Notes: generated from the letters alone by a model not told the origin. A DNA stretch of 64,000 nucleotides from an uncultured Oscillospiraceae bacterium (GCA_964607155.1 CAZSIF010000009.1:6795-70794), one strand, 5' to 3'. Shown: positions 1 through 64,000, counted from the first letter of the stretch. Made by a program: numbers and translations.

Positions 1-31
1 GCCTTGCCCTCCTGCCCGAGGTACGACTGCC

Positions 32-2419
32 TTAAGCAGCCACATTCCAAACATAAATGAATAAATCAAGGCTACTATCTACGGGATAAACCACAACGTT
101 TTTCTTTTGATATTCACCGTATTTATTAGCGGTAAAGCCGTTATCTGCCAGCTGCTTGTACAGCGCATTTAACGACGATGTGATAGAGTAATCGATATCC
201 AAAGGAACGTCGTAGTACATTTGCAGACACTTACGAGAAACGCTTTCTCCTCCGCGATGCTGATAGGTGGTTAGCGAAAAACCGTAAGTATCGCCGATAG
301 CGTCGCCAAAGAAAGGTAATATTGCGTACCCATCATCACCGAGAAATTCCTTGAAGAACTCGTCTGCAGGAACCTCGTAGTCATCTGTGGTGGTGTCGGT
401 GGAGTCGCCTGATACGATAACCGTCAGCTGCTCCCACGCAGTGGGCACAAGCCTTGGCTCGGAGCGTTCCAACGCGGTTAACGCCTGCTGCGGAATGGCA
501 ACGTCGTTATCGCCGCCGACTGCGTTAAAGTTATCGTAAGTGATGTAAACGTAGCCGTAAATCGTGCCGAGGAAAAAGTAAAATGCCGCCTCCACGATAT
601 AGCCGTCCTTGACTACAACGTATGGAGTAAAGGTGCTGCCTTCGATAAGACCACTGCTTGCATACATGCCGTACAGGGCGATATCGTTACCCATGCCGTA
701 ATAGAACAACTGAGCCACGCTGCACATTGCTTCGTTAACATAGTACGTCACGGAGCCGTCCTCCTGCTCCTCCGTAAAGGAAGTAAACAGCTCGGCTGCA
801 AACTCGAACGACGGTTTTGCCGTATCGATATGCTTGTTGTACGCTCTCGACGGAGTAATAACGGAGCCAACCGCCTGATACGAATTATACAACGTATCGG
901 AATACTTGTGGAAACCGTAATACACGTCCTGCGGTTCGTCGTTGCCGTTGACCATTTCCGTCGAATACTTTTTGACGAGATTGCCCTCGTCATCGTACCC
1001 GAAGGTGTAATCGCGGAAATAGCAATCTTTTTGCGTAATTATTTCGTCATAGCCGGTTTGCGTGGGAGTTGATGTGTACTGCGTCGCCACAATTTGACGG
1101 AAGTCCATAGTATAGCTTGTTAGCGCACGCATGTTTCCCAATGCTTCCGCTAACGGAGCCTGACGCTCGTCAAAATTAAAGGCGGTAATGGTGGGAACTT
1201 CCACGGAATTGCCGTAGCTAATAGCCACAAACAGTTCCTGGTACGCCTCGTATTGGGACGAAATGGAGTAATCCGCACCGCTTTTGACGTACAAACCTAC
1301 AATGTGACCGTCATCGATAAGCAACGATACGGGACTATTTTGGTCTACGACAAAGTTGAACGGATTGGACGACGCAACCATTTTTTCCGTAAACGTGCTG
1401 TCGCCACCGACATACTGCCAACGCCAACTTTCCTCATCAAATCTAAAATCCTTAGTGGTCAAGCCGACAAAATTATTGTACAATCCGGCATCCGCCCAAG
1501 CAGTTTCGTCGCCATTTTCGTCCGTTAACGGATAATAGCTTGCTTGGTTCATGTAGTTGAGCACCGCTTGGCTAGCAACGCCGTCAACATTTTTGTAAAA
1601 CAGCTCGCTTTCCACTGCGGCACTTGCGTTTTCGTAGGATGCGTACCAATTTCCGTCCGCATCCATGCGGGTTTTGACAATAAGCGTTTGCGTGCCCGCA
1701 AGCGTGTTAGTCAAGCCAACGTTGTAGTACGATATGGTAATAAAGCCGTCGAATGCAAGTCTTGCCTCGTTTGCGTACTCGTCAAGCATTGCCTGTGTAA
1801 GTGCCGGCGCGCCGAGAATACTAACACCTTTATCTGCATATACAGAACTATCCGCATTGCTTGTTGCCCTAACAGTTACAATCTTATCACCGTCAACAGA
1901 GTTTGCCTTTAACTTGCCGTTGGCGTCGATTTGTGCAAATTCCGCGCCGTTAACGATATCCCAGCTAACGTCCGTAGTTGGCTCACCGTTCAAAGTTGCC
2001 GTAAAAGTAATTTCCCTGCCCGAGCGAACGGATGATACTCCTTCCACCGCAAGCGTATTTGTGGGAATAATCGGCGTTACGCCTCTGCCGCGGAAACGCA
2101 CCGTGTGCGACACGTCCGAGTCTTCGTAACCATCGGCAACGGCACACACGGAAATGAGCACGTCGTTTACAAGGCTTGTAAGCTGATACTCCGTGCCCGT
2201 AACGGACACTGCGTCGTTGTTGAGCGAAAGTCTGTAGCTTGTGGCATTTTCCACTGCCGTCCAAGTAACAAGTCCGCTTTGAGATACCGCAACGTCCTTG
2301 GGCGTGGCAAGCTTAAGCTTGACCGTGGGCTCTTCCGGCTCTGTGGGCTGACAACCCACAAATGCCAAAGCCGAGCACAAAAAGACAGTAGTCAACAATA
2401 TTGCTAAAAATCTTTTCAT
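32..2419 (-). CDS. Secreted lipoprotein of unknown function (Fn3-like and Big_2-like N-terminal domains, ~550-aa uncharacterised aromatic-rich C-terminal region)
   Basis: 795-aa ORF. ATG at 2419 is preceded by GAGGAGG. N-terminus MKRFLAILLTTVFLCSALAFVGC|Q is a signal peptide with lipobox Cys. 'VTWTAVENATSYRL' is Fn3-like and 'ITFTATLNGEPTTDVSWDIVNGAEFAQIDANGKLKA' is Big_2-like. Only 12 nt separate it from the upstream gene, so it is probably the operon tail. Confidence 0.75.
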   Translation of the reverse strand: MKRFLAILLTTVFLCSALAFVGCQPTEPEEPTVKLKLATPKDVAVSQSGLVTWTAVENATSYRLSLNNDAVSVTGTEYQLTSLVNDVLISVCAVADGYEDSDVSHTVRFRGRGVTPIIPTNTLAVEGVSSVRSGREITFTATLNGEPTTDVSWDIVNGAEFAQIDANGKLKANSVDGDKIVTVRATSNADSSVYADKGVSILGAPALTQAMLDEYANEARLAFDGFITISYYNVGLTNTLAGTQTLIVKTRMDADGNWYASYENASAAVESELFYKNVDGVASQAVLNYMNQASYYPLTDENGDETAWADAGLYNNFVGLTTKDFRFDEESWRWQYVGGDSTFTEKMVASSNPFNFVVDQNSPVSLLIDDGHIVGLYVKSGADYSISSQYEAYQELFVAISYGNSVEVPTITAFNFDERQAPLAEALGNMRALTSYTMDFRQIVATQYTSTPTQTGYDEIITQKDCYFRDYTFGYDDEGNLVKKYSTEMVNGNDEPQDVYYGFHKYSDTLYNSYQAVGSVITPSRAYNKHIDTAKPSFEFAAELFTSFTEEQEDGSVTYYVNEAMCSVAQLFYYGMGNDIALYGMYASSGLIEGSTFTPYVVVKDGYIVEAAFYFFLGTIYGYVYITYDNFNAVGGDNDVAIPQQALTALERSEPRLVPTAWEQLTVIVSGDSTDTTTDDYEVPADEFFKEFLGDDGYAILPFFGDAIGDTYGFSLTTYQHRGGESVSRKCLQMYYDVPLDIDYSITSSLNALYKQLADNGFTANKYGEYQKKNVVVYPVDSSLDLFIYVWNVAA

Positions 2420-2431
2420 TTTGCCTCCTCA

Positions 2432-2983
2432 TCAATACTCGAGGACAAAAACATAATCCACGTTTTTGCCGGAGGTTGTAGTAAAACTGCAAGTTATTTT
2501 GGTCGCCCTATTATTGTCAAACTCGCAGTCCAAGGTCGATACGCCTGCAGGAACGTAGCTTGTGCCGAGCACGGCGGAAAGCTTATCCTTGGTAATCATG
2601 CACGAAAGCGTGTTGTCGGCAATAACACTACTCAAAACGTTATCCTCACTTAAGCTTACGGGACAAGCAAGGCTTGAAACCGTTGTTGTAGTGGTACTTT
2701 CGCCAAGAGTAAAGTCGCTGCCAAGCTTACGCTCAATAATAGTAACATCGTACCCCTCATAAGCCTTTACTGATGTGCGCTCATATTCGTACACGACTAC
2801 ATCACTATCCGTAACGGTAAGGGTTGCCGTTAGCCTTTTTACCTGCGAAATTGAAGCTTGGATTTGAGCCATACGCACACTTGGCGTTATTGCCTCGTTG
2901 CTTGGCAAAAACATTACCACCGCGCCGCCTGCAAGCACAAGGATAAATATTACAGATAAAATTATTATAGTTTTTCTTTTCAT
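2432..2983 (-). CDS. N-terminally membrane-anchored envelope protein, function unknown
   Basis: 183-aa ORF with ATG at 2983 and an AAGGA SD. One N-terminal TM helix (IIILSVIFILVLAGGAVVMF) is followed by a ~150-aa Thr/Ser-rich ectodomain. It starts 7 nt after the protease stop codon. Confidence 0.7.
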   Translation of the reverse strand: MKRKTIIILSVIFILVLAGGAVVMFLPSNEAITPSVRMAQIQASISQVKRLTATLTVTDSDVVVYEYERTSVKAYEGYDVTIIERKLGSDFTLGESTTTTTVSSLACPVSLSEDNVLSSVIADNTLSCMITKDKLSAVLGTSYVPAGVSTLDCEFDNNRATKITCSFTTTSGKNVDYVFVLEY

Positions 2984-2990
2984 TTTATCC

Positions 2991-5900
2991 TTACGCTCCT
3001 TTTCTTTTTAGCATCGCCGTCAATGCAACGGCGCAAACAGCTACGGCAAGCGCCTGAGCCGCGTCCACACCTTCAACGGCGGGACGAAGCTCGGCTGCTT
3101 CTTGCTCGATTTGATTGCAATACTCGTTATACTGTGCAAGCAATGCATTGTAATTGGTTTGATCCAACAACGCCCTATCATCGGAATCCAACGCTTTTAT
3201 TAACTGAGATACCTGCTTTAGCTGCTCGATTGCGGAAACGGCAAAGTTCGACGGCAATGCATCGATAACGGCTTGCACCGCCTTTACCTTTTGACTTGCC
3301 TTTGCAGCCTTTAACGCAAACAACTCGTCCTTTGCCTGCATAGTTACGTTAACAAGATTATCCCACTCGGCAAGACTGTATCCCCTTGCAAACGGATCCT
3401 GCGTTACCAAACGATAGTTGAACACCGTGTTAGATATAAGCTTGTCGTCTGCTAGCGTTACCCTATCCAATGCAAGAATTTGTCTTGCTCCGTCCACAAA
3501 GTCTATCATTGCCTGCTCGGTTGCCTCGTAGGTTCTGCTTGACGCGTCGATATCGGAAAGTTTGCCAAAATACGCTTCATATAATGGCGAATCGTAGCCG
3601 GAGATATCCTTGTTTTTGGGCACTATCATGTTAATCGGTTCACGCTTGCCCACAAGGTCGATAAAGTTATAGTAGTACAACTCAAAGCCGAACAAGTTGT
3701 ACACGGGGTGCAACACTGCATATCCCTTGTCCGTTTCCGCAAGGGATGCGTTACTGTCGTAGTAATCATCCATGGCAGGTGCCGTAACGGAACGGAACTC
3801 AACCGTAGTTATTCCCTCACAGCCGTAGAATGCATAGAAACCGATGCTACGCATGCTATCCGGCAAGCAAATATAGGTGATATTTTTGTTGTAGTTACCG
3901 GCAAATGCGGAAACCCTCCTTGTGCCTTCCTCGACAATCAACGTTTCATCGGGCTTTGCGGCAGGAACGCTTGCCAATGTGTAGTATCCGTTAGGAAGCT
4001 TTGTGTACAGCACGCCGTCCTTGACCTTAGCGTAGTCGTTGATTTGTGCGGTTGTCGTTTTGGTCGTGCCGTTATCGTACAGCAACTGCGTCAAAGCCGT
4101 GCAACCCAAGAATACAAAATCGTCCACACGCTCGATATTGTTTGTAAAAGCAAACTCCGTAAGCGCGGTATTGTCGTTAAACGCGCCCTCACCCAAGACT
4201 TGTAGTTTTGGAGCATTAAAGCCCGTAAACGCCGTCTTTTGGAATGCGTATTCCACTATTTCAATCAGCTCGGGAGCATCAATTGTGCCGCTCAATGCAG
4301 TGGTAGAGAATGCGCCCTCACCCGCCTTTTTGAGTGAACTAAAATCCACCGACTCAAGTGCGGTACAGCTATAAAACGCCTGCGTATCGATTAACTCAAC
4401 GTTGCCCAGATTGATATCCGTAAGCGCGCTGCAGCCCATAAAGGCGTACGGTTGAATCGTTGTTACAGTATCGGAGAGAACAACCTTTTGCAATGCAGTA
4501 CAAAGCGTAAATGCATATTCCGGAATACTTGTGATGCCGTTGGGAATTTTGACTTCCTTAAGTCCGCCGCATTGGAAGAATGCGCCCTGCTCCAAGCTTG
4601 TGAGTGTTGAAGGCAAAGTTATTTGCGTAAACGTAGGAGCCGTTCCCTCGTATCGACCAAAGGCACTTGTTCCGATGGTTTGCACAACGGGAATTTCCAC
4701 AAAGCGCAGAGCCGCGCAATCCGCAAAGGCATATGCGCCTATTTCCGTTGCGGATGTGAGTTTTGCAATAGCCAGCGACGAACAGGTAAAGAATGCCTCG
4801 CGCGGAATTACCGTCAGAACACCAATGTTGTTGACCGTTTCCAGCGACTTATCGTATGCAAAGCAGCCCTGACCGATAGTGATGCCGCCGTCCTCGTGAA
4901 GAGTAACCTCAGACATCTTACTACAATTTTGGAAGCAGCCCATTCCATAAGAAGAACCTGCGCCCAACGTTGCGCTTTCCAGTGCGGTGCAACGGTAGAA
5001 TACGCCCTCGCCGTAGGTTGAGTCTGCAGCAGTCGTAACGGACGTTATTGCCGTGCTTGAAAATGCGTAGTCGCCAACGGACGTTACCTTATCGAGATTG
5101 TTAACCGTCGACAAAACCGACCTATCCTGTGCGTTATCGCTGTTTTCCACAACATAGTTGAATGCCCTAATACCGATTGTAGAGCCAAGCTCGTCGGCAA
5201 AAGTCACCGTCGTTAACGCTTGACAGTTAACAAACGCATAATCGCCTACAGCAATTTTGCCCTCAAACGTTATCATTTCCACATCGGTACCGGCAAATGC
5301 CGCCTGACCAATGCGTTCGATATCGGCTGAAATAACGACGTTTTTACTTGTAACCATCGGTGAAAGAACAATTTCCTTGCCGTCCTTGGACACAAGCATT
5401 CCGTCCTTTGTGGAATAGAAACTGTTGTTTTTGTCCACCGTAAAGGCGGAAAGATTGGTTTTGCGGAACAACGGTCCGTTTATGCTTGTAAGACGGGTAT
5501 TTTCTGCAAAGCCAAGCGTCGTTAAACCGGAACGATAAAAGGCATATGCGTCAATTTCCACCTCGCAATTAGGCAGCGTAATCTGTTCCAATGCCGTTGC
5601 TTTGTAGAAGGCTTGTTCTCCCAGATAAGCAACCGTGCCGTTAAAGGTAACGTCGGTTAACGCCTCGCAGCCGGAAAAGGCTCCCGTGCCCACGCCAAGG
5701 CTATCCGTCGCTATCGTTACGGAGGTTAGCTTTAAGCTATTTGCAAAACAAAACGTAGGTATAACGTCGCGATTTACAAGAGTTACCTCTGTCAAACCGC
5801 TGTTTGCAAACATTGCATACCCCAGCTTTGTGTTGCCGTTAGGATCGAATACAATTTGCGAAAGGTTCGTACAGTTTTGGAATGCCTGCACACCGGTGTT

Positions 5901-8900
5901 ACGGAGTGCCGTAAGGTTAACGCTTGAAAGGCTTTCGCAACCGTCAAACGCCTTGTCGCCAACCGCATATACATTGGATAAATCAAGATTATCCAACGTT
6001 TTGCACTTGTAAAATGCCTGTCTGCCTATGGTTTCCACCTCAGTGCCCGTAAGGCTTTGAGGAGCGGTTGCCACGCTAAATACGAATTTGCCATTTTCCA
6101 GCTTGTATTTATCCGCCATCACCTCGCTACCCGTTTTTGCAACGGTATCAAGGCAAACGATACGCTCCAGCTTGGAACAGTTGAAAAATGCGTATTCGCG
6201 AATGATTTTTAGTTCTTTGGGAATTGCAACCTCGCGCAAGCCCTTACAGTTATAAAAAGCGTATTTTTGTATTTCCGTTACGCCCTCCGGAATAACAACC
6301 GAAGTAACCGTGGTATTGGTTGCGGGAATCTTGTTTGCATCGTAGTCGTCATCGGAAAGCTCAATTGAGTTATCCGTCGTGTACAAACAGAATGCATACG
6401 AGCCGATATATAAAATACCTTCGTCATCCGGAATGACGACATTGCCGCCCAATCCCTTGTACGCCACCAACACTCTGTTTTCGATAACGAATTCGCTCTT
6501 GACGGTAATTTGCACGGTTGCCTGTATTGCCGAGCCCTCCGCACGGAGAGTTATCTGCGCAAAGCCTTCCTTCAATGCCGTAATTTTACCATTTTCATCC
6601 ACGATTGCAACGTCCGTGTTATCGCTGATGTAAGTGAGGTTGTAGTTGTCCTCGGCATACCACGGGTCCAAATCGTAAAACAACTTGATTTGCTCGCCGG
6701 GATACATGCTGACGCCGTTCATGGATTGCAAAAACTTTCTGTCACCGGTAGCGCCGATTTCGCTCGTTTGCGCCGCCCTCGAATAGGCAAACACCGTATC
6801 GAAGTAGCTAAAGCGTAACGATTTTAGTTGCGCGTCGCTTGCGTCACCGATTATGCCTTCGGTTGATTTATCCTCGCGCGCCTTTACATTTACAATCATT
6901 ACAGCTTGATTGCCCGTTAGGTTTTCCGTTGCTGTAACAGTTGCCTTGCCTGCCGTCAAGCCCATAACGACACCGTCCTTGACGGAAATAATCTTATCGT
7001 TGGAGGTAGACCATGTGAGGTATTTGAGGTAATCTTTATCGGCATCAACGTTACTGTCCGTAGTGGACAAAAAGTTGGTGATATCCGCAACCTCGCCCTC
7101 GTACATGGACAGAATGATTTTCGATTCGCCGTCGGGCGTGCCGTCCTGCGTAAACTTCAATTCACCGTTAGTGCCGGGGAGCTGACACAGGAAGATATTG
7201 CTGTTAAGTGCGTAGTCGTCCACGGAAAAAGCCAATGCGCTTGTGATTATTTCGTCGGCAAACAAATCCTCGAGATAATCTGTAATTTCAATACGCACGG
7301 TCGTTTCGGAATTCTTTTCGCCGTAGACAGGAATTGGATTTTCCGTAAGGAAGGTGTAGCTGCTATCCGAGGTGAACACCAACGGAGCAATCGACATTAC
7401 ATAGTGATTGTCGTACACCGTAAGGTTGATATAGTAACGATCCTTTTTAAGGGACTTATCGTACACCTTTTCGTAAGTGGCATCGGTAATCAACGGAGCT
7501 TGATCGTCCATTGTAAAATCGAAGCTAAAGGTGTTGCGAGCGTTTGTGTACAAGCCACCGTCGCCGTAATCCAACATTGCTTGCATTTTGAACTCGTAAA
7601 CATGGTTATTTACCAAGCCCAAGCGCAATGATTTCCATCTTAGATACTCAAAATACGGATACGGTGTACCGTTGTAATATGCCTTTGTGGCATCGTAGTC
7701 GATGTACTCCATCATGGTTTCGCCCGTTTCGTAGTTGTACAGCGTTACTGGCTCACCGGTAGTTTTATCCGTTATGGTAAACTTTACAGCCTTTGCGTTG
7801 CGCAACATGCCTGCATACACTGCCGAAATTCCGTCGATTGCGCCCAAAATGTTGGATACTGCAATGCGATCCTCCGATGCGGGAATAGCATCGTACTTGC
7901 TTTCGTCGATAGTGTACAGGTATGTTCCGAGAGGAATCATATAGTTGTAGTAGTACGAACCGTACGGAGTTGTCGCCCAGTAATCGGCTTTGGTTTTATC
8001 CTCATCGTCGATTGCTTGGTCGTGCGCGTCCTCTTCCACCTCGTAATAGGTCTTATCGAACAGCGGAGCCTCCGTCCAGTCACCGTAGAAAGCAAGGAAC
8101 GGAACGTTGAGCGGAACCTCGTTATCCGCCGTTAGGCACACAAATCCCTCGACGTACATACCGTACAAAAAGCGTTGGTCAATGTAGTCCTTATCTTCCT
8201 GCGTAAGCGTGTAGGCAATACTTACGCTCACCGACTTGCCTGCCTCAACAGTGACGCTCGAACCCTTAACGCTGCCGTTGCCGCTAACGTAGCTAATCTC
8301 TGTTTTGCCGTCAAGCAGATGTCCCGTTTCCGCAACGTGAGTAGCATCGGACGTGGAAACGCTTTCCGACATGCCGATAACCGACAGATTGTATGTGAGC
8401 GGTTTGGTGGAGATGTTAACGACGTTGATTTCCATCGTGTACACACCCGTCCGCTTGGCGTCGTCCCCCAACTCTATTTTGGATTTCGATTTTACCGACG
8501 TTACACCGTCAACAGTTTCGTTAACGGTCAAATATGCGTTTGTTTGAACAACGTTGCCTGCGCTTGCAAGTCCTGCGCCCTGCTTACGCGGCGAATAAGG
8601 CACGCCCTCCTCGTTAAGGGCAACCGTTGCCGTAGACATAAGCATTTGATTGGCAATTTCGTTTATTTCCGCCGAGCTGTACTCGGGATACTTATCCTTG
8701 AGGTACTCGCGGATAAGCACCATAACGCCGCAAAGGTTGGGCGTTGCCATGGATGTACCACTAAGACGGTCGTACTTGGCATTAGGCACGGATGAATAAA
8801 TATCTCCGCCATGCGCTGTAATTTCCGGCTTTAGCTTGAGGTCAGGCGTCGGCCCCCAGCTGGAGAAATCCGACATAAACGGACCAGCAAGATTGCTTTC

Positions 8901-10682
8901 GCTTATCGTAAGCGTACCGCTTGCTCTTTTTGCCAGCGCAGTACCAACATCCTTGGATACGGAAATTGTCGGAATGTGCGCCGTTTTACCCATGGACATC
9001 AAAATGTCACCGTCTACGTTATTATAGATAATACAAGCGATGGCTCCGTTACGCTTGGCAAGCATTGCTTTATCCTCAAAGGAATTATCGCCTCTTTTGA
9101 TAAGTGCAATTTTGCCCGAAACATCAACATCCGTATAGTTACCTTTAAGTCCCACACCGGGAACGGTAACATACTCCAACGTGGCGGTGCCATTGGGCAG
9201 ATAGCCCGCTTCCTTGAGTTCCTTAACGAAATCGTTTGCGTCGCCCGTTACGCTGTTGGATTGATTGTAGAAAAATATGCTTTCGTCATCTGCGCCCTTA
9301 TTGGCAACAATATAGTTGCTCTTGACGCCACTAATAGAAGCAACTGACAATGCCGCATCATACGTTGAGGGAGCGCCTACCGTACCGGAATCCGGATTGG
9401 TAACAAAGTTGGTATTACCTTGATCTCCTCCGTAACCGGAACTATAACTGTTGCTTGCAGCCGTTAAAAGGCTGATACCCGCTTCCTTTATTTTGTCGTA
9501 AACCTCATTTACGGGGTCGCCGTCCTTAAGACGCGAAAAACCACACGACGAACCGAGCGACATATTGATTGCATCAACGCCAAGTAGCACTGCATCTTCC
9601 AACGCCTCAAGGATATCCTCCGTTTTGCCGCCGGAATCGAGGTCGGGGAACACTTTCATCAAAACAAGCTGCGTATCTACCGCCACACCCGTAAAGTCCA
9701 GTGCTTCCTCGCCCGCTGCGGTAATGCTTGCGCCGCCGATGATACCGGCAACGTGCGTGCCGTGCTCCGAGTCGTACGGGAACACGTCCACGTCCTTATC
9801 CGCGTAGTCGTAGGCAAATGGGATTTTTGCCGAATAATAAACGTCGTCGATGGTGATACCTGCCGTATTTTTAACGGCATTGAGTATATCCTTTTGGTCA
9901 TCTTGTGCCGATTGCTTATTCAAGAATGCCGCAATCGTGTCCTTTGTGAACACAAGTTCGCCCTCGGGTGTACGTTGAAATACTTCATGACTGCAATCGA
10001 AACCGGAGTCCAAAATGGCAACCGCAGTGCCCTTGCCGGTGTACTGCGTTCCGTCCTGCCCGATAACGCTTGCTGAATTATATATACCGGTAGGATAAAT
10101 ATCCACCACGTTGCTTACCGCCGAGGAGGACGAACTTGTCGCCTGAGGTAAATTGTACGTTTCCGTAATGGACACGTTATCCGAGCCGACAATTCCGCCT
10201 ATTGCAGAAAGCTTACCGTAGGTCGTTTCCACTGCTATTGCGTTAAGCAAGGTGGAATAGCGACTTTTAACCGACGTGATAAGTCCGTCCTTTTTAAGCT
10301 TGGCAATAACGTCGTTTTGCGCGCTGTGAATATCCTGCACCAAATGCGAACCACGCATGCTGGCGGCGTATTCCGCAACGGAATCGTAGTCGCCGTTGGC
10401 ATTAAAGCTATCGATAAGCGCATCGCCGCCCAAGGTTATCAGTGCAACGATGGAGTCACTATCAAGATAGCCGCCGTTTTTAATAAGCTTATCCGCCTGA
10501 ATACGGGATAGCGTTTGCTCCTGCGTGAAGGTGTAACCCGTATTTAACAGCTGCAACTGCTGCGGATTGCCATTAGTGTTGCTGCTCGCTTCGGGCACGG
10601 CTTGACACGCCGCAACGCCTGCTACCGATAAAATCAGCGCAAATGCGAGCGCAACGATAAAAATAGATTTCTTGTTTGACAT
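2991..10682 (-). CDS. Giant cell-envelope subtilisin-like serine protease (S8) with PA insert, Ig-like domains, ~900-aa BspA-type leucine-rich-repeat region, helical stalk and C-terminal membrane anchor
   Basis: Catalytic motifs VAILDSGFD (~nt 10010), HGTHVAGII (~9750) and SGTSMATP (~8750). PA-like insert 'GKIALIKRGDNSFEDKAMLAKRNGAIACIIYNN'. Two Big_2-like segments. Repeated 'I(P/G)xxAFxxC..L..V.(I/L)P' LRR units span ~nt 3780-6440. The C-terminus is a hydrophobic helix plus KRKGA. Start moved from the track's 10835 to ATG 10682 (GGAGAG SD, signal peptide MSNKKSIFIVALAFALILSVAGVAAC), because the longer version overlaps an SD-bearing small gene. Confidence 0.9.
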   Translation of the reverse strand: MSNKKSIFIVALAFALILSVAGVAACQAVPEASSNTNGNPQQLQLLNTGYTFTQEQTLSRIQADKLIKNGGYLDSDSIVALITLGGDALIDSFNANGDYDSVAEYAASMRGSHLVQDIHSAQNDVIAKLKKDGLITSVKSRYSTLLNAIAVETTYGKLSAIGGIVGSDNVSITETYNLPQATSSSSSAVSNVVDIYPTGIYNSASVIGQDGTQYTGKGTAVAILDSGFDCSHEVFQRTPEGELVFTKDTIAAFLNKQSAQDDQKDILNAVKNTAGITIDDVYYSAKIPFAYDYADKDVDVFPYDSEHGTHVAGIIGGASITAAGEEALDFTGVAVDTQLVLMKVFPDLDSGGKTEDILEALEDAVLLGVDAINMSLGSSCGFSRLKDGDPVNEVYDKIKEAGISLLTAASNSYSSGYGGDQGNTNFVTNPDSGTVGAPSTYDAALSVASISGVKSNYIVANKGADDESIFFYNQSNSVTGDANDFVKELKEAGYLPNGTATLEYVTVPGVGLKGNYTDVDVSGKIALIKRGDNSFEDKAMLAKRNGAIACIIYNNVDGDILMSMGKTAHIPTISVSKDVGTALAKRASGTLTISESNLAGPFMSDFSSWGPTPDLKLKPEITAHGGDIYSSVPNAKYDRLSGTSMATPNLCGVMVLIREYLKDKYPEYSSAEINEIANQMLMSTATVALNEEGVPYSPRKQGAGLASAGNVVQTNAYLTVNETVDGVTSVKSKSKIELGDDAKRTGVYTMEINVVNISTKPLTYNLSVIGMSESVSTSDATHVAETGHLLDGKTEISYVSGNGSVKGSSVTVEAGKSVSVSIAYTLTQEDKDYIDQRFLYGMYVEGFVCLTADNEVPLNVPFLAFYGDWTEAPLFDKTYYEVEEDAHDQAIDDEDKTKADYWATTPYGSYYYNYMIPLGTYLYTIDESKYDAIPASEDRIAVSNILGAIDGISAVYAGMLRNAKAVKFTITDKTTGEPVTLYNYETGETMMEYIDYDATKAYYNGTPYPYFEYLRWKSLRLGLVNNHVYEFKMQAMLDYGDGGLYTNARNTFSFDFTMDDQAPLITDATYEKVYDKSLKKDRYYINLTVYDNHYVMSIAPLVFTSDSSYTFLTENPIPVYGEKNSETTVRIEITDYLEDLFADEIITSALAFSVDDYALNSNIFLCQLPGTNGELKFTQDGTPDGESKIILSMYEGEVADITNFLSTTDSNVDADKDYLKYLTWSTSNDKIISVKDGVVMGLTAGKATVTATENLTGNQAVMIVNVKAREDKSTEGIIGDASDAQLKSLRFSYFDTVFAYSRAAQTSEIGATGDRKFLQSMNGVSMYPGEQIKLFYDLDPWYAEDNYNLTYISDNTDVAIVDENGKITALKEGFAQITLRAEGSAIQATVQITVKSEFVIENRVLVAYKGLGGNVVIPDDEGILYIGSYAFCLYTTDNSIELSDDDYDANKIPATNTTVTSVVIPEGVTEIQKYAFYNCKGLREVAIPKELKIIREYAFFNCSKLERIVCLDTVAKTGSEVMADKYKLENGKFVFSVATAPQSLTGTEVETIGRQAFYKCKTLDNLDLSNVYAVGDKAFDGCESLSSVNLTALRNTGVQAFQNCTNLSQIVFDPNGNTKLGYAMFANSGLTEVTLVNRDVIPTFCFANSLKLTSVTIATDSLGVGTGAFSGCEALTDVTFNGTVAYLGEQAFYKATALEQITLPNCEVEIDAYAFYRSGLTTLGFAENTRLTSINGPLFRKTNLSAFTVDKNNSFYSTKDGMLVSKDGKEIVLSPMVTSKNVVISADIERIGQAAFAGTDVEMITFEGKIAVGDYAFVNCQALTTVTFADELGSTIGIRAFNYVVENSDNAQDRSVLSTVNNLDKVTSVGDYAFSSTAITSVTTAADSTYGEGVFYRCTALESATLGAGSSYGMGCFQNCSKMSEVTLHEDGGITIGQGCFAYDKSLETVNNIGVLTVIPREAFFTCSSLAIAKLTSATEIGAYAFADCAALRFVEIPVVQTIGTSAFGRYEGTAPTFTQITLPSTLTSLEQGAFFQCGGLKEVKIPNGITSIPEYAFTLCTALQKVVLSDTVTTIQPYAFMGCSALTDINLGNVELIDTQAFYSCTALESVDFSSLKKAGEGAFSTTALSGTIDAPELIEIVEYAFQKTAFTGFNAPKLQVLGEGAFNDNTALTEFAFTNNIERVDDFVFLGCTALTQLLYDNGTTKTTTAQINDYAKVKDGVLYTKLPNGYYTLASVPAAKPDETLIVEEGTRRVSAFAGNYNKNITYICLPDSMRSIGFYAFYGCEGITTVEFRSVTAPAMDDYYDSNASLAETDKGYAVLHPVYNLFGFELYYYNFIDLVGKREPINMIVPKNKDISGYDSPLYEAYFGKLSDIDASSRTYEATEQAMIDFVDGARQILALDRVTLADDKLISNTVFNYRLVTQDPFARGYSLAEWDNLVNVTMQAKDELFALKAAKASQKVKAVQAVIDALPSNFAVSAIEQLKQVSQLIKALDSDDRALLDQTNYNALLAQYNEYCNQIEQEAAELRPAVEGVDAAQALAVAVCAVALTAMLKRKGA

Positions 10683-10690
10683 AAGCTCTC

Positions 10691-10912
10691 CTAAATTAGC
10701 CAAAAATACAACAATACCGCCACTGCCGAAAAGCATGCGATTGCGCCCAAAACGACAGGCAAGTACACCGCAAAAGCCGCTTTGATTGCCGCCTTGCGTT
10801 CCTTTTTTGTAAGCTCGGTTCCCTTCGTTTTGCATCTACCGCGATATAGCTCGTCCACGCCATCCATATTATAAATCGTGTGTCCGTCATCGACATAGGG
10901 TGTTTTTTTCAT
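10691..10912 (-). CDS. Small single-pass membrane protein (73 aa), function unknown
   Basis: ATG at 10912 is preceded by GGAGAG. It has a basic N-terminal half and a C-terminal TM helix (AFAVYLPVVLGAIACFSAVAVLLYFWLI). It sits between oppF and the protease gene, and its stop is 8 nt before the protease ATG. Confidence 0.55.
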   Translation of the reverse strand: MKKTPYVDDGHTIYNMDGVDELYRGRCKTKGTELTKKERKAAIKAAFAVYLPVVLGAIACFSAVAVLLYFWLI

Positions 10913-10956
10913 TATCTCTCCATGAGCGGCTTGGCTATGCCGCTTGTGTGCAACCG

Positions 10957-11991
10957 TTATTCGACGGGGTTCTCCTGCTCCGCCATTGCCTCGCTATCGT
11001 ACAGATGGCACGCGACAAAGTGGTTGGGAGTAGCCTCGACGTAACGCGGTTGCTTGTGCTTGCAAATTTCCATACACTTTGCACAGCGAGTGTGGAACTT
11101 GCAGCCTGTCGGGGGGCTTGCCGGCGATGGAATATCGCCCTGCAAAATTATGCGCTTAGCTTTTGTATCGGGGTCCGGCATGGGGATTGCGCTGAACAAT
11201 GCCTGCGTGTAGGGATGCAAAGGATTGTTAAACAGCTCGTCCGTTTCGCCCGTTTCCATCGTGTTGCCAAGATACATTACCATGATTTTATCGGTTATGT
11301 ACTTTACTACGGAAAGGTCGTGCGAAATAAAGATATAGGTGAGCCCCATAGTTTGCTGAAGCTCCTTTAGCAGATTTATTATCTGTGCCTGTATTGATAC
11401 GTCCAATGCCGATACAGGCTCATCGCAAACCACAAGTTTAGGCTTTACCGCAAGTGCGCGAGCTATACAAATACGCTGCCGCTGTCCGCCGGAAAACTCG
11501 TGCGGATACCTATCATAGTAATGCTGTTGCAAACCGCATTTTTTCATTATGTCCCTAACGTAGGCGTTAACCTCGTTTTTGGGCACGATATTGTGCACTC
11601 GCACCGCTTCGGAAATTATGCTACCGATAGTCATACGCGGCGGCAAGCTGGAATACGGATCCTGAAAGATAAGCTGCATTTGTGTGCGATATTTAGCCAT
11701 CTCCTTGCGAGTGAGCTTGGTTATATCCGTTCCGTCGAACACAATGCTTCCGCCATCGGACTCGTACAGCTTTAGTATTGTGCGCCCCAGCGTGGTTTTG
11801 CCGCAGCCGGATTCGCCCACGACACCTATCGTGGTGCCAGCCTTTAGCGTAAACGAGATATCGTCCACCGCACGCAAATATCTTTTGGGCTTACCGAAAA
11901 AATTAGTTTCGATGGGGAAATACTTTTTGAGATTTTTTACCTCTAAAATATTTTCAGCCTCGATATCGTTGTTAACAGTTATGTTTGTCAT
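10957..11991 (-). CDS. oppF: Oligopeptide/dipeptide ABC transporter ATP-binding protein (OppF-type)
   Basis: Walker A GESGCGKTT, signature FSGGQRQR, Walker B LVVCDEP. Cys-rich Opp C-terminal domain (CKFHTRCAKCMEIC). ATG with AGGAGA SD. Confidence 0.9.
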   Translation of the reverse strand: MTNITVNNDIEAENILEVKNLKKYFPIETNFFGKPKRYLRAVDDISFTLKAGTTIGVVGESGCGKTTLGRTILKLYESDGGSIVFDGTDITKLTRKEMAKYRTQMQLIFQDPYSSLPPRMTIGSIISEAVRVHNIVPKNEVNAYVRDIMKKCGLQQHYYDRYPHEFSGGQRQRICIARALAVKPKLVVCDEPVSALDVSIQAQIINLLKELQQTMGLTYIFISHDLSVVKYITDKIMVMYLGNTMETGETDELFNNPLHPYTQALFSAIPMPDPDTKAKRIILQGDIPSPASPPTGCKFHTRCAKCMEICKHKQPRYVEATPNHFVACHLYDSEAMAEQENPVE

Positions 11992-12074
11992 TGTTCTCCT
12001 ATCGACGCGAGCGCCGTGCGCAACGCTGTCGAGCGTAAATAATTTAACTACACTATCGCAGTAAAACAGTCGGA

Positions 12075-13250
12075 TTAAGCGTTGGATTCGTCCTCAGCTT
12101 GCTGCTTGTACAGATAGCAAGAAACATAGTGCGTATCGCTAACCTTGATTTCAGGCGGATACTCACCCTTGCATGCCTCACAGGTGCGGTTACAACGGTT
12201 GCGGAAGTAACAGCAATTCGGGAGGTTGATTGGGTTTGGAACCTGCCCCGGAATGGAGTACAGCGGCTCGTTTGACGGCGAAGTGATAAGCGGCTTGCTT
12301 TTTTGCAGACCTATCGTGTACGGGTGCAACGGATTGTGGAAAATCTCGCTTGCCGTGCCCTTTTCGATAACCCTACCCGCATACATAACAACAACCTCAT
12401 CTGCCATTTCCGCAATAACGCCCAGGTCGTGCGTGATAAGCATTACCGAGCAGCCTTCCTCACGTTGAAGGGTTTTTAACAAATCCAATATCTGCGCTTG
12501 AATGGTTACGTCCAAAGCCGTTGTGGGCTCGTCGGCAATAATAAGCTTGGGATTGCCCACCAATGCCATTGCAATCATAACGCGTTGGCGCATTCCGCCG
12601 GAAAGCTCGTGCGGATAGGATTTGTAAACGTGTTCCGGCATGGCAATGCCGACTTTTGTTAACATTTCGATACTGCGTGCACGCGCCTGTTCCTTGGTGA
12701 CTTCCGGATTGTGCGTAAAGGACACTTCATCCAGCTGATTGCCTATTGTAAACACCGGATTAAGACTTGTCATCGGCTCTTGGAATATCATAGTGATATC
12801 CTTACCGCGAACCTTGTACATTTCCTGCGTGGGCATTTTTGCCGTGTTATACGCAAGCTTTTGTCCGTCCTCATTGTAACCGAGCGAATCGGAATTAAAA
12901 CGAATTTCGCCGTCGATTACCTGACCTTGCGGAGCTTGCACAAGTTGCATTATAGATAACGAAGTTACGCTTTTGCCACAACCGGATTCACCTACAACGC
13001 CCACTATTTTTTTCTTGGGAATATCAAAGGATACGCCGTTGACGGACATTACCGTTCCGTTATCCGTAAAGAACACCGTTTTTAGCCCGTCGATTTCCAA
13101 AATATTATCGGGGTTACGCATTACCGAGGTGTACTCTTCGGGAGCAAGCTCTCTGCGCTTTAACTCCTCGTAATACTTCATCTGACGGATATTGTGACGA
13201 ATGATTTTACGACTTTCTCTAATAGAGATATAGTTAGAATTCTTTTTCAT
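12075..13250 (-). CDS. oppD: Oligopeptide/dipeptide ABC transporter ATP-binding protein (OppD-type) with ~50-aa basic N-terminal extension
   Basis: Walker [10 protein letters not shown], signature LSGGMRQR, Walker [10 protein letters not shown]-terminal Cys motif [15 protein letters not shown]. Confidence 0.9.
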
Positions 13251-13259
13251 AGCTGCCCC

Positions 13260-14465
13260 CTATTTTTTCGCCTTGGGGTCCATTGCGTCCCGCAGACCGT
13301 CGCCGACAAAGTTAAAACCAAGCACGGCGATAACAATCATTATACCTGCGGGCAACCACATATTAAGGTGATACTTTAGCACCTGCGGATCGTTTGAAGT
13401 GGCAATCATCGTGCCCCACGCCGCCTTGGGAATTTGCACGCCCAAGCCAAGATAACTAAGAGTGGACTCGTACAGAATAACGCTGCCCAAACCAAGCGTC
13501 ATCGAAACGATAAGCTGCGGCATAACGTTGGGAATAAGGTGAACAAAAATCTTTCGCCAAGTGGGGAAGCCCATTACTTCTGTTGCTGTGATAAATTCCT
13601 GCTCTCTTAGCGACAAAATCTGTCCGCGAACAAGGCGCGCAACACCGCTCCAACTGAACACGGTAATTATCGCCATGAGCAAATAGATACGCGTATCTGC
13701 ATCCACCTTCCAGCTATCAATCATAGCCGAAGCGATAAGCAAAATGGGTAACGTGGGGATACAAGTAAATATATCCACGATACGCATAATAACGTTATCC
13801 ACCCAGCCGCCGAAATAGCCGGCAATGCCGCCGAGAATAACGCCGATTAGCGTTTCCAAAATAACTACGATAAAACCTATCGTAAGGGATATTCTGCCGC
13901 CGTACATAAGACGAACGAACACGTCCATGCCCTTATCGTCCGTGCCAAGCCAGTGCTCCACGCTCGGATCCGCATACGCATTGTATGTCATAACAGTAAC
14001 GACGACTTCCGTAACTTCCGTTTGACTTCCGTCGGGATTGGTAACATAGTGCGTTTCCACCGTTTCCACAGGGAACTCGCCACTATCTACCACGTCCTCG
14101 CCCATTTCCTTGCCCCATTTGTTTTCGTAGTAATTTTCATACACTACCGGACCAAGGAAGGAAAATAAGAACAGGAACACAATCATTATCAATCCGACGA
14201 TAGACAGTTTGGAGCGGAAAAATCTACGCATAATGAGCGAAAATGGGCTCATTTCTTTATAGGTTCTTTCCAATAAGTCTTCCGATTGTACCATTGCGTT
14301 CTGACGTGCCAATCTGCGTTTTTTTGCTTGCTTTATTTCGTACACGAACAAAAATACGATAACAAATAGCAACGCAAGTGCAAGCGCGCCAAGCACAATA
14401 AGTTTTTGAATTGGCATTTCAAGCAGTTTGGCAAAACCGCTTGCAAACAAAATAGCAGCGTTCAT
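13260..14465 (-). CDS. oppC: Oligopeptide ABC permease (OppC-type) with an extra N-terminal TM segment and an extracytoplasmic insert
   Basis: 401 aa. OppC hallmarks 'HWLGTDDKGMDVFVRLMYGGRISL' and the EAA-type loop 'EFITATEVMGFPTWRKIFVHLIPN'. ATG 14465 lies 4 nt after the oppB stop and has a GGAGG SD. Confidence 0.88.
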   Translation of the reverse strand: MNAAILFASGFAKLLEMPIQKLIVLGALALALLFVIVFLFVYEIKQAKKRRLARQNAMVQSEDLLERTYKEMSPFSLIMRRFFRSKLSIVGLIMIVFLFLFSFLGPVVYENYYENKWGKEMGEDVVDSGEFPVETVETHYVTNPDGSQTEVTEVVVTVMTYNAYADPSVEHWLGTDDKGMDVFVRLMYGGRISLTIGFIVVILETLIGVILGGIAGYFGGWVDNVIMRIVDIFTCIPTLPILLIASAMIDSWKVDADTRIYLLMAIITVFSWSGVARLVRGQILSLREQEFITATEVMGFPTWRKIFVHLIPNVMPQLIVSMTLGLGSVILYESTLSYLGLGVQIPKAAWGTMIATSNDPQVLKYHLNMWLPAGIMIVIAVLGFNFVGDGLRDAMDPKAKK

Positions 14466-14468
14466 ATT

Positions 14469-15848
14469 TTACCTCCCCAGCTTAACTCTCGGATCGACGA
14501 TCGAGTACATGATATCGGACATAAGCGTGCCGATAACTGTCAGAATTGCCAAAAACATATTGTAGCCCATAACAAACGGAATATCACCTGCTTTAAGCGC
14601 ATTATAAGCAAGACGCCCAATACCGTCGATTGCAAAAACTTGCTCGGTAATCATCATTCCGCCAAACAAACCGGGCAAAATACCTGCAAGCATTGTTGCA
14701 AGCGGAATTAATGTGTTTCTGAATGCGTGCTTGTAGATAACGGTTTTTTCCGAAAGTCCCTTTGCACGAGCAGTACGGATATAGTCGGAGTTCAATACCT
14801 CCAACATATTGGTACGCGTGTAACGCATAAGTCCGCCAAGCGACAAAATTACGCTCACGAAAATGGGCAGAATAAGGTGATATGCCATATCGCCTATCTT
14901 TGCAAGTTGTCCCCAAAAATCTGTCGAGAATGTTGCACCGCCGGAAATCAATCCGCTTACGGGCAACAAGCCCAAATCAACCGCAAAGAATTTTACCGCG
15001 ATTGCCGCAAAAAAGTAGGTTGGCAACGACAAGCCAATCATCGTGAAAATGGTAACGAGATAGTCCTGCGCAGAATATTGATGTGTTGCAGAGGATATTC
15101 CCAACGGAATAGCAATGAGGAACTGCAATATCGTTGCAACTACGGCGATGGCAAAAGAAATCCACATATTTTCGCCGATGACTTGCGCAACGGGCTTTTC
15201 GTACTTAAAGGAAGTGCCAAGGTCGCCCTTGAGCATTCTGCCCAACCATCCAAAGTAACCGGAAAGTATCGAGCCGAGCGTTTCACCGAAGCCAACCACC
15301 TCGTAAGAGCAATCCGTGGTTAAACCTTCAAGCGTTATTTGCTCCGCCACGTTATCCACAACAAAGGTGCCCTGCGCCACAGTAGTGGTAAGCTTTTTGC
15401 TTGTTGTAGAGCCGTCGCTTGCCGTGACTTGCTCGTATTCTTCCTTAATGATAACGTAAGTGCACTGCGTTCCGTCGTCGCCAACGGTAAGAGTAAGCAC
15501 AAAGTCGCCGCTATCGGTGTTATTGGTGTAATCGCCGCTAACAAAGCCCTGATACAACTCCTTGGTTGCGGTATCCGTTTCGTGATCGACCTTTTTGACG
15601 TCTTTTTCAAAATAACCGTCGTAGCCGCCAACCTCGATGCGAATGCGCGCCTCCGGAGTGTACAGTCCGTAAAGTTTTTTGAAATTATCCACGTCTGAGC
15701 GTTTGATTGCGCCGCTCTGTAACTGCGAAGCGAACTTTACGTCAACGTAGTCGTTCGGCATCAGTCGCACCATCGTGTAAATAATTACGGATACACCCAA
15801 TAATATCAATATTGATATGAGTAATCTTTTAACTATATATTTGAACAT
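14469..15848 (-). CDS. oppB: Oligopeptide ABC permease (OppB-type) with a ~140-aa insertion in the first extracytoplasmic loop
   Basis: The canonical OppB N-terminus MFKYIVKRLL begins at ATG 15848; the track's GTG at 15902 adds 18 non-conserved residues. EAA loop 'DYIRTARAKGLSEKTVIYKHAFRN'. The insert is ~nt 15250-15640. Confidence 0.88.
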   Translation of the reverse strand: MFKYIVKRLLISILILLGVSVIIYTMVRLMPNDYVDVKFASQLQSGAIKRSDVDNFKKLYGLYTPEARIRIEVGGYDGYFEKDVKKVDHETDTATKELYQGFVSGDYTNNTDSGDFVLTLTVGDDGTQCTYVIIKEEYEQVTASDGSTTSKKLTTTVAQGTFVVDNVAEQITLEGLTTDCSYEVVGFGETLGSILSGYFGWLGRMLKGDLGTSFKYEKPVAQVIGENMWISFAIAVVATILQFLIAIPLGISSATHQYSAQDYLVTIFTMIGLSLPTYFFAAIAVKFFAVDLGLLPVSGLISGGATFSTDFWGQLAKIGDMAYHLILPIFVSVILSLGGLMRYTRTNMLEVLNSDYIRTARAKGLSEKTVIYKHAFRNTLIPLATMLAGILPGLFGGMMITEQVFAIDGIGRLAYNALKAGDIPFVMGYNMFLAILTVIGTLMSDIMYSIVDPRVKLGR

Positions 15849-16011
15849 TTTACCTTTTATAACGTCGCTTACCGCAGTTGCCTGCAGCAAGGGCGACAAC
15901 ACGAAGAAATCTCCGTGATTTTTACTCTGCCAAAGTAGCTTTATCGGCAGATACTATCGTTTAGCCTGTGTTGCTCGAGCAGGACAACTGCCCTGCCCGA
16001 AAAAGCTGTTA

Positions 16012-18732
16012 TTATTTTACCAAGGACAACATGTTAAGATTGTTTATCAATCCCTTGTAAGCAGATAACTCCGATGCCGGCGTAAAGGAGCTTTCGTCGA
16101 TGATATTGGTATTGTAGGCGTACAAGTCGTTACGCTGATATGTAGGCAACTCTATTGCCAGCTCCATAACGAGGTCAAGTGCCTGTCTGTAGATACCTGC
16201 TCTGACGCTTTGGTCGCTTGTTGCACGTCCTCTTTCAATAAGATCGGATAGTTCCACAAGAATACCATACTCCGTCGAGTACTTTGTTTGGTTACCGAGA
16301 ATTTGCTTGTAGCCCCAGTTCAAAACGGATGTTGCCTGCGACTCCATGTGATAAACCTGATACATATCCGGATCGATAGTGGAACCCCATGCCGCAGCCC
16401 AAACGGTCAATGCGCCGCTGGAAAGCTTGTTAAGTGCGTTTGCATCTGTACGAACGGTAATATCGAAGCCGATAGTGTTAAGTAACTCACCGGCTGTAAA
16501 CAATGCCATGTATGCGGGGTGGTCGGTTTCCTCGCCGGCAATGGTAAACTCGTAGCTGAGCTTATCCGTACTCTTTTGCAATACGGTGCCGTTATTGATA
16601 TAGCCTGCGTTTTCGGTTGCAGTCCAAGCTCCGTTGGAGTAACCGTTGTTTTGGACAAGTCCGAGCAAAAATTCCTTTTGTTCCTCAGTGGAAAGCACCT
16701 TGCCTGCATCGTATCTGTTTGCATCGGGAGTGCCTTCTACTTGCTCACGCTTGTATTCGATAAAGTCCTTATAATCAGGATTTACCACGTCAAGATCTTC
16801 CGGAATTGCGCCGCCGATGTACGGATAGTACGCCGTGCAACCCGTCGGATATGCCCAGTTGGACTTGGACATCGAGCGGTAAATTGCTTCAGCCGTGCTC
16901 TTGTAGTAATCAACGCACTGCTGCGTGTTAATTGAGTGCATTATTGCCTGACGAACCTTTATACTGGGCACTTTGCCGGCGTTAATGCCGATGTAGCCGT
17001 AACCGGAAGTTTGTATCATTTTAACGCCAAAGCCGTCACTCTTTTTGCCCTCAAGCTCGGATTTATTTTCCGGCTTAGCGTTGGGCTCTGCAAAGTGAAT
17101 GTCCTTGCTGTACAGGGAGTTGAGCATTTGCGACTCGGAAACAACCTTGTAACGAATACTCTTTATTTTTGCTTTGCCTGCAAAGTAATACGGGTTGCGC
17201 TCGTAGTACACAACGCCCTTGTCGTAAAATTCGCCGCTTGTGACGTTTTCAATTCCGCCCGATGAGCGACTTGCCGCATAAGGACCGGCGCCAACGGGAA
17301 CACCGATTTTGGACGACGCCTTTACAACTTCCGTCATAAAGTCTTGCGAACCGTACTCTACGCCAAAGTTACTTTCAAAGTCAAACGCTTCAATGTAGTT
17401 TTTGCCATTCCAGTTAGTCGTGGAATAATAGTACATCGGTGCGATTGTAATACCAAAGTTCCAAATAGCTTTGGGGTCTTCCTTGTTGATGGTGATGGAC
17501 AAAACCTCGTAGCTGCCTTCTTTGATATCGCCATTTTCGTACTCGGGCACGGGATAATCCGTACCGTTAACGTTTACCGTTTCTGTTCTGTTGGCAAATT
17601 TAATACCGGTGATGTTATTAACGGTACGCTCGTTTTGCTTGAAGTACGTTTGCATTTGGTCGTTGACAATGTACTCGTACAGCGTGCTTGCCGTAGCCCA
17701 ACCGGTAATAACTTCGCCTACGCTATCCGGCATTTTGTTGTTGTAAACGCGTTCGATTGCCTTTTCCTTTGTCCAGCTTTTGAGCTCGCTCACGTCGTTA
17801 GTCAACGTGCTGGTAAGCTCGCCTTTACCGTTGTTTCCCTTTTTGTTCCAGCTAATGCAACCTTCGTTGTAGAGGAACATCTCCACGTCGGTGGTAAACA
17901 ATCCTTCGATAAGCTCACCGTTATCGTTTTTGAATTTTTTATCCCTATACGAATCCACCGCGTTTGTGTAGTCCGACTCCAGCTCCTCGCGGAAGAATAC
18001 CTGCGCTTGCTTGAAATCATCCACAATATGTGCATAAGTATCAGACGTATGGTCTTTTTTGTACTGCTCAAGGAGGGCGATAAATTCATCCTCCGTGCCG
18101 CCCTTGTTAGAGGCTATGCTCAAAATGTCGTCAACGGCATAGTACAACGCTGTAATTCTTGAGGTTGCTTCCTCTTGGAATCTCTGTTTGAAGCTATCTT
18201 GATCAGCTTCGCTAAGCTGTTGCGTACGGTACGCCTTTAAGCCCACGATATCCGTAGAATAAATCGTGCTAGAGCCTGTGTAGGCAGGGTCCAGATAAAC
18301 ATAGTAGTTAAACAACACGTCCTTGATTGTAAGCAACGAACCGTTGGAAAAGCGCACGTTATTTTTGAGCACGAACAGATACGTTGTAGTATCGGTTTTC
18401 TCGTCATAGTAGAACTCCAAATCCTTGGTTACAACTTGCTCGTCGTCGCCGTAGGTGTAGCCTCCCTTGGAGTTGTTGCCCAACATGGAAACTTGTGTGG
18501 GGCTTATAACGTTGCTATCTGCCGCCGTTGTGGAAAAGAAGGGGTTAAACACCTTGTCCAGTTCCTGCGATGAAAATACCAGTGCAAAATCCTCGCCCAA
18601 GCCACTTCCACCATTAGAGCCACCATCTGAATTATCCGGTTCTTTGGTGCAAGCAACAAGCGGAAGCGCCGTGGTTGCAAGCAAAAGCACGGCAATTGCC
18701 AAACTTGTTGCTATTTTCGTAAATCTTTTCAT
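16012..18732 (-). CDS. Very large (906 aa) family-5 (OppA/DppA-like) substrate-binding lipoprotein
   Basis: Signal peptide with lipobox (LLATTALPLVAC|T), then a Gly/Ser linker. Family-5-like segments (e.g. 'GAGPY', 'YERNPYYF', 'IRYKVV'). First gene position in front of oppBCDF. AAGGAGA SD. Confidence 0.8.
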   Translation of the reverse strand: MKRFTKIATSLAIAVLLLATTALPLVACTKEPDNSDGGSNGGSGLGEDFALVFSSQELDKVFNPFFSTTAADSNVISPTQVSMLGNNSKGGYTYGDDEQVVTKDLEFYYDEKTDTTTYLFVLKNNVRFSNGSLLTIKDVLFNYYVYLDPAYTGSSTIYSTDIVGLKAYRTQQLSEADQDSFKQRFQEEATSRITALYYAVDDILSIASNKGGTEDEFIALLEQYKKDHTSDTYAHIVDDFKQAQVFFREELESDYTNAVDSYRDKKFKNDNGELIEGLFTTDVEMFLYNEGCISWNKKGNNGKGELTSTLTNDVSELKSWTKEKAIERVYNNKMPDSVGEVITGWATASTLYEYIVNDQMQTYFKQNERTVNNITGIKFANRTETVNVNGTDYPVPEYENGDIKEGSYEVLSITINKEDPKAIWNFGITIAPMYYYSTTNWNGKNYIEAFDFESNFGVEYGSQDFMTEVVKASSKIGVPVGAGPYAASRSSGGIENVTSGEFYDKGVVYYERNPYYFAGKAKIKSIRYKVVSESQMLNSLYSKDIHFAEPNAKPENKSELEGKKSDGFGVKMIQTSGYGYIGINAGKVPSIKVRQAIMHSINTQQCVDYYKSTAEAIYRSMSKSNWAYPTGCTAYYPYIGGAIPEDLDVVNPDYKDFIEYKREQVEGTPDANRYDAGKVLSTEEQKEFLLGLVQNNGYSNGAWTATENAGYINNGTVLQKSTDKLSYEFTIAGEETDHPAYMALFTAGELLNTIGFDITVRTDANALNKLSSGALTVWAAAWGSTIDPDMYQVYHMESQATSVLNWGYKQILGNQTKYSTEYGILVELSDLIERGRATSDQSVRAGIYRQALDLVMELAIELPTYQRNDLYAYNTNIIDESSFTPASELSAYKGLINNLNMLSLVK

Positions 18733-18817
18733 TACATTTCTCCTTAAAAATTTATCACGCCGATTTTACCGGCTTACCGCCGCACACGAGCTTCCTCGCA
18801 GCGCAACGCATTTGTGA

Positions 18818-19987
18818 CTAATTATATTCTTTCGTAACCAAAACGCTACAAGCGTCGTCCTGTTGAGCGGCATCGCCAATAGCAAACAGCTTATCGGCAA
18901 CCACCAGTTGTTCCTCCGCAACGCTCGTTTTAAAGCTAACCGTAAAATCCATTGTTACTTCGGTAAAAGTGCAATTGGTTGCGCTTGCCGCAAAGGGTGC
19001 GACGTACAGCTTGTTGTACACTACGCCGCTGTTCACGTTGACTTCAACCGATATATCCGTAAAGGTGATGTTGCGCACGTCCGCAAAACTTGCCTCCGCA
19101 AATAGACACGCATACAAGGCTTGCTCGTTTTCGTCCGCCACATCCTGCAACAGGTCGTTTTTGCTAAAACCGCCAACAGGCGAGGTGCCCGCCTTGATTT
19201 TCAGGTTGGAAACGGTATGTCCGTTACCCTCGATAACGATATGCGAGTTTTCTCTGCCGTTGAGCTTGGCTTTTGCCGCAATGGCTACTCCACCAAGGTC
19301 GATATCCGCCGTCAGATAGATACTTTCCTTGCCGAAGTATTTTGTGAACTCCGTCGCGGTCGAAACTATTTTGTACTTACCCTTGACGTAATTGCAAAAA
19401 ACGCTGATGGCAGTATCCGTATCGCCGCCTGGATGAGTAAACGAGCTATCCCACGGATTGCCCTGTTCATCAACAAAGCCCAACAGCGTATAGCCGCTGC
19501 GTTTGCTGCCGTATCCGTTAAAGTCGCTAAACACTTGTCCTTGCTTAACGTTATCATAGGTGCCGATTACAACCACTTCGTCGTTTTCATCACGATAGCA
19601 CACACGATAGGAATACTTGACCTGCTTTTTCCAGCAGGCATATAGCTCAACGCCGTTTTTATCCACCTTATCAGTAGAAAAATCCCATTCGTCGGAATAA
19701 GTAACCTCACTGCCGTTGACTGTTTTTTTTCTAAACCAGCCCACCAACTCGTAGTTATCTCGCTGTACGTTTGTATCCGTAAGCGCGTCAGGCGACTGGA
19801 TAAGCCACGTTCCGTCGCCCTCGTAATTGTAATAGTAAGTTACGGGGCGAGAGCTATTTTTGTATAAGCCCCCCTCAAGATTGAACACAACCTTAACTCC
19901 GCTGTGCTCGTCACTCTGCGAGCAACCATATAGGCACACACAAAGCAACGCCGCCAACAGGGCGATCAGTATAAGTCTTTTTTTCAT
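18818..19987 (-). CDS. Lipoprotein with two Listeria-Bacteroides (InlB B-repeat-like) repeats and one copy of the beta-helix-like module also found at 45341-52451
   Basis: Start moved to ATG 19987 (GAGAGG SD; MKKRLILIALLAALLCVCLYGC|S lipobox). Repeats 'YELVGWF' and 'GYTLLGFVDEQGNPW'. Module start 'IVSTATEFTKYF..IYLTADIDLGG....GNGHTVSNLKI'. Confidence 0.75.
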   Translation of the reverse strand: MKKRLILIALLAALLCVCLYGCSQSDEHSGVKVVFNLEGGLYKNSSRPVTYYYNYEGDGTWLIQSPDALTDTNVQRDNYELVGWFRKKTVNGSEVTYSDEWDFSTDKVDKNGVELYACWKKQVKYSYRVCYRDENDEVVVIGTYDNVKQGQVFSDFNGYGSKRSGYTLLGFVDEQGNPWDSSFTHPGGDTDTAISVFCNYVKGKYKIVSTATEFTKYFGKESIYLTADIDLGGVAIAAKAKLNGRENSHIVIEGNGHTVSNLKIKAGTSPVGGFSKNDLLQDVADENEQALYACLFAEASFADVRNITFTDISVEVNVNSGVVYNKLYVAPFAASATNCTFTEVTMDFTVSFKTSVAEEQLVVADKLFAIGDAAQQDDACSVLVTKEYN

Positions 19988-20222
19988 AATTCCTCTCAAA
20001 ATGCCGACGATTTGCAAATTCGCCAAAATCTGACGTATAAAGTGTACAACTAAAATGTAAAGTCCGTCAAGTGAAAACAAGGTGCAAAAAACAAAAAATC
20101 TTTCAGCTTTAAGCATAATTTAATATATATGCAACAACAAAATCATAAATGAGAACCGCGTTCGCCCGCAAATTTAGGCAGAGCGCGCCCGATAAAACTA
20201 CATCCTGCACACCCCAATCGAC

Positions 20223-20260
20223 AAAAAACGTCCTCGACGCTTGAATCCACGCCGAGGACG
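20223..20260 (-). terminator. Rho-independent (bidirectional-looking) terminator downstream of rsgA
   Basis: 8-bp GC-rich stem CGTCCTCG/CGAGGACG (20229-20236 / 20253-20260). It is flanked by A6 on the plus strand (T6 on the minus strand) and by a T-rich run on the other side. Confidence 0.6.
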
Positions 20261-20539
20261 CAATTTTATTTTGTTTATCGCCTTACGCTCAGAGCAAGCC
20301 GCTTCTACGTCAAAAGACTGCTGTATGTAGCATAGTCAACCGCCGATTGCCTACACGTCCCCACAGGAACGCCGCTAAAAATCCCATAGGCAAATTACCA
20401 CGTTTTGCACGCCAATCGGCATACACTCCCCCTTGTCACAAAAGTTGTCTAACCATATAAAGTCACGAATACCACTCGTGTGCACACAAAATGCACCCCA
20501 AAACACCAGTAATGAGCCTTGAAATGCGGTTAATGCGCA

Positions 20540-21550
20540 TTATCTTTGTTTTTTGTTGTATTTTGATATTTGCTTGAATTTTGCGCGCTTAGCCGAAAGA
20601 TATGCGTCACTATCCTTATTGTAGTCGTTTTCCGCAAGCAGTTTGCGATAGGAATCCAACCGCTCCTGCGACGAGGTTCCATCTGCGATGGCTTTGCGAA
20701 CGGCACAGTCGGGCTCCGTAGTGTGGGTACAATCGGAAAACCGACATCGAGCGGCAAGTTCATCGATATCGGCAAAGGTTTTATCCAATCCATCGTCCGC
20801 CGCCCACATACCCAACTCACGCATGCCGGGAGTATCAATAACGAATGCGCCGCTTGATAGGGCAAACAGTCTACGCGAAGTTGTTGTGTGTCGCCCCTTA
20901 TCATCATTGCGAAGCCCGTTTGTGCGCAGCTCGCTTGTGCCGATAAGCTTGTTTATTAGAGCGGATTTACCCACGCCCGACGAGCCGATAAAAGCCACCG
21001 TTGTACCAGCCGTCAAATACGGCAGCAAAGCCTTTTCGCCGTCCGCCAACAACGAGCTGACGGCAACCACGTCCACGCCGACGGCAACATCGGCAACCTC
21101 AGTCAACATCAAGTCAAGATTGCTACACAAATCTCGTTTGGTGAGCACCACAACGGGTGTCGCGCCACTTTCCCATGCGACAGAGAGATATCTTTCCAGC
21201 CTGCGAAGGTTAAAATCGTTGTTTAACGACATACACACAAAAAGCACGTCCACGTTTGCGGCGATTAGCTGCTGCGCGCGGTCGCCACCTGCCTTTTTAC
21301 GAACCACAAGACTTTTACGGGGCAAAACTTCCGTTATTGAGGCGCGCCCCGAGGATGTGCTCACACGGACGTAATCCCCCACAACAGGCAAATCCGTCGC
21401 CCGCATGGCTTGATATCGCAATTTTCCGTTAATTTCCGCAAAACACTGCTGTTCTGACATTTCAACCACATACAAGCCACGCTCCTGCGAACAGACTCTT
21501 GCTATGTCGTTGCCCCCAAAATTATTGTTGTTATTATTGTTGTTGTTCAT
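20540..21550 (-). CDS. rsgA: Ribosome small-subunit biogenesis GTPase RsgA (YjeQ)
   Basis: Circularly permuted GTPase order: 'VLTKRDL' (G4), 'GSSGVGKSALINKL' (G1), 'DTPGMRE' (G3). C-terminal Zn knuckle 'CRFSDCTHTTEPDCAV'. Start moved to ATG 21550 (AAGGTG SD). Confidence 0.9.
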   Translation of the reverse strand: MNNNNNNNNNFGGNDIARVCSQERGLYVVEMSEQQCFAEINGKLRYQAMRATDLPVVGDYVRVSTSSGRASITEVLPRKSLVVRKKAGGDRAQQLIAANVDVLFVCMSLNNDFNLRRLERYLSVAWESGATPVVVLTKRDLCSNLDLMLTEVADVAVGVDVVAVSSLLADGEKALLPYLTAGTTVAFIGSSGVGKSALINKLIGTSELRTNGLRNDDKGRHTTTSRRLFALSSGAFVIDTPGMRELGMWAADDGLDKTFADIDELAARCRFSDCTHTTEPDCAVRKAIADGTSSQERLDSYRKLLAENDYNKDSDAYLSAKRAKFKQISKYNKKQR

Positions 21551-21646
21551 TTCGTCACCTTTTTGCAAAAACAAAAAAGCCCGATTCGAACGTCTACCGA
21601 GTGCCGAAAGCCAAACGCCACATCCGCACCACGGTATCAAAGCCCA

Positions 21647-22399
21647 TTATATTCCGAAAATTAACACCAACACCACAAAATGAAGCGGATAGTATATGTA
21701 AAACAACCACTTTACCACCTTGTTGACAGTCGGGTTGGTGCCGCGCTTGCCATTGTACAATGCCAAAAGCGGTATAGATAAAACCACTCCGAATTGCAAA
21801 AACGCATACAGCTTATCCAGCGCGAAAAAGTACACCGCGGCGTACATTGAAACATACAGCATACACCATGCAATTTGCTTGCGAGGTTCACCACGATTGC
21901 TACCGATAGCGCACACGCACAACGCCGCGATGCAACTCCAATCCGCAGGGAAGCTAACAAAGCATATCACCAGTGCGATTAACACCTTTTGCCACTGTTT
22001 GAGCTTTTCGCTCATCGACACCCGTAGCAACACCAAGCCCCAAGCAAGCGACCAAATTACACTTGCATAATTGAAAAACTGCCCGTTATAAAACGGAATG
22101 AGCGAGGTTATATCACTATAGCTCATTGACCACAGCATGTACGGGACGTGCGAAATAAGGGCAAAAATAAACAATCGTGCCGTATATTTGTTGACGTCGC
22201 GCGTATAATGAAAGCCCTCTGCAATAAAGTAGCACATAATGGGACAAGTTAGACGTCCAATAAGGTGCATCACTATCGCCACCGGATGAGTTGAATACCC
22301 CGGAAAAAGTTTCCACGCCGTGTGATCGATGGTCATTGCAACAATAGCAATGAGCTTTAACACGTTAGAATTGAGTTTTTTATATTTTTGTAATTCCAT
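21647..22399 (-). CDS. TraX-family polytopic membrane protein
   Basis: 250 aa with multiple TM helices. The N-terminal 'LKLIAIVAMTIDHTAW' matches the TraX-family signature as I remember it. No SD is visible at the ATG. Confidence 0.7.
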   Translation of the reverse strand: MELQKYKKLNSNVLKLIAIVAMTIDHTAWKLFPGYSTHPVAIVMHLIGRLTCPIMCYFIAEGFHYTRDVNKYTARLFIFALISHVPYMLWSMSYSDITSLIPFYNGQFFNYASVIWSLAWGLVLLRVSMSEKLKQWQKVLIALVICFVSFPADWSCIAALCVCAIGSNRGEPRKQIAWCMLYVSMYAAVYFFALDKLYAFLQFGVVLSIPLLALYNGKRGTNPTVNKVVKWLFYIYYPLHFVVLVLIFGI

Positions 22400-22473
22400 A
22401 ATATTATTTTTTTGTTTATTGTATTTATTTAATGTTTAATGCGCCAAATATCCGCATTAAAAGCCGTTTATGG

Positions 22474-23160
22474 TCACTTATTTGATGCGCTTGCGATTTG
22501 AGCATACACGTCTTCCGGAATCATCGGCGAACAAATTTGTTCAAGTAACGCGCCATCTACCACACCTTTAGAAGCAAACTGCACACCCGCCTGACGCACC
22601 AGTTCTAAGCGCGGTGCGGTAACCTCCTGCGCCTCCGCGACATTGAACATCGGACTTTCCGGCACCGTGATAACGGTACGATTTTGCGGAAACAACAGTC
22701 CGAATTGTGCAACGGCAGGCTCAAAATTGTGCTTGCTATTAGGGAAGCCGCAACCGCAAACCATAACATAACGCAGTTTGGAATAATCAGCCTTGCACAC
22801 ATGCTCGTAGCGGTCGCCCACTTTGACCATTTCCATCTTGGAAAGTGGCAAAATACGGTCTATAACAGCCTTTAACGACGCCGGCATGCCGTAGCAGTAA
22901 AGAGGATAATTTAGCAACAGCACATCGGACGACAAGATTTTATTCAATATGCTTTCCATGTCATCGCAAATAACGCATTTGCCGTCCGTGCGCGTACACG
23001 CAAAGCAGCCGCGACAATATTCGACGTGCAAATCAACCGTGTTTATCACCTCGATTTGTGCATCTGCCACATCGCAAACACCTTGCAAGAATGCCCTTGT
23101 GATACACATTGTATCACTCTTGTCCCGCTTGGGACTTCCGTTTAATACTAAAACCCTCAC
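22474..23160 (-). CDS. Flavodoxin-fold NAD(P)H-dependent FMN reductase / iron-sulfur flavoprotein-like protein
   Basis: 'MRVLVLNGSPKRDKS' flavodoxin-like N-terminus and compact Cys motif 'CRGCFACTRTDGKC'. GTG start at 23160 with an AGGGGGA SD. Confidence 0.7.
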   Translation of the reverse strand: MRVLVLNGSPKRDKSDTMCITRAFLQGVCDVADAQIEVINTVDLHVEYCRGCFACTRTDGKCVICDDMESILNKILSSDVLLLNYPLYCYGMPASLKAVIDRILPLSKMEMVKVGDRYEHVCKADYSKLRYVMVCGCGFPNSKHNFEPAVAQFGLLFPQNRTVITVPESPMFNVAEAQEVTAPRLELVRQAGVQFASKGVVDGALLEQICSPMIPEDVYAQIASASNK

Positions 23161-23208
23161 ACTAAATTCCCCCTTTTTGTGCTATGATATATTTTTTTTC
23201 GCGCAACC

Positions 23209-23742
23209 TTATTGTACGGTATCGTTATCGCTCTTATCTGCCCGAGCAACACAATCGGCACCCAAGTCGCACAGCAACGCAATCAGCAAATAAACTATGC
23301 CTGCACCGATACTGAAATCAGTATTTGCGGCACTCTGCACGCCAAATATCGCACAGATAATTGCGCACACAATGCTTGCGACAACTGCAGTAATTATTTG
23401 AGTCAGCCCAAGCTTTGCAGTTTGCTTTACCAAATCCTTATCGAAGGGCGTGCCCAACTCAAGTTCCCTAACAAACAGCTTTTTTGCAAGACTTGCAAGG
23501 TAAGCGCACACACCACAAGATATAACGCCGCAAACGCAATCACACACGGCGTTGATAAATTTCGTTTCCTCATCGGCATTTGCAACTATCCAGTTCCACA
23601 CCTGCGAGGCTTCGCCCAACACGCCCAAAAGCAATGCACCAATCGCGCAACACACTGCACCTATACAGCCGCACCAATAGCAAATTACCGCAACTATTTT
23701 TGCGATTTTAACAACCTTTTGCACCCTATCCAAACTTTTCAT
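23209..23742 (-). CDS. Cys-rich polytopic membrane protein, function unknown
   Basis: 177 aa with 3-4 predicted TM helices that contain many Cys residues. GGGAGA SD. The overlapping plus-strand ORF (23212..23763) has a non-protein-like composition. Confidence 0.6.
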   Translation of the reverse strand: MKSLDRVQKVVKIAKIVAVICYWCGCIGAVCCAIGALLLGVLGEASQVWNWIVANADEETKFINAVCDCVCGVISCGVCAYLASLAKKLFVRELELGTPFDKDLVKQTAKLGLTQIITAVVASIVCAIICAIFGVQSAANTDFSIGAGIVYLLIALLCDLGADCVARADKSDNDTVQ

Positions 23743-23856
23743 AACAAATTCTCCCTTTTATAATTATTTTTATATCCCTTATTTATTTGTTCGCATAATC
23801 GTCAAACGCCCCGTTAACGTCAGCTAAACGACGCATTTAATACATTTTAAGGCAAC

Positions 23857-24723
23857 TTAGTGGCTGCCAGATAAATACACCGAGCCGCTTGTGCACTTGA
23901 CGCGCAACGCGCACGCCCCGCTACCGACAACGTACTCGTTTCCGTTTTGAGCATGCTCAACAGATACAACCTTGGAACCGCTCGTTGTGATTAGGCTTGC
24001 CGTTACGCCACGCGCGATATCCTGCAAGCGCAGCCTTACCGAGCCGCTTGTACTATCGACATTCACCTGTTCACAAGCGGACGTAATATTAAAACTCACA
24101 CTGCCGCTCGTGGAATTGACCTGCACTTGCTTTGCAGCAACATCGCCAAGCGAAACACTTCCGGAAGTCGTACGAACCTTAAGGCTATTGCACATTATTG
24201 CATTCGTTTTAATTGCCCCACTTGTGCTCCCCAAATCAACCGTGTTTGCAACAACACTGCTTGCGCAAAAACTTCCGGACATTTTGTCGACCACTACGCT
24301 ATCCGCCACGACGTCCTCACAGCGAATTTCACCGCTTGTAGACGTTATTTTAACACTCACGCCGCTCGGCACAACGACCGTAACGCTTTTATCCGAAGGA
24401 TTGACTGACGAAGCATAAGCGCTTTTCCAAAACTGAACGCACAAAACACCGTCTTTTACAACACTGCGCACGCGTTGCTCCTCCTGTAGCTCCTCCGCGC
24501 TCTCCGACACCGCCGTTTGTTCACCGTTTTCAACAACAAGCTGTCCGCATTTCCACACAACTTCAACGGCAGTTATCTGTTCTGCATACGTCTTACTGCC
24601 CACATTATAGCCGTCATCGTCGTACGCATCGCCCGTAACAAACGAGTACCTGCACCCGATAAGTACCGTCACGCTTACCGCCAATAAAACAACGGCAAGC
24701 AACAATGATAATGCTCTTTTCAC
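23857..24723 (-). CDS. DUF4097-like (putative adhesin / beta-helical) lipoprotein
   Basis: Repeated 'TSGS(V/I)' strands every ~20 aa in the C-terminal half. Signal peptide with Cys (VTVLIGC). GTG start with an AAGGAGAGAGG SD. Confidence 0.7.
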   Translation of the reverse strand: MKRALSLLLAVVLLAVSVTVLIGCRYSFVTGDAYDDDGYNVGSKTYAEQITAVEVVWKCGQLVVENGEQTAVSESAEELQEEQRVRSVVKDGVLCVQFWKSAYASSVNPSDKSVTVVVPSGVSVKITSTSGEIRCEDVVADSVVVDKMSGSFCASSVVANTVDLGSTSGAIKTNAIMCNSLKVRTTSGSVSLGDVAAKQVQVNSTSGSVSFNITSACEQVNVDSTSGSVRLRLQDIARGVTASLITTSGSKVVSVEHAQNGNEYVVGSGACALRVKCTSGSVYLSGSH

Positions 24724-24826
24724 AGCCCTCTCTCCTTACATAATTTTAATCTATTTTTTCTGCTTTTTCAAGCCCCTTTTGCAATAGTTTTCAACAAATC
24801 AGCACATTTCCGCGCCATTATCGCGC

Positions 24827-25456
24827 TCAAAGGTTTTCGCCAACATCCACGTCGGCACCGCATCGCCTCATTTTTGCCGACACCTCGTCATCCAAACCCA
24901 AAATAAGATTAACCGTTTGGCGCACCGAAGCGTTTGCGTCCAGCACCCACTCTGTGGATTCGTGCAAAATAAGACTGCCTACACCGTGCGACAAAAACAC
25001 GGCTGCCGTCCTATCGTCCATCAAGGGTTTTGCCCCAAATCGTTTTAGGCTAACAATTATCCTTTCGATATACGGTTCGATGACGGTAAGCGTTTGCTCC
25101 CGTATCGCCCAGCGTGTCGTTCGATGCATAACCGAAGCGTAACGCCCCCTGAACTCCGCTGTTTTATCCAACATATATTCAAAAAAATGCAACAGCGCTT
25201 GATACGGCTTGACTTCTGCAGCCAAGGCAAGGCGTTCAAAGTCCACCTTGTACGGCGCAAAAAAGTTGTCCATAACGTCCGAAAACAGGTCGTCTTTGCA
25301 TTTATAGTAGTAATAAAACAGCCCTACCTCGCACCCGATTTCGTCCGTTATTCCACGAATGCTTGTGCCGTCGTAGCCCTTGCGGAAAAACTTTGCAGTG
25401 GCAACCTCAATTATTTTATTTTTGGTGCCGCCGTCGTACTTCGGTTTTCGTGCCAT
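24827..25456 (-). CDS. TetR/AcrR-family transcriptional regulator
   Basis: N-terminal HTH 'KIIEVATAKFFRKGYDGTSIRGITDEIGCEVGLFYYYYKCKDDLF'. 209 aa. GGGAGGTG SD. Confidence 0.85.
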   Translation of the reverse strand: MARKPKYDGGTKNKIIEVATAKFFRKGYDGTSIRGITDEIGCEVGLFYYYYKCKDDLFSDVMDNFFAPYKVDFERLALAAEVKPYQALLHFFEYMLDKTAEFRGRYASVMHRTTRWAIREQTLTVIEPYIERIIVSLKRFGAKPLMDDRTAAVFLSHGVGSLILHESTEWVLDANASVRQTVNLILGLDDEVSAKMRRCGADVDVGENL

Positions 25457-25653
25457 GCTCGCACCTCCCTTGATAAATCAGCCTGAACGCAACAATGCAT
25501 ATTACTGAACTTTGTTCAATAATACAGCTGTCCCTACTGCGATGTCAAGCAATAACAACAAATTCCTGAATATTGTACAATAATTTTAGCGCACGCACAA
25601 CCAATCGACAGTTGCATTTACGCAACTCTCAGTTGCAAATTGCCTTTTGCCAC

Positions 25654-25686
25654 AAAAAAAATGCGGACTTGATTACTCAAATCCGC
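25654..25686 (-). terminator. Rho-independent terminator of the hydrogenase transcription unit
   Basis: On the minus strand: GCGGATTTGA-GTAA-TCAAGTCCGC (9 of 10 pairs) followed by A + T8. It lies ~134 nt downstream of the stop at 25820. Confidence 0.75.
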
Positions 25687-25819
25687 AAATTCTAATTATT
25701 TACTACAATAGTTCGGCAAACATTTGTCCCACAGCAAGCGATATTCCAAAGCATCAAGTTCAACGTCAACTTGATTGCGCAAGAGTATCAGCCTTGCCAC
25801 ACACAAGACAGCGCAAATG

Positions 25820-27244
25820 TTACTTCAACACGGACACCGCGTCTGAGATAGTTTTTTCGTATGCTTCCATACCGTATTTATCCACCTCGCGTTTGTTCTT
25901 TTCGCCGTGAGTGAGGCAACCGGCGCCACCGATGCAACCGCCAACGCAAGCCATTCCCTCGATAAAGTTAGCATCCAACTTGCCCTTGGCTTTTTGCAAA
26001 AGCGCAAGCTTGCACGCCTCGATACCGTCGCAAACACATGGCTTAAGCTCAAAATCGGTAAGCCCTTGTTCCTTCAACCCCTGAACGACCGCATCCGATA
26101 ATCCGCCGGAACGAGCAAATATTCTGCCGAAGTACGAAGCGTTATCCAGCACGCCCTCCTCGAGCGTCGTTATGTCAACGTCCTTGCTATCAAACAACGC
26201 CTGCAACTCTTCAAAAGTGATAACGGAATCAACATACGGCTTGACCGTTTCCTTTTGGAACTCCATCTTTTTTGCCGTGCACGGCCCGATAAACACAACT
26301 TTACAGGGAGATTCGTGCTCCTTGATATACTTTGCGAGAGTGCCCATCGGCGACAGATTGTGCGAAACAAGCGGTTTGAGCTCGGGATAATTCTTGTCGA
26401 TAAAATCCACAAAAGCAGGGCAACAGCTGCTAGTCAAAAAGCCCTTTTCGTAAAGCTCACGCGACTCTGCCTCTGCGACCATATCCGCCCCCAAAGCAGC
26501 CTCGATAACAGTGTAAAACCCAAGCTCTTTCAAGCCAGTGATGACCTGCCCGAGCTTGCCATAAGTAAACTGACTGGAAATGGACGGCGCAACAATTGCA
26601 AACACCTTGTATTTAGTGTTATTGTTACTTTTTTTGATAATGTCAATAACGTTAAGAATAAACGACTTATCCGTAATTGCGCCGAACGGACATTGATACA
26701 CGCATGCGCCGCACGAAATGCATTTATTATTGTTTATGCACGCTTGTTTTTCGTCGCCCATCGAAATGGCTTTTACCTTACAAGCCGTTTCACACGGACG
26801 CTTGTAGTTGTGTATTGCGCTGTACGGACAAACCTTTGAGCATGCGCCGCACTCCTTACACTTGGATTTATCTATATGCGCCACATGGTTTGCGTCAAAT
26901 GTGATTGCGCCAAAACGACAAACATCCTCGCAACGGTGCGCCAGACAGCCGCGGCAAGCATTTGTGACTTCGTAACCACCCATAGGGCACTCGTCACAGG
27001 CAATATCGATAACCTCGATCACGTTGGGGTTTTGCTTATCACCGCCCATCGCAAGCTTTACGCGCTCGGCAAGAATTGCGCGTTCCTTGTACACACAGCA
27101 ACGCATCGTGGGCACCTTGCCCGGGACTATACGCTTGGGGATATCTATTGCCGTTTCGTGCAAAGTATCCGCCCAAGCATCGCGCGCAACCTCGCGCAAA
27201 ACCTTGTATTTAAGGTGCTGAACCTTAGTATCGAATTTTCTCAT
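25820..27244 (-). CDS. Monomeric [FeFe] hydrogenase, group-B-like (N-terminal multi-[4Fe-4S] ferredoxin region + H-domain)
   Basis: H-cluster motifs 'TSSCCPAFV', 'FIGPCTAKKME', 'EGMACVGGCIGGAGC'. Two CxxCxxCxxxCP ferredoxin motifs (CKECGACSKVCP, CISCGACVYQCP). AGAGG SD. Confidence 0.85.
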   Translation of the reverse strand: MRKFDTKVQHLKYKVLREVARDAWADTLHETAIDIPKRIVPGKVPTMRCCVYKERAILAERVKLAMGGDKQNPNVIEVIDIACDECPMGGYEVTNACRGCLAHRCEDVCRFGAITFDANHVAHIDKSKCKECGACSKVCPYSAIHNYKRPCETACKVKAISMGDEKQACINNNKCISCGACVYQCPFGAITDKSFILNVIDIIKKSNNNTKYKVFAIVAPSISSQFTYGKLGQVITGLKELGFYTVIEAALGADMVAEAESRELYEKGFLTSSCCPAFVDFIDKNYPELKPLVSHNLSPMGTLAKYIKEHESPCKVVFIGPCTAKKMEFQKETVKPYVDSVITFEELQALFDSKDVDITTLEEGVLDNASYFGRIFARSGGLSDAVVQGLKEQGLTDFELKPCVCDGIEACKLALLQKAKGKLDANFIEGMACVGGCIGGAGCLTHGEKNKREVDKYGMEAYEKTISDAVSVLK

Positions 27245-27302
27245 AAATACAACCTCTAAAGAATGTTAAATTATTTATCGTGGACATAAACCACATCTAA
27301 AG

Positions 27303-27337
27303 CGCCGTTATTGCGACGTCGAAGCTCGATAACGGCG
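27303..27337 (-). other. Stem-loop between the phosphatase and hydrogenase genes (weak terminator/attenuator candidate)
   Basis: 9-bp stem CGCCGTTAT/ATAACGGCG with a 17-nt loop. Only a short U-run (CTTT) follows on the minus strand. Confidence 0.3.
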
Positions 27338-27381
27338 GCGTTTGAGAATCGCTATCCTCGTCTGCGCCATCGAGCGACATA

Positions 27382-28554
27382 TTAAAAGTACGATACGATA
27401 ATCCGCTTACCCATCTTTGTAAGACATGCCGAGAGTTCCTCGACAAGATTCATTTTGATATTAAAGTTGATGGGCAAATTCGGGTTTTGGTGCGCAGGGT
27501 TAATTGCACGCCCCACAAAAAAGCTTATGTCCGTCGCTTCTTCAAAAAGCAGTCTTGAAATAAGCGACGCGCCGTCATGACGAACACTCCACTCGTCATA
27601 TAGTTTGTTATCAGCAATATAGTCCTTGGCGTAAGTCAACACCTTATTTATGGTAATAACGCCCTCGGTAACTAAATCAACACCCTCTATTTCCGCAATA
27701 GGAGGCACGTCGCTCGCCTCAAAAACAAGGCTGGGCTTTATCGGCTTGTTCAGATACCGTGCCACCACAGAGGAAGTTGTTCCGCCGCAAACGATATGTT
27801 TTCCGTTTTTGGAAAAGAACAGCGACGCCATGCGCATACTGTCGTTTTTATCCGACGACGGGCCAAACATTATATTTACGGGATTGCGCTTGCGAATACG
27901 CGCCACACACACCGTTGCGTCGTCGCCGGGCTTGCCGCCATACAAACGTTCGCACTCATCAACCAGCAAGGTCGCAAGATTTTTTGCAGTGTAACCGGCA
28001 TAAGCCAACGGAGCAATGAACTCTGCAATGTTATCCAGCTTCCAACCAAAGTTATAGGTAAGCCCCGTGCCCGCATGCGGACAGCCGTCGCTCATGGCAA
28101 CAATCACATCGTCTTCCCGCAGCGTTAGCGTAGAGCGATAAATCTTTTTTCCATCAATATTTAACTGGGTTTTTTCGTACTCCTCGCTTTTGCCGTTACG
28201 CAGCAGCAGCACGGTAGGGTTATCGTACTGCATAATATCCACCTTTTCGTTGTTCAAAAAGTGCAATATCGTAAAAGTGGAATAGGCAACGCCGCGCACC
28301 GAGCAGACCGGCAAGGTGGTAGCTATTGTTTTAACACAATCCTCCAACGATAACCCTTCGGATATCATGGTGGATATAATTTTGGACGTCAGCGTGGACA
28401 GAATACTTGCCTTTACGCCGCTACCCAAACCATCGGCAAGTACCACCACGGACGACCCCTCACCGGGATCAACTATATCTATATGGTCGCCGCACAGCTG
28501 CTCGCCGTAATGATTGATGCTTTTGTATCCTATTTCAAAACAAAGGTCATTCAT
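27382..28554 (-). CDS. SpoIIE/PP2C-family serine phosphatase with an uncharacterised ~190-aa C-terminal domain
   Basis: 'GEQLCGDHIDIV...VVVLADGLGSGVKASILS...AMSDGCPHAG' PP2C/SpoIIE-type metal-binding motifs. Start moved to ATG 28554, which overlaps the hydS stop by 8 nt (ATGAATGA). Confidence 0.8.
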   Translation of the reverse strand: MNDLCFEIGYKSINHYGEQLCGDHIDIVDPGEGSSVVVLADGLGSGVKASILSTLTSKIISTMISEGLSLEDCVKTIATTLPVCSVRGVAYSTFTILHFLNNEKVDIMQYDNPTVLLLRNGKSEEYEKTQLNIDGKKIYRSTLTLREDDVIVAMSDGCPHAGTGLTYNFGWKLDNIAEFIAPLAYAGYTAKNLATLLVDECERLYGGKPGDDATVCVARIRKRNPVNIMFGPSSDKNDSMRMASLFFSKNGKHIVCGGTTSSVVARYLNKPIKPSLVFEASDVPPIAEIEGVDLVTEGVITINKVLTYAKDYIADNKLYDEWSVRHDGASLISRLLFEEATDISFFVGRAINPAHQNPNLPINFNIKMNLVEELSACLTKMGKRIIVSYF

Positions 28555-30223
28555 TTTCGATAGACTCCTTAAGCTTGGTAAGCGCAACCTTCGTTTCCGC
28601 AGCCGTTTCGCCAAGAAGCGAAGCAATTTCCTGAACGATGCGCATTTGCTTATCAACAACCTTATCGGCGATGTCCACGGTTTGACGATTTACTCTACCC
28701 TTGCGTTCTTGCGCGTCCACCTCGTCGGTAATATCGCGCATAATGCCGATTATCAACTTGTTACTACGGTCATAGATCACGGTTTGTTCCACATACTTTT
28801 GATACTCCGCCAAAAACGTGCGTTGGTTTACAACCGAACGTCCCGTATCGCGCACCCTTATAAAGTGTATGGGATCAAGGATTCTGACCACATAGTCGCC
28901 CAAAATATCCGATGCGGAGCGCAAATTGACGATCTTTAACGCCGCGCTGTTGATTTGTTGAACCTCAAGGTTATCGTTTAGCACAACAATGCCGTTGGGC
29001 GTATTATTTACTATCGCGTCGGAAAAACTTTCCGCCTTTTCTTTGAGGAAGGGCAAACACATGGAGATTTCCGCCTTACCTTGATAGATGGCAATGGCTT
29101 TTTCTCGACAGGTGTTATAGCCGCACGATCCGCAATTAAGCTCATCTTCCGGCTTGTTTTTGCCCATTTTTTGCATGATTTCCCGAATTTCACCCTCGGT
29201 CGGCGGTTGCAACCTGTGCGCAATCTGCTCAAAGTGCTTTTTGGTATCCACCTCCGAAAGGGGCTGTACGTCAAAATCTTTGTTTCCTGCATACTTAGCA
29301 ACAGCCAAATAGTCCCTGATAGGCGAACGATGATACTTTTCCATTACCGGTCCGCCGATACAGCTGCCCACACATGCAGACATTTCGATAAAACAGTTGT
29401 GTATTTTGCCGTGTTCGATATCCTTTAATGCCGCCATGCAGTTTTCCACACCGTCAACAGCCATATAGGTATATTCCGGCAGACGCTCGACCATGGTTTT
29501 AAGCACGCCGCCTGTCGTCGGGAAAAATCTTGCGCGAGTGTTTTGGTTATCGTCCATATCGGGCACAAGCTCAATGCGTTCGTCCTTGAGCCAATTTGTT
29601 AGCTCCTCAAAAGTCAACACCGCGTCAACAATACCCTCGTAGTGATCCGCCTCGTCCTTTTTTGCCACGCACGGTCCGATAAACACAACTTTGGCATCGG
29701 GCACGCGACGTTTGATATCCAAGGCGTGCGCCTGCATAGGCGAAACGACGTTGGCAAGATAGGGCAACTGATTGGGAAAGTATTTTTGCACCAAAAGGTT
29801 AACGGAGTGACAGCAGGAAGATATCACGATATCGCGATGTTCCTCCACAAGTAACCGCTCGTACTCTTTTTTTACAATCGTTGCACCGATTGCCGTTTCT
29901 TCAACGCCCGCAAAACCCAGCTGTTTTAACGCAGCGGACATGCCGCCAATGCCAATGCCGTCGTAGTTGGCAATAAAGGAAGGCGCAATACTTGCGTAAA
30001 CGGGCGCACCCGATTGTATGAGCACGCGCACCTGTTCCAGCTCTCCGGTAATTTCCTTGGCGTTTTGCGGACACACCACAAAGCATTGACCGCACAATAT
30101 GCACTCGTTGCCTATTATGTGCGCCTGATTTGCCGAAAATCGTATTGACTTTACGGGGCAGTGTCTGATGCATTTATAGCAATTTTTGCAGTTGGATTTT
30201 TTTAGTTTGAGCCAATCCGACAT
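28547..30223 (-). CDS. hydS: Putative sensory [FeFe] hydrogenase (group C, HydS-type): ferredoxin N-terminus, H-domain, extra Cys4 motif, PAS domain, coiled-coil tail
   Basis: 'CKNCYKCIRHCP' and 'CILCGQCFVVCP'. Divergent H-cluster motifs 'ISSCCHSV', 'FIGPCVAKKDE', 'IEMSACVGSCIGGPV'. 'CGSCGYNTCREKA...C', then a PAS-like ~110 aa ('NTPNGIVVLNDNLEVQQINSAALKI...'). GAGAGG SD. Confidence 0.8.
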   Translation of the reverse strand: MSDWLKLKKSNCKNCYKCIRHCPVKSIRFSANQAHIIGNECILCGQCFVVCPQNAKEITGELEQVRVLIQSGAPVYASIAPSFIANYDGIGIGGMSAALKQLGFAGVEETAIGATIVKKEYERLLVEEHRDIVISSCCHSVNLLVQKYFPNQLPYLANVVSPMQAHALDIKRRVPDAKVVFIGPCVAKKDEADHYEGIVDAVLTFEELTNWLKDERIELVPDMDDNQNTRARFFPTTGGVLKTMVERLPEYTYMAVDGVENCMAALKDIEHGKIHNCFIEMSACVGSCIGGPVMEKYHRSPIRDYLAVAKYAGNKDFDVQPLSEVDTKKHFEQIAHRLQPPTEGEIREIMQKMGKNKPEDELNCGSCGYNTCREKAIAIYQGKAEISMCLPFLKEKAESFSDAIVNNTPNGIVVLNDNLEVQQINSAALKIVNLRSASDILGDYVVRILDPIHFIRVRDTGRSVVNQRTFLAEYQKYVEQTVIYDRSNKLIIGIMRDITDEVDAQERKGRVNRQTVDIADKVVDKQMRIVQEIASLLGETAAETKVALTKLKESIENE

Positions 30224-30300
30224 ATTAAACCTCTCGCACTATAATTTGCGCATAAATACGCAGCCACAATCGCATCGCGCCTAAAATGTGCCCGATACGC

Positions 30301-30326
30301 AAAACAAGCCGAAGGTGGCTTGTTTT
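30301..30326 (-). terminator. Internal terminator/attenuator hairpin between the ferredoxin genes and hydS
   Basis: AAAACAAGCC-GAAGGT-GGCTTGTTTT. On the minus strand the GC core is followed by TTTTGCG. A second small hairpin, GCGCA-ACCT-TGCGC, lies at 30358-30371. Confidence 0.45.
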
Positions 30327-30394
30327 GTTGGCATAATTTGAATTATTTGTTTATAAAGCGCAACCTTGCGCCCTAAAGAGTGCATTTACGCACC

Positions 30395-30661
30395 TTAAAT
30401 TGCCGTTTGTGCATTTACCGCGGGCATAACGGATTTATTCCAGAACTCGTTGAAGTTATCCCTTGTAATACCAACGCACACTTCGTCGCCGACAGTTACG
30501 GTTACTCCCTCGCGGTTGCACTTACCCGAACAAAACGAGCCGGTAAGCACAATTTTATCGTCCAACCCATTTTCGGATATATACTTGCGGAACAGCTCGA
30601 CGATATCCTCCGAGCCTTTTAAGTGGCACGAACTACCCACGCAAATCTGAATGATAAGCAT
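30395..30661 (-). CDS. Thioredoxin-like [2Fe-2S] ferredoxin (NuoE/HndA-like small protein), copy 2
   Basis: 88 aa with Cys pattern 'CVGSSCHLKG...FCSGKC'. Its ATG is directly adjacent to the stop of copy 1 (TAAATG). Confidence 0.75.
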   Translation of the reverse strand: MLIIQICVGSSCHLKGSEDIVELFRKYISENGLDDKIVLTGSFCSGKCNREGVTVTVGDEVCVGITRDNFNEFWNKSVMPAVNAQTAI

Positions 30662-30907
30662 TTATGCAATCCTCGAAACGATTTCCTTTTCAAAGAAGTC
30701 CGCAACCGTTTCCGGACTGACGGAAAACAGTTTGTCGTCCACCGTAACACACACGCCCTGCTGGCACTTGCCCATACAAAACGTTCCGCCAAGCTCCACA
30801 ACGTCCTTAAGATTACTTTCCGCTATAAGGTACTGAAGTTCCTCAACAACCTGACGCGAGCCCTTAATGTGGCAGGAGCTACCGATACAAACCTTTACTT
30901 TTACCAT
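30662..30907 (-). CDS. Thioredoxin-like [2Fe-2S] ferredoxin, copy 1
   Basis: 81 aa with 'CIGSSCHIKG...FCMGKC'. A paralogue of the following gene. AAGGAGAG SD. Confidence 0.75.
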   Translation of the reverse strand: MVKVKVCIGSSCHIKGSRQVVEELQYLIAESNLKDVVELGGTFCMGKCQQGVCVTVDDKLFSVSPETVADFFEKEIVSRIA

Positions 30908-30928
30908 GTGATTAGCTCTCCTTGTTTT

Positions 30929-31678
30929 TTATTCGTAGTCCACTACGTTTGCCCAAGACAAAAGAAATTCTCTTTCGTGTTGGTTGCCCTTGACGGATTG
31001 CGAAGCCGCAACAATGGGCATCCATTTTTGAACGTACTGCTTTGCCGTACCGCTTTTTTCGCAGAACAAATCCAAATATTCGTTTGCGCCGTCGATATCG
31101 CCTGCCAGCCAGAACAACAAGTATGTTCTTGCCACATCGGCAGATGCGTTACCTTGCGTTGCGTGCGACCAGTCCAAAACGTACGGCGTACCGTCGTCTG
31201 CGATTATTATGTTGGACGGATTAAAATCGCCGTGGCACAATTTGTTGTGCTTGGGCATTCCTTCCAAACGAGTGTGCAAATCGTATCTTGTCGTTGCGTC
31301 GATATCCGCTTGCGAAATTTTACGATTCATTTTGTCCTTGAGCTTGCCCAAAAGAGGACAAGTTTTGGACTGAACTTCCATTTGCAAATTGACAAACAAT
31401 TCAAGGTATTCGTGTTTTTTATCAGGATTTTCCGCCATAAGCCTATCAAGAGTTTTACCCTTAATATACTCGGACACGATTGCCCACTTTCCGTCAATCA
31501 TTGTTACCGCTTTGATTTTGGGAATATTCAAACCGGTATGCTCTACCCTTGCCTGATTAAGCGCTTCGTTAAGCACGTCGTCTTTGGCGTAGTCGCTATC
31601 AAAAACCTTAACGCAATCTTCGCCGTCACGGTAGATTGTTTTGTTGTTGCGTACAGCAATCACTCTGTCAAGCTTCAT
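30929..31678 (-). CDS. Protein-kinase-like fold phosphotransferase (APH/choline-kinase family)
   Basis: Catalytic loop 'CHGDFNPSNIII' and metal-binding 'VLDWSHA'. 249 aa. AAGGAGG SD located 14 nt after the adhE stop. Confidence 0.75.
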   Translation of the reverse strand: MKLDRVIAVRNNKTIYRDGEDCVKVFDSDYAKDDVLNEALNQARVEHTGLNIPKIKAVTMIDGKWAIVSEYIKGKTLDRLMAENPDKKHEYLELFVNLQMEVQSKTCPLLGKLKDKMNRKISQADIDATTRYDLHTRLEGMPKHNKLCHGDFNPSNIIIADDGTPYVLDWSHATQGNASADVARTYLLFWLAGDIDGANEYLDLFCEKSGTAKQYVQKWMPIVAASQSVKGNQHEREFLLSWANVVDYE

Positions 31679-31692
31679 TGTATTGACCTCCT

Positions 31693-34386
31693 TTACGCTT
31701 TGCTACCGCTTTTGCTTTTGCGGTAGGATTTTTTGAAATCGTGAACTTCGTCTTCCGTAACGTTTGCCGTCGGTACGGGCGTTTCCTTAAAAGACTTTCC
31801 GTAGTAAGCATTAAGATACATTTGCTTTATCTCGCTCATAAGCGGATAACGCGGATTTGCACCTGTACATTGATCGTCGAACGCCTGCTCAACCATGTCA
31901 TCCAGTCTTGCAAGGAAATCGGCTTCGTCCGGAACGTAATCCTTGATTGTGGGCTTAATGCCAACAACTTCTTTGAGATCGTCCAATGCCTTTATAAGAT
32001 TATCAACCTTTTCCTTATCGGTTGCGCCGACAATTCCAAGATACTCGGCAACTTCGGCATATCTACGCAAAGTGTGAGGATGGTCATATTGCGGGAACGT
32101 ACCCATCTTTGCAGGAACTTCCGCAGAGTTAAAGCGAATTACCTCATCCAACATAAGCGCATTAGCTACGCCGTGCGGAATGTGGTGGAATGCGCCCAAC
32201 TTGTGCGCCATGGAGTGGCACACGCCAAGGAATGCGTTTGCAAACGCCATACCTGCCATAGTGGCAGCATTTGCCATTTTTTCTCTCGCTTCAACATCGG
32301 TTTGACCGTTTTCATAAGCGCGAGGCAAATAATCGAAAATGGTTTTGAGCGCTTTGAGTGCCAAACCGTCTGTGTAGTCGGTTGCCATCATCGAAGCATA
32401 TGCTTCCAACGCGTGGCTTACAGCGTCAATACCGGATGCAGCAGTAAGTCCCTTGGGCGCACTCATATGGAAGTCCGTATCGATAATTGCCATGTTGGGC
32501 AACAACTCGTAGTCGGCAAGAGGATATTTAACACCGGTGCGTTCGTCCGTGATAACGGCAAACGGAGTAACTTCCGAACCTGTTCCTGCCGAAGTGGGGA
32601 TAGCGATAAAGTAAGCCTTTTCGCCCATTTTAGGGAACGTGTACACACGTTTGCGAATATCCATAAAGCGCATTGCCATATCGAGGAAGTCCACTTCTGG
32701 ATGTTCGTACATTACCCACATAATCTTGGCTGCGTCCATTGCGGAGCCGCCACCCAATGCAATAATGCAATCGGGTTGGAACGCATTCATTTGCGCTACG
32801 CCCTCTTTAGCACACGCAAGTGTGGGATCGGGTGCAACGTCAAAGAACGTCGTGTGTGTGATGCCCATCTGATTGAGCTTGTCCACGATGGGTTGCGTGT
32901 AACCATGATTGTACAGGAAGCTATCGGTAACGATAAATGCCTTTTTCTTGTGCATAACCGTTTTAAGCTCGTCAAGAGCAACCGGCAAGCAGCCTTTTTT
33001 GATATAAACCTTTTCGGGCGCTCTGAACCAAAGCATATTTTCTCTCCTTTCCGCAACTGTTTTGATATTCAAAAGGTGCTTAACTCCGACGTTTTCCGAC
33101 ACGGAGTTTCCACCCCATGAGCCGCAACCAAGCGTAAGCGACGGAGCAAGACGGAAGTTGTACAAGTCGCCGATACCGCCTTGCGACGAAGGAGTATTTA
33201 CAAGGATACGACAGGTTTTCATTCTCTCGCCAAATTCAGCAAGAACGTCCTGACGAGTAGTAACGTTAAGATATATGCTGGAAGTGTGACCGAAACCGCC
33301 GTCTGCGATAAGACGTTCTGCCTTATTGAACGCGTCCTGAATATCGTTAGCCTTGTACATTGCAAGCACGGGAGAAAGCTTTTCGTGAGCAAACTCTTCC
33401 GAAAGTTCAACGCTTTCCACTTCGCCAATAAGGATTTTTGTTCCAACGGGAACTTTAACACCTGCAAGCTCTGCGATTTTAGCAGCTTTTTGACCAACGA
33501 TTTTTGCATTCAGCGCGCCGTTGATGATTATCGTTTTGCGAACCTTTTCCGTTTCGGCAGGGTTGAGGAAATAGCAACCTCTTTCAGCAAACTCTTTCTT
33601 CGCCTTGTCGTACACGTCTGCAAGCACGATAACCGATTGCTCGGATGCGCAAATCATACCGTTATCAAATGTTTTCGAGTGAATAATAGAGTTAACTGCA
33701 AGAGTGATATCGGCAGAACTGTCGATGATTGCAGGCGTATTACCTGCGCCCACGCCGAGTGCCGGTTTACCGCTGGAATATGCAGCCTTTACCATCCCCG
33801 GGCCACCGGTTGCAAGAATAATATCAGCCTCTTTCATTACAAGGTTTGTCATTTCCAAACTGGGAACATCTATCCAACCGATAATATCCTTCGGCGCACC
33901 TGCCTCGATTGCAGCTTCCAACACCACTTTTGCTGCGGCAATGGTCGATTGCTTTGCTCTGGGGTGCGGACTGATGATAATTCCGTTGCGAGTTTTAAGT
34001 GCGATAAGCGTTTTGAAAATCGCCGTAGAAGTCGGGTTGGTTGTAGGAATAACCGCAGCAATAACGCCGATGGGTTCTGCAATCTTTTTGATGCCAAACG
34101 CCTTATCCTCTTCGATTACGCCGCAAGTTTTTGTATCTTTATACGCATTGTAAATATATTCGGCGGCATAATGGTTTTTGATAACCTTATCTTCCACCAC
34201 ACCCATGCCGGTTTCAGCCACTGCTGCCTTGGCAAGAGGAATACGCATTTTGTTCGCCGCAAGTGACGCTGCAAGGAAAATTTTATCTACCTGCTCTTGC
34301 GTAAAGCGAGAGTATTCCTTTTGCGCCGCTCTAACATCGGCAATTTTTTGTTCCAAAGTTTGAACACTGTCTACCAAATAATTCAT
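31693..34386 (-). CDS. adhE: Bifunctional acetaldehyde-CoA/alcohol dehydrogenase AdhE
   Basis: ~897 aa. N-terminal ALDH domain with 'DNGMICASEQ' (catalytic Cys) and C-terminal Fe-ADH domain ('GGGSAMDAAK', His-rich 'CHSMAHKLGAFHHIPHG'). Start set to ATG 34386 (GGAGG 7 nt upstream), which overlaps the rex stop (TAATG). Confidence 0.95.
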   Translation of the reverse strand: MNYLVDSVQTLEQKIADVRAAQKEYSRFTQEQVDKIFLAASLAANKMRIPLAKAAVAETGMGVVEDKVIKNHYAAEYIYNAYKDTKTCGVIEEDKAFGIKKIAEPIGVIAAVIPTTNPTSTAIFKTLIALKTRNGIIISPHPRAKQSTIAAAKVVLEAAIEAGAPKDIIGWIDVPSLEMTNLVMKEADIILATGGPGMVKAAYSSGKPALGVGAGNTPAIIDSSADITLAVNSIIHSKTFDNGMICASEQSVIVLADVYDKAKKEFAERGCYFLNPAETEKVRKTIIINGALNAKIVGQKAAKIAELAGVKVPVGTKILIGEVESVELSEEFAHEKLSPVLAMYKANDIQDAFNKAERLIADGGFGHTSSIYLNVTTRQDVLAEFGERMKTCRILVNTPSSQGGIGDLYNFRLAPSLTLGCGSWGGNSVSENVGVKHLLNIKTVAERRENMLWFRAPEKVYIKKGCLPVALDELKTVMHKKKAFIVTDSFLYNHGYTQPIVDKLNQMGITHTTFFDVAPDPTLACAKEGVAQMNAFQPDCIIALGGGSAMDAAKIMWVMYEHPEVDFLDMAMRFMDIRKRVYTFPKMGEKAYFIAIPTSAGTGSEVTPFAVITDERTGVKYPLADYELLPNMAIIDTDFHMSAPKGLTAASGIDAVSHALEAYASMMATDYTDGLALKALKTIFDYLPRAYENGQTDVEAREKMANAATMAGMAFANAFLGVCHSMAHKLGAFHHIPHGVANALMLDEVIRFNSAEVPAKMGTFPQYDHPHTLRRYAEVAEYLGIVGATDKEKVDNLIKALDDLKEVVGIKPTIKDYVPDEADFLARLDDMVEQAFDDQCTGANPRYPLMSEIKQMYLNAYYGKSFKETPVPTANVTEDEVHDFKKSYRKSKSGSKA

Positions 34387-35012
34387 TATGACCTCCATTT
34401 GTTATTTGACGTAACGGCAAGAACCGCCACGGATGAAGCAAGATTTTCGTTTTTAACAACCACTCCGTCGGGAACGGTCAGTATCAAAGGAGCAAAGTTC
34501 CATATCGCCCGTATGCCGTTGGCAACCATTTTATCGCATACGGATTGCGCTTGATTTTCCGGCACGGCAATAATGCCTATGCCGATATCGTTTTGCGCAC
34601 AAAAGTCATCAAATTCCGTTATGGGCAATATCTTTTCGCTTTCCGCCGTTACCGACGGGTTTTCGTCAAAAGCGGCAAGTATTCGCACGCCGTATTCGTC
34701 AAAGTTATCGCAAAACAGCAACGCTTTGCCAATATGCCCTGCACCTATTATCACAGCGTTAACTACTCGACTGATAGCCAGTGCGTCCTCTAAATGGCGG
34801 ATAAGCTCGCTTTTAACATACCCGATCTTGGGCTTGCCTGCACCGCTAACCATTGCCAAATCCTTACGCACTTGTACCTCGCCCAGTTGCAACGCTTTGG
34901 CTATTGCTCCGGACGAAACAGTGTCCGCATCGGCAGGATACAAAAACTTGACGTAATGCAAATAAGCCGGCAGTCTGTTGAGTACTGCGTTGGGGAATTT
35001 GTCGTTACACAT
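34386..35012 (-). CDS. rex: Redox-sensing transcriptional repressor Rex
   Basis: 'LNRLPAYLHYVKFL' winged-helix N-terminus, Rossmann motif 'VIIGAGHIGKAL', 208 aa. AAGGAGA SD. Confidence 0.9.
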   Translation of the reverse strand: MCNDKFPNAVLNRLPAYLHYVKFLYPADADTVSSGAIAKALQLGEVQVRKDLAMVSGAGKPKIGYVKSELIRHLEDALAISRVVNAVIIGAGHIGKALLFCDNFDEYGVRILAAFDENPSVTAESEKILPITEFDDFCAQNDIGIGIIAVPENQAQSVCDKMVANGIRAIWNFAPLILTVPDGVVVKNENLASSVAVLAVTSNNKWRS

Positions 35013-35035
35013 TACAGTATCTCCTTATCGATACC

Positions 35036-35064
35036 ATTTTATCGATTAACACAAAAAAATGCAA
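35036..35064 (-). promoter_or_regulatory. Candidate sigma-A promoter of rex-adhE
   Basis: Minus strand: TTGCAT (35064..35059), 17 nt, TAAAAT (35041..35036). The ATG lies ~24 nt downstream of the -10. The direct repeat TTATCGAT (35025-35032 and 35039-35046) straddles the -10. Confidence 0.45.
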
Positions 35065-35279
35065 ATACTTGTTTTACATACTGGTATATGTTTTTTGATA
35101 TATCAACTCGTTTCTCGCAAGACAGTCGCGCTCACGACAAAACTCGCCACAATGTCATTGTATCGCACCGATAAGCCGCACGCCATCCGCAATAGCTTTA
35201 TCGGCGAGCAATGCGCCTTACCGACGTAATCGATATGCAAACGATGCCGTACGTTTTCCGTGCGTCCCAATAACCGTGC

Positions 35280-36203
35280 TTAGCCCAAGTGCTTGCGCTT
35301 AGCCAAGCAGAGTTCTGTTACAAACTGCCTATCCACATCGGTTAGACGGTAATCTTTGGGGTAAATCAACACGTCCTTGTACACCCTATCTACATCGGCA
35401 ACATCAAGCTGCACTAAATCGTATCTATCCAGCGTTTGTTGCGGCTCACGCGATGTCCACATAAAGGCATCGGCGTTGCTTGCCAAAATATCAAACTCGC
35501 TTGCACGTTCGAAAACAAAAATGCGACGCGACACTCCGCGAGAAAGCTCGGCATTGCGCACCTCCGCCATTGGAACGGTTGGCACAAACGGGTCGGCATT
35601 GGCAATTTCGATGTAGTTATCCAAATCCGCAAGCGTTGGCGTAATAGCGGCAAGCGGACTGTTTTTATTAACCAACAATACAGGCGTGAACTCGGCAACA
35701 AGCTCGTAGGCAAGCTCCTTTTGTTCCAGCATTGCTTTGAAATACTTGTCGTAGCAGGAGTTGTAACGAACAATGCCCAGTTTGTACTCGGCGTGAACGA
35801 TGTTGTTTATCGCACGCAAGGCGTTGGTTTCCTTATAATATACTTCAAATTCGTCCGACGACAAAGTTTCCACAAAACTCGCAAAGGCAACAGAGATGTA
35901 GCCGGCACGAGGGGCGGACAGCGAAAATGCGGATTTTTTATCGGCATTGCCCGTTTTGAACATGCTTTCCACTTCTTCGATGTTGTGCAAAATGGTTTTG
36001 CCGTAATTGATAAGCCGTTCGCCATCAGTGGTTACGCGAATTCCGTGCGGAGTACGGTCAAATATGGTAACATTGAGCTCCTTTTCCAGTTCCTTGACGG
36101 CTCGACTTAAATTGGGCTGCGCGATGTAAAGCTTTTCCGACGCCTTGCTTATCGAACCGCAGTTGGCAATTTCCACCGCATATTTTAGATATTGAATATT
36201 CAT
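35280..36203 (-). CDS. LysR-family transcriptional regulator
   Basis: N-terminal HTH 'MNIQYLKYAVEIANCGSISKASEKLYIAQPNLSRAVKELEKELNVTIFDR'. 307 aa. Confidence 0.88.
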   Translation of the reverse strand: MNIQYLKYAVEIANCGSISKASEKLYIAQPNLSRAVKELEKELNVTIFDRTPHGIRVTTDGERLINYGKTILHNIEEVESMFKTGNADKKSAFSLSAPRAGYISVAFASFVETLSSDEFEVYYKETNALRAINNIVHAEYKLGIVRYNSCYDKYFKAMLEQKELAYELVAEFTPVLLVNKNSPLAAITPTLADLDNYIEIANADPFVPTVPMAEVRNAELSRGVSRRIFVFERASEFDILASNADAFMWTSREPQQTLDRYDLVQLDVADVDRVYKDVLIYPKDYRLTDVDRQFVTELCLAKRKHLG

Positions 36204-36635
36204 TTACCACCACTCCGCATATATTAGATTTCGGCAAACGCTTTTGCTGCCACAAATCTTACCGTCATGTATATCGATACACAAATCTGCCCGAGCTTTA
36301 ATGGTACAATCAAAAAGTCTCCGTGCTCTTTGCTCGTGTCGCCAGTTGCAGACCGTGCCGACCAATGGGCATGCCACAAACCAAGCTTACCGCGAGGCTT
36401 TCCCGAAAACATCCCATTTTATTTATTATACCATCTTTCAGAACCCGTTGCAAGCCCCAATCAGAAAAAACATCATTTTTAATAGTATACTCTACGTCCG
36501 CCGCTTGCAAATACTATATCGGCAGCATCGCCCAAGTTACCGCCCCACCCAACTAATGCCACTCTCATATTTTTTATCAAACGTAAAAGTTGCGTTTTAT
36601 CGACACGCCTTTATAGCCTATCTATGCCGTAATAT

Positions 36636-36664
36636 TTGACAAATCGGCAAAAATATCGTATTGT
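36636..36664 (+). promoter_or_regulatory. Candidate sigma-A promoter of the DedA-acyltransferase gene
   Basis: TTGACA (36636-36641), 17 nt, TATTGT (36659-36664). It lies ~80 nt upstream of the ATG at 36746. Confidence 0.45.
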
Positions 36665-36745
36665 AAGAGGTATGATACTTAAAGTAAGCTTGTTCGTCGA
36701 TGTCGCAGCCGATTACGGCAAGGACGTCGATAAAAAGGAGGGACG

Positions 36746-38692
36746 ATGACTAAATCGACCTTAAAAAAAATATTATTCGGCACAGGGCTGCTGCTTTGTT
36801 TGGCGGCACTCGTTGTGTTTTTGTTTAGCGGTGAAAACTTTGATGTTATCCGTGCTCTTTTTGACGGTGACTTCGGCAGAGTGATAGACGAGTTGAAAAA
36901 TCTCGGCTGGAAGGGCGCGTTTGTTATCATCATCTTATCCATGTTGCAGGTTGTGTTGACCTTCCTCCCATCGGAGCCGACGCAGGTTCTATCCGGAATC
37001 AGCTACGGGTTGGGCTACGGACTACTGTGGTGCATGATCGGCGTGGTTATCGGCAACACAATAATATACATTTTGTATCGAATCTACGGCGACAAATTGG
37101 ATAAATACTTCCACAAAAACATCACAGTGGATTTTGAAGTGCTGCGGCACAGCAAAAGAATAACTCTGTTAATACTTATCCTGTACTTTTTGCCTGCCAT
37201 TCCATACGGACTTATCTGCTTTTTTACGGCGACCGTTAACAACAAGAACTTCCCCAAATATTTTGTGCTAACCACGCTGGGTTCCATTCCGTCGGAGCTT
37301 ATGGGCGTTGCCATAGGGCACGTTGCGATAAACGAAAGCTGGATAATATCCGTCATTCTGTTTGTGGTATTAGTTGCGCTGATTGTGTTGATGTACGTTT
37401 ACAGGGACAAGGTTTTTGCAAAGGTTAACGAATTTGCGCAAAAACAGTTTACCTACAGTTCCAAAACAACGGTAACCCCGCACAGATTGTGGTTCTGCAA
37501 ACCATTGCGTTTTCTAATGCGCGCATATGCTCGTCACAAAGTTCATCTGATAAAAAAACGCCCCAACGAAAAAATACAAGGTCCGGCAATAGTGGTTGCC
37601 AACCACGGCTCGTTTTTCGACTTTTTGTATCTGCCGGAAATACTTGACAAAGAGTATTTTTACACGGTGGCATCACGTCAATATTTTTACAAACGTTCCG
37701 TGGCGTGGATGTTGCACAGAGCCGGCGTTTTCCCCAAAAGTATGTTTACCACAGATGTGGAAAATGTGCGCAACTGCTTGAAAGTATTAAAGAACGATGG
37801 CGTATTGATGCTTTTCCCCGAGGCAAGACTTTCGACCGTTGGAGAATTTGAGGACATTCAACCCAAAACATGTAGCTTTTTGCGCAGAACAGGAGCAAAC
37901 ATCTACCTGCTAAAATTCGGCGGAGATTATCTGGCAATGCCTAAGTGGGCAAAGAAAAACGGACGTATGCAACTTCGCAAAAAGCCCACTGTCGAGGCAG
38001 AACTAAAGCTACTTTTAACAGGCGAGCAAGCCAAGGCGATGGACGAGGAACTTTTTGAAAAAACTCTAACGGACGCACTGCGCTACGACGAGGCGGAATG
38101 GTTAGATAAACACCCCGAAATCACCTACAACGACAAAAACCTTGCAGAAGGGCTAAACAGCATATTGTATCGCTGCCCCGTGTGCGGCACAAAACTTTCC
38201 GTGACGGCGCAAAACAACACGCTAACTTGCAGCCATTGCGGCGCAACGGCAACCCTAAGCAATCGTTACAAATTCAACGAAGGAGCACCGTTTGAGAGCA
38301 TTCCTCAATGGTACCATTGGCAGGAGCAAAAACTACTTGAGGAAATTTTGGCAGACAACGATTTTTGTTTGCGTGATGAAGTTACAACGTACCACCAATC
38401 TTCCGACGGCAAAAAGCAACTGTCACTGGCAGGCAATGGCGTCTGCGTACTTGACCGTAACGGTTTGACCTACACGGGTACGGACGGCAACGAGCAAGTC
38501 GAAAAGCATTTTTCCGTAAACGAAATATATCGATTACTATTTGGCGCAAACGAAAACTTTGAGCTGTATCAGGGTGAGCTATATTGGTATTTTGTGCCGA
38601 CCAATCCCCTGAGCTGCGTTGAATGGTACATTGCAAGCGGCTTGTTGTGGAAGTTTGCAAACGGACAGACAACCAAAGAATATCAAGACTAA
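36746..38692 (+). CDS. Fusion protein: DedA/TVP38-family membrane domain + PlsC-type lysophospholipid acyltransferase + C-terminal Zn-ribbon domain
   Basis: 648 aa with a GGAGG SD. The N-terminal ~230 aa are polytopic ('FLPSEPTQVLSGISYG', 'YFLPAIPYGLICFFTA'). HX4D motif 'NHGSFFD' and block 'LMLFPEARLS'. 'CPVCGTKLS...CSHCG' Zn-ribbon. Confidence 0.8.
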   Translation: MTKSTLKKILFGTGLLLCLAALVVFLFSGENFDVIRALFDGDFGRVIDELKNLGWKGAFVIIILSMLQVVLTFLPSEPTQVLSGISYGLGYGLLWCMIGVVIGNTIIYILYRIYGDKLDKYFHKNITVDFEVLRHSKRITLLILILYFLPAIPYGLICFFTATVNNKNFPKYFVLTTLGSIPSELMGVAIGHVAINESWIISVILFVVLVALIVLMYVYRDKVFAKVNEFAQKQFTYSSKTTVTPHRLWFCKPLRFLMRAYARHKVHLIKKRPNEKIQGPAIVVANHGSFFDFLYLPEILDKEYFYTVASRQYFYKRSVAWMLHRAGVFPKSMFTTDVENVRNCLKVLKNDGVLMLFPEARLSTVGEFEDIQPKTCSFLRRTGANIYLLKFGGDYLAMPKWAKKNGRMQLRKKPTVEAELKLLLTGEQAKAMDEELFEKTLTDALRYDEAEWLDKHPEITYNDKNLAEGLNSILYRCPVCGTKLSVTAQNNTLTCSHCGATATLSNRYKFNEGAPFESIPQWYHWQEQKLLEEILADNDFCLRDEVTTYHQSSDGKKQLSLAGNGVCVLDRNGLTYTGTDGNEQVEKHFSVNEIYRLLFGANENFELYQGELYWYFVPTNPLSCVEWYIASGLLWKFANGQTTKEYQD

Positions 38693-38723
38693 CCACACTC
38701 AATATAATACAATAACATGCAAA

Positions 38724-38759
38724 ATGCGCCCGCAACAACCGTTGCAGACGCATTTTTTT
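38724..38759 (+). terminator. Rho-independent terminator between convergent genes
   Basis: ATGCG-cc-GCAAC-AACC-GTTGC-aga-CGCAT followed by T7. An A4 run upstream gives partial bidirectional character. Confidence 0.65.
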
Positions 38760-38856
38760 GCACTTTTAACTTGTGTTATTAACACTTTATCAGAACTTGT
38801 ACGCAAATTATCTCCACACAAATGCAGTTCTATTTACAAAAAAGTTCTTTCAAAAA

Positions 38857-41034
38857 TCATTTAACTTCGGTTATATGCCAAGTCCAACTTCCGCAGTCTG
38901 GAAGTCTTGGATAAAGCAAGCCGACGTTCATAAGAGCCGCACCGCTTGCAATAAGATTCAATTCTTCAACACAATACTTTTTGTTTGCATCCAAGCCGTT
39001 AAGTTTAACAACCCTATCGTGATCACACGGATCGCCACGAAAACGTTCGCCGACAACATATGCGCAAGATTTATCTTTTGCAACAATCATTTCACAAAAA
39101 TAATTTGTTTCAAACGGGTTGGTTATGCGGTACAAATCTCCCGTCAGCACAAGCTCGTCGATTTTTCGATATGCGGCAGTCTGCTCGCACACAAGGCGTT
39201 TTTCCTCCGCAGTAAGTTTGGACATATCCAGTTCGTAACCCGTTGCGCCGAGTGAAGCAATTGCGCCCCTTGTTGAAAACGGCGTTATGCGTTGCGTTTG
39301 ATGGTTAGGACAAGCCGAAACGTGACAGCTCATCGACGACACGGGATAGCATATCGACGTGCCCCACTGAATTTTGGTACGCTCCAACGCATCGGTATCG
39401 TCGCTCGTCCAAATTTGCGGATGATAATACAGCGCGCCGCCATCAAACCTACCGCCGCCACTTGCGCACCCCTCAAAAAACACATTGGGGAAGTCCGTCG
39501 TCAAGCGATTTACCAAATCGTAAAAGCCAAGCGTATAGCGATGAGAAAATTCGCCTTGCCTATCCGCAGGCAAACTTGCCGTGTAGCTTTCGGTAATTTC
39601 TCTGTTTTTATCCCACTTTACATACGAAATATCGTTTTCTTTAAGGATTTTTGCAATGACATCGTAAATGTAGTCCACAACTTCCTTGCGAGAAAAGTCC
39701 AACACAAGCTGATTGCGACTGCGACAAAGCTGCACGCCGTCCTTGTGGATTGCCCAATCCGGATGATTGCGATACAGGTCACTATCCTCACTGACCATTT
39801 CCGGCTCGAACCACAAACCGAAGTTAAGTCCGTTTTGCTTACAGCGGTCTATCACGGCTTTAAGTCCGCCGTTAAGTTTATTTTCGTTAACAAACCAATC
39901 GCCCAAGCCCGTTTTATCGCTATCACGCTTGCCAAACCATCCGTCGTCCAACACAAAAGTGTCTATTCCCGTATCCTTTGCCGCATCGATAATATCAAAC
40001 AGTTTTTCGTTGTTAAAATCAAAATATGTGCCTTCCCAGTTATTAATAACTATCGGACGGCGTTTGTAAACGTAGTCGGGATTGATAATACACTCACGAT
40101 AAAAATCATGGAATTCCCTTGACATATTGCCAATACCGCTTGCGGAATAACAAATTGCAACTTGCGGCGTAACGAACGATCCGCCACACTCAAGGTGCCA
40201 ACCAAACATTTCGTCATTTATGCCGCCCTGTACGCGCAATCTATGATAAGGATTAACCTCCGCTGTCAGGGCAAACGAACCGCTGTAAATAAGGTTAAAA
40301 CCATAGCACTCGCCACTGTTTTCGTTGCAATCGTTAATAAGCACACCCAAAAACGGATTCATTTGATGGGACGAATATCCACGACTTGAATCGGCACGGA
40401 AAGTGCCGGCTTTTAGCGGCGTTACGACGGGCGTACGCTCGGACGCCCAGTTGCCCGCAAGACACATGACCGAAAAATCGGCAAAATCCGGCAAGTCCAC
40501 ACAGAAGGAAAACGCCTTTGCCAAATTTACAGCTTCGTTGCCGACGTTGCGCGCAACAAGATTGCGCACCAACACATCCGAGCCGTTGCTAACAGAATAA
40601 TTAAGGTCAATTTCCGTATCGGAAAAATCGTCTTTTAACGTAATTATCAAGGTTTCGTCGGCTTTGCGCACACAAGGCATACCTTCAATTTTAATTGCGC
40701 CGTTAATGATACTGTGACGAGCATACTTAAAACGGCTAACCGCACCGCCGTCGCTCCGCCTTACCGTAACCGTTGGCGAGTGAAAATCGCCATGTGCATA
40801 ACTTCCGCATTCGCCAAGCATCCAATCGGTGCACATGTCATTGTTGATATCTTGCGGATTAGGGGTTGCCCAGCCGCTGCCTTGTGCGTCACGCACAAAA
40901 CACCCATCCGTCGGCTCAATTCTTTTTCCGTAATACAGCTGTTGCAAAAGCCCGACGGCGTTAACACACATAACGTAACTATACGTTTTGCCGCTTATGT
41001 AAAAGATTTTGTTTTGGTTATCAAAAGTAATCAT
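38857..41034 (-). CDS. GH36 alpha-galactosidase (cytoplasmic)
   Basis: 725 aa with no signal peptide. GH36 motifs 'YVKWDKN' and 'FEGCASGGGRFD'. GAGGTGA SD. Confidence 0.85.
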   Translation of the reverse strand: MITFDNQNKIFYISGKTYSYVMCVNAVGLLQQLYYGKRIEPTDGCFVRDAQGSGWATPNPQDINNDMCTDWMLGECGSYAHGDFHSPTVTVRRSDGGAVSRFKYARHSIINGAIKIEGMPCVRKADETLIITLKDDFSDTEIDLNYSVSNGSDVLVRNLVARNVGNEAVNLAKAFSFCVDLPDFADFSVMCLAGNWASERTPVVTPLKAGTFRADSSRGYSSHQMNPFLGVLINDCNENSGECYGFNLIYSGSFALTAEVNPYHRLRVQGGINDEMFGWHLECGGSFVTPQVAICYSASGIGNMSREFHDFYRECIINPDYVYKRRPIVINNWEGTYFDFNNEKLFDIIDAAKDTGIDTFVLDDGWFGKRDSDKTGLGDWFVNENKLNGGLKAVIDRCKQNGLNFGLWFEPEMVSEDSDLYRNHPDWAIHKDGVQLCRSRNQLVLDFSRKEVVDYIYDVIAKILKENDISYVKWDKNREITESYTASLPADRQGEFSHRYTLGFYDLVNRLTTDFPNVFFEGCASGGGRFDGGALYYHPQIWTSDDTDALERTKIQWGTSICYPVSSMSCHVSACPNHQTQRITPFSTRGAIASLGATGYELDMSKLTAEEKRLVCEQTAAYRKIDELVLTGDLYRITNPFETNYFCEMIVAKDKSCAYVVGERFRGDPCDHDRVVKLNGLDANKKYCVEELNLIASGAALMNVGLLYPRLPDCGSWTWHITEVK

Positions 41035-41200
41035 AACTCACCTCAATTCGTTGCACTTAAAACACGTTACGCCACAAAACCGCATTGCAAGCTAACGCAT
41101 TATTTGTAGTGTAGCATAAACGCCAAAATATCACAAGCATTAAAACCTCTTGTGTCAAAAATCAACGTGATGCAACGGCGCAACCATCAAGCCACCGAAC

Positions 41201-41222
41201 AAAAAAGCCGACTGCTATCGGC
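41201..41222 (-). terminator. Weak terminator after the GH20-like gene
   Basis: Minus strand: GCCGA-TAGCAG-TCGGC followed by T6. The stem is only 5 bp. Confidence 0.4.
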
Positions 41223-41268
41223 AATATTTGCGACAACAATCGGCATTTATTCGTAATCGAAACGGCGC

Positions 41269-43101
41269 CTATCTGCGAGAAAGTTCCTTCAAAATGGCTT
41301 TATAACGTTTAATCAGATAACTAAACCTAAAAGTAGCAAGTTCGTAATCGCTTTTTTTGTTGCGCAAATGCCACACGTCCGTCATTTCCGCAAAAACGGA
41401 CTTGGCAAACCTTAGCGTGTTTTTAATCATCTCAACATCGGGATTGTCGTTGCGCAACGAGCGGCACACGCGGTTGTGCATAACTGCCCATTTCAACAAG
41501 TGCAAACTCATTGCCGCCTCTCGAACGTACCCGTTTTTACTTTTAGTATCTATCTTACTTTTTATAGCTCCAAGCAATTTTTCCGTCGCAACGCATTCTT
41601 CCTCCGTCAAAAGCTCGTCCCTTCTGAAAAATGCCGTCGGATCGGAATAGTTATTATAGTCCACTTGCATGCAATCCAGCCCACGCACATACAATGCGCT
41701 GAACAGATACGGCAACATGCGAATTGTCTGTGTTTGGCAGTTAACGTATCTGCCCAAATCCGCCACCACGTCGGATAGCTCCGCTTGATAAACTTCACAA
41801 TCCAACCAGTCGGTAAGCTCGCCAAGCGAAAAGTCAGTTGCATTCCATGCATAACATGCGCCAACGCCCTCAAATAAAAAGCCCGTGGCACGAGTTGTGG
41901 CATAACCGCCGTCGCCCCACTCGGTGTTAAGCAACCCCTCCGCACCGCAACGCTTTCCGCAAGCGGCAGCTTCTGAAATGTTCACAAGCGCCTTATCCGT
42001 CCAACCGGTGAGCGTATTTGCAAAAGCCGTGGACGGGCACACAAAAAACCTTGCTCCGCACTGCTTGTACACGTCGCATGCGTCATCGGTAAATTGTCCG
42101 GGCTCGTACCGCCACTCTAAAAAGACGACATCACCAAGCTTATCCAGCTTGTTCGGATGATTATGCGCAACGTCGCCCCACAGCATAGGCGTAATGCCCC
42201 TGCTACGCATGTTGTCGCAAATCTTGCCTACATGCTTAAAATAAGTTTCGCCGTCGTCATCTAATTTTCTGTCGCCATAAAGCGTATCAAACGGCTCATC
42301 GCCACCGATATTGCAATATTTTGCATTACCAAAACACGGCAACATTTCGTCAAAAAGCCTTGTTACAAATTTGACGCTTTCCGGATTGGTTGCGTCTAAC
42401 GTTCCGGCGGGGCAATGCAATCCGCCCTTATCCCAATCAAAGCCGTCGGGAGAATGCGCCAAACCGTTAAATTCCTTTTGATTAAGCCAATATGTCATAT
42501 GCCCGTAGCAGTTTCCGCAAGGCGTAAGCTCAACAAACCTTTCCTCCGCATATGAACGCAACTCTTCAACATCATGCGCAGTCAAAAAATCGTTCGGTTT
42601 TTTGTAATACTTGCGTAACGACGGATAGTAAAACGCACGCCCTTCCACATACAGCTGCAACATGTTGATTTTTAAGTCAGACAAAAAATCTATTACACGT
42701 TTAAGCGTGTCCACCGTGGGCACTTTGCCGCGAGAAACGTCCAGCATCAGCCCTCGCGTTGCAAAATCCGGCTCGTCCTCCACGCAAATGCACGGCAGTG
42801 TGCTGCCGCACTGTTTTAACACTTGAATAAGCGTAAGTGTCGCATAGTGCAGTCCTTTTGTGCCGCCCGCACGAATTTTTATTTCGCTGCCCACTTCCAA
42901 AACATATGCTTCGTCGCCAAGAGTTTTATCTAAAACATAATTGGTTTTTGTGCCGTTATCGGATACAAACGGGGCAAGTTTTTGTAATGTGTGCGGCGCA
43001 AGCAAGTTTTCGCAACAAAGGCATAAGCCGTTTGCTTGCACAACGTCGTTTGAATAAACGATTTTTTTCGGTTTGGGAACGATTTTTATTTCTGCCTGCA
43101 T
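41269..43101 (-). CDS. GH20-like beta-N-acetylhexosaminidase-family protein (cytoplasmic)
   Basis: 'FATRGLMLDVSRGKVPTVDTLKRVIDFLSDLKINMLQLY' TIM-barrel start and 'NIGGDEPFD' (catalytic D-E pair region). Start set to ATG 43101 (GGAG SD); the track start 43113 is a GTG. Overlaps the upstream gene by 16 nt. Confidence 0.6.
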   Translation of the reverse strand: MQAEIKIVPKPKKIVYSNDVVQANGLCLCCENLLAPHTLQKLAPFVSDNGTKTNYVLDKTLGDEAYVLEVGSEIKIRAGGTKGLHYATLTLIQVLKQCGSTLPCICVEDEPDFATRGLMLDVSRGKVPTVDTLKRVIDFLSDLKINMLQLYVEGRAFYYPSLRKYYKKPNDFLTAHDVEELRSYAEERFVELTPCGNCYGHMTYWLNQKEFNGLAHSPDGFDWDKGGLHCPAGTLDATNPESVKFVTRLFDEMLPCFGNAKYCNIGGDEPFDTLYGDRKLDDDGETYFKHVGKICDNMRSRGITPMLWGDVAHNHPNKLDKLGDVVFLEWRYEPGQFTDDACDVYKQCGARFFVCPSTAFANTLTGWTDKALVNISEAAACGKRCGAEGLLNTEWGDGGYATTRATGFLFEGVGACYAWNATDFSLGELTDWLDCEVYQAELSDVVADLGRYVNCQTQTIRMLPYLFSALYVRGLDCMQVDYNNYSDPTAFFRRDELLTEEECVATEKLLGAIKSKIDTKSKNGYVREAAMSLHLLKWAVMHNRVCRSLRNDNPDVEMIKNTLRFAKSVFAEMTDVWHLRNKKSDYELATFRFSYLIKRYKAILKELSRR

Positions 43102-45077
43102 AATGTACTCCACTTACGTTTGAGTATCGGGAAAAAGTGTCCGCCCACAACCGTCCTATTGCGGAAGGTGTAGTATTTTGGTTCTTTTGCATCTATCCAG
43201 TCCGAACAAGGCACTCGCTGTTGCGTGTCGTTAAAGAAATTCACGATGTACCTTGCATACTTGTCCGTTTCGGGAACGTCGCCCATCGATGCAACCCAAA
43301 GCATCCAGTCTGTTTTGACGTAGGTATTGCGACTATCCAACTGAACGCCGTAACGCTGCGCCACCACGTCGTAGTACGCCAACTCCGCAGGAATAATATC
43401 GCTAAACAAGCCGCCGCCCAACAATGAATCTATTGCCATATTATACTTGATACTATACGAGTTTTCGTTGCCGTGCACAAGCACAGTGTGATCGCCGGCA
43501 GAATACAGCGTTTTCCACTCTGCGGCATATTTTTGCGCAAGCTCCGCATATTCCGTTGCCCCCTGCTTATCGCCCAAGCTATCCAAAATTTTACCAAAGC
43601 AATAAATGCCCTCGATTGCCTTAACGGCAAGATTGGCGTTTTTATCCAAATGTCCGGCAAAGTCGTCGGTGCAAAGCTGCGATGCCGGCAAAATACCGTA
43701 CTTAACCAAATACTTTACCCACTTGCCAAGTAAATCGATATTATCCGCAAGCAGCTGTTTATCGCCGGAAACTGCATGGTACAAATACGCCATGATTATC
43801 ATATTGCTGCTTTCCTCGACGGGCATTTGACGGCTATCGTCAAACATGTCGTGGTTGGCAGGCATCTGATAATAAAACGGCAATACTTCCGGCTTGTGCC
43901 AATCCTTTACAAGCAACTGACTGCACTCCGCCTGATTTTTTACGGCATAGTACTGCCCCAAACAATACGGATAAATACCCACATCGTGCGGCGCAAAATC
44001 GTACTTCCACGTTGCGGTGCGAGCATACTTGAATATCGGCAACATCATGCCCTTTACCAATATCGGGTTGTATAGCAAATACAACGGCATAGACGGATAG
44101 CTTACGTCAACAGTTGCAATGCATCCATCGGAATTGCACTCCTTGGACAAAAACAATATATTGCCGTTTGCGTCCTCCACAAGCTTGTGCGCCGCCAAAG
44201 ATTGTCTAACCGAGGCGTACAACACCAACAAATAATCTTCGCCGTAAGCCGTCGCATCGGCTTCAATCACCTTGTTAAAGTCCGCACACTTGCCGCAAAT
44301 TTCGTCATGAGCAGCACAAGCGTACTCTATTGTTTCAAAAATTGTTTTTCCGTTGCGTTGCCAATAGTTTTTTAGATACTCACCGAAATAGTAGATAGAA
44401 ATAACGTCGTCGAAAGCAACGGTAAAAAATCCTTCGGCACTTGCCACACCAAGATGACTATCGGCTACGCAAATCCATTTGCGTTCGTCCGCGCGACAAT
44501 ACGCGCTTTGTCCGCACAAATAGTAGTATCCCCAATCCGCACCAACCTCGTCCATGCTGTTGGATAGCGGAAGTTGTCTGTACAAACCCATACTTATAGC
44601 TTGACAGCCGTCAAGGTCGTACCTGTTAACACGCGTTTCGTCGGTGCGATCTTCCCTAAAACAAGTGTCAAAGCAACACCGCTCCTCCATTGCCAATTCC
44701 ACAACAACGTCGTGCGCACGTTCGCTGTTAAACGAATAGTTAACAAACGCAACCGGCAACGACAACAAATCCAAATCCGTTGGCAACAATGGCGAAACGA
44801 ACTCGACGGAAAAACTAAAATCGTCATGCGCAAAAAGATATTTTGTGCCGAAAGCTGTTATTTCCGTTTGAACGAGCGTCAATGCCTGCTCATCGCCACG
44901 CCCCAAAAACCTATATTTAACGCCGTCCACGCAAAGCAAGCCAACAATAGGCTTTGGCTCGCCGTGCCAAAAGGCAACGTCACTTTCGGTGGGATTATCC
45001 GACGGCATCCAAAAAGAAAAATACGGATCCTTTACCAACAACGGATAGGACGGCAACCTTTTATCCTTTAAAATCAT
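43086..45077 (-). CDS. Glutaminase-A-like (DUF5127/DUF4965/DUF1793-type) putative glycoside hydrolase, cytoplasmic
   Basis: N-terminus 'LPSYPLLVKDPYFSFWMPSDNPTESDVAFWHGEPKPIVGLLCVDGVKYRFLG' matches the family's hallmark start as I remember it. No signal peptide. Start moved to ATG 45077 (AAGGAAG SD). Confidence 0.6.
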   Translation of the reverse strand: MILKDKRLPSYPLLVKDPYFSFWMPSDNPTESDVAFWHGEPKPIVGLLCVDGVKYRFLGRGDEQALTLVQTEITAFGTKYLFAHDDFSFSVEFVSPLLPTDLDLLSLPVAFVNYSFNSERAHDVVVELAMEERCCFDTCFREDRTDETRVNRYDLDGCQAISMGLYRQLPLSNSMDEVGADWGYYYLCGQSAYCRADERKWICVADSHLGVASAEGFFTVAFDDVISIYYFGEYLKNYWQRNGKTIFETIEYACAAHDEICGKCADFNKVIEADATAYGEDYLLVLYASVRQSLAAHKLVEDANGNILFLSKECNSDGCIATVDVSYPSMPLYLLYNPILVKGMMLPIFKYARTATWKYDFAPHDVGIYPYCLGQYYAVKNQAECSQLLVKDWHKPEVLPFYYQMPANHDMFDDSRQMPVEESSNMIIMAYLYHAVSGDKQLLADNIDLLGKWVKYLVKYGILPASQLCTDDFAGHLDKNANLAVKAIEGIYCFGKILDSLGDKQGATEYAELAQKYAAEWKTLYSAGDHTVLVHGNENSYSIKYNMAIDSLLGGGLFSDIIPAELAYYDVVAQRYGVQLDSRNTYVKTDWMLWVASMGDVPETDKYARYIVNFFNDTQQRVPCSDWIDAKEPKYYTFRNRTVVGGHFFPILKRKWSTLCRQK

Positions 45078-45254
45078 AGTTAATTCTTCCTTGTGAAATA
45101 TTTTGAATGTTTTATCTTGTCTTTGCACACGCACACTTTTGTGGCGCAGTCATAAATCGCGCTTTGCCCATTGCTTTAACAATAGGCTTTGCATTGCTTA
45201 AAAGTTACATAAACAAGTTGCTTTACAGACGTTAACCTGCGCCGCAACGCATTT

Positions 45255-45338
45255 GTCTGTGCCCCAAAAATGAGGCACAGACTTTTTAAGTAATCAATTA
45301 TTCAACAATGCGCCCTGTATTGCGCATTGCCATTTTTT
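45255..45338. other. Two strong hairpins downstream of the 1373-aa gene (terminator-like, orientation ambiguous)
   Basis: GTCTGTGCC/GGCACAGAC (45255-45282) and CAATGCGC/GCGCATTG (45306-45329). In both, the T-run (T5/T6) lies on the plus-strand 3' side, although the flanking genes are on the minus strand. Confidence 0.4.
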
Positions 45339-45340
45339 GT

Positions 45341-48300
45341 TTACTCCGCAACAGCAACCGTCAACACTTGGTTGTTGCCAAAAGTGATGCCGCTTTCGCT
45401 AACCATCCAGTAGCCCGTGTAAGCGTCTACGCCGCTTTCCACCAATGCCGCCAAACTGCTGTACTGCGTTGCATCCCATTGCTTTTGAACATCATCGCCT
45501 TCAACAGCGTCCGCATACGCAAGTTTAAGCTCAACTTCGCCGTTAACGATAATCTTAACGTTTTGGCATGTGCCGTTGTAACTGGAAGCTCTTCCTGCAA
45601 CCAAACCAACTCTGTCGATTGTAGCAGGGTCAAAATTATCGGCAAAGCGAATGTTGACAATACAGTCTTTAATCGAACCGGTATTGAAGTTTGTTGCAAA
45701 AGCACCGGCTGCGCACCAGGCAGCATCCAATTCGCGACCATTAGAGGAAATCACATAGTCAACATAGACGTTTTCAAACTTGCCGCCGTCTATGCCTCCA
45801 ACCAAACCGTGCATGCTGCCTGCCTGCGTAACATTAACAAAAGCAACGTTCTTTATCGTGCCTCTGTACCAAGTGAAAATGCCGCCAGCCCAGCCATCAC
45901 CCAACAGTAGGTTTTCGATTTTATGTCCCTGTCCGTCAATAGTTCCGCTGAAATCGCCAAAACTTGACCATCCGCCGGTTGGTGTGTTGCCTGCGAAATC
46001 GAGGTCGGCCGTCAAAACAAAGTTACCTGCAAGGTCAGCTGCGATTTTGCTACGGAAGTCGCCCACGGAAGCAATTTGGTAAACTTTGGTTGCAGTCACT
46101 TTGAGAGTAACCGCTTGACCATTGCCGCAAACAGCCGAAAGGGTAGCTTCGCCTGCGCCGACAACTTTAACTTTAAGCACGCCATCTTGCAGAACAAGCA
46201 CTGCAACGCTTTCGTTAGTGGAAGTGCACACAACAGCAGCGGGCACATCTACCGTTTCGCCGTCTTGCAAACCGGTGATAACAACTTCGTCCAAAATTCT
46301 TTCCGTTTCAAACGTGGCTGTAACATCGCCGCCGTCGTAAACCAAGTCGCATGCGCTCGGCTCAACAAGCGTTACCTTTACAGTGGCTTGTGCGTCGCCT
46401 ACCGCAACAGTGATAATTGCCTCGCCAATACCTATGGGAGTAACAATAACCTTCCCTTCCACAATGGCTACCGTTGCAGCCTCCTCGTTGGAAGACGTTG
46501 CCGTTGCACTTTCCGGAAGGGCATCTTGTGCAGTGATATAGTGACGAATACCAACGGTAACTTCAAACGCCTCTACGCCGTATTCGTACACTTTAACCAC
46601 GTCCGCGCCGTTTGTAAGAGTATATTCGGGCACAGCCAACACTACTTTTTCGCCAAATATAATACCCGTTTCACCGATTGTCCAATATTCCGTGTACACA
46701 GCCAAATCGCCCTCTGCAAGGTCTTTGTAATCCTTGTACCAAGCGCAAGTTGTCCAACCCTTTTGAACGCCGTCTTCGCCAACAGCATCGCCATAGGCAA
46801 GCTTAACTGTAACATCGGCATTAACGATAACCTTAACGTTTTCTACCACTGCCGCATATGCGCCGGCATTACCGGATATTGCGCCGATACGGTCAAATGA
46901 ACTGAAATCGAAGTCATCTGCAAATCTGATATTTGCAATGCTGTTTTTAATATTGCCGTCTGCTACGTTAAGACAGAACGCACCAGTACCACTTCTGTTA
47001 GTATCGAAGTTTACACCGTTTTTGTGCATAACGATATCGACATAGCAATTTTCGATTGTGCCGCCGCCGGAAATAATACTAATTAAGCCGTGAGCACCAC
47101 GTTCGCCTGATGTGATGACATTTACAAACGCAACGTTTTTGATTATGCCGTTATCTGTCAAATTGTAGAACAAACCGCCCTGATTTTTATCGTTGTAGCA
47201 AATTTTAAGGTTTTCGATTTTGTGACCTTGACCATCGAAAGAGCCGGTAAACGTTCCAAGACTTTCCACAATATCGTTGCCGTCCGCATCAACGCCAAGA
47301 ACGGTTTCGCCGTTAAAGTCGATATCCGCATCCAAAACGATAACTCCGCCTTCGAGAACTTGCGGAACTTTTGTGCGGAAATCTTCAACCGAGGCAATGT
47401 GTGCAACTTGGTTGAGCGTTACTTGAATTTCGCAAACCGCGTTGCCTACGGTTATACTTAACGTTGCCTTGCCCTTGCCTTTATAGGAGATAAACACGTT
47501 ATCGTCGTCGTCCAAGCCGATAGTTGCAACCGCTTCGTCAGTGGAAGCAAATGTTATTTCCGGAAGTTCGTCCATGAGCTCGGTGTTGTGCAAAAAGTTA
47601 ACAACCACAATTTCCGCATCGGGCAATTCCGTTTCGTAATTCTTGGAAATATCGCCGCCCTTGTACAGGATAACGTATTCCGGTGTTGCGGCGAGCGCAA
47701 CTGTATCGTGGAAGTAAACAGCATTATCCCTAACCGACCAAACAGACGAATCCAACTTGGTAATTTCGTCGCCGTTGATAAGGTTATATGTATATAGATA
47801 TGCGTTACAGTTTGTTGTAACGTATTCTGCAACGCCAGAAGCAGCCTCTTTGCAGTACAATCCGCCGTAAAACTCGGATGTAAGCTTGTTGCCGTTGGTC
47901 ATAACCAAAACGTTTTCCGCATAGCCCTTCCACGAGTTTGCAAAAACGGCTATTGCCGAGGTGGCACTGGCAAACGATTCCTGATTGGTGCGGAGGTTTA
48001 CCACGATATTTTTAAGCAAACCGCCCTCGTCCAAATAGGAAGCCAAAGCAGCTGCGCCCGTTTCGCTATTATACGTTCCAGTGTAGGGCATTAAGTAATC
48101 GAGATAAACATTTTCAACAAGTCCGGTTACCTTACCGAAAAATGCATTGTTAGCGGACGAGCCTCTTGTGCCGCCGATAGTCATGTTGACAAATGCAATA
48201 TCTCTAATAGTGCCTTTAACTTCTTCAGCGATACCTTTATCCCAACCATCAGCGTGAGTACCGTTGCTAATGGAGTGGCCTCTACCATCCAAAACACCCG

Positions 48301-49462
48301 TGAATGTTCCGAGGAGCGGCGCCCAATCCGAAGTCCAAATACCGCCGCCGACATCGATATCAGCAGTGAGATAGTACTTGCCTGCGCGATTATTTGCAAT
48401 GGCAAAAAAGTCGCTCTTGGTAGCAATAGCCGAGTAGTCTGCATAGTTACGGCACTCGATGGAAATGCGAGCAATTTCCGCATCGTCGATTTTTGCAATT
48501 ATTGCAACTTTGCCATCGGCAACTGCCGTCACTTTATTTTCAGCAATGGTTGCAACTTCGTCGTTATCGGTAGATAACGTTACTGCAACGTCACTTTCCG
48601 TTCCGTCGATTTTTGCAACAACCACAATTTCGGGATAAACGTTTTCGTTATCCAATCCGGAAATTGCAAGTTTAACGTTATCTTTCACGGAAAGCTCTAC
48701 GGAAACAAAGCTTGCCTTGACCGTTACCCTTGCTGATACCGTGTAGGTTGCATCGATGCGAGTTTCGCCCACATACCAACCCCTAAACAACGAATTGTTA
48801 GGAGCGGTAACTTCCGGCAAGTCACCGATTGCAACGCCCTCGTCTATCACGCGAGAGGCTTCGCTACCGCTGCCTGCACCATAATCAAAGGTAACAACGC
48901 AACCGCTAACAACTTGCTCAAAAGTTGCGCTAACGGTTATATTGGAAGTGATGTTTTCCACAACATATACACCTTCCGTAATCGTTACGGGCTGTCCGTT
49001 AACTTTAAGCTCTTTGAGCTCGTAGTTGCTGTCCGCCGTGACTGTAAGCGTTACGCTGCCGCCCTCATTAACAGATGTGGCACTTGCAACAATCTTGCCG
49101 TTTGTGCACGGCTCGACGGTTACGCTGTATGTTACGGTAACGTCGTTAAGAGCAAATGCTGCCGTTACTCTTACATCCGACTTTACGTTTTCGACAACGT
49201 AAGTGCTGCCGGTAACCGTTACGGTTTGCCCATTGACTTTAAGCCAATCAAGGTGATAGCCGTCGTCAGCCGCCACACTAAGCGTAACTTTGCCGCCATC
49301 GGTAACGGTTGCCGCATCTGCCGTAACCTTACCGTTTAAGCAATCTTCGATCGTTACATTGTAGGTTGCCGGCGGTTCTTCTTCGGTTTTACACGCAACC
49401 AAACACACGATTGCGATAACCGCTACAACTGCCAACAAACACGTTAACAATCTTTTTTTCAT
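45341..49462 (-). CDS. 1373-aa surface lipoprotein: 2 divergent InlB-B-repeat domains, 1 Listeria-Bacteroides repeat, Big_2-like domains and 3 copies of a ~250-aa beta-helix-like module
   Basis: Lipobox AIVCLVAC|K. Tandem 'Y.VT(I/V)E.C.NGK(V/I)......V..GG.VTL.V.AD..Y.L..LKVNGQ.VT(V/I)' repeats. Modules at ~47694-48436, ~46640-47406 and 45344-46084. AAGGAGA SD. Confidence 0.8.
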   Translation of the reverse strand: MKKRLLTCLLAVVAVIAIVCLVACKTEEEPPATYNVTIEDCLNGKVTADAATVTDGGKVTLSVAADDGYHLDWLKVNGQTVTVTGSTYVVENVKSDVRVTAAFALNDVTVTYSVTVEPCTNGKIVASATSVNEGGSVTLTVTADSNYELKELKVNGQPVTITEGVYVVENITSNITVSATFEQVVSGCVVTFDYGAGSGSEASRVIDEGVAIGDLPEVTAPNNSLFRGWYVGETRIDATYTVSARVTVKASFVSVELSVKDNVKLAISGLDNENVYPEIVVVAKIDGTESDVAVTLSTDNDEVATIAENKVTAVADGKVAIIAKIDDAEIARISIECRNYADYSAIATKSDFFAIANNRAGKYYLTADIDVGGGIWTSDWAPLLGTFTGVLDGRGHSISNGTHADGWDKGIAEEVKGTIRDIAFVNMTIGGTRGSSANNAFFGKVTGLVENVYLDYLMPYTGTYNSETGAAALASYLDEGGLLKNIVVNLRTNQESFASATSAIAVFANSWKGYAENVLVMTNGNKLTSEFYGGLYCKEAASGVAEYVTTNCNAYLYTYNLINGDEITKLDSSVWSVRDNAVYFHDTVALAATPEYVILYKGGDISKNYETELPDAEIVVVNFLHNTELMDELPEITFASTDEAVATIGLDDDDNVFISYKGKGKATLSITVGNAVCEIQVTLNQVAHIASVEDFRTKVPQVLEGGVIVLDADIDFNGETVLGVDADGNDIVESLGTFTGSFDGQGHKIENLKICYNDKNQGGLFYNLTDNGIIKNVAFVNVITSGERGAHGLISIISGGGTIENCYVDIVMHKNGVNFDTNRSGTGAFCLNVADGNIKNSIANIRFADDFDFSSFDRIGAISGNAGAYAAVVENVKVIVNADVTVKLAYGDAVGEDGVQKGWTTCAWYKDYKDLAEGDLAVYTEYWTIGETGIIFGEKVVLAVPEYTLTNGADVVKVYEYGVEAFEVTVGIRHYITAQDALPESATATSSNEEAATVAIVEGKVIVTPIGIGEAIITVAVGDAQATVKVTLVEPSACDLVYDGGDVTATFETERILDEVVITGLQDGETVDVPAAVVCTSTNESVAVLVLQDGVLKVKVVGAGEATLSAVCGNGQAVTLKVTATKVYQIASVGDFRSKIAADLAGNFVLTADLDFAGNTPTGGWSSFGDFSGTIDGQGHKIENLLLGDGWAGGIFTWYRGTIKNVAFVNVTQAGSMHGLVGGIDGGKFENVYVDYVISSNGRELDAAWCAAGAFATNFNTGSIKDCIVNIRFADNFDPATIDRVGLVAGRASSYNGTCQNVKIIVNGEVELKLAYADAVEGDDVQKQWDATQYSSLAALVESGVDAYTGYWMVSESGITFGNNQVLTVAVAE

Positions 49463-49559
49463 AGTTTCTTTCTCCTTTTTATTATTTTTTAACGAAATAA
49501 TTCGTTAGAAATTCAACTTTAACTCTTGCGCCGTTGCGACAAGCACTATCGTGCCGCCG

Positions 49560-52451
49560 CTATGCAAGCTTTTTAAGGGTGGGCAATGCGTCGGAAGTGA
49601 TATTCCAAACCGATTCGGAGAAAGAGCCGAACGGAGCATTTGCCGCCACCGCTTTCTTTTCAGACGAGTAGTAATTACAATTTACAACGCCGTTACTGTT
49701 AATATAAGCGATTGACTGAACTGCAACCGAGCTTGCGGCAGAACCAATCGTTACGCCGATACAGTCCTTGGCAACGCCTTGACACAAAGCCATCAAAACG
49801 CCCACGTTAACTGTTTCGTTAGGCACAATCGTCACCTCGGAAACATCCGCATAAGCAATACAGTTATACATTCTGCCGCGGTATTCGTTTGTGCCGCAAA
49901 GTGCGCCTACCGATTGATAGTCGGTTCCGTATCCGGCAGTAAGCTTTGCTTTTACGACCACATCACGGATAATACCTGTGTTAAACGCCACCAAACCTGC
50001 CGTCTTTTGCGTATCGGAGCCGTCCTTTGCACAGAACAAGATATTTTCAAACACGGTATTGCGAATTATCGCAGTAGTTGCGGTACGTCCCCAAATACCT
50101 TGGTTATCGCCCTTGATGGTGACGTTGGAAACGGTAAATCCGTTACCGTCGAACATTCCGGAGAAGTACAGCGAATCGCTATCGGTAGTTGTCCACGGGG
50201 TGATTGCCTCGAACACGTTGCCACCAAAATCGATATCGTTAACCAAGCAGTAATTGAGCTTGTAGTTATCCTTCATCGCCTGCAACTGCGCCGCCGTGGA
50301 AATTTGTTCCCAAGCGGTAACGTTAACTTCGATAAGGTCAATATAGTCGTCCTCGATATAACGCACGCTTATGCAGCATATTCCCTTGCCCACTGCCGTG
50401 ATTACTCCGTTTTCGTCAACGGTGGCAACGGATTCGTCCGAAGAAATAAAGGACAGATTTTCCTGAACAATCTCGCCCGTTTCGGTGCGGAGCACGATTG
50501 CATGCTTATCACTCAATGCGGGCTGGTTGTAATCTATTGCCACAATCTCCTTATCCGGAGAGATAACAACCCCCGTAACAATAAGTTCAACTGTTGCAGA
50601 TGAGCCGTTTTCCAATGTAACGCTAAGCTCCACCGCGCCCTTAGAACGAGCAAAAAAGGTGAGCGTTTTATCTGCATTTTGCTCACAGGAAACAATATTA
50701 CCTTCGTTGCCGCTTATCGACCAATCGATATCTATACCCAACAAATTGGTGGTTTGCAACGTGTAGCGATTGCCCTGAGCAAAATATATTGTGGATTTTT
50801 CCAGCGATACTTGCGGATAGTGGTACAGTGACGGGACGGAAAGCCCCGTGTTTGTCCAAACCCTTTCGGTATAGGACGTAAGCTGCGCTGCCGCCAAGAA
50901 TGCTTCCTCACTTGCGTACACGCCGCAATCGGTAAAGTAACCATAGGTGTTTGACCACTCACCGTACATGGGTAATATCGCGTCGGTGCAGATTGCATAG
51001 CAGTTTTCCACCGCGCCGCAGTTATATCCGATGATAGCGCCGCAGTTGGTGTAGGTGCGAGCTGCCGTCACCTTAACAATGCAGTTGCGGATTGTGCCAT
51101 CCATGTGGTTGGTTGCAACAATACCGCCGTGACTGTTCCAGTTGTTTTGACTATCGCTTTGAATTGTGTTTTCGAAATAACAATTTTCGATAAGCCCCTT
51201 ATTATACGAAACAATGCTGCCTACCTTGTTGCTTGTATCTTGGTTTATAAGGTTGATAACAGACAAATTGCGAATGACGCTTGTGGTGTTCGTTTCACCT
51301 ATAATACCCTTGTTCCAGCCGGCAAGAATATTGATGTTTTTGATGGCGTAGCCCTGCCCGTCAAGCAAGCCGCCCCAGTATGCGCTATCGGGCACGCTGT
51401 CGCCTGCCCACGGAGTAACGCAATCCCACTGAGCGCCCTCAAAGTCGATATCGTTCATCAGTTTGAACACGCCGTTGATATCCGTGCGCATATATTCAAG
51501 GTCGGCGGGCGTGGTTACTGCGTACCAACTTTCCACCTTGCAAACTATGACTTCGGAAGAATCCTGTGCTTGCGCGGATATTGTAACGTTACCGCTCTTT
51601 AATGCGGTAAGCAATACATACGGTGTTCCCTTGCGGTCCTGTTTTATTTCCGCCTTGACGATATCGGGAGCGGAAGATGTCCAATTCAAACCGCTAACAG
51701 TAGCCTTATATCCGCCAATCCAGCCGCTAACGACTATTGCCGCCGTTTGCGGATATTGTACGGACGTATCCGATTTGCTAACATCGTCAATGGTCAAAGC
51801 CGTTCCGTTCGGGTGGAGCGTAACCTCCGTTTGCGAAAGAGCAATTTCAACAATCTTTTCCACCGTTACTGCGCAACTTGCCGTTGTGCCGGAAGGAGTT
51901 GTTGCCGTGATTACGACAGGCTCCTTTTTGGTGTTTTTGACGCCCGTAACAACACCGTTTTCGTCAACCGTTGCATATTTTTCGTCGCTCGAACTCCAAG
52001 TAATCGCGCAATCCTGCTCGACCAAACCAAGCATTACCGTTGCCGATAACTGCGCCGTTTCGCCCTTGAAAACCCTAACGTTTTCTCTGTTGAGGACGAC
52101 GCTTTCCTGCGAGGAAACGGTTACGGCGCAACTTGCAGACTTATCGTCCACAGTTGCTGTAATCGTCGCTGAACCGTCCGCCACCGCAGTAACTTTGCCG
52201 TTGGTTACCGTTGCAACCTCCGTAGCAGATGACGTCCAAGAAGCAAGCTCCTCGGTGCCGCTTATCGTAGCGGATATTACCGCAGTCTGCCCCATTACCA
52301 AGGACAACTCCGTTTTATCCAGTGCAATCGTAACCGTAGCAGATGGCGTAACAGGGGGCTGTTGTTCTTCCTCGCCGCCGTCGTCGCAGGCGACAAGAGT
52401 GCACGCCAATGCCAAAATCAAGAGTAAAAGAAATATACGATATTTTTTCAT
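49560..52451 (-). CDS. 963-aa surface lipoprotein: several Big_2-like Ig domains and 2 copies of the beta-helix-like module
   Basis: Start moved to ATG 52451 (GGAGGG SD; MKKYRIFLLLLILALACTLVAC|D). Big_2-like 'LSLVMGQTAVISATISG...WTSSATEVATVTNGKVTAVADGSATITATV'. Modules at ~50815-51528 and 49563-50314. Confidence 0.8.
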   Translation of the reverse strand: MKKYRIFLLLLILALACTLVACDDGGEEEQQPPVTPSATVTIALDKTELSLVMGQTAVISATISGTEELASWTSSATEVATVTNGKVTAVADGSATITATVDDKSASCAVTVSSQESVVLNRENVRVFKGETAQLSATVMLGLVEQDCAITWSSSDEKYATVDENGVVTGVKNTKKEPVVITATTPSGTTASCAVTVEKIVEIALSQTEVTLHPNGTALTIDDVSKSDTSVQYPQTAAIVVSGWIGGYKATVSGLNWTSSAPDIVKAEIKQDRKGTPYVLLTALKSGNVTISAQAQDSSEVIVCKVESWYAVTTPADLEYMRTDINGVFKLMNDIDFEGAQWDCVTPWAGDSVPDSAYWGGLLDGQGYAIKNINILAGWNKGIIGETNTTSVIRNLSVINLINQDTSNKVGSIVSYNKGLIENCYFENTIQSDSQNNWNSHGGIVATNHMDGTIRNCIVKVTAARTYTNCGAIIGYNCGAVENCYAICTDAILPMYGEWSNTYGYFTDCGVYASEEAFLAAAQLTSYTERVWTNTGLSVPSLYHYPQVSLEKSTIYFAQGNRYTLQTTNLLGIDIDWSISGNEGNIVSCEQNADKTLTFFARSKGAVELSVTLENGSSATVELIVTGVVISPDKEIVAIDYNQPALSDKHAIVLRTETGEIVQENLSFISSDESVATVDENGVITAVGKGICCISVRYIEDDYIDLIEVNVTAWEQISTAAQLQAMKDNYKLNYCLVNDIDFGGNVFEAITPWTTTDSDSLYFSGMFDGNGFTVSNVTIKGDNQGIWGRTATTAIIRNTVFENILFCAKDGSDTQKTAGLVAFNTGIIRDVVVKAKLTAGYGTDYQSVGALCGTNEYRGRMYNCIAYADVSEVTIVPNETVNVGVLMALCQGVAKDCIGVTIGSAASSVAVQSIAYINSNGVVNCNYYSSEKKAVAANAPFGSFSESVWNITSDALPTLKKLA

Positions 52452-52464
52452 GCTCTGCCCTCCG

Positions 52465-54384
52465 TTAATTACCCAAGGCAAGACGCCAAGCCGCGATACG
52501 AACTTCAAGATTGCCGTCATCACCGAGAGCAAGGTTTGTATGCTCGTGCCAGTAAATAATGTTGTTTGCTTTTGCAATTTCCTCGAATTCGTCAATCATT
52601 GCCTTTTGCTGACTTGCCGTGTATGTCTGCTGATAATGTTGCAACGCGATGAACATTACAGAAAGCTTTTGCAGCTTTATGCGTTTTACAAGCGTTTCGT
52701 AAAGCGTGGGATCACTTTCCTTATACTTTTCTACCGCCGCTATACCCTGCTCGAAATAGCCCATGCAGGTATCGACGTATGCCTTTGTCCAATATTGACT
52801 CTTGTTATAATCCACATAGCAGTAGTTATCCTGATTGAATTCCGCGCGGATAACGCCCATATGCGTACGCACCAAATTGTAGTAAGCCGTCATATACTCC
52901 GCAGCATCCTTGTAAAAGTGCGTCATAAAGTCGGCAATGAGCTTTTGAACGTCCGCATCCGTATCCCACATCAACTTGGATATAATGTACACGCGCAAAC
53001 GCTCGAAGGTGGGCGTTGCCGCATCCCACGGACCTTGGTCGAACAGCACCTGACAACCCATACTCTTGAGTTCCTGATACTGTAACTGCTGCGAACCCCA
53101 ATTATCGAAGTTTACAAAGTAGTTCCACGGGTTCATACTGTATGTCCACACACAAAACCTATCGCAAACTTTTTGCCAACCAAGCATACTTTCTGCCGTT
53201 TCCGGATTGTGTTCCTTATCCAAAAAACCATAGCTAAAGTTTGCGTGCAGAGGAGCAAAGTAAATAAATACGTTTGGCTCCGCCTTGACATCGGGGTGAG
53301 TTAGCTCGTACTCGCCGTTTTCGTTAACAACGACGGGAGCATTTAGCGTTTTGAGATACGCAAATGTGCCGATGTACAGCACTCTATCGGGATCGGTTTC
53401 GTCCAGCCACTCTTGGATTGCCCTTGCAACGCTATTGACAAAAACCATATCTACGCCGCTGCAAGTACCGTATTTTTCCACAGCCGCCTTGCAACGCTCG
53501 CACTCGCAAAATGTATTAGCGTCCATTTCGCCAAGCAGAATGTAATGCTGGTCGGGGTGATTTGTGATAATCACTTTAAGTTGCTTTATAAATTCTTCAC
53601 GCATTTCCTCGTTGGTAAGGCACAACTGCGTTCCGTCCGTGCTATACCAATCGGGATGGTTTGCGTAGTACGTTGCCTTGGGCAACACGTTAAAGTGGCT
53701 GTGCGAGCCGTAAATCCAATCGTTGCCGTGAACTTCCACGCGCATACGGTCGTGGAAGGTCGCGCTTGAGTTAATAGGATAATACGAAATTTGACGCTTT
53801 TCAAAATCGGGAGCTTCCTTTATGTTGAACTTTAACAGCTTCAGCTCCGTTTTGAGTTCGTAGTAAATTTCGTCCTCGGCATATACTTCAAAACCGATTT
53901 GGTGATTCAAAAATCCGTAAACGCCGTACAATGTGCCATAGTCGGACGGTCCTGCAATAATAACAGTGTTACCCTTTGTTACGATAACGTATCCGTCGGA
54001 GGTAAGCTCCTTACTATCAACGGAGACGCCGCTTGTGGCAAGAATTTCCGTATCGCCCACGGAAATGTATTTGGCATCGGAGTCGAACGTAAGCCCGACG
54101 TCGGAAATCACCGGAAGCTCAGCACCTGTCGATTTGCGGAAAAACTCCGTCATTTCATCGCGAGCAACCTTTTCCTTTGTCTTTAAGCTCGAAGGGACCA
54201 CCAACTTGTACTCCGTAGTTCCGTTTGACGCAAGCATAATGCTTGTTTCCGGAATGGTTACAGGTTCCTCCTCCTTATACACCGGCGCCTCGTCCTCTTC
54301 CGATGGCTTGCACGCCGAAAGTAACACGGTTAAACACGTTACCATTAACATCAAAAAACAGATTATTCTAATTGTCTTTTTCAT
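52465..54384 (-). CDS. DUF4838-like lipoprotein (putative extracellular glycoside hydrolase-like protein)
   Basis: Start moved to ATG 54384 (GGAGG SD; lipobox LLSAC|K). 'HSHFNVLPKATYYANHPDWYSTDGTQLCLTNEEM' and 'FCECERCKAAVEKYGTCSG' match the DUF4838 pattern as I remember it. Confidence 0.6.
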   Translation of the reverse strand: MKKTIRIICFLMLMVTCLTVLLSACKPSEEDEAPVYKEEEPVTIPETSIMLASNGTTEYKLVVPSSLKTKEKVARDEMTEFFRKSTGAELPVISDVGLTFDSDAKYISVGDTEILATSGVSVDSKELTSDGYVIVTKGNTVIIAGPSDYGTLYGVYGFLNHQIGFEVYAEDEIYYELKTELKLLKFNIKEAPDFEKRQISYYPINSSATFHDRMRVEVHGNDWIYGSHSHFNVLPKATYYANHPDWYSTDGTQLCLTNEEMREEFIKQLKVIITNHPDQHYILLGEMDANTFCECERCKAAVEKYGTCSGVDMVFVNSVARAIQEWLDETDPDRVLYIGTFAYLKTLNAPVVVNENGEYELTHPDVKAEPNVFIYFAPLHANFSYGFLDKEHNPETAESMLGWQKVCDRFCVWTYSMNPWNYFVNFDNWGSQQLQYQELKSMGCQVLFDQGPWDAATPTFERLRVYIISKLMWDTDADVQKLIADFMTHFYKDAAEYMTAYYNLVRTHMGVIRAEFNQDNYCYVDYNKSQYWTKAYVDTCMGYFEQGIAAVEKYKESDPTLYETLVKRIKLQKLSVMFIALQHYQQTYTASQQKAMIDEFEEIAKANNIIYWHEHTNLALGDDGNLEVRIAAWRLALGN

Positions 54385-54385
54385 T

Positions 54386-57300
54386 TTAAGCCTCCGCAAC
54401 CTTAAGTACCACATCTTTGATGGCATAGTTGCCTGCCGCATCGACCGCAACGTATCTGATAGTGTAGATGCCCTTTAGGGTGGGAACGTAGGACGTGCTT
54501 CCCGTGACGTTTATCATGTTATTGTAGGTATCGATGACAAACACAAATTGCTTTTCCACGCCAACATCATCGGATGCGCTTGCCGATGGCAGTTTTACCT
54601 CTGAGCCTACACGCACGACAATTTCCGTATCGTTAACGTCAATTGTGGGCGCAACGTTATCGCGAACGTTTACCACCATGGAGTGCCTTGCGAGATTGTT
54701 GTTTTCATCGCGAGCACTGTAAATGACGTTATATTCACCATATTCGCTAAGCGTGAGCGTATGCTCCTCGCTTGCAGATGCATCCCTTAGCAGATACGAC
54801 GTGCCCTTGAATACACTTACTGTAACGGTGGTATCAAAACCAAGCACGTCAAACGCCTTTGCCTTTGTAATAACCAACTGCTCGCCCTTGTTTACCGAGC
54901 GTTGAATTTCACCCTCGGTTACAATTACGGGGTTGGTGTAATCGCCGTCGTTTTCCATCAACAACTGGTTGCCGATTTTGTACAGCTGTAACTGTCCCAA
55001 GCCCTCAACGCCCTCTGCACTAAGCCTTACATTGATTTCATCAGAGAATCCCGTAAAGCGCGTTCCATCGGAGTAGTATTTGACGTAACCGACAGTTAAA
55101 CCAGAAGAATCCTTGATTGAATAATCGTCGTTATCGTAGGCGATGCGCATTCTTTTTACTGTCTCGAAGAAGCAACCCTCGATAGACAGCGTTTGCAAAC
55201 CGTTGACGGAAACCGCCGTGGTTTTATCGGCAAAGCCGCCCTTTGTTGCCGTGAACACGACTTTCTTGGAGGAATCTACGGAATCGATAAGCTCCAACGT
55301 TACGGCGTTGAAGTTGTTTGCGCTTGCAGGCACATCGAAAGTAAGCTCAAACCCATGCGAATAAATACTCTTAACAAACTCGATGGAATTGTTACCTTGG
55401 CTGAACTCGAACAGAATACAGTCCTCCGTCTGCTCAACCTTGTCCATGCCCTCCGTCTTGAAATATCTTTTCAGCACCAAACCGTCGTTGCTGTCGTAAA
55501 GACTAATTAACGTTGCATTATAGACGAGCGTTGCCTTTTTGCCACTTGCCGCAGTTGCAATATACTTTACTGTAATGGGCGTTTCCGCAAGCTCGCTTTT
55601 CGGCGAATATTTGCGGTCTGCACCAAGCTTGACGTTTTCCCCATTCGCCGTTACTTCCACCGATATTGCGGCAGGCTTATCGGCAACGTAATCGTACGCC
55701 TCGGCTTCGGGCAGCGTGACCGTTCTGCCGGAAATAAACACTTCTGGTAGCACCGGGAACCTTGTCCAAATAGGCTCCTCGCTAAGAGAAACAACAATAC
55801 GCCCTGCCGATGCCGTGGATGTCACACCGAGATAGTCCTTTACCGTATAGGTAATAACGTATTCATCTGCAACCGTCGGGGTGAACGACAATGCGTCAGC
55901 CTTGTATTCAGTGCCAGTCTTTTTGCCCTTTGCCGTAACGGAAACAACGTTAAGTCCGCTACCGCCGCTAACGACGTACTCGGGCAGGGGCACCTTTTCG
56001 CCGACGCGCGCCGTTTTTGTCAACTCGCTAGCAATGGATATCTCAAGCTGTTCCACCGCAGTGTACGCATTGATAATGTATTTGACTGTTACCGAGTTAC
56101 CGGCACGGTCGGTTGCGCAGAATACCATATAGTACTCACCCTCAGCATCGGGAACAAACGCTTCGTTTTGGGCAAGCACGTTACCGTTCCTATCCGTGAC
56201 GACAACGCTCAAATCCGCTTCCGTGTTGTTATCGCGAACCTCCACGGGCAAAACGGGATATTCCTTACCGACAACCGCATCGGGGATATCCTCCGTATCG
56301 AACCCCGCAATAATCGTGGGCGACACGCAATCGCCGTAGAATTTGCCGTAAATTCTGTTGCCGTCAATTTCGTTAATAAGTATGCTTGCGCTTTCTGCAG
56401 AAAGCTCACGCAGCGTTACGGAAAGTATTGCCTTGCCGCCAAAACCTTCCCACGCTTGCGAAAAGTATTCGCTATCGTCCAAATCGCAAACAAGCTTGCT
56501 ACCAATATAAACGCATTTACTTTCATAATCCAAACGCACGTCAATAAACTGCTCGGTTATATCAACATAATTAGCAATGCCGTAAAAGCTGTGGAACACC
56601 TTTGTTCCGCCGCCGAGATTGGACTCCACCGTGCCACTGTTGCTACGTCCGGCAGGGGTTTGCTGCGCACTACCCGCGCGCACCATGCTCATATCACTAT
56701 CCGTTGCCGGCGTAATTAAAAGCGTGATATAGTTTGTCGGATCCGTCGTATCGGTAAGCTTAATGGCTATTTGTCCCATGCTTGCCACTCCGACGCGCAC
56801 AGGCAATGCCATCAGGGAAACAAGCGTATCGTTTTTGGTTTTGGAACGAATGTCAATTTCGCGAGAATAGGTCACCGTTCCGTTTGCGACCGTTGTGGTT
56901 GCGATAAGCCCCGATAAGCGAGCATGTAAATCGGACGAGCCGTTAACTACGCTTACTCCGCCGCTGCAACCAAGCAACTCTGCATTTTCGTCGAAGGCAT
57001 AAATATACAAATTACTTTCCAGCGCCGTGTCGCCTACCGTTGCGGAATACACAACCGTGTAGCGTCCTTCAAGGTCTGCCTTGTACGGTGCGCCAACAAC
57101 GCTTCCGTCGGGAGCAATCACCTTGATAGCCGCATCGATATCTGTATCGCCGACCGTCCATTTTGCCGCAGGCACCTTTAGTTCCGTACCTTTTTTGACA
57201 TAAGTGTTGTAACCTTCGGTTATCTTCAAGCCGTTATCTGCAAGTACGCCAACCGGCACCGATACGGTGTACTCCTTGCCGTAAAGCCCCGTGGAATCCT

Positions 57301-58438
57301 TGGCTTTATAACTGACCTTGTACACTCCTCCCTGAGCGGTAATTATTTGCGCACCGTTTTCCCAAACACAATAGCCATTTGCATCTGCTTCAAGCGTCCT
57401 ATCGCCCACCTTAACGACAACGTTGCTGCCGTCCGGCGCCTCAGCCTTAACCAATCCGTCAAATGCCGTTTTGCCATCGATAACGTCATAGCAATCGGGC
57501 GCCGGTAACGTCAAAGTGCCGCCGACAGAACTCTGTAAAGCATCGGGCAATGAGCAAACAGGACCGGCTCCGTTAATTACAACCGAACTGGAAAGGCTTT
57601 GCCCGTTAATGGAATAAATTATTGCAGATGCGGTTTTTCCGTTTTTGACGGAATCGAACACAATGGAAACGCTGTACTCGGCAAAGCCGTCAAGAGTGGA
57701 CGACACAGTCCGTCCGTCAAGCTCAAGCTCGGACATATCCCAAATAAGGCGTTTTTCACTCGAATATGCGTTATAGCCATAGTTATAGCCGTAAACCCTC
57801 ATTTCCGCAGGATCAAACACTATGCGCACAGGCTGCACGTTCGCAGCGGAGTAGCTACCTGCGGATACCGCCATGTTGGAAAAGCTTGTTCCGTACAAAT
57901 AGGTGTACACTCCTGCGGCATTGTAGCCGCCTGTACTACCGCACGCTTTGTTATCGCGATAGTAATAAACGCCTGCGCGATAGCCCTTCGTGGCAACGGA
58001 TGCGTTTACGGTAACGTTGTTGCCGTCCGCTCCGCCCGTAAGCCTTACTGCAAAACTCTTGGACGAATCGCTCGCATCGGTAAACACAAGGCTCATTTCG
58101 TCCAAATCCTGATAGCTGTTTTCAAAGCTACCACCCTCAATAACACTGCCGCTAAATGTTGCCTGCGAATATGGCAAAAAGCTGATGTCGAATTCGCCGC
58201 AAACAGTATCCTTAAGGGATATACTTGCGCCATCGGTTTTTGAGGATATTCCCAAGCCCCTATCTGCAACAGCAATGCCCGTCGATTCCGGCACGGCAAC
58301 GTTCGTGTCAACGTACATGCCGTCCGCGTCGAACAAGCTGTACTGGAAAACTGTCGCATCGGCAACGATGGACGTTCCCGCGGCTATCAGCAAGCAGCAC
58401 GCGACGGCGAGCGTAAAGATAATTCTCTTTTTCTTCAT
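54386..58438 (-). CDS. 1350-aa secreted protein: three [jelly-roll-like ~230-aa module + 2-3 Ig-like (DUF5011-like) domains] units; function unknown
   Basis: Signal peptide MKKKRIIFTLAVACCLLIAAGTSIVADA. Ig-like domains end in '...Y.V.Y.A.D..GN.....V.V'. No LPXTG, lipobox or C-terminal TM. The ATG overlaps the permease stop (ATGA at 58435-58438). Confidence 0.8.
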   Translation of the reverse strand: MKKKRIIFTLAVACCLLIAAGTSIVADATVFQYSLFDADGMYVDTNVAVPESTGIAVADRGLGISSKTDGASISLKDTVCGEFDISFLPYSQATFSGSVIEGGSFENSYQDLDEMSLVFTDASDSSKSFAVRLTGGADGNNVTVNASVATKGYRAGVYYYRDNKACGSTGGYNAAGVYTYLYGTSFSNMAVSAGSYSAANVQPVRIVFDPAEMRVYGYNYGYNAYSSEKRLIWDMSELELDGRTVSSTLDGFAEYSVSIVFDSVKNGKTASAIIYSINGQSLSSSVVINGAGPVCSLPDALQSSVGGTLTLPAPDCYDVIDGKTAFDGLVKAEAPDGSNVVVKVGDRTLEADANGYCVWENGAQIITAQGGVYKVSYKAKDSTGLYGKEYTVSVPVGVLADNGLKITEGYNTYVKKGTELKVPAAKWTVGDTDIDAAIKVIAPDGSVVGAPYKADLEGRYTVVYSATVGDTALESNLYIYAFDENAELLGCSGGVSVVNGSSDLHARLSGLIATTTVANGTVTYSREIDIRSKTKNDTLVSLMALPVRVGVASMGQIAIKLTDTTDPTNYITLLITPATDSDMSMVRAGSAQQTPAGRSNSGTVESNLGGGTKVFHSFYGIANYVDITEQFIDVRLDYESKCVYIGSKLVCDLDDSEYFSQAWEGFGGKAILSVTLRELSAESASILINEIDGNRIYGKFYGDCVSPTIIAGFDTEDIPDAVVGKEYPVLPVEVRDNNTEADLSVVVTDRNGNVLAQNEAFVPDAEGEYYMVFCATDRAGNSVTVKYIINAYTAVEQLEISIASELTKTARVGEKVPLPEYVVSGGSGLNVVSVTAKGKKTGTEYKADALSFTPTVADEYVITYTVKDYLGVTSTASAGRIVVSLSEEPIWTRFPVLPEVFISGRTVTLPEAEAYDYVADKPAAISVEVTANGENVKLGADRKYSPKSELAETPITVKYIATAASGKKATLVYNATLISLYDSNDGLVLKRYFKTEGMDKVEQTEDCILFEFSQGNNSIEFVKSIYSHGFELTFDVPASANNFNAVTLELIDSVDSSKKVVFTATKGGFADKTTAVSVNGLQTLSIEGCFFETVKRMRIAYDNDDYSIKDSSGLTVGYVKYYSDGTRFTGFSDEINVRLSAEGVEGLGQLQLYKIGNQLLMENDGDYTNPVIVTEGEIQRSVNKGEQLVITKAKAFDVLGFDTTVTVSVFKGTSYLLRDASASEEHTLTLSEYGEYNVIYSARDENNNLARHSMVVNVRDNVAPTIDVNDTEIVVRVGSEVKLPSASASDDVGVEKQFVFVIDTYNNMINVTGSTSYVPTLKGIYTIRYVAVDAAGNYAIKDVVLKVAEA

Positions 58439-59367
58439 CCTTTCAATCCTCCTACAGTTAGATTTCCAATCAATTTATCCTTCATTACCAAAAACAGCAC
58501 GAATATTGGTGCAAACACAATCATACAGCCTGCTATTTTCATCGGAACCGAGCTTATTGCCGAATCGGTTGCCTGCTGGAAGCGGAACAAACCGTATGCA
58601 GCAACAGGATGGTTTGGCATAAACATCATGGGAACGTAGTAATCATTCCAATAACCGATAAACGCCAGTAACATAACGACCGAGATGACAGGCTTTATCA
58701 TGGGTATCATTATTTTGACCATAACGCGGAAGTGCGACGCACCGTCCACAAAGGCAGCCTCGGCATAATCCCAAGGCAAGTTTTTGAAGGCGGAATAGAA
58801 TATTAAATAATTCATTCCCAAAAAGTTAGCCTTCATTATAAACATACCCCACACCGTATCGTACAAGCCCAAATTGCGTGACATTTCCAATTCAGAGGGC
58901 AAGCTGCCCACTACCGGAAGTATCATCGTGATGATAACGATGCTGTACACCACCTTGGAAAAACGATAATTGTATTTGCTCGTAACATATGCCACAAGAC
59001 ATGTTACCGCAGTATTGACAATGGAGCAGCCCATCGAATAAATAAAGCTGTTAAGCAGCATTTCCGGCAAGTATACCTTGCGTGCCACGTCCCCGTCCAT
59101 AACGGTTACGCTAAACTTTCGCAGTGCCGTCAGATAGTTGCTAAACTTCCATTCGCTCGGTATACCGAACGGATCGGTTTGAAATTCATACTGCGTTTTT
59201 ACCGACGAAAACAACGCCCAGATAAACAGCGTCAGCATTGCCACGGAGTACGCCGCCATAAGCACAAAGGTCAGTATGGTTGCCGCATTTGGCTTACTTT
59301 TAACTCCGCCGACTTCGGTATTATCGGATTTGCGATTTGCGATTTTACCATTTAATAAAGCTCTCAT
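58435..59367 (-). CDS. Carbohydrate ABC transporter permease (LplC/MalG-type)
   Basis: Six TM helices. EAA-type loop 'DYAEAAFVDGASHFRVMVKIMIPM'. Start set to ATG 59367 (GGAGG SD, 4 nt after the upstream stop) rather than the track's 59415. Confidence 0.85.
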   Translation of the reverse strand: MRALLNGKIANRKSDNTEVGGVKSKPNAATILTFVLMAAYSVAMLTLFIWALFSSVKTQYEFQTDPFGIPSEWKFSNYLTALRKFSVTVMDGDVARKVYLPEMLLNSFIYSMGCSIVNTAVTCLVAYVTSKYNYRFSKVVYSIVIITMILPVVGSLPSELEMSRNLGLYDTVWGMFIMKANFLGMNYLIFYSAFKNLPWDYAEAAFVDGASHFRVMVKIMIPMIKPVISVVMLLAFIGYWNDYYVPMMFMPNHPVAAYGLFRFQQATDSAISSVPMKIAGCMIVFAPIFVLFLVMKDKLIGNLTVGGLKG

Positions 59368-59371
59368 ATCC

Positions 59372-60337
59372 TCAATCCTCCGACGGTCCGAATTTTTCCA
59401 TCGCCCACTTGACAAGCAGCGTTACGGGGGCAGCAACAAGCGTAAAGGCAATACCTGCCGCCGAGGCATAAGGATACTCCGTGTAACTACTACTATCTGT
59501 TGCCACCTTCAAAAACAGCCAATAGCCTATGGTATAGTTTTGCGGATCGGCACCTATACCGTAAAAACTGTACAGGGCGGCTTGACTTGTAAAAAACGTC
59601 GCTATGCCAAAAACCATCTGCATGGTTATGGTGGGATAAATGGATGGCAATATTATGTGCCAAATTTCCCGCCAAGCGTTTGCGCCATCCAGCTTGCAAC
59701 TTTCGATAAGACTATTATCGATACGGGACATTGCTCCCGTGTAAAGCAGCATGCCCGTGCCGAAACCGGTCAACATCAAAAAGATAACTATCATCATCAT
59801 TGCGGTATCGGGGTTGTACAACAGCCCCAGTACGCGCACGTTAAACCACTTTTCCAATAATGTAGGAATGCCGCCATCCACAAAGTATTTGTACATAAGT
59901 ACCAAAACGATGCCGGGGATTATCGTCGGCAAAAACAGCATTACCTTAAAAAATCCGCTTATCGTGCGTTTTTTGTAGATATAGTAGGAAAATAATATAC
60001 TTATCGGCGTAATTAACAGCACGGTAAATAGCCACACAACAAATGAGTTTTCAAAGCAGTACCTCAAAACCTCGTTGTTTGCCACATCCACAAAAAATTG
60101 TTTGTAGTTTGCAAACAGCTCGCCGAAATCCAGCCATTGAAAGCCGTCCGCCACGGTGTATTCCTTAAAGGACAACAACAGTGAGTTGACATTGACGCCA
60201 ATATAAAAAATGCAAAACTGCAATAACGGCAACGCCAATACCGACCAATAAAATATCTTGGCGCCACGCTTCTTTTTTTTCTTGAGCAACTTTGCTCCGT
60301 TCGGCAACGCCGTCGAATTGTTTTTTGTGTTTTTCAT
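59372..60337 (-). CDS. Carbohydrate ABC transporter permease (LplB/MalF-type)
   Basis: 'KKKKRGAKIFYWSVLALPLLQFCIFYI' LplB-type N-terminus. EAA loop 'LIESCKLDGANAWREIWHIILP'. Start set to ATG 60337. Confidence 0.85.
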   Translation of the reverse strand: MKNTKNNSTALPNGAKLLKKKKKRGAKIFYWSVLALPLLQFCIFYIGVNVNSLLLSFKEYTVADGFQWLDFGELFANYKQFFVDVANNEVLRYCFENSFVVWLFTVLLITPISILFSYYIYKKRTISGFFKVMLFLPTIIPGIVLVLMYKYFVDGGIPTLLEKWFNVRVLGLLYNPDTAMMMIVIFLMLTGFGTGMLLYTGAMSRIDNSLIESCKLDGANAWREIWHIILPSIYPTITMQMVFGIATFFTSQAALYSFYGIGADPQNYTIGYWLFLKVATDSSSYTEYPYASAAGIAFTLVAAPVTLLVKWAMEKFGPSED

Positions 60338-60380
60338 AAAAATCTCTTTACAAACAACTGTATCAACTAATATATAGCGC

Positions 60381-60431
60381 AAAACGTCGAGAGGTTTTCG
60401 GGAAAACCCCCTTGCGCCTTCTCGACGTTTT
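60381..60431 (-). other. Compound intercistronic stem-loop after the binding-protein gene
   Basis: Outer arms AAAACGTCGAGAGG / CCTTCTCGACGTTTT (one bulge) enclose the inner hairpin GTTTT-CGGG-AAAAC. T4 follows on the minus strand. Confidence 0.5.
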
Positions 60432-60443
60432 ATAAAGTCTTAT

Positions 60444-62108
60444 TTATTTGAGTGTTGCCCACTTACCCTGCTGATACTTGAACATTCCGTTAAAGTAGTC
60501 ATCTACTGAAAGCGTCGAATCTGCGGCAAATGCCTTGAACGGATTGTTGTACAGCTTACTGCCAATGCTGGTGCTCCACTCCCACTCGTCGCGGAAGTAG
60601 GTCATGTTAGCATTGCGCTTTGAGCAACGTGATACGTCGTGAACGACGCTTACGGCGTTTTCACCCTTATACATATCGTAGATGTATTGTGAAAAATACG
60701 TCAGTTTGTTGTACTGCTCGGTTGTGAGCGTGTACTTGTACGGACGGCACATGCCCGTGTAAGTGTTAAACACCTGCAAAGAGCTTTCCGTGTGCATAAA
60801 CTGCAAAAAATCTTTTGCAAGCTCAAGCTTATCGCCGGAATTCGCATTGATAAACATACAGCAGGTGGATGACGTGCTTAGCACGGTTTCTCCCTCGGCG
60901 GAACCTTCCGTCTTGGGAATGGGCATATAGGCAAATCTGCGGTTGCCGTACGCCCACTTTTCTCCGTACATATTTGCCATATCGCCAAAGCCGGTGGTAA
61001 ACTTTTGTGCCTCGTTTTCCCACCAGTCCGATTCCAAAAACATCGCAACCGGTTGCTCGCCGCGCGGATAGCTTATCAAATACTCGTACTGCGCGCCAAG
61101 ATGGTCGTTTGTCGTTCCGCCGCTGGAAAGCGTATGGTTGCCTTGGTCGCTAACAAGATCTTTAACAAATTTAAGTGCGTATTTTTTACCGCTTTGCTTT
61201 TGCAACAGGTACGCATTGCTTGCGTCTATCGTTGTGGACACCTCGTCACCCTCAAATTTGTAACTTCCGTCAAGCGTGTAGTTAAGACTAAAATTATCGT
61301 AACCCTCGTAATCTACCCACCACGCAGTAGAAATCATTTGCTGATAAACGGAAATGCCGCCGCTCCAAATAAACGGAGTGCAGTTGCGCTTTTTGATTGT
61401 TTTTACAAGCTGTTGGAATTGCGCATAGGTTGCGGGCATACCGTCATCGCGCGTGCCCTTAACACCGTCCGGACCTGCGGATTTTTCCTTAGCACCTGCC
61501 AAGCCCGTGGTGTACTGAACAGACGTATCCGTGGAGCCATCGGCAATATAAAAGCCCTTTTCTTCCCACAAATCCACGTCGTAAATGATGCCGCAGTGGG
61601 ACATATAGCTGGGAAGTGCATAATACTTGTTGTTTGTATTAACTCCGCCGTAGTATTCCTTCAATCCTTCGTCATCGATTTTATCCGCGATGGACATTGT
61701 TTCGTTGTATTTTGTTAACGGCTCGGTTACGATATCCGTTATGTCGGCGATTTTGCCGTCGTTGACCAAATCGTAGTAATACTGCTTTTCCGCAATATAA
61801 ATCTGGTGCTTGTCCGTTTTGATGCTTGCTTTAAGCGTATCAGGGACAAATGACGGTTTGTCGTTTGTAATTAGTATTTGCACGTCGGGGTGCAATAGCT
61901 CATATTGTCTTTTAAGTTCTTGTAACCAACCGTCGCCCGCGCCGCCATAGTAATTACCTATACGCAGCTGGGTGCGGTTGGGATCAACCTCCTCCTGCTC
62001 CTCGCCTTCTACTTCACCAAAGCCGTCGCAACCGACAAGCGTTGCGCACACAGAGGTTAGCAGGCATAGCACAAGAATCCAAACCATCAACATAGAAATT
62101 TTTTTCAT
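60444..62108 (-). CDS. Large (554 aa) family-1 extracellular solute-binding lipoprotein (LplA-type)
   Basis: Lipobox CATLVGC|D followed by an acidic linker. First gene in front of two CUT1-type permeases. AGGAGA SD. Confidence 0.8.
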   Translation of the reverse strand: MKKISMLMVWILVLCLLTSVCATLVGCDGFGEVEGEEQEEVDPNRTQLRIGNYYGGAGDGWLQELKRQYELLHPDVQILITNDKPSFVPDTLKASIKTDKHQIYIAEKQYYYDLVNDGKIADITDIVTEPLTKYNETMSIADKIDDEGLKEYYGGVNTNNKYYALPSYMSHCGIIYDVDLWEEKGFYIADGSTDTSVQYTTGLAGAKEKSAGPDGVKGTRDDGMPATYAQFQQLVKTIKKRNCTPFIWSGGISVYQQMISTAWWVDYEGYDNFSLNYTLDGSYKFEGDEVSTTIDASNAYLLQKQSGKKYALKFVKDLVSDQGNHTLSSGGTTNDHLGAQYEYLISYPRGEQPVAMFLESDWWENEAQKFTTGFGDMANMYGEKWAYGNRRFAYMPIPKTEGSAEGETVLSTSSTCCMFINANSGDKLELAKDFLQFMHTESSLQVFNTYTGMCRPYKYTLTTEQYNKLTYFSQYIYDMYKGENAVSVVHDVSRCSKRNANMTYFRDEWEWSTSIGSKLYNNPFKAFAADSTLSVDDYFNGMFKYQQGKWATLK

Positions 62109-62211
62109 AGTGATTCTCCTAACCGTTATTTTTTATCGAAAATCACGCATTTTTGCCATTTTTTAGACGAAAAACAGCCGATTTTTACAATGCGTAAACT
62201 TTCCCAAAAAT

Positions 62212-62220
62212 ATTGTAACA
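62212..62220 (-). promoter_or_regulatory. Candidate extended -10 promoter of the glycan-transport operon
   Basis: Minus strand: TGTTACAAT (TGn + TACAAT), ~100 nt upstream of ATG 62108. No convincing -35. Confidence 0.4.
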
Positions 62221-62410
62221 TATTCAAGCTGTCATCTCTATTCAACCTTTAGGTAAAATTATCCGTCCTGTTTTCAACATTTTGGAGACGTTATCAATTT
62301 TTTGTACTTCTGCCCCTGCTCAACTTTACTTTTTGCTTCCGAGATTTTTATTAAATACAAAAACTTCATTTGGATAAAATCGCACGCTATCCGACATAGG
62401 CAATGACGTT

Positions 62411-62650
62411 ATTATTTGTCATCCTGAGCGAAGGGCGTTAGCGCGCGACTTATTTGTAATGTATTCACGGGAACAAAATTTGATATAGAGCATTACTCTT
62501 GTAAAAGAATAATGAGAATGTCCATGTGTCATCCTAAGTGGTAAGGCAAAGTATTCGTGAAAATGCAATCAACTTATAAAACATTCCCTTTGTAAAAAGC
62601 AATAGCACTTGGTAATGTGTCATCCTGAGCGAAGTGCGATAGCACGCAGT
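62411..62650. repeat. Degenerate tandem repeat (units ~110 and ~91 bp, third unit partial), each starting with TGTCATCCT(G/A)AG(C/T)G
   Basis: The motif starts at 62417, 62527 and 62618. Units 1 and 2 also share 'GTATTC(AC/GT)G' and 'CATT(A/C)C(T/C)CTTGTAAAAG'. Units 1 and 3 share 16 of 16 nt (GTCATCCTGAGCGAAG) plus ~10 of the next 15. Confidence 0.7.
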
Positions 62651-62764
62651 CGAACCCGTTAGGGCGATGCGTAAGCATCGGGATCTACTTCTTTATGTCA
62701 ATTGCATTATCATTGTATCGCCCTCGAATTCTGCTCGCCTACGCCTCTCGCACTGCTACACACG

Positions 62765-62795
62765 AAAAAAGAGCCCTGCACACAAGCAAGGCTCC
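62765..62795 (-). terminator. Rho-independent terminator of the ArsR-like regulator gene
   Basis: Minus strand: GGAGCCTTG-CTTGTGTG-CAGGGCTC followed by T6. It lies 10 nt after the stop at 62805. Confidence 0.75.
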
Positions 62796-62804
62796 TTACG
62801 AACA

Positions 62805-63752
62805 TTATTTGATTGTCATTATTATAGCTTGCGGAAAATCACCGAAGTTTTTTCCGTAAATATTGATTCCGCCGCGATGCTCGGCATCCTCCTTTATCTG
62901 CACCGTAAATTTTACTGTCCGCCCGTTTGCAATACCCAAATCCGCAAATTTAACGTTTTTGTGCATCAAGCGGTTATCGAGATACACACCGGTGGGACTG
63001 ACGGTTATTTTTTTGAGCAAGCCGAACTGAGAGCTTGCGGTTGACCAGTATTTTGGCGTATAAATACCGCGCCTACCGCCAAAATCGCCGGGACTTGTCC
63101 ATGAAAGCACCTCGATATCGTTTATCAAAAAGGTTATGTCGCTCGGCCAAACATCACGATAATAGGGTGCCTCGGAGCATATTTCCAACGAAAAGCTTAT
63201 TTCAGTCGGATGGGATACACCCCCCCCCGTGACCAAATAAGGAAATCGATAGCTAACGTACCCGTACTCGAACCAAAGCAATTCCGCATCTTTGCGCTCA
63301 GGCAAATAAAAACAATCAGGCATATCGAACATTACAAGACGCTTTTCCGCGCCGACAATGCCGCACGGCGCATTTACGTTGCAATCGCAATACATGCCCA
63401 CAGGCATTTCGATACTGTATTCGTTGCCTTGCTCGTGTGCACCCTGTAGCTTGTATTTGACCTCTGCAGAGGTCACCATGGCACTGCACATTTTTACATG
63501 TCCCTTTACGCTGGGCTGATAGGTTACAAGCACCAGCTCCGCCTCCGAAAGCGCATTGATATGGTTGGATACGGATGACACCGGTATATCCAACTCTTTG
63601 GATATTTCGTTTAGGTTCATTGCCCTCGTGCCCAAAAGCTCCAAAATGCGCACCCTATCCGGAATGGACAACGCTTTACCAAAAGCACAAATCTTATCTC
63701 GTTCGTTCGGCATATCGACATGTAGCGTAAGTTTTTTTTCGTCGGATAACAT
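62805..63752 (-). CDS. ArsR-type winged-helix transcriptional regulator with ~220-aa C-terminal (putative sensor) domain
   Basis: 'KALSIPDRVRILELLGTRAMNLNEISKELDIPVSSVSNHINALSEAELV' ArsR-like HTH. 315 aa. AAGGAG SD. Confidence 0.75.
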   Translation of the reverse strand: MLSDEKKLTLHVDMPNERDKICAFGKALSIPDRVRILELLGTRAMNLNEISKELDIPVSSVSNHINALSEAELVLVTYQPSVKGHVKMCSAMVTSAEVKYKLQGAHEQGNEYSIEMPVGMYCDCNVNAPCGIVGAEKRLVMFDMPDCFYLPERKDAELLWFEYGYVSYRFPYLVTGGGVSHPTEISFSLEICSEAPYYRDVWPSDITFLINDIEVLSWTSPGDFGGRRGIYTPKYWSTASSQFGLLKKITVSPTGVYLDNRLMHKNVKFADLGIANGRTVKFTVQIKEDAEHRGGINIYGKNFGDFPQAIIMTIK

Positions 63753-63822
63753 TGCTGATTGCTCCTTGTTGTTGCAAAGTGCCTCAACTATATATCAGCG
63801 CTTGCTTGCATTTTCAAGTTTT

Positions 63823-63852
63823 ATATTAGCATTCCTGCATTTTGAATGTCAA
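63823..63852 (-). promoter_or_regulatory. Candidate sigma-A promoter of the regulator gene
   Basis: Minus strand: TTGACA (63852..63847), 18 nt ending in TGC, then TAATAT (63828..63823). Confidence 0.45.
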
Positions 63853-63928
63853 TGGTTTTTTGCAAAAATCCGTCAATAAAAAAAGTCGCCCATAAAGCAG
63901 TCTTGCCGCCATAACCTACACAACTGCG

Positions 63929-64000
63929 TTATTTTTGGGCAAACTTATCTTCAAACGCTTTTAATACTCCGCCAAGCCGCTCGTCCAAGTAGAGCGTTGC
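63929..64000 (-). CDS. 3' end of an unidentified gene (partial, runs off the window)
   Basis: The open minus-strand frame from the window edge reads ...ATLYLDERLGGVLKAFEDKFAQK, then TAA at 63931..63929. It is too short to classify. Confidence 0.3.
   Translation of the reverse strand, partial: ATLYLDERLGGVLKAFEDKFAQK

Follow-up and report, generated by a model that had tools for sequence, protein, structure and literature searches.

The eight-gene cluster of Ruminococcus albus 7 was reportedly described by Zheng et al. in 2014. Its genes, Rumal_3400-3407, are carried by a 420-kb megaplasmid, pRUMAL01, and all eight drop 90- to 130-fold once an H2 consumer removes the H2 (PMC6776011, Table S7). 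Two of the products, HydA2 and HydS, are encoded in a single transcriptional unit on this plasmid (PMC10838669).

A matching core order is found, according to literature descriptions, in hfsABCD of Thermoanaerobacterium saccharolyticum and T. thermosaccharolyticum (Shaw 2009; Eminoglu 2017; PMC11837493), where the gene for a small protein comes first and is followed by those for the PAS hydrogenase HfsB, the PP2C phosphatase HfsC and the ferredoxin-linked hydrogenase HfsD. HfsB has been equated with HydS, and HfsD with HydA2 (PMC5707799, PMC11837493). Deletion of hfsA or hfsB leads to a 2- to 3-fold increase in adhE expression and to more ethanol, whereas no such rise in either is seen upon deletion of hfsC, hfsD or the whole of hfsABCD (PMC5707799). 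In the delta-hfsABCD strain, expression of hfsD alone suffices for the high-ethanol phenotype (PMC11837493).

Sensing of H2 by a hydrogenase of low activity is also known from the HoxBC-HoxJ-HoxA system of Cupriavidus necator, in which it steers the transcription of hydrogenase genes via phosphorylation (PMC5707799). The logic is alike. The C. necator proteins, however, namely a [NiFe] sensor with its histidine kinase and response regulator, are unrelated, and homology to them has not been reported.

Gene content and conservation of the cluster

We analyzed a stretch of 64,000 nucleotides from an uncultured Oscillospiraceae bacterium (GCA_964607155.1, CAZSIF010000009.1:6795-70794), hereafter called the window. 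On its minus strand, positions 25820-35064 hold eight co-directional open reading frames in the order rex-adhE-kinase-fdx1-fdx2-hydS-pp2c-hydB, followed by a terminator:

34386..35012, minus strand, Rex, NADH/NAD+-sensing repressor, 208 aa (NF003994, 224 bits; cutoff 130)
31693..34386, minus strand, AdhE, bifunctional acetaldehyde-CoA/alcohol dehydrogenase, 897 aa from M5 (NF010378, 1399 bits)
30929..31678, minus strand, APH/choline-kinase-type phosphotransferase, 249 aa (PF01636, E 2e-12)
30662..30907, minus strand, small thioredoxin-like [2Fe-2S] ferredoxin 1, 81 aa (PF01257, 31.7 bits)
30395..30661, minus strand, small thioredoxin-like [2Fe-2S] ferredoxin 2, 88 aa (PF01257, 28.2 bits)
28547..30223, minus strand, HydS, putative H2-sensing group C3 [FeFe] hydrogenase, 558 aa (Pfam domains and similarity to R. 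albus)
27382..28554, minus strand, SpoIIE/RsbU-type PP2C phosphatase, 390 aa (PF07228, SpoIIE)
25820..27244, minus strand, group B [FeFe] hydrogenase of the ferredoxin-linked type, 474 aa (TIGR04105 FeFe_hydrog_B1, 558 bits; cutoff 450)
25662..25687, minus strand, intrinsic terminator closing the unit (11-bp stem with 5 G-C pairs, 4-nt loop, T8)

These are the eight genes named in an earlier note on this DNA. They are found where that note had placed them, and profile searches upheld each of its domain calls. Genes, order and strand are identical to those of the R. albus 7 operon (Zheng et al. 2014; Greening et al. 2019), and with the lysR gene located upstream, nine genes are colinear in the two organisms (RUMAL_RS17345-17385; NC_014824.1, 137906-147916), with protein identities of 46-76%. 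Judged by synteny and protein similarity, the locus is thus the gene-for-gene ortholog of Rumal_3400-3407. Its host is a different one, an uncultured gut MAG lineage, and the HydS proteins of the closest genomes are 79-88% identical to that of the window.

To describe its conservation, we considered the best 80 of at least 585 species-level gut genomes carrying a HydS relative, and 43 related loci with sufficient flanking DNA. The same gene order was seen in these 80 best-matching genomes. Small FeS proteins always accompany the cluster, and the group B hydrogenase lies directly 3' of the PP2C in nearly all well-flanked loci (40/43). A cluster-borne rex is absent from about half of the related loci, in which HydS and PP2C are still kept. 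Since the R. albus cluster has been published and its order recurs in gut genomes, the locus adds another member to a kind of cluster that is already known and is not new. The earlier note thus overstated the novelty of finding all these functions fused in one unit. Its functional reading, a sensor combined with ethanol- and hydrogenase-type outputs, gains support from orthology, beyond domain content, while its statement that the transcriptional output is unknown is outdated in part, given the strong fall of the R. albus genes in the presence of an H2 consumer (PMC6776011).

The Thermoanaerobacterium hfs operon shares with this cluster, in addition to the core order, a genetic tie to adhE expression and ethanol yield. 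However, adhE and rex are located elsewhere on the Thermoanaerobacterium chromosome, the hfs operon has no kinase, and HfsA, by its description, resembles no known protein and is not presented as a [2Fe-2S] ferredoxin (PMC11837493).

The kinase, the PP2C, both ferredoxins and HydS retain intact, conserved residues at their catalytic and ligand positions. Rex carries the GAGHIG Rossmann motif (residues 90-95) and the recognition helix QVRKDL, as read off the sequence, and among PDB structures it is matched best by Rex of T. ethanolicus (3wg9, E 3.5e-35). The open frame of adhE reaches 34398, but the start is most likely at 34386 (M5), because GGAGG is found 5 nt upstream, TAATG provides a 1-nt overlap with the TAA of rex, and the AdhE call is also 897 aa long in a close relative whose HydS is 88% identical (L081). 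Both ferredoxins have the Cys pattern C7/C12/C44/C48; this set is kept in 77 orthologs of the first, and the four Cys of the second are conserved as well.

Minimal or overlapping junctions, as claimed before, hold for five of the seven: rex and adhE overlap by 1 nt and hydS and pp2c by 8 nt, fdx1 and fdx2 are contiguous (0 nt, stop and start reading TAAATG), and 14 and 21 nt separate adhE from the kinase gene and the latter from fdx1, respectively. The claim does not extend to fdx2-hydS (171 nt) and pp2c-hydB (137 nt). Folding of the pp2c-hydB spacer was no better than that of shuffled sequence (z = -0.67), whereas the other one is structured:

30224..30394, minus strand, structured fdx2-hydS spacer (MFE -59.7 kcal/mol, z = -4.1; hairpins 30355-30374 and 30301-30328)

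The hairpin at 30301-30328 is terminator-like and is followed by UUUU. The central hairpin of the spacer is kept in L081 and L082, two contigs with an 88%-identical HydS (P0002), and no Rfam family matched the spacer. In most other loci this junction measures only about 15 nt, and it measures 10 nt in R. albus. The terminator-like hairpin 5' of hydS could split the predicted transcription unit in the window.

A conserved lysR gene and the promoter region

The cluster had been called complete, which left out a conserved LysR gene and a cis-element. The positions given for the promoter and the terminator were confirmed, the -35 and -10 boxes lying at 35065-35036. The region upstream of rex contains the following features:

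35280..36203, minus strand, LysR-family transcriptional regulator, 307 aa, directly upstream of rex (PF00126 HTH_1, E 8e-18)
35071..35104, minus strand, conserved dyad element GATATATC-N7-ATATACC-AG-TATGTAAAAC upstream of the promoter, its end about 5 nt away from the -35 box
35036..35065, minus strand, candidate sigma-70 promoter (-35 TTTGCA at 35065-35060, 18-nt spacer, -10 TAAAAT at 35041-35036)
35028..35045, minus strand, perfect 6-6-6 dyad TCGATA-AAATGG-TATCGA over the -10 box, the sole perfect match in the window

A full-length ortholog of the LysR protein is encoded at the same position in 37 of the 43 well-flanked loci, and in R. albus 7 it is RUMAL_RS17345, with 52% identity. By position and conservation, lysR is the ninth conserved member of the unit. 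The PDB matches (BenM, CatM, CysB and OxyR) cover only the DNA-binding domain and linker, residues 1-116, and the LysR_substrate effector domain found no Pfam match in this protein even at E<=1. Rumal_3399 is not among the differentially expressed genes of R. albus, which has no bearing either way on its activity.

The upstream element of the window is a degenerate version of TATCGATA-N7-TAYCGATA, the form present in R. albus and many relatives. Indeed, R. albus harbors a perfect TATCGATAAAGATAATATCGATA at the equivalent site, and there too the dyad element abuts the -35 box. An anchored comparison of the spacers between lysR and the first gene found the element in most loci. When up to 2 mismatches were allowed, about 1.4 Mb of loci gave 44 matches, 38 of which sit 35-393 nt upstream of the first cluster gene. 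In one related locus (L056), the element also precedes an ADH-SDR-NfnAB operon located immediately after lysR.

The promoter scored only 9/12 in our scan, and orthologous loci show the same succession of upstream element, -35 box, -10 box and dyad. No canonical Rex operator (TTGTKAA-N4-TTMACAA) was found anywhere in the window at up to 2 mismatches. In about 28 related loci, a canonical clostridial Rex box, TTGTTAAAATATTAACAA, occupies the position equivalent to that of the -10 dyad, TCGATAAAATGGTATCGA. We regard the latter as a diverged occupant of the Rex-box position; as it differs from the canonical box at 5 of the 14 specified positions, it is no more than a candidate Rex site. The window differs from R. 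albus in its degenerate upstream element, in the TCGATA-N6-TATCGA dyad over its -10 box and, ahead of hydS, in a structured spacer of 171 nt that contains a terminator-like hairpin.

HydS and the overlapping PP2C gene

HydS begins with two N-terminal [4Fe-4S] clusters and an H-domain, which are followed by a C-terminal 4-Cys cluster, by a PAS domain and by a C-terminal helix that hardly varies. Pfam matches include two Fer4 domains, Fe_hyd_lg_C (E 1e-50), PF04060 (E 1e-10) and PAS (23.3 bits; cutoff 22.6). Over the H-domain region, identity to Rumal_3405, a group C3 enzyme according to HydDB, is 69%. An ordinary group A hydrogenase devoid of a PAS domain does not agree with these data, as the H-domain is C3-like and the PAS score exceeds the cutoff. 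Conserved Cys residues are C138, C185, C284 and C288 for the H-cluster and C364, C367, C372 and C389 for the C-terminal cluster. Alignment to solved hydrogenases and to HydS of Thermotoga maritima (TmHydS), a biochemically characterized group C enzyme, identified the motifs SSCCH (L1, with C137 and C138), GPC (L2) and EMSAC (L3). TmHydS has the same domain plan, and the Gly and Ser that it has at M353 and M497 of CpI are also present in the window's HydS (G183 and S282). The two proteins differ at the proton relay: TmHydS has an Ala (A131), whereas the window's HydS retains a Cys (C137) at the position of CpI C299, and a His moreover replaces the Pro of TSCCP. Because of this retained Cys, HydS may turn over faster than a pure sensor. 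Subgroup C3 of HydDB is defined as "phosphatase-linked", that is, by an adjacent PP2C phosphatase gene, and in the window the PP2C gene overlaps the hydS stop. On sequence grounds, HydS is a putative sensory [FeFe] hydrogenase of group C, subgroup C3.

We corrected the start of the PP2C to the ATG at 28554, which gives the 8-nt overlap with the hydS stop as ATGAATGA. The same overlap occurs in R. albus and in Monoglobus, and the PP2C is, by this arrangement, predicted to be translationally coupled to hydS. Its residues D23, D41, G42, D156, D211 and D212 are invariant, and the best fold match is the SpoIIE phosphatase domain of Bacillus subtilis (E 1e-8). It also carries a C-terminal alpha/beta domain, conserved and about 165 aa long, for which we found no Pfam or PDB sequence match.

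By Pfam and fold, this PP2C belongs to the SpoIIE family, as do the phosphatases of Bacillus partner-switching (RsbP/RsbU/SpoIIE). Another common feature is that a PAS domain and helical linker come immediately before the phosphatase, although in the window they are part of a separate, apparently translationally coupled polypeptide. The window differs in that its kinase is APH-type and in that the PP2C has its additional C-terminal alpha/beta domain. A partner-switching module made of PP2C, STAS and GHKL proteins was considered and rejected, since Pfam scans of 37 of the larger ORFs of the window revealed no STAS or HATPase_c domain and hence, among these, neither a STAS substrate nor a GHKL anti-sigma kinase.

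The APH-type kinase and the group B hydrogenase

The gene product described before as kinase-like does have a kinase fold and an intact catalytic set (invariant K24, E38, H149, G150, D151, N156 and D169), but it is APH-like and not a Ser/Thr kinase of the Hanks type. Pfam returned APH, RIO1 and TCAD9 without Pkinase, and in comparisons with the AF2 model (pLDDT 79) the nearest folds were APH(3') enzymes (TM about 0.56), as opposed to about 0.40 for Hanks kinases. The gene lies within the operon in most loci, with identities of 49-84%, and it is missing from some related loci, from hfsABCD and from Monoglobus, which nevertheless keep the PP2C. For a kinase of this APH/choline-kinase branch, it is only an assumption that it forms a pair with the PP2C.

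The group B hydrogenase has intact L1, L2 and L3 motifs (TSSCCP, GPCTAKK and EGMACVGGC). It is 70% identical to Rumal_3407 over a fragment and 75% over the full length, and the best HydDB match of Rumal_3407 is group B; the main text of PMC6776011 terms that enzyme A1. The window's enzyme is the ortholog of R. albus HydA2 and, as the literature equates HfsD with HydA2, presumably also of HfsD.

Proposed mechanism and alternative explanations

We favor, with moderate confidence, the reading that the locus is the ortholog of the H2-responsive, high-H2 fermentation operon of R. albus 7 and is controlled in three layers, by Rex, by a LysR-type site and by HydS-PP2C. This proposal starts from what the locus shows, namely its genes and their orthology, catalytic and ligand residues that are intact and a promoter architecture that is conserved, and from the H2-linked co-regulation and HydS knockout phenotype established in R. 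albus and Thermoanaerobacterium; all protein-protein and protein-DNA contacts in it are ones that we infer. AdhE would dispose of NADH as ethanol and the group B hydrogenase of reduced ferredoxin as H2. As in R. albus, the need for both outputs would arise only once H2 has built up and NADH is no longer reoxidized by the bifurcating hydrogenase. In the first layer, Rex would sit on the dyad over the -10 box and be released as NADH/NAD+ rises, as suggested by the position of the dyad and the canonical boxes of relatives. The second layer would be the activator-type site abutting the -35 box, most simply served by the LysR protein encoded upstream, to which synteny and geometry point.

In the third layer, HydS would report H2, its low-turnover H-cluster changing state with H2. 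This change would pass to the region of the C-terminal 4-Cys cluster and the PAS domain, from there to the invariant C-terminal helix and finally to the coupled PP2C. RsbP has a PAS-coiled-coil-PP2C architecture, and the HydS-PP2C layout would resemble a split version of such phosphatases. Published biochemistry on sensory hydrogenases covers TmHydS and the group D enzyme TamHydS; a 2026 study, which counts against this route, found that H2 does not reduce the C-terminal [4Fe-4S] cluster of TamHydS. In which direction the signal acts is suggested by the Thermoanaerobacterium genetics: HydS would keep the PP2C/hydrogenase branch off in the absence of H2, and H2 or the loss of HydS would release it. 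The phosphate removed by the PP2C may be put on by the APH-like kinase, and candidate targets for it are Rex, LysR, AdhE, the group B hydrogenase and both small ferredoxins.

Transcription could also depend on H2 by way of rising NADH and Rex alone: high H2 would block the reoxidation of NADH by the bifurcating hydrogenase, NADH/NAD+ would go up and Rex would leave the promoter. In that case, Rex alone or together with LysR would control transcription, and HydS, PP2C and the kinase would tune hydrogenase or AdhE activity post-translationally. This is in agreement with rex being the first gene of the operon and with the canonical Rex boxes found over the -10 box in many orthologous loci. Enzyme activities in T. 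saccharolyticum are moreover unexplained by adhE transcripts, so that the authors suggest post-transcriptional control, and deletion of hfsB increased hydrogenase activity (PMC5707799), while hfsD alone gives the phenotype (PMC11837493). However, the hfsB deletion does lift adhE transcripts (PMC5707799), the range observed in R. albus is large for Rex alone, and the loci without a cluster-borne rex still have HydS and PP2C; we consider this explanation unlikely. The same deletion data speak against HydS being, instead of a sensor, a catalytic or electron-transfer subunit of an Hfs-type hydrogenase formed with the ferredoxins and the group B enzyme and fine-tuned by PAS and PP2C. Indeed, loss of hfsB raises rather than lowers hydrogenase activity (PMC5707799), and hfsD functions alone (PMC11837493). 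Such a role would fit the retention of all four H-cluster Cys ligands and of the proton-relay Cys, the constant presence of small FeS proteins, the group B hydrogenase that almost always follows the PP2C, and the slow turnover of H2 by purified HydS-type enzymes, but the sensory groups are recognized by features that HydS has, namely the exchanges at positions M353 and M497, a PAS domain and a coupled PP2C, and we find this role highly improbable.

The APH-like kinase could act on a small molecule and be unrelated to the PP2C, whose partner kinase and substrate would then be encoded elsewhere. We see this as a possibility on the doubtful side. The closest relatives in sequence and fold are aminoglycoside, choline and hygromycin kinases, and Monoglobus, hfsABCD and some related loci keep the PP2C without the kinase; on the other hand, the fold matches include the spore-coat protein YtaA and the kinase domains of lanthipeptide synthetases. 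APH-fold proteins of these kinds phosphorylate proteins or peptides. The conserved place of the gene inside most operons and the lack of a STAS substrate or GHKL-type kinase among the scanned window ORFs also argue against a small-molecule kinase, as does the co-regulation of the R. albus kinase with its cluster (down 114-fold; PMC6776011, Table S7). Finally, it is conceivable, if distinctly unlikely, that the transcriptional output of the HydS pathway consists of LysR and the TATCGATA-type dyad array, with the HydS-controlled PP2C and the kinase setting the phosphorylation of LysR or of a cluster-borne Rex paralog of altered operator specificity, which would bind the array and switch the operon on. 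If so, the H2-sensing phospho-relay would end in a LysR or Rex protein, a kind so far undescribed, and the LysR- or Rex-bound array would also turn on an ADH-NfnAB operon in some species.

The cluster is a syntenic orthologue of a published Ruminococcus albus operon

ORF calling placed eight ORFs on the minus strand at 25820-35012, and profile searches bore out all eight gene labels that the earlier note had assigned from the sequence alone. A LysR-family gene lies directly upstream on the same strand. The nine genes are listed below in 5' to 3' order, with the identities obtained when the nine window proteins were aligned colinearly with the R. albus 7 proteins encoded on pRUMAL01.

Table. 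Genes of the locus and their identity to R. albus 7
LysR: 35280-36203, minus strand, LysR-family regulator; 52%
Rex: minus strand, NF003994 224 bits versus a cutoff of 130; 46%
AdhE: minus strand, start 34386, NF010378 1399 bits; 76%
Kinase: minus strand, 249 aa, APH-family phosphotransferase; 74%
Fdx1 and Fdx2: minus strand, 81 and 88 aa, thioredoxin-like [2Fe-2S] ferredoxins; 75% and 62%
HydS: minus strand, 558 aa, two N-terminal [4Fe-4S] motifs, H-domain, further 4-Cys motif, PAS domain; 68%
PP2C: minus strand, start 28554, SpoIIE-type; 71%
Group B hydrogenase (hydB): minus strand, 474 aa, TIGR04105 558 bits versus a curated cutoff of 450; 75%

The R. albus 7 genes Rumal_3400-3407 are listed in the same order as the window cluster (PMC6776011 supplementary tables; Greening et al. 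2019). They are annotated as CoA-binding domain protein, iron-containing alcohol dehydrogenase, aminoglycoside phosphotransferase, two hypothetical proteins, PAS/PAC sensor protein, SpoIIE protein and hydrogenase (PMC6776011); the CoA-binding domain protein, Rumal_3400, is Rex. Co-culture with Wolinella succinogenes, which consumes H2, lowered all eight genes of this "putative eight-gene cluster", as it was termed, by 90-130-fold (PMC6776011). By tblastn of a plasmid collection, we located the R. albus locus on the megaplasmid pRUMAL01, whose annotation gives, on one strand, LysR, Rex, AdhE, a phosphotransferase, two (2Fe-2S) ferredoxin-domain proteins, a HydS-type hydrogenase, a SpoIIE phosphatase and a hydrogenase. 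The R. albus unit of Zheng et al. 2014 reportedly takes in the genes for aldehyde/alcohol dehydrogenase, the kinase, the phosphatase and Rex as well as the hydrogenases. Because the nine proteins are colinear with those of R. albus, the window cluster is a one-to-one syntenic orthologue of the published operon. The window thus holds a further example, from an uncultured gut lineage, of a system known before. Through this orthology, the earlier reading of the cluster as an H2/redox-sensing fermentation-control unit is also supported. The megaplasmid with the R. albus copy (L083, NC_014824.1) measures 420 kb and is typed by PLSDB as mobilizable, with a MOBP relaxase.

The classification of both hydrogenases agreed with that of the earlier note. 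Among the H-cluster fragments in the PMC6776011 supplement, Rumal_3405 is placed in group C3, whereas the best match of Rumal_3407 is a group B protein. Window HydS is 69% identical to the first fragment and the window group B hydrogenase 70% to the second; this window enzyme also scores above the TIGR04105 group B cutoff. The main text of PMC6776011 labels the R. albus ferredoxin-only hydrogenase A1, whereas its own supplementary file 2 gives the group B best match for Rumal_3407.

Gene starts, junctions and spacers

The AdhE start was corrected and is most likely 34386, since a GGAGG lies upstream and the start overlaps the rex stop by 1 nt. The PP2C start was corrected to 28554, which gives an 8-nt overlap with the end of hydS, the same as for the SpoIIE phosphatase gene in R. 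albus. The earlier description of the junctions as minimal or overlapping holds for five of the seven (≤21 nt or overlapping) but not for fdx2-hydS (171 nt) and pp2c-hydB (137 nt). The strong terminator announced after the last gene was confirmed, with an 11-bp stem followed by T8. Beyond it lie genes for a TetR-family regulator and for a DUF4097 "toastrack" protein (23857-25456, minus strand). This pair was rejected as part of the unit: it is kept in the closest relative (L081, a contig with an 88%-identical HydS) only, not across the related loci.

The fdx2-hydS spacer (30224-30394, minus strand, 171 nt) folds far better than shuffled sequences (z = -4.1) and contains a terminator-like hairpin that is kept in those contigs whose HydS is 88% identical to the window's. 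This junction differs from that of R. albus and most related loci, where it measures just 10-25 nt. At gathering thresholds, no Rfam family matched this structured spacer or any other place, and the idea of a riboswitch or another known RNA was rejected. The sole match at E ≤ 1 was a sub-threshold L20-leader near the terminator. Folding of the 137-nt pp2c-hydB gap was indistinguishable from that of shuffled sequence.

Conservation of the cluster

We scanned one genome per species and found a HydS relative in at least 585 genomes. The best 80 of these, at 70-79% identity, all keep the cluster and are mostly uncultured gut, rumen or faecal Clostridia/Oscillospiraceae MAGs. Neighboring genes were counted where the flanking DNA sufficed, at 43 loci. 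The part of the order that stands is fdx-fdx-hydS-pp2c, kept in 43/43, followed directly by the group B hydrogenase in 40/43; kinase and adhE are present in most, and rex in about 40%. Monoglobus pectinilyticus has the minimal core alone, ferredoxin-hydS-pp2c-hydrogenase, which matches the four-gene hfsABCD layout published for Thermoanaerobacterium. The idea of a fast-evolving PP2C was rejected, its median identity across related loci being 71%.

Sequence features of the proteins

HydS retains every H-cluster ligand. At the positions of M353 and M497 of the reference hydrogenase CpI, it carries G183 and S282, the same residues as the characterized sensor TmHydS of Thermotoga maritima; at the proton-relay position, however, it has a cysteine (C137) where TmHydS has an alanine. 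A predicted C-terminal helix (residues about 512-558; 28547-28690, minus strand) is nearly invariant in 81 orthologues, varies less than the PAS domain and is likely a docking surface.

The metal-binding aspartates of PP2C are all invariant, and its nearest fold is the SpoIIE phosphatase domain. Its C-terminal α/β domain of ~165 aa (residues 226-390; 27382-27879, minus strand) is strongly conserved, with the motifs CGGTTS and NPAHQNP, and had zero Pfam matches at E ≤ 10. Profile search of the PDB returned only phosphoheptose isomerase (E 0.14, not significant), and Foldseek returned methylglyoxal synthase (E 5e-3 with a model of mean pLDDT 65, not significant). These non-significant matches suggest a phosphosugar-binding α/β fold (SIS, methylglyoxal synthase-like).

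In the kinase-like protein of the earlier note, the residues needed for catalysis (Lys, Glu, HGD-N and Asp) are invariant. By sequence and fold, the protein groups with aminoglycoside and choline kinases and not with Hanks-type protein kinases. The label of Ser/Thr protein kinase is therefore an assumption. Both ferredoxins have four cysteines with NuoE-type spacing, and Rex is a regular Rex by profile and PDB comparison.

A conserved LysR gene and promoter elements

The LysR gene is found directly upstream and on the same strand in 37 of the 43 well-flanked loci, whichever cluster gene comes first; in R. albus 7 it lies at L083 3270-4202. Its effector domain is too divergent for recognition by Pfam. 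Our literature search found no paper mentioning this LysR gene or the dyad element described here.

The spacer between lysR and the first gene holds a ~30-bp block, common to most related loci, which lies shortly before a -35-like hexamer. This block reads TATCGATA-N7-TA(C/T)CGATA in R. albus and most rex-first loci, sometimes in three copies; the R. albus dyad array (L083 4270-4300) adjoins the -35 box. Of the 44 dyad matches with ≤2 mismatches in ~1.4 Mb of locus sequence, 38 were situated 35-393 nt ahead of the gene that opens the cluster. The window block (35071-35104) is a degenerate version. The candidate promoter of the earlier note is only a modest match to the consensus, and it is backed by this comparison with other loci.

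In about 28 loci, the canonical clostridial Rex box TTGTTAAAATATTAACAA overlaps the -10 box. Such a box was rejected for the window, which has none with ≤2 mismatches anywhere; the corresponding position is occupied by a perfect but non-canonical dyad, TCGATA-N6-TATCGA (35028-35045). LysR, Rex or both may bind the dyad sites. TATCGATA-type palindromes occur in 17/18 rex-carrying loci versus 6/26 others (Fisher p = 2e-6, shared ancestry ignored); since the test ignores shared ancestry, we keep this association as a lead only.

Loose matches to the TATCGATA pair (≤3 mismatches) number 9 in the window versus 0.6 expected from shuffles, among them 11392, 47035, 51170, 59701 and 63244. As all lie inside long ORFs, they were rejected as operators and are probably an effect of codon composition. 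At one related locus (L056, 2851-7479), a dyad array directly follows lysR, ahead of an iron alcohol dehydrogenase-short-chain dehydrogenase-NfnAB operon, and a second array precedes rex-kinase-fdx-fdx-hydS-pp2c-hydB. This arrangement suggests that genes for electron sinks may form a small regulon.

A proposed model for H2-dependent control

Whether fermenters of the gut and rumen put out acetate and H2 or divert electrons to ethanol depends on the H2 partial pressure, and this choice shapes methane output, cross-feeding and biofuel yields. Among candidates for the underlying sensor, the HydS type of operon is the leading one. AdhE and the group B hydrogenase are the electron sinks that a fermenter needs at high H2; AdhE takes NADH and the hydrogenase reduced ferredoxin. 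In R. albus, the cluster is expressed in pure culture, in which H2 builds up, and is nearly silent once H2 is removed (PMC6776011, PMC10838669); its group B hydrogenase (HydA2) and HydS form a single transcriptional unit on pRumal01 (PMC10838669). In Thermoanaerobacterium, a strain deleted for the HydS homologue has more adhE transcript, more ethanol and higher hydrogenase activity, whereas deletion of PP2C, the hydrogenase or the whole operon gives no such rise (PMC5707799); the hydrogenase alone restores the high-ethanol phenotype (PMC11837493). These results place HydS as a negative regulator upstream of a PP2C/hydrogenase branch.

For this reason, we favor a model in which H2-free HydS would hold the translationally coupled PP2C inactive through its PAS domain and invariant C-terminal helix. 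H2 would relieve this hold, and PP2C would then strip from a target a phosphate possibly written by the APH-like kinase. Rex, acting at the -10 box, would exert additional control over transcription, as would an activator site at the -35 box that we tentatively assign to LysR. The contacts between HydS, PP2C, kinase and LysR/Rex are proposed only, in any organism. According to a 2026 study of a related enzyme, H2 does not reduce its C-terminal cluster, and the main question concerns the interaction partners.

Other schemes may apply. Transcriptional control may be exerted by Rex alone; the -10 box is where the canonical Rex box lies in other loci, but against this reading, only about 40% of the well-flanked loci carry rex in the cluster. 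HydS and PP2C may act purely post-translationally, a reading to be set beside the rise in adhE transcripts upon HydS deletion. The kinase substrate may be a small molecule, as its family would allow, and not the phosphorylated target of PP2C in our favored model.

For the signaling path, the window adds only another cluster member, and the cultivable R. albus is already equally suited for testing it. Our additions are modest: the LysR gene kept upstream, the element at the promoter, the invariant C-terminal helix of HydS, the C-terminal domain of PP2C and the family of the kinase, which is no classical protein kinase. They offer a sharper target list for R. albus.

Elsewhere in the window, we noted a 2614-aa predicted surface protein (2991-10835, minus strand) with subtilase, PA, Ig-like and Fn3-like domains, which also carries eight BspA-type leucine-rich repeat regions.
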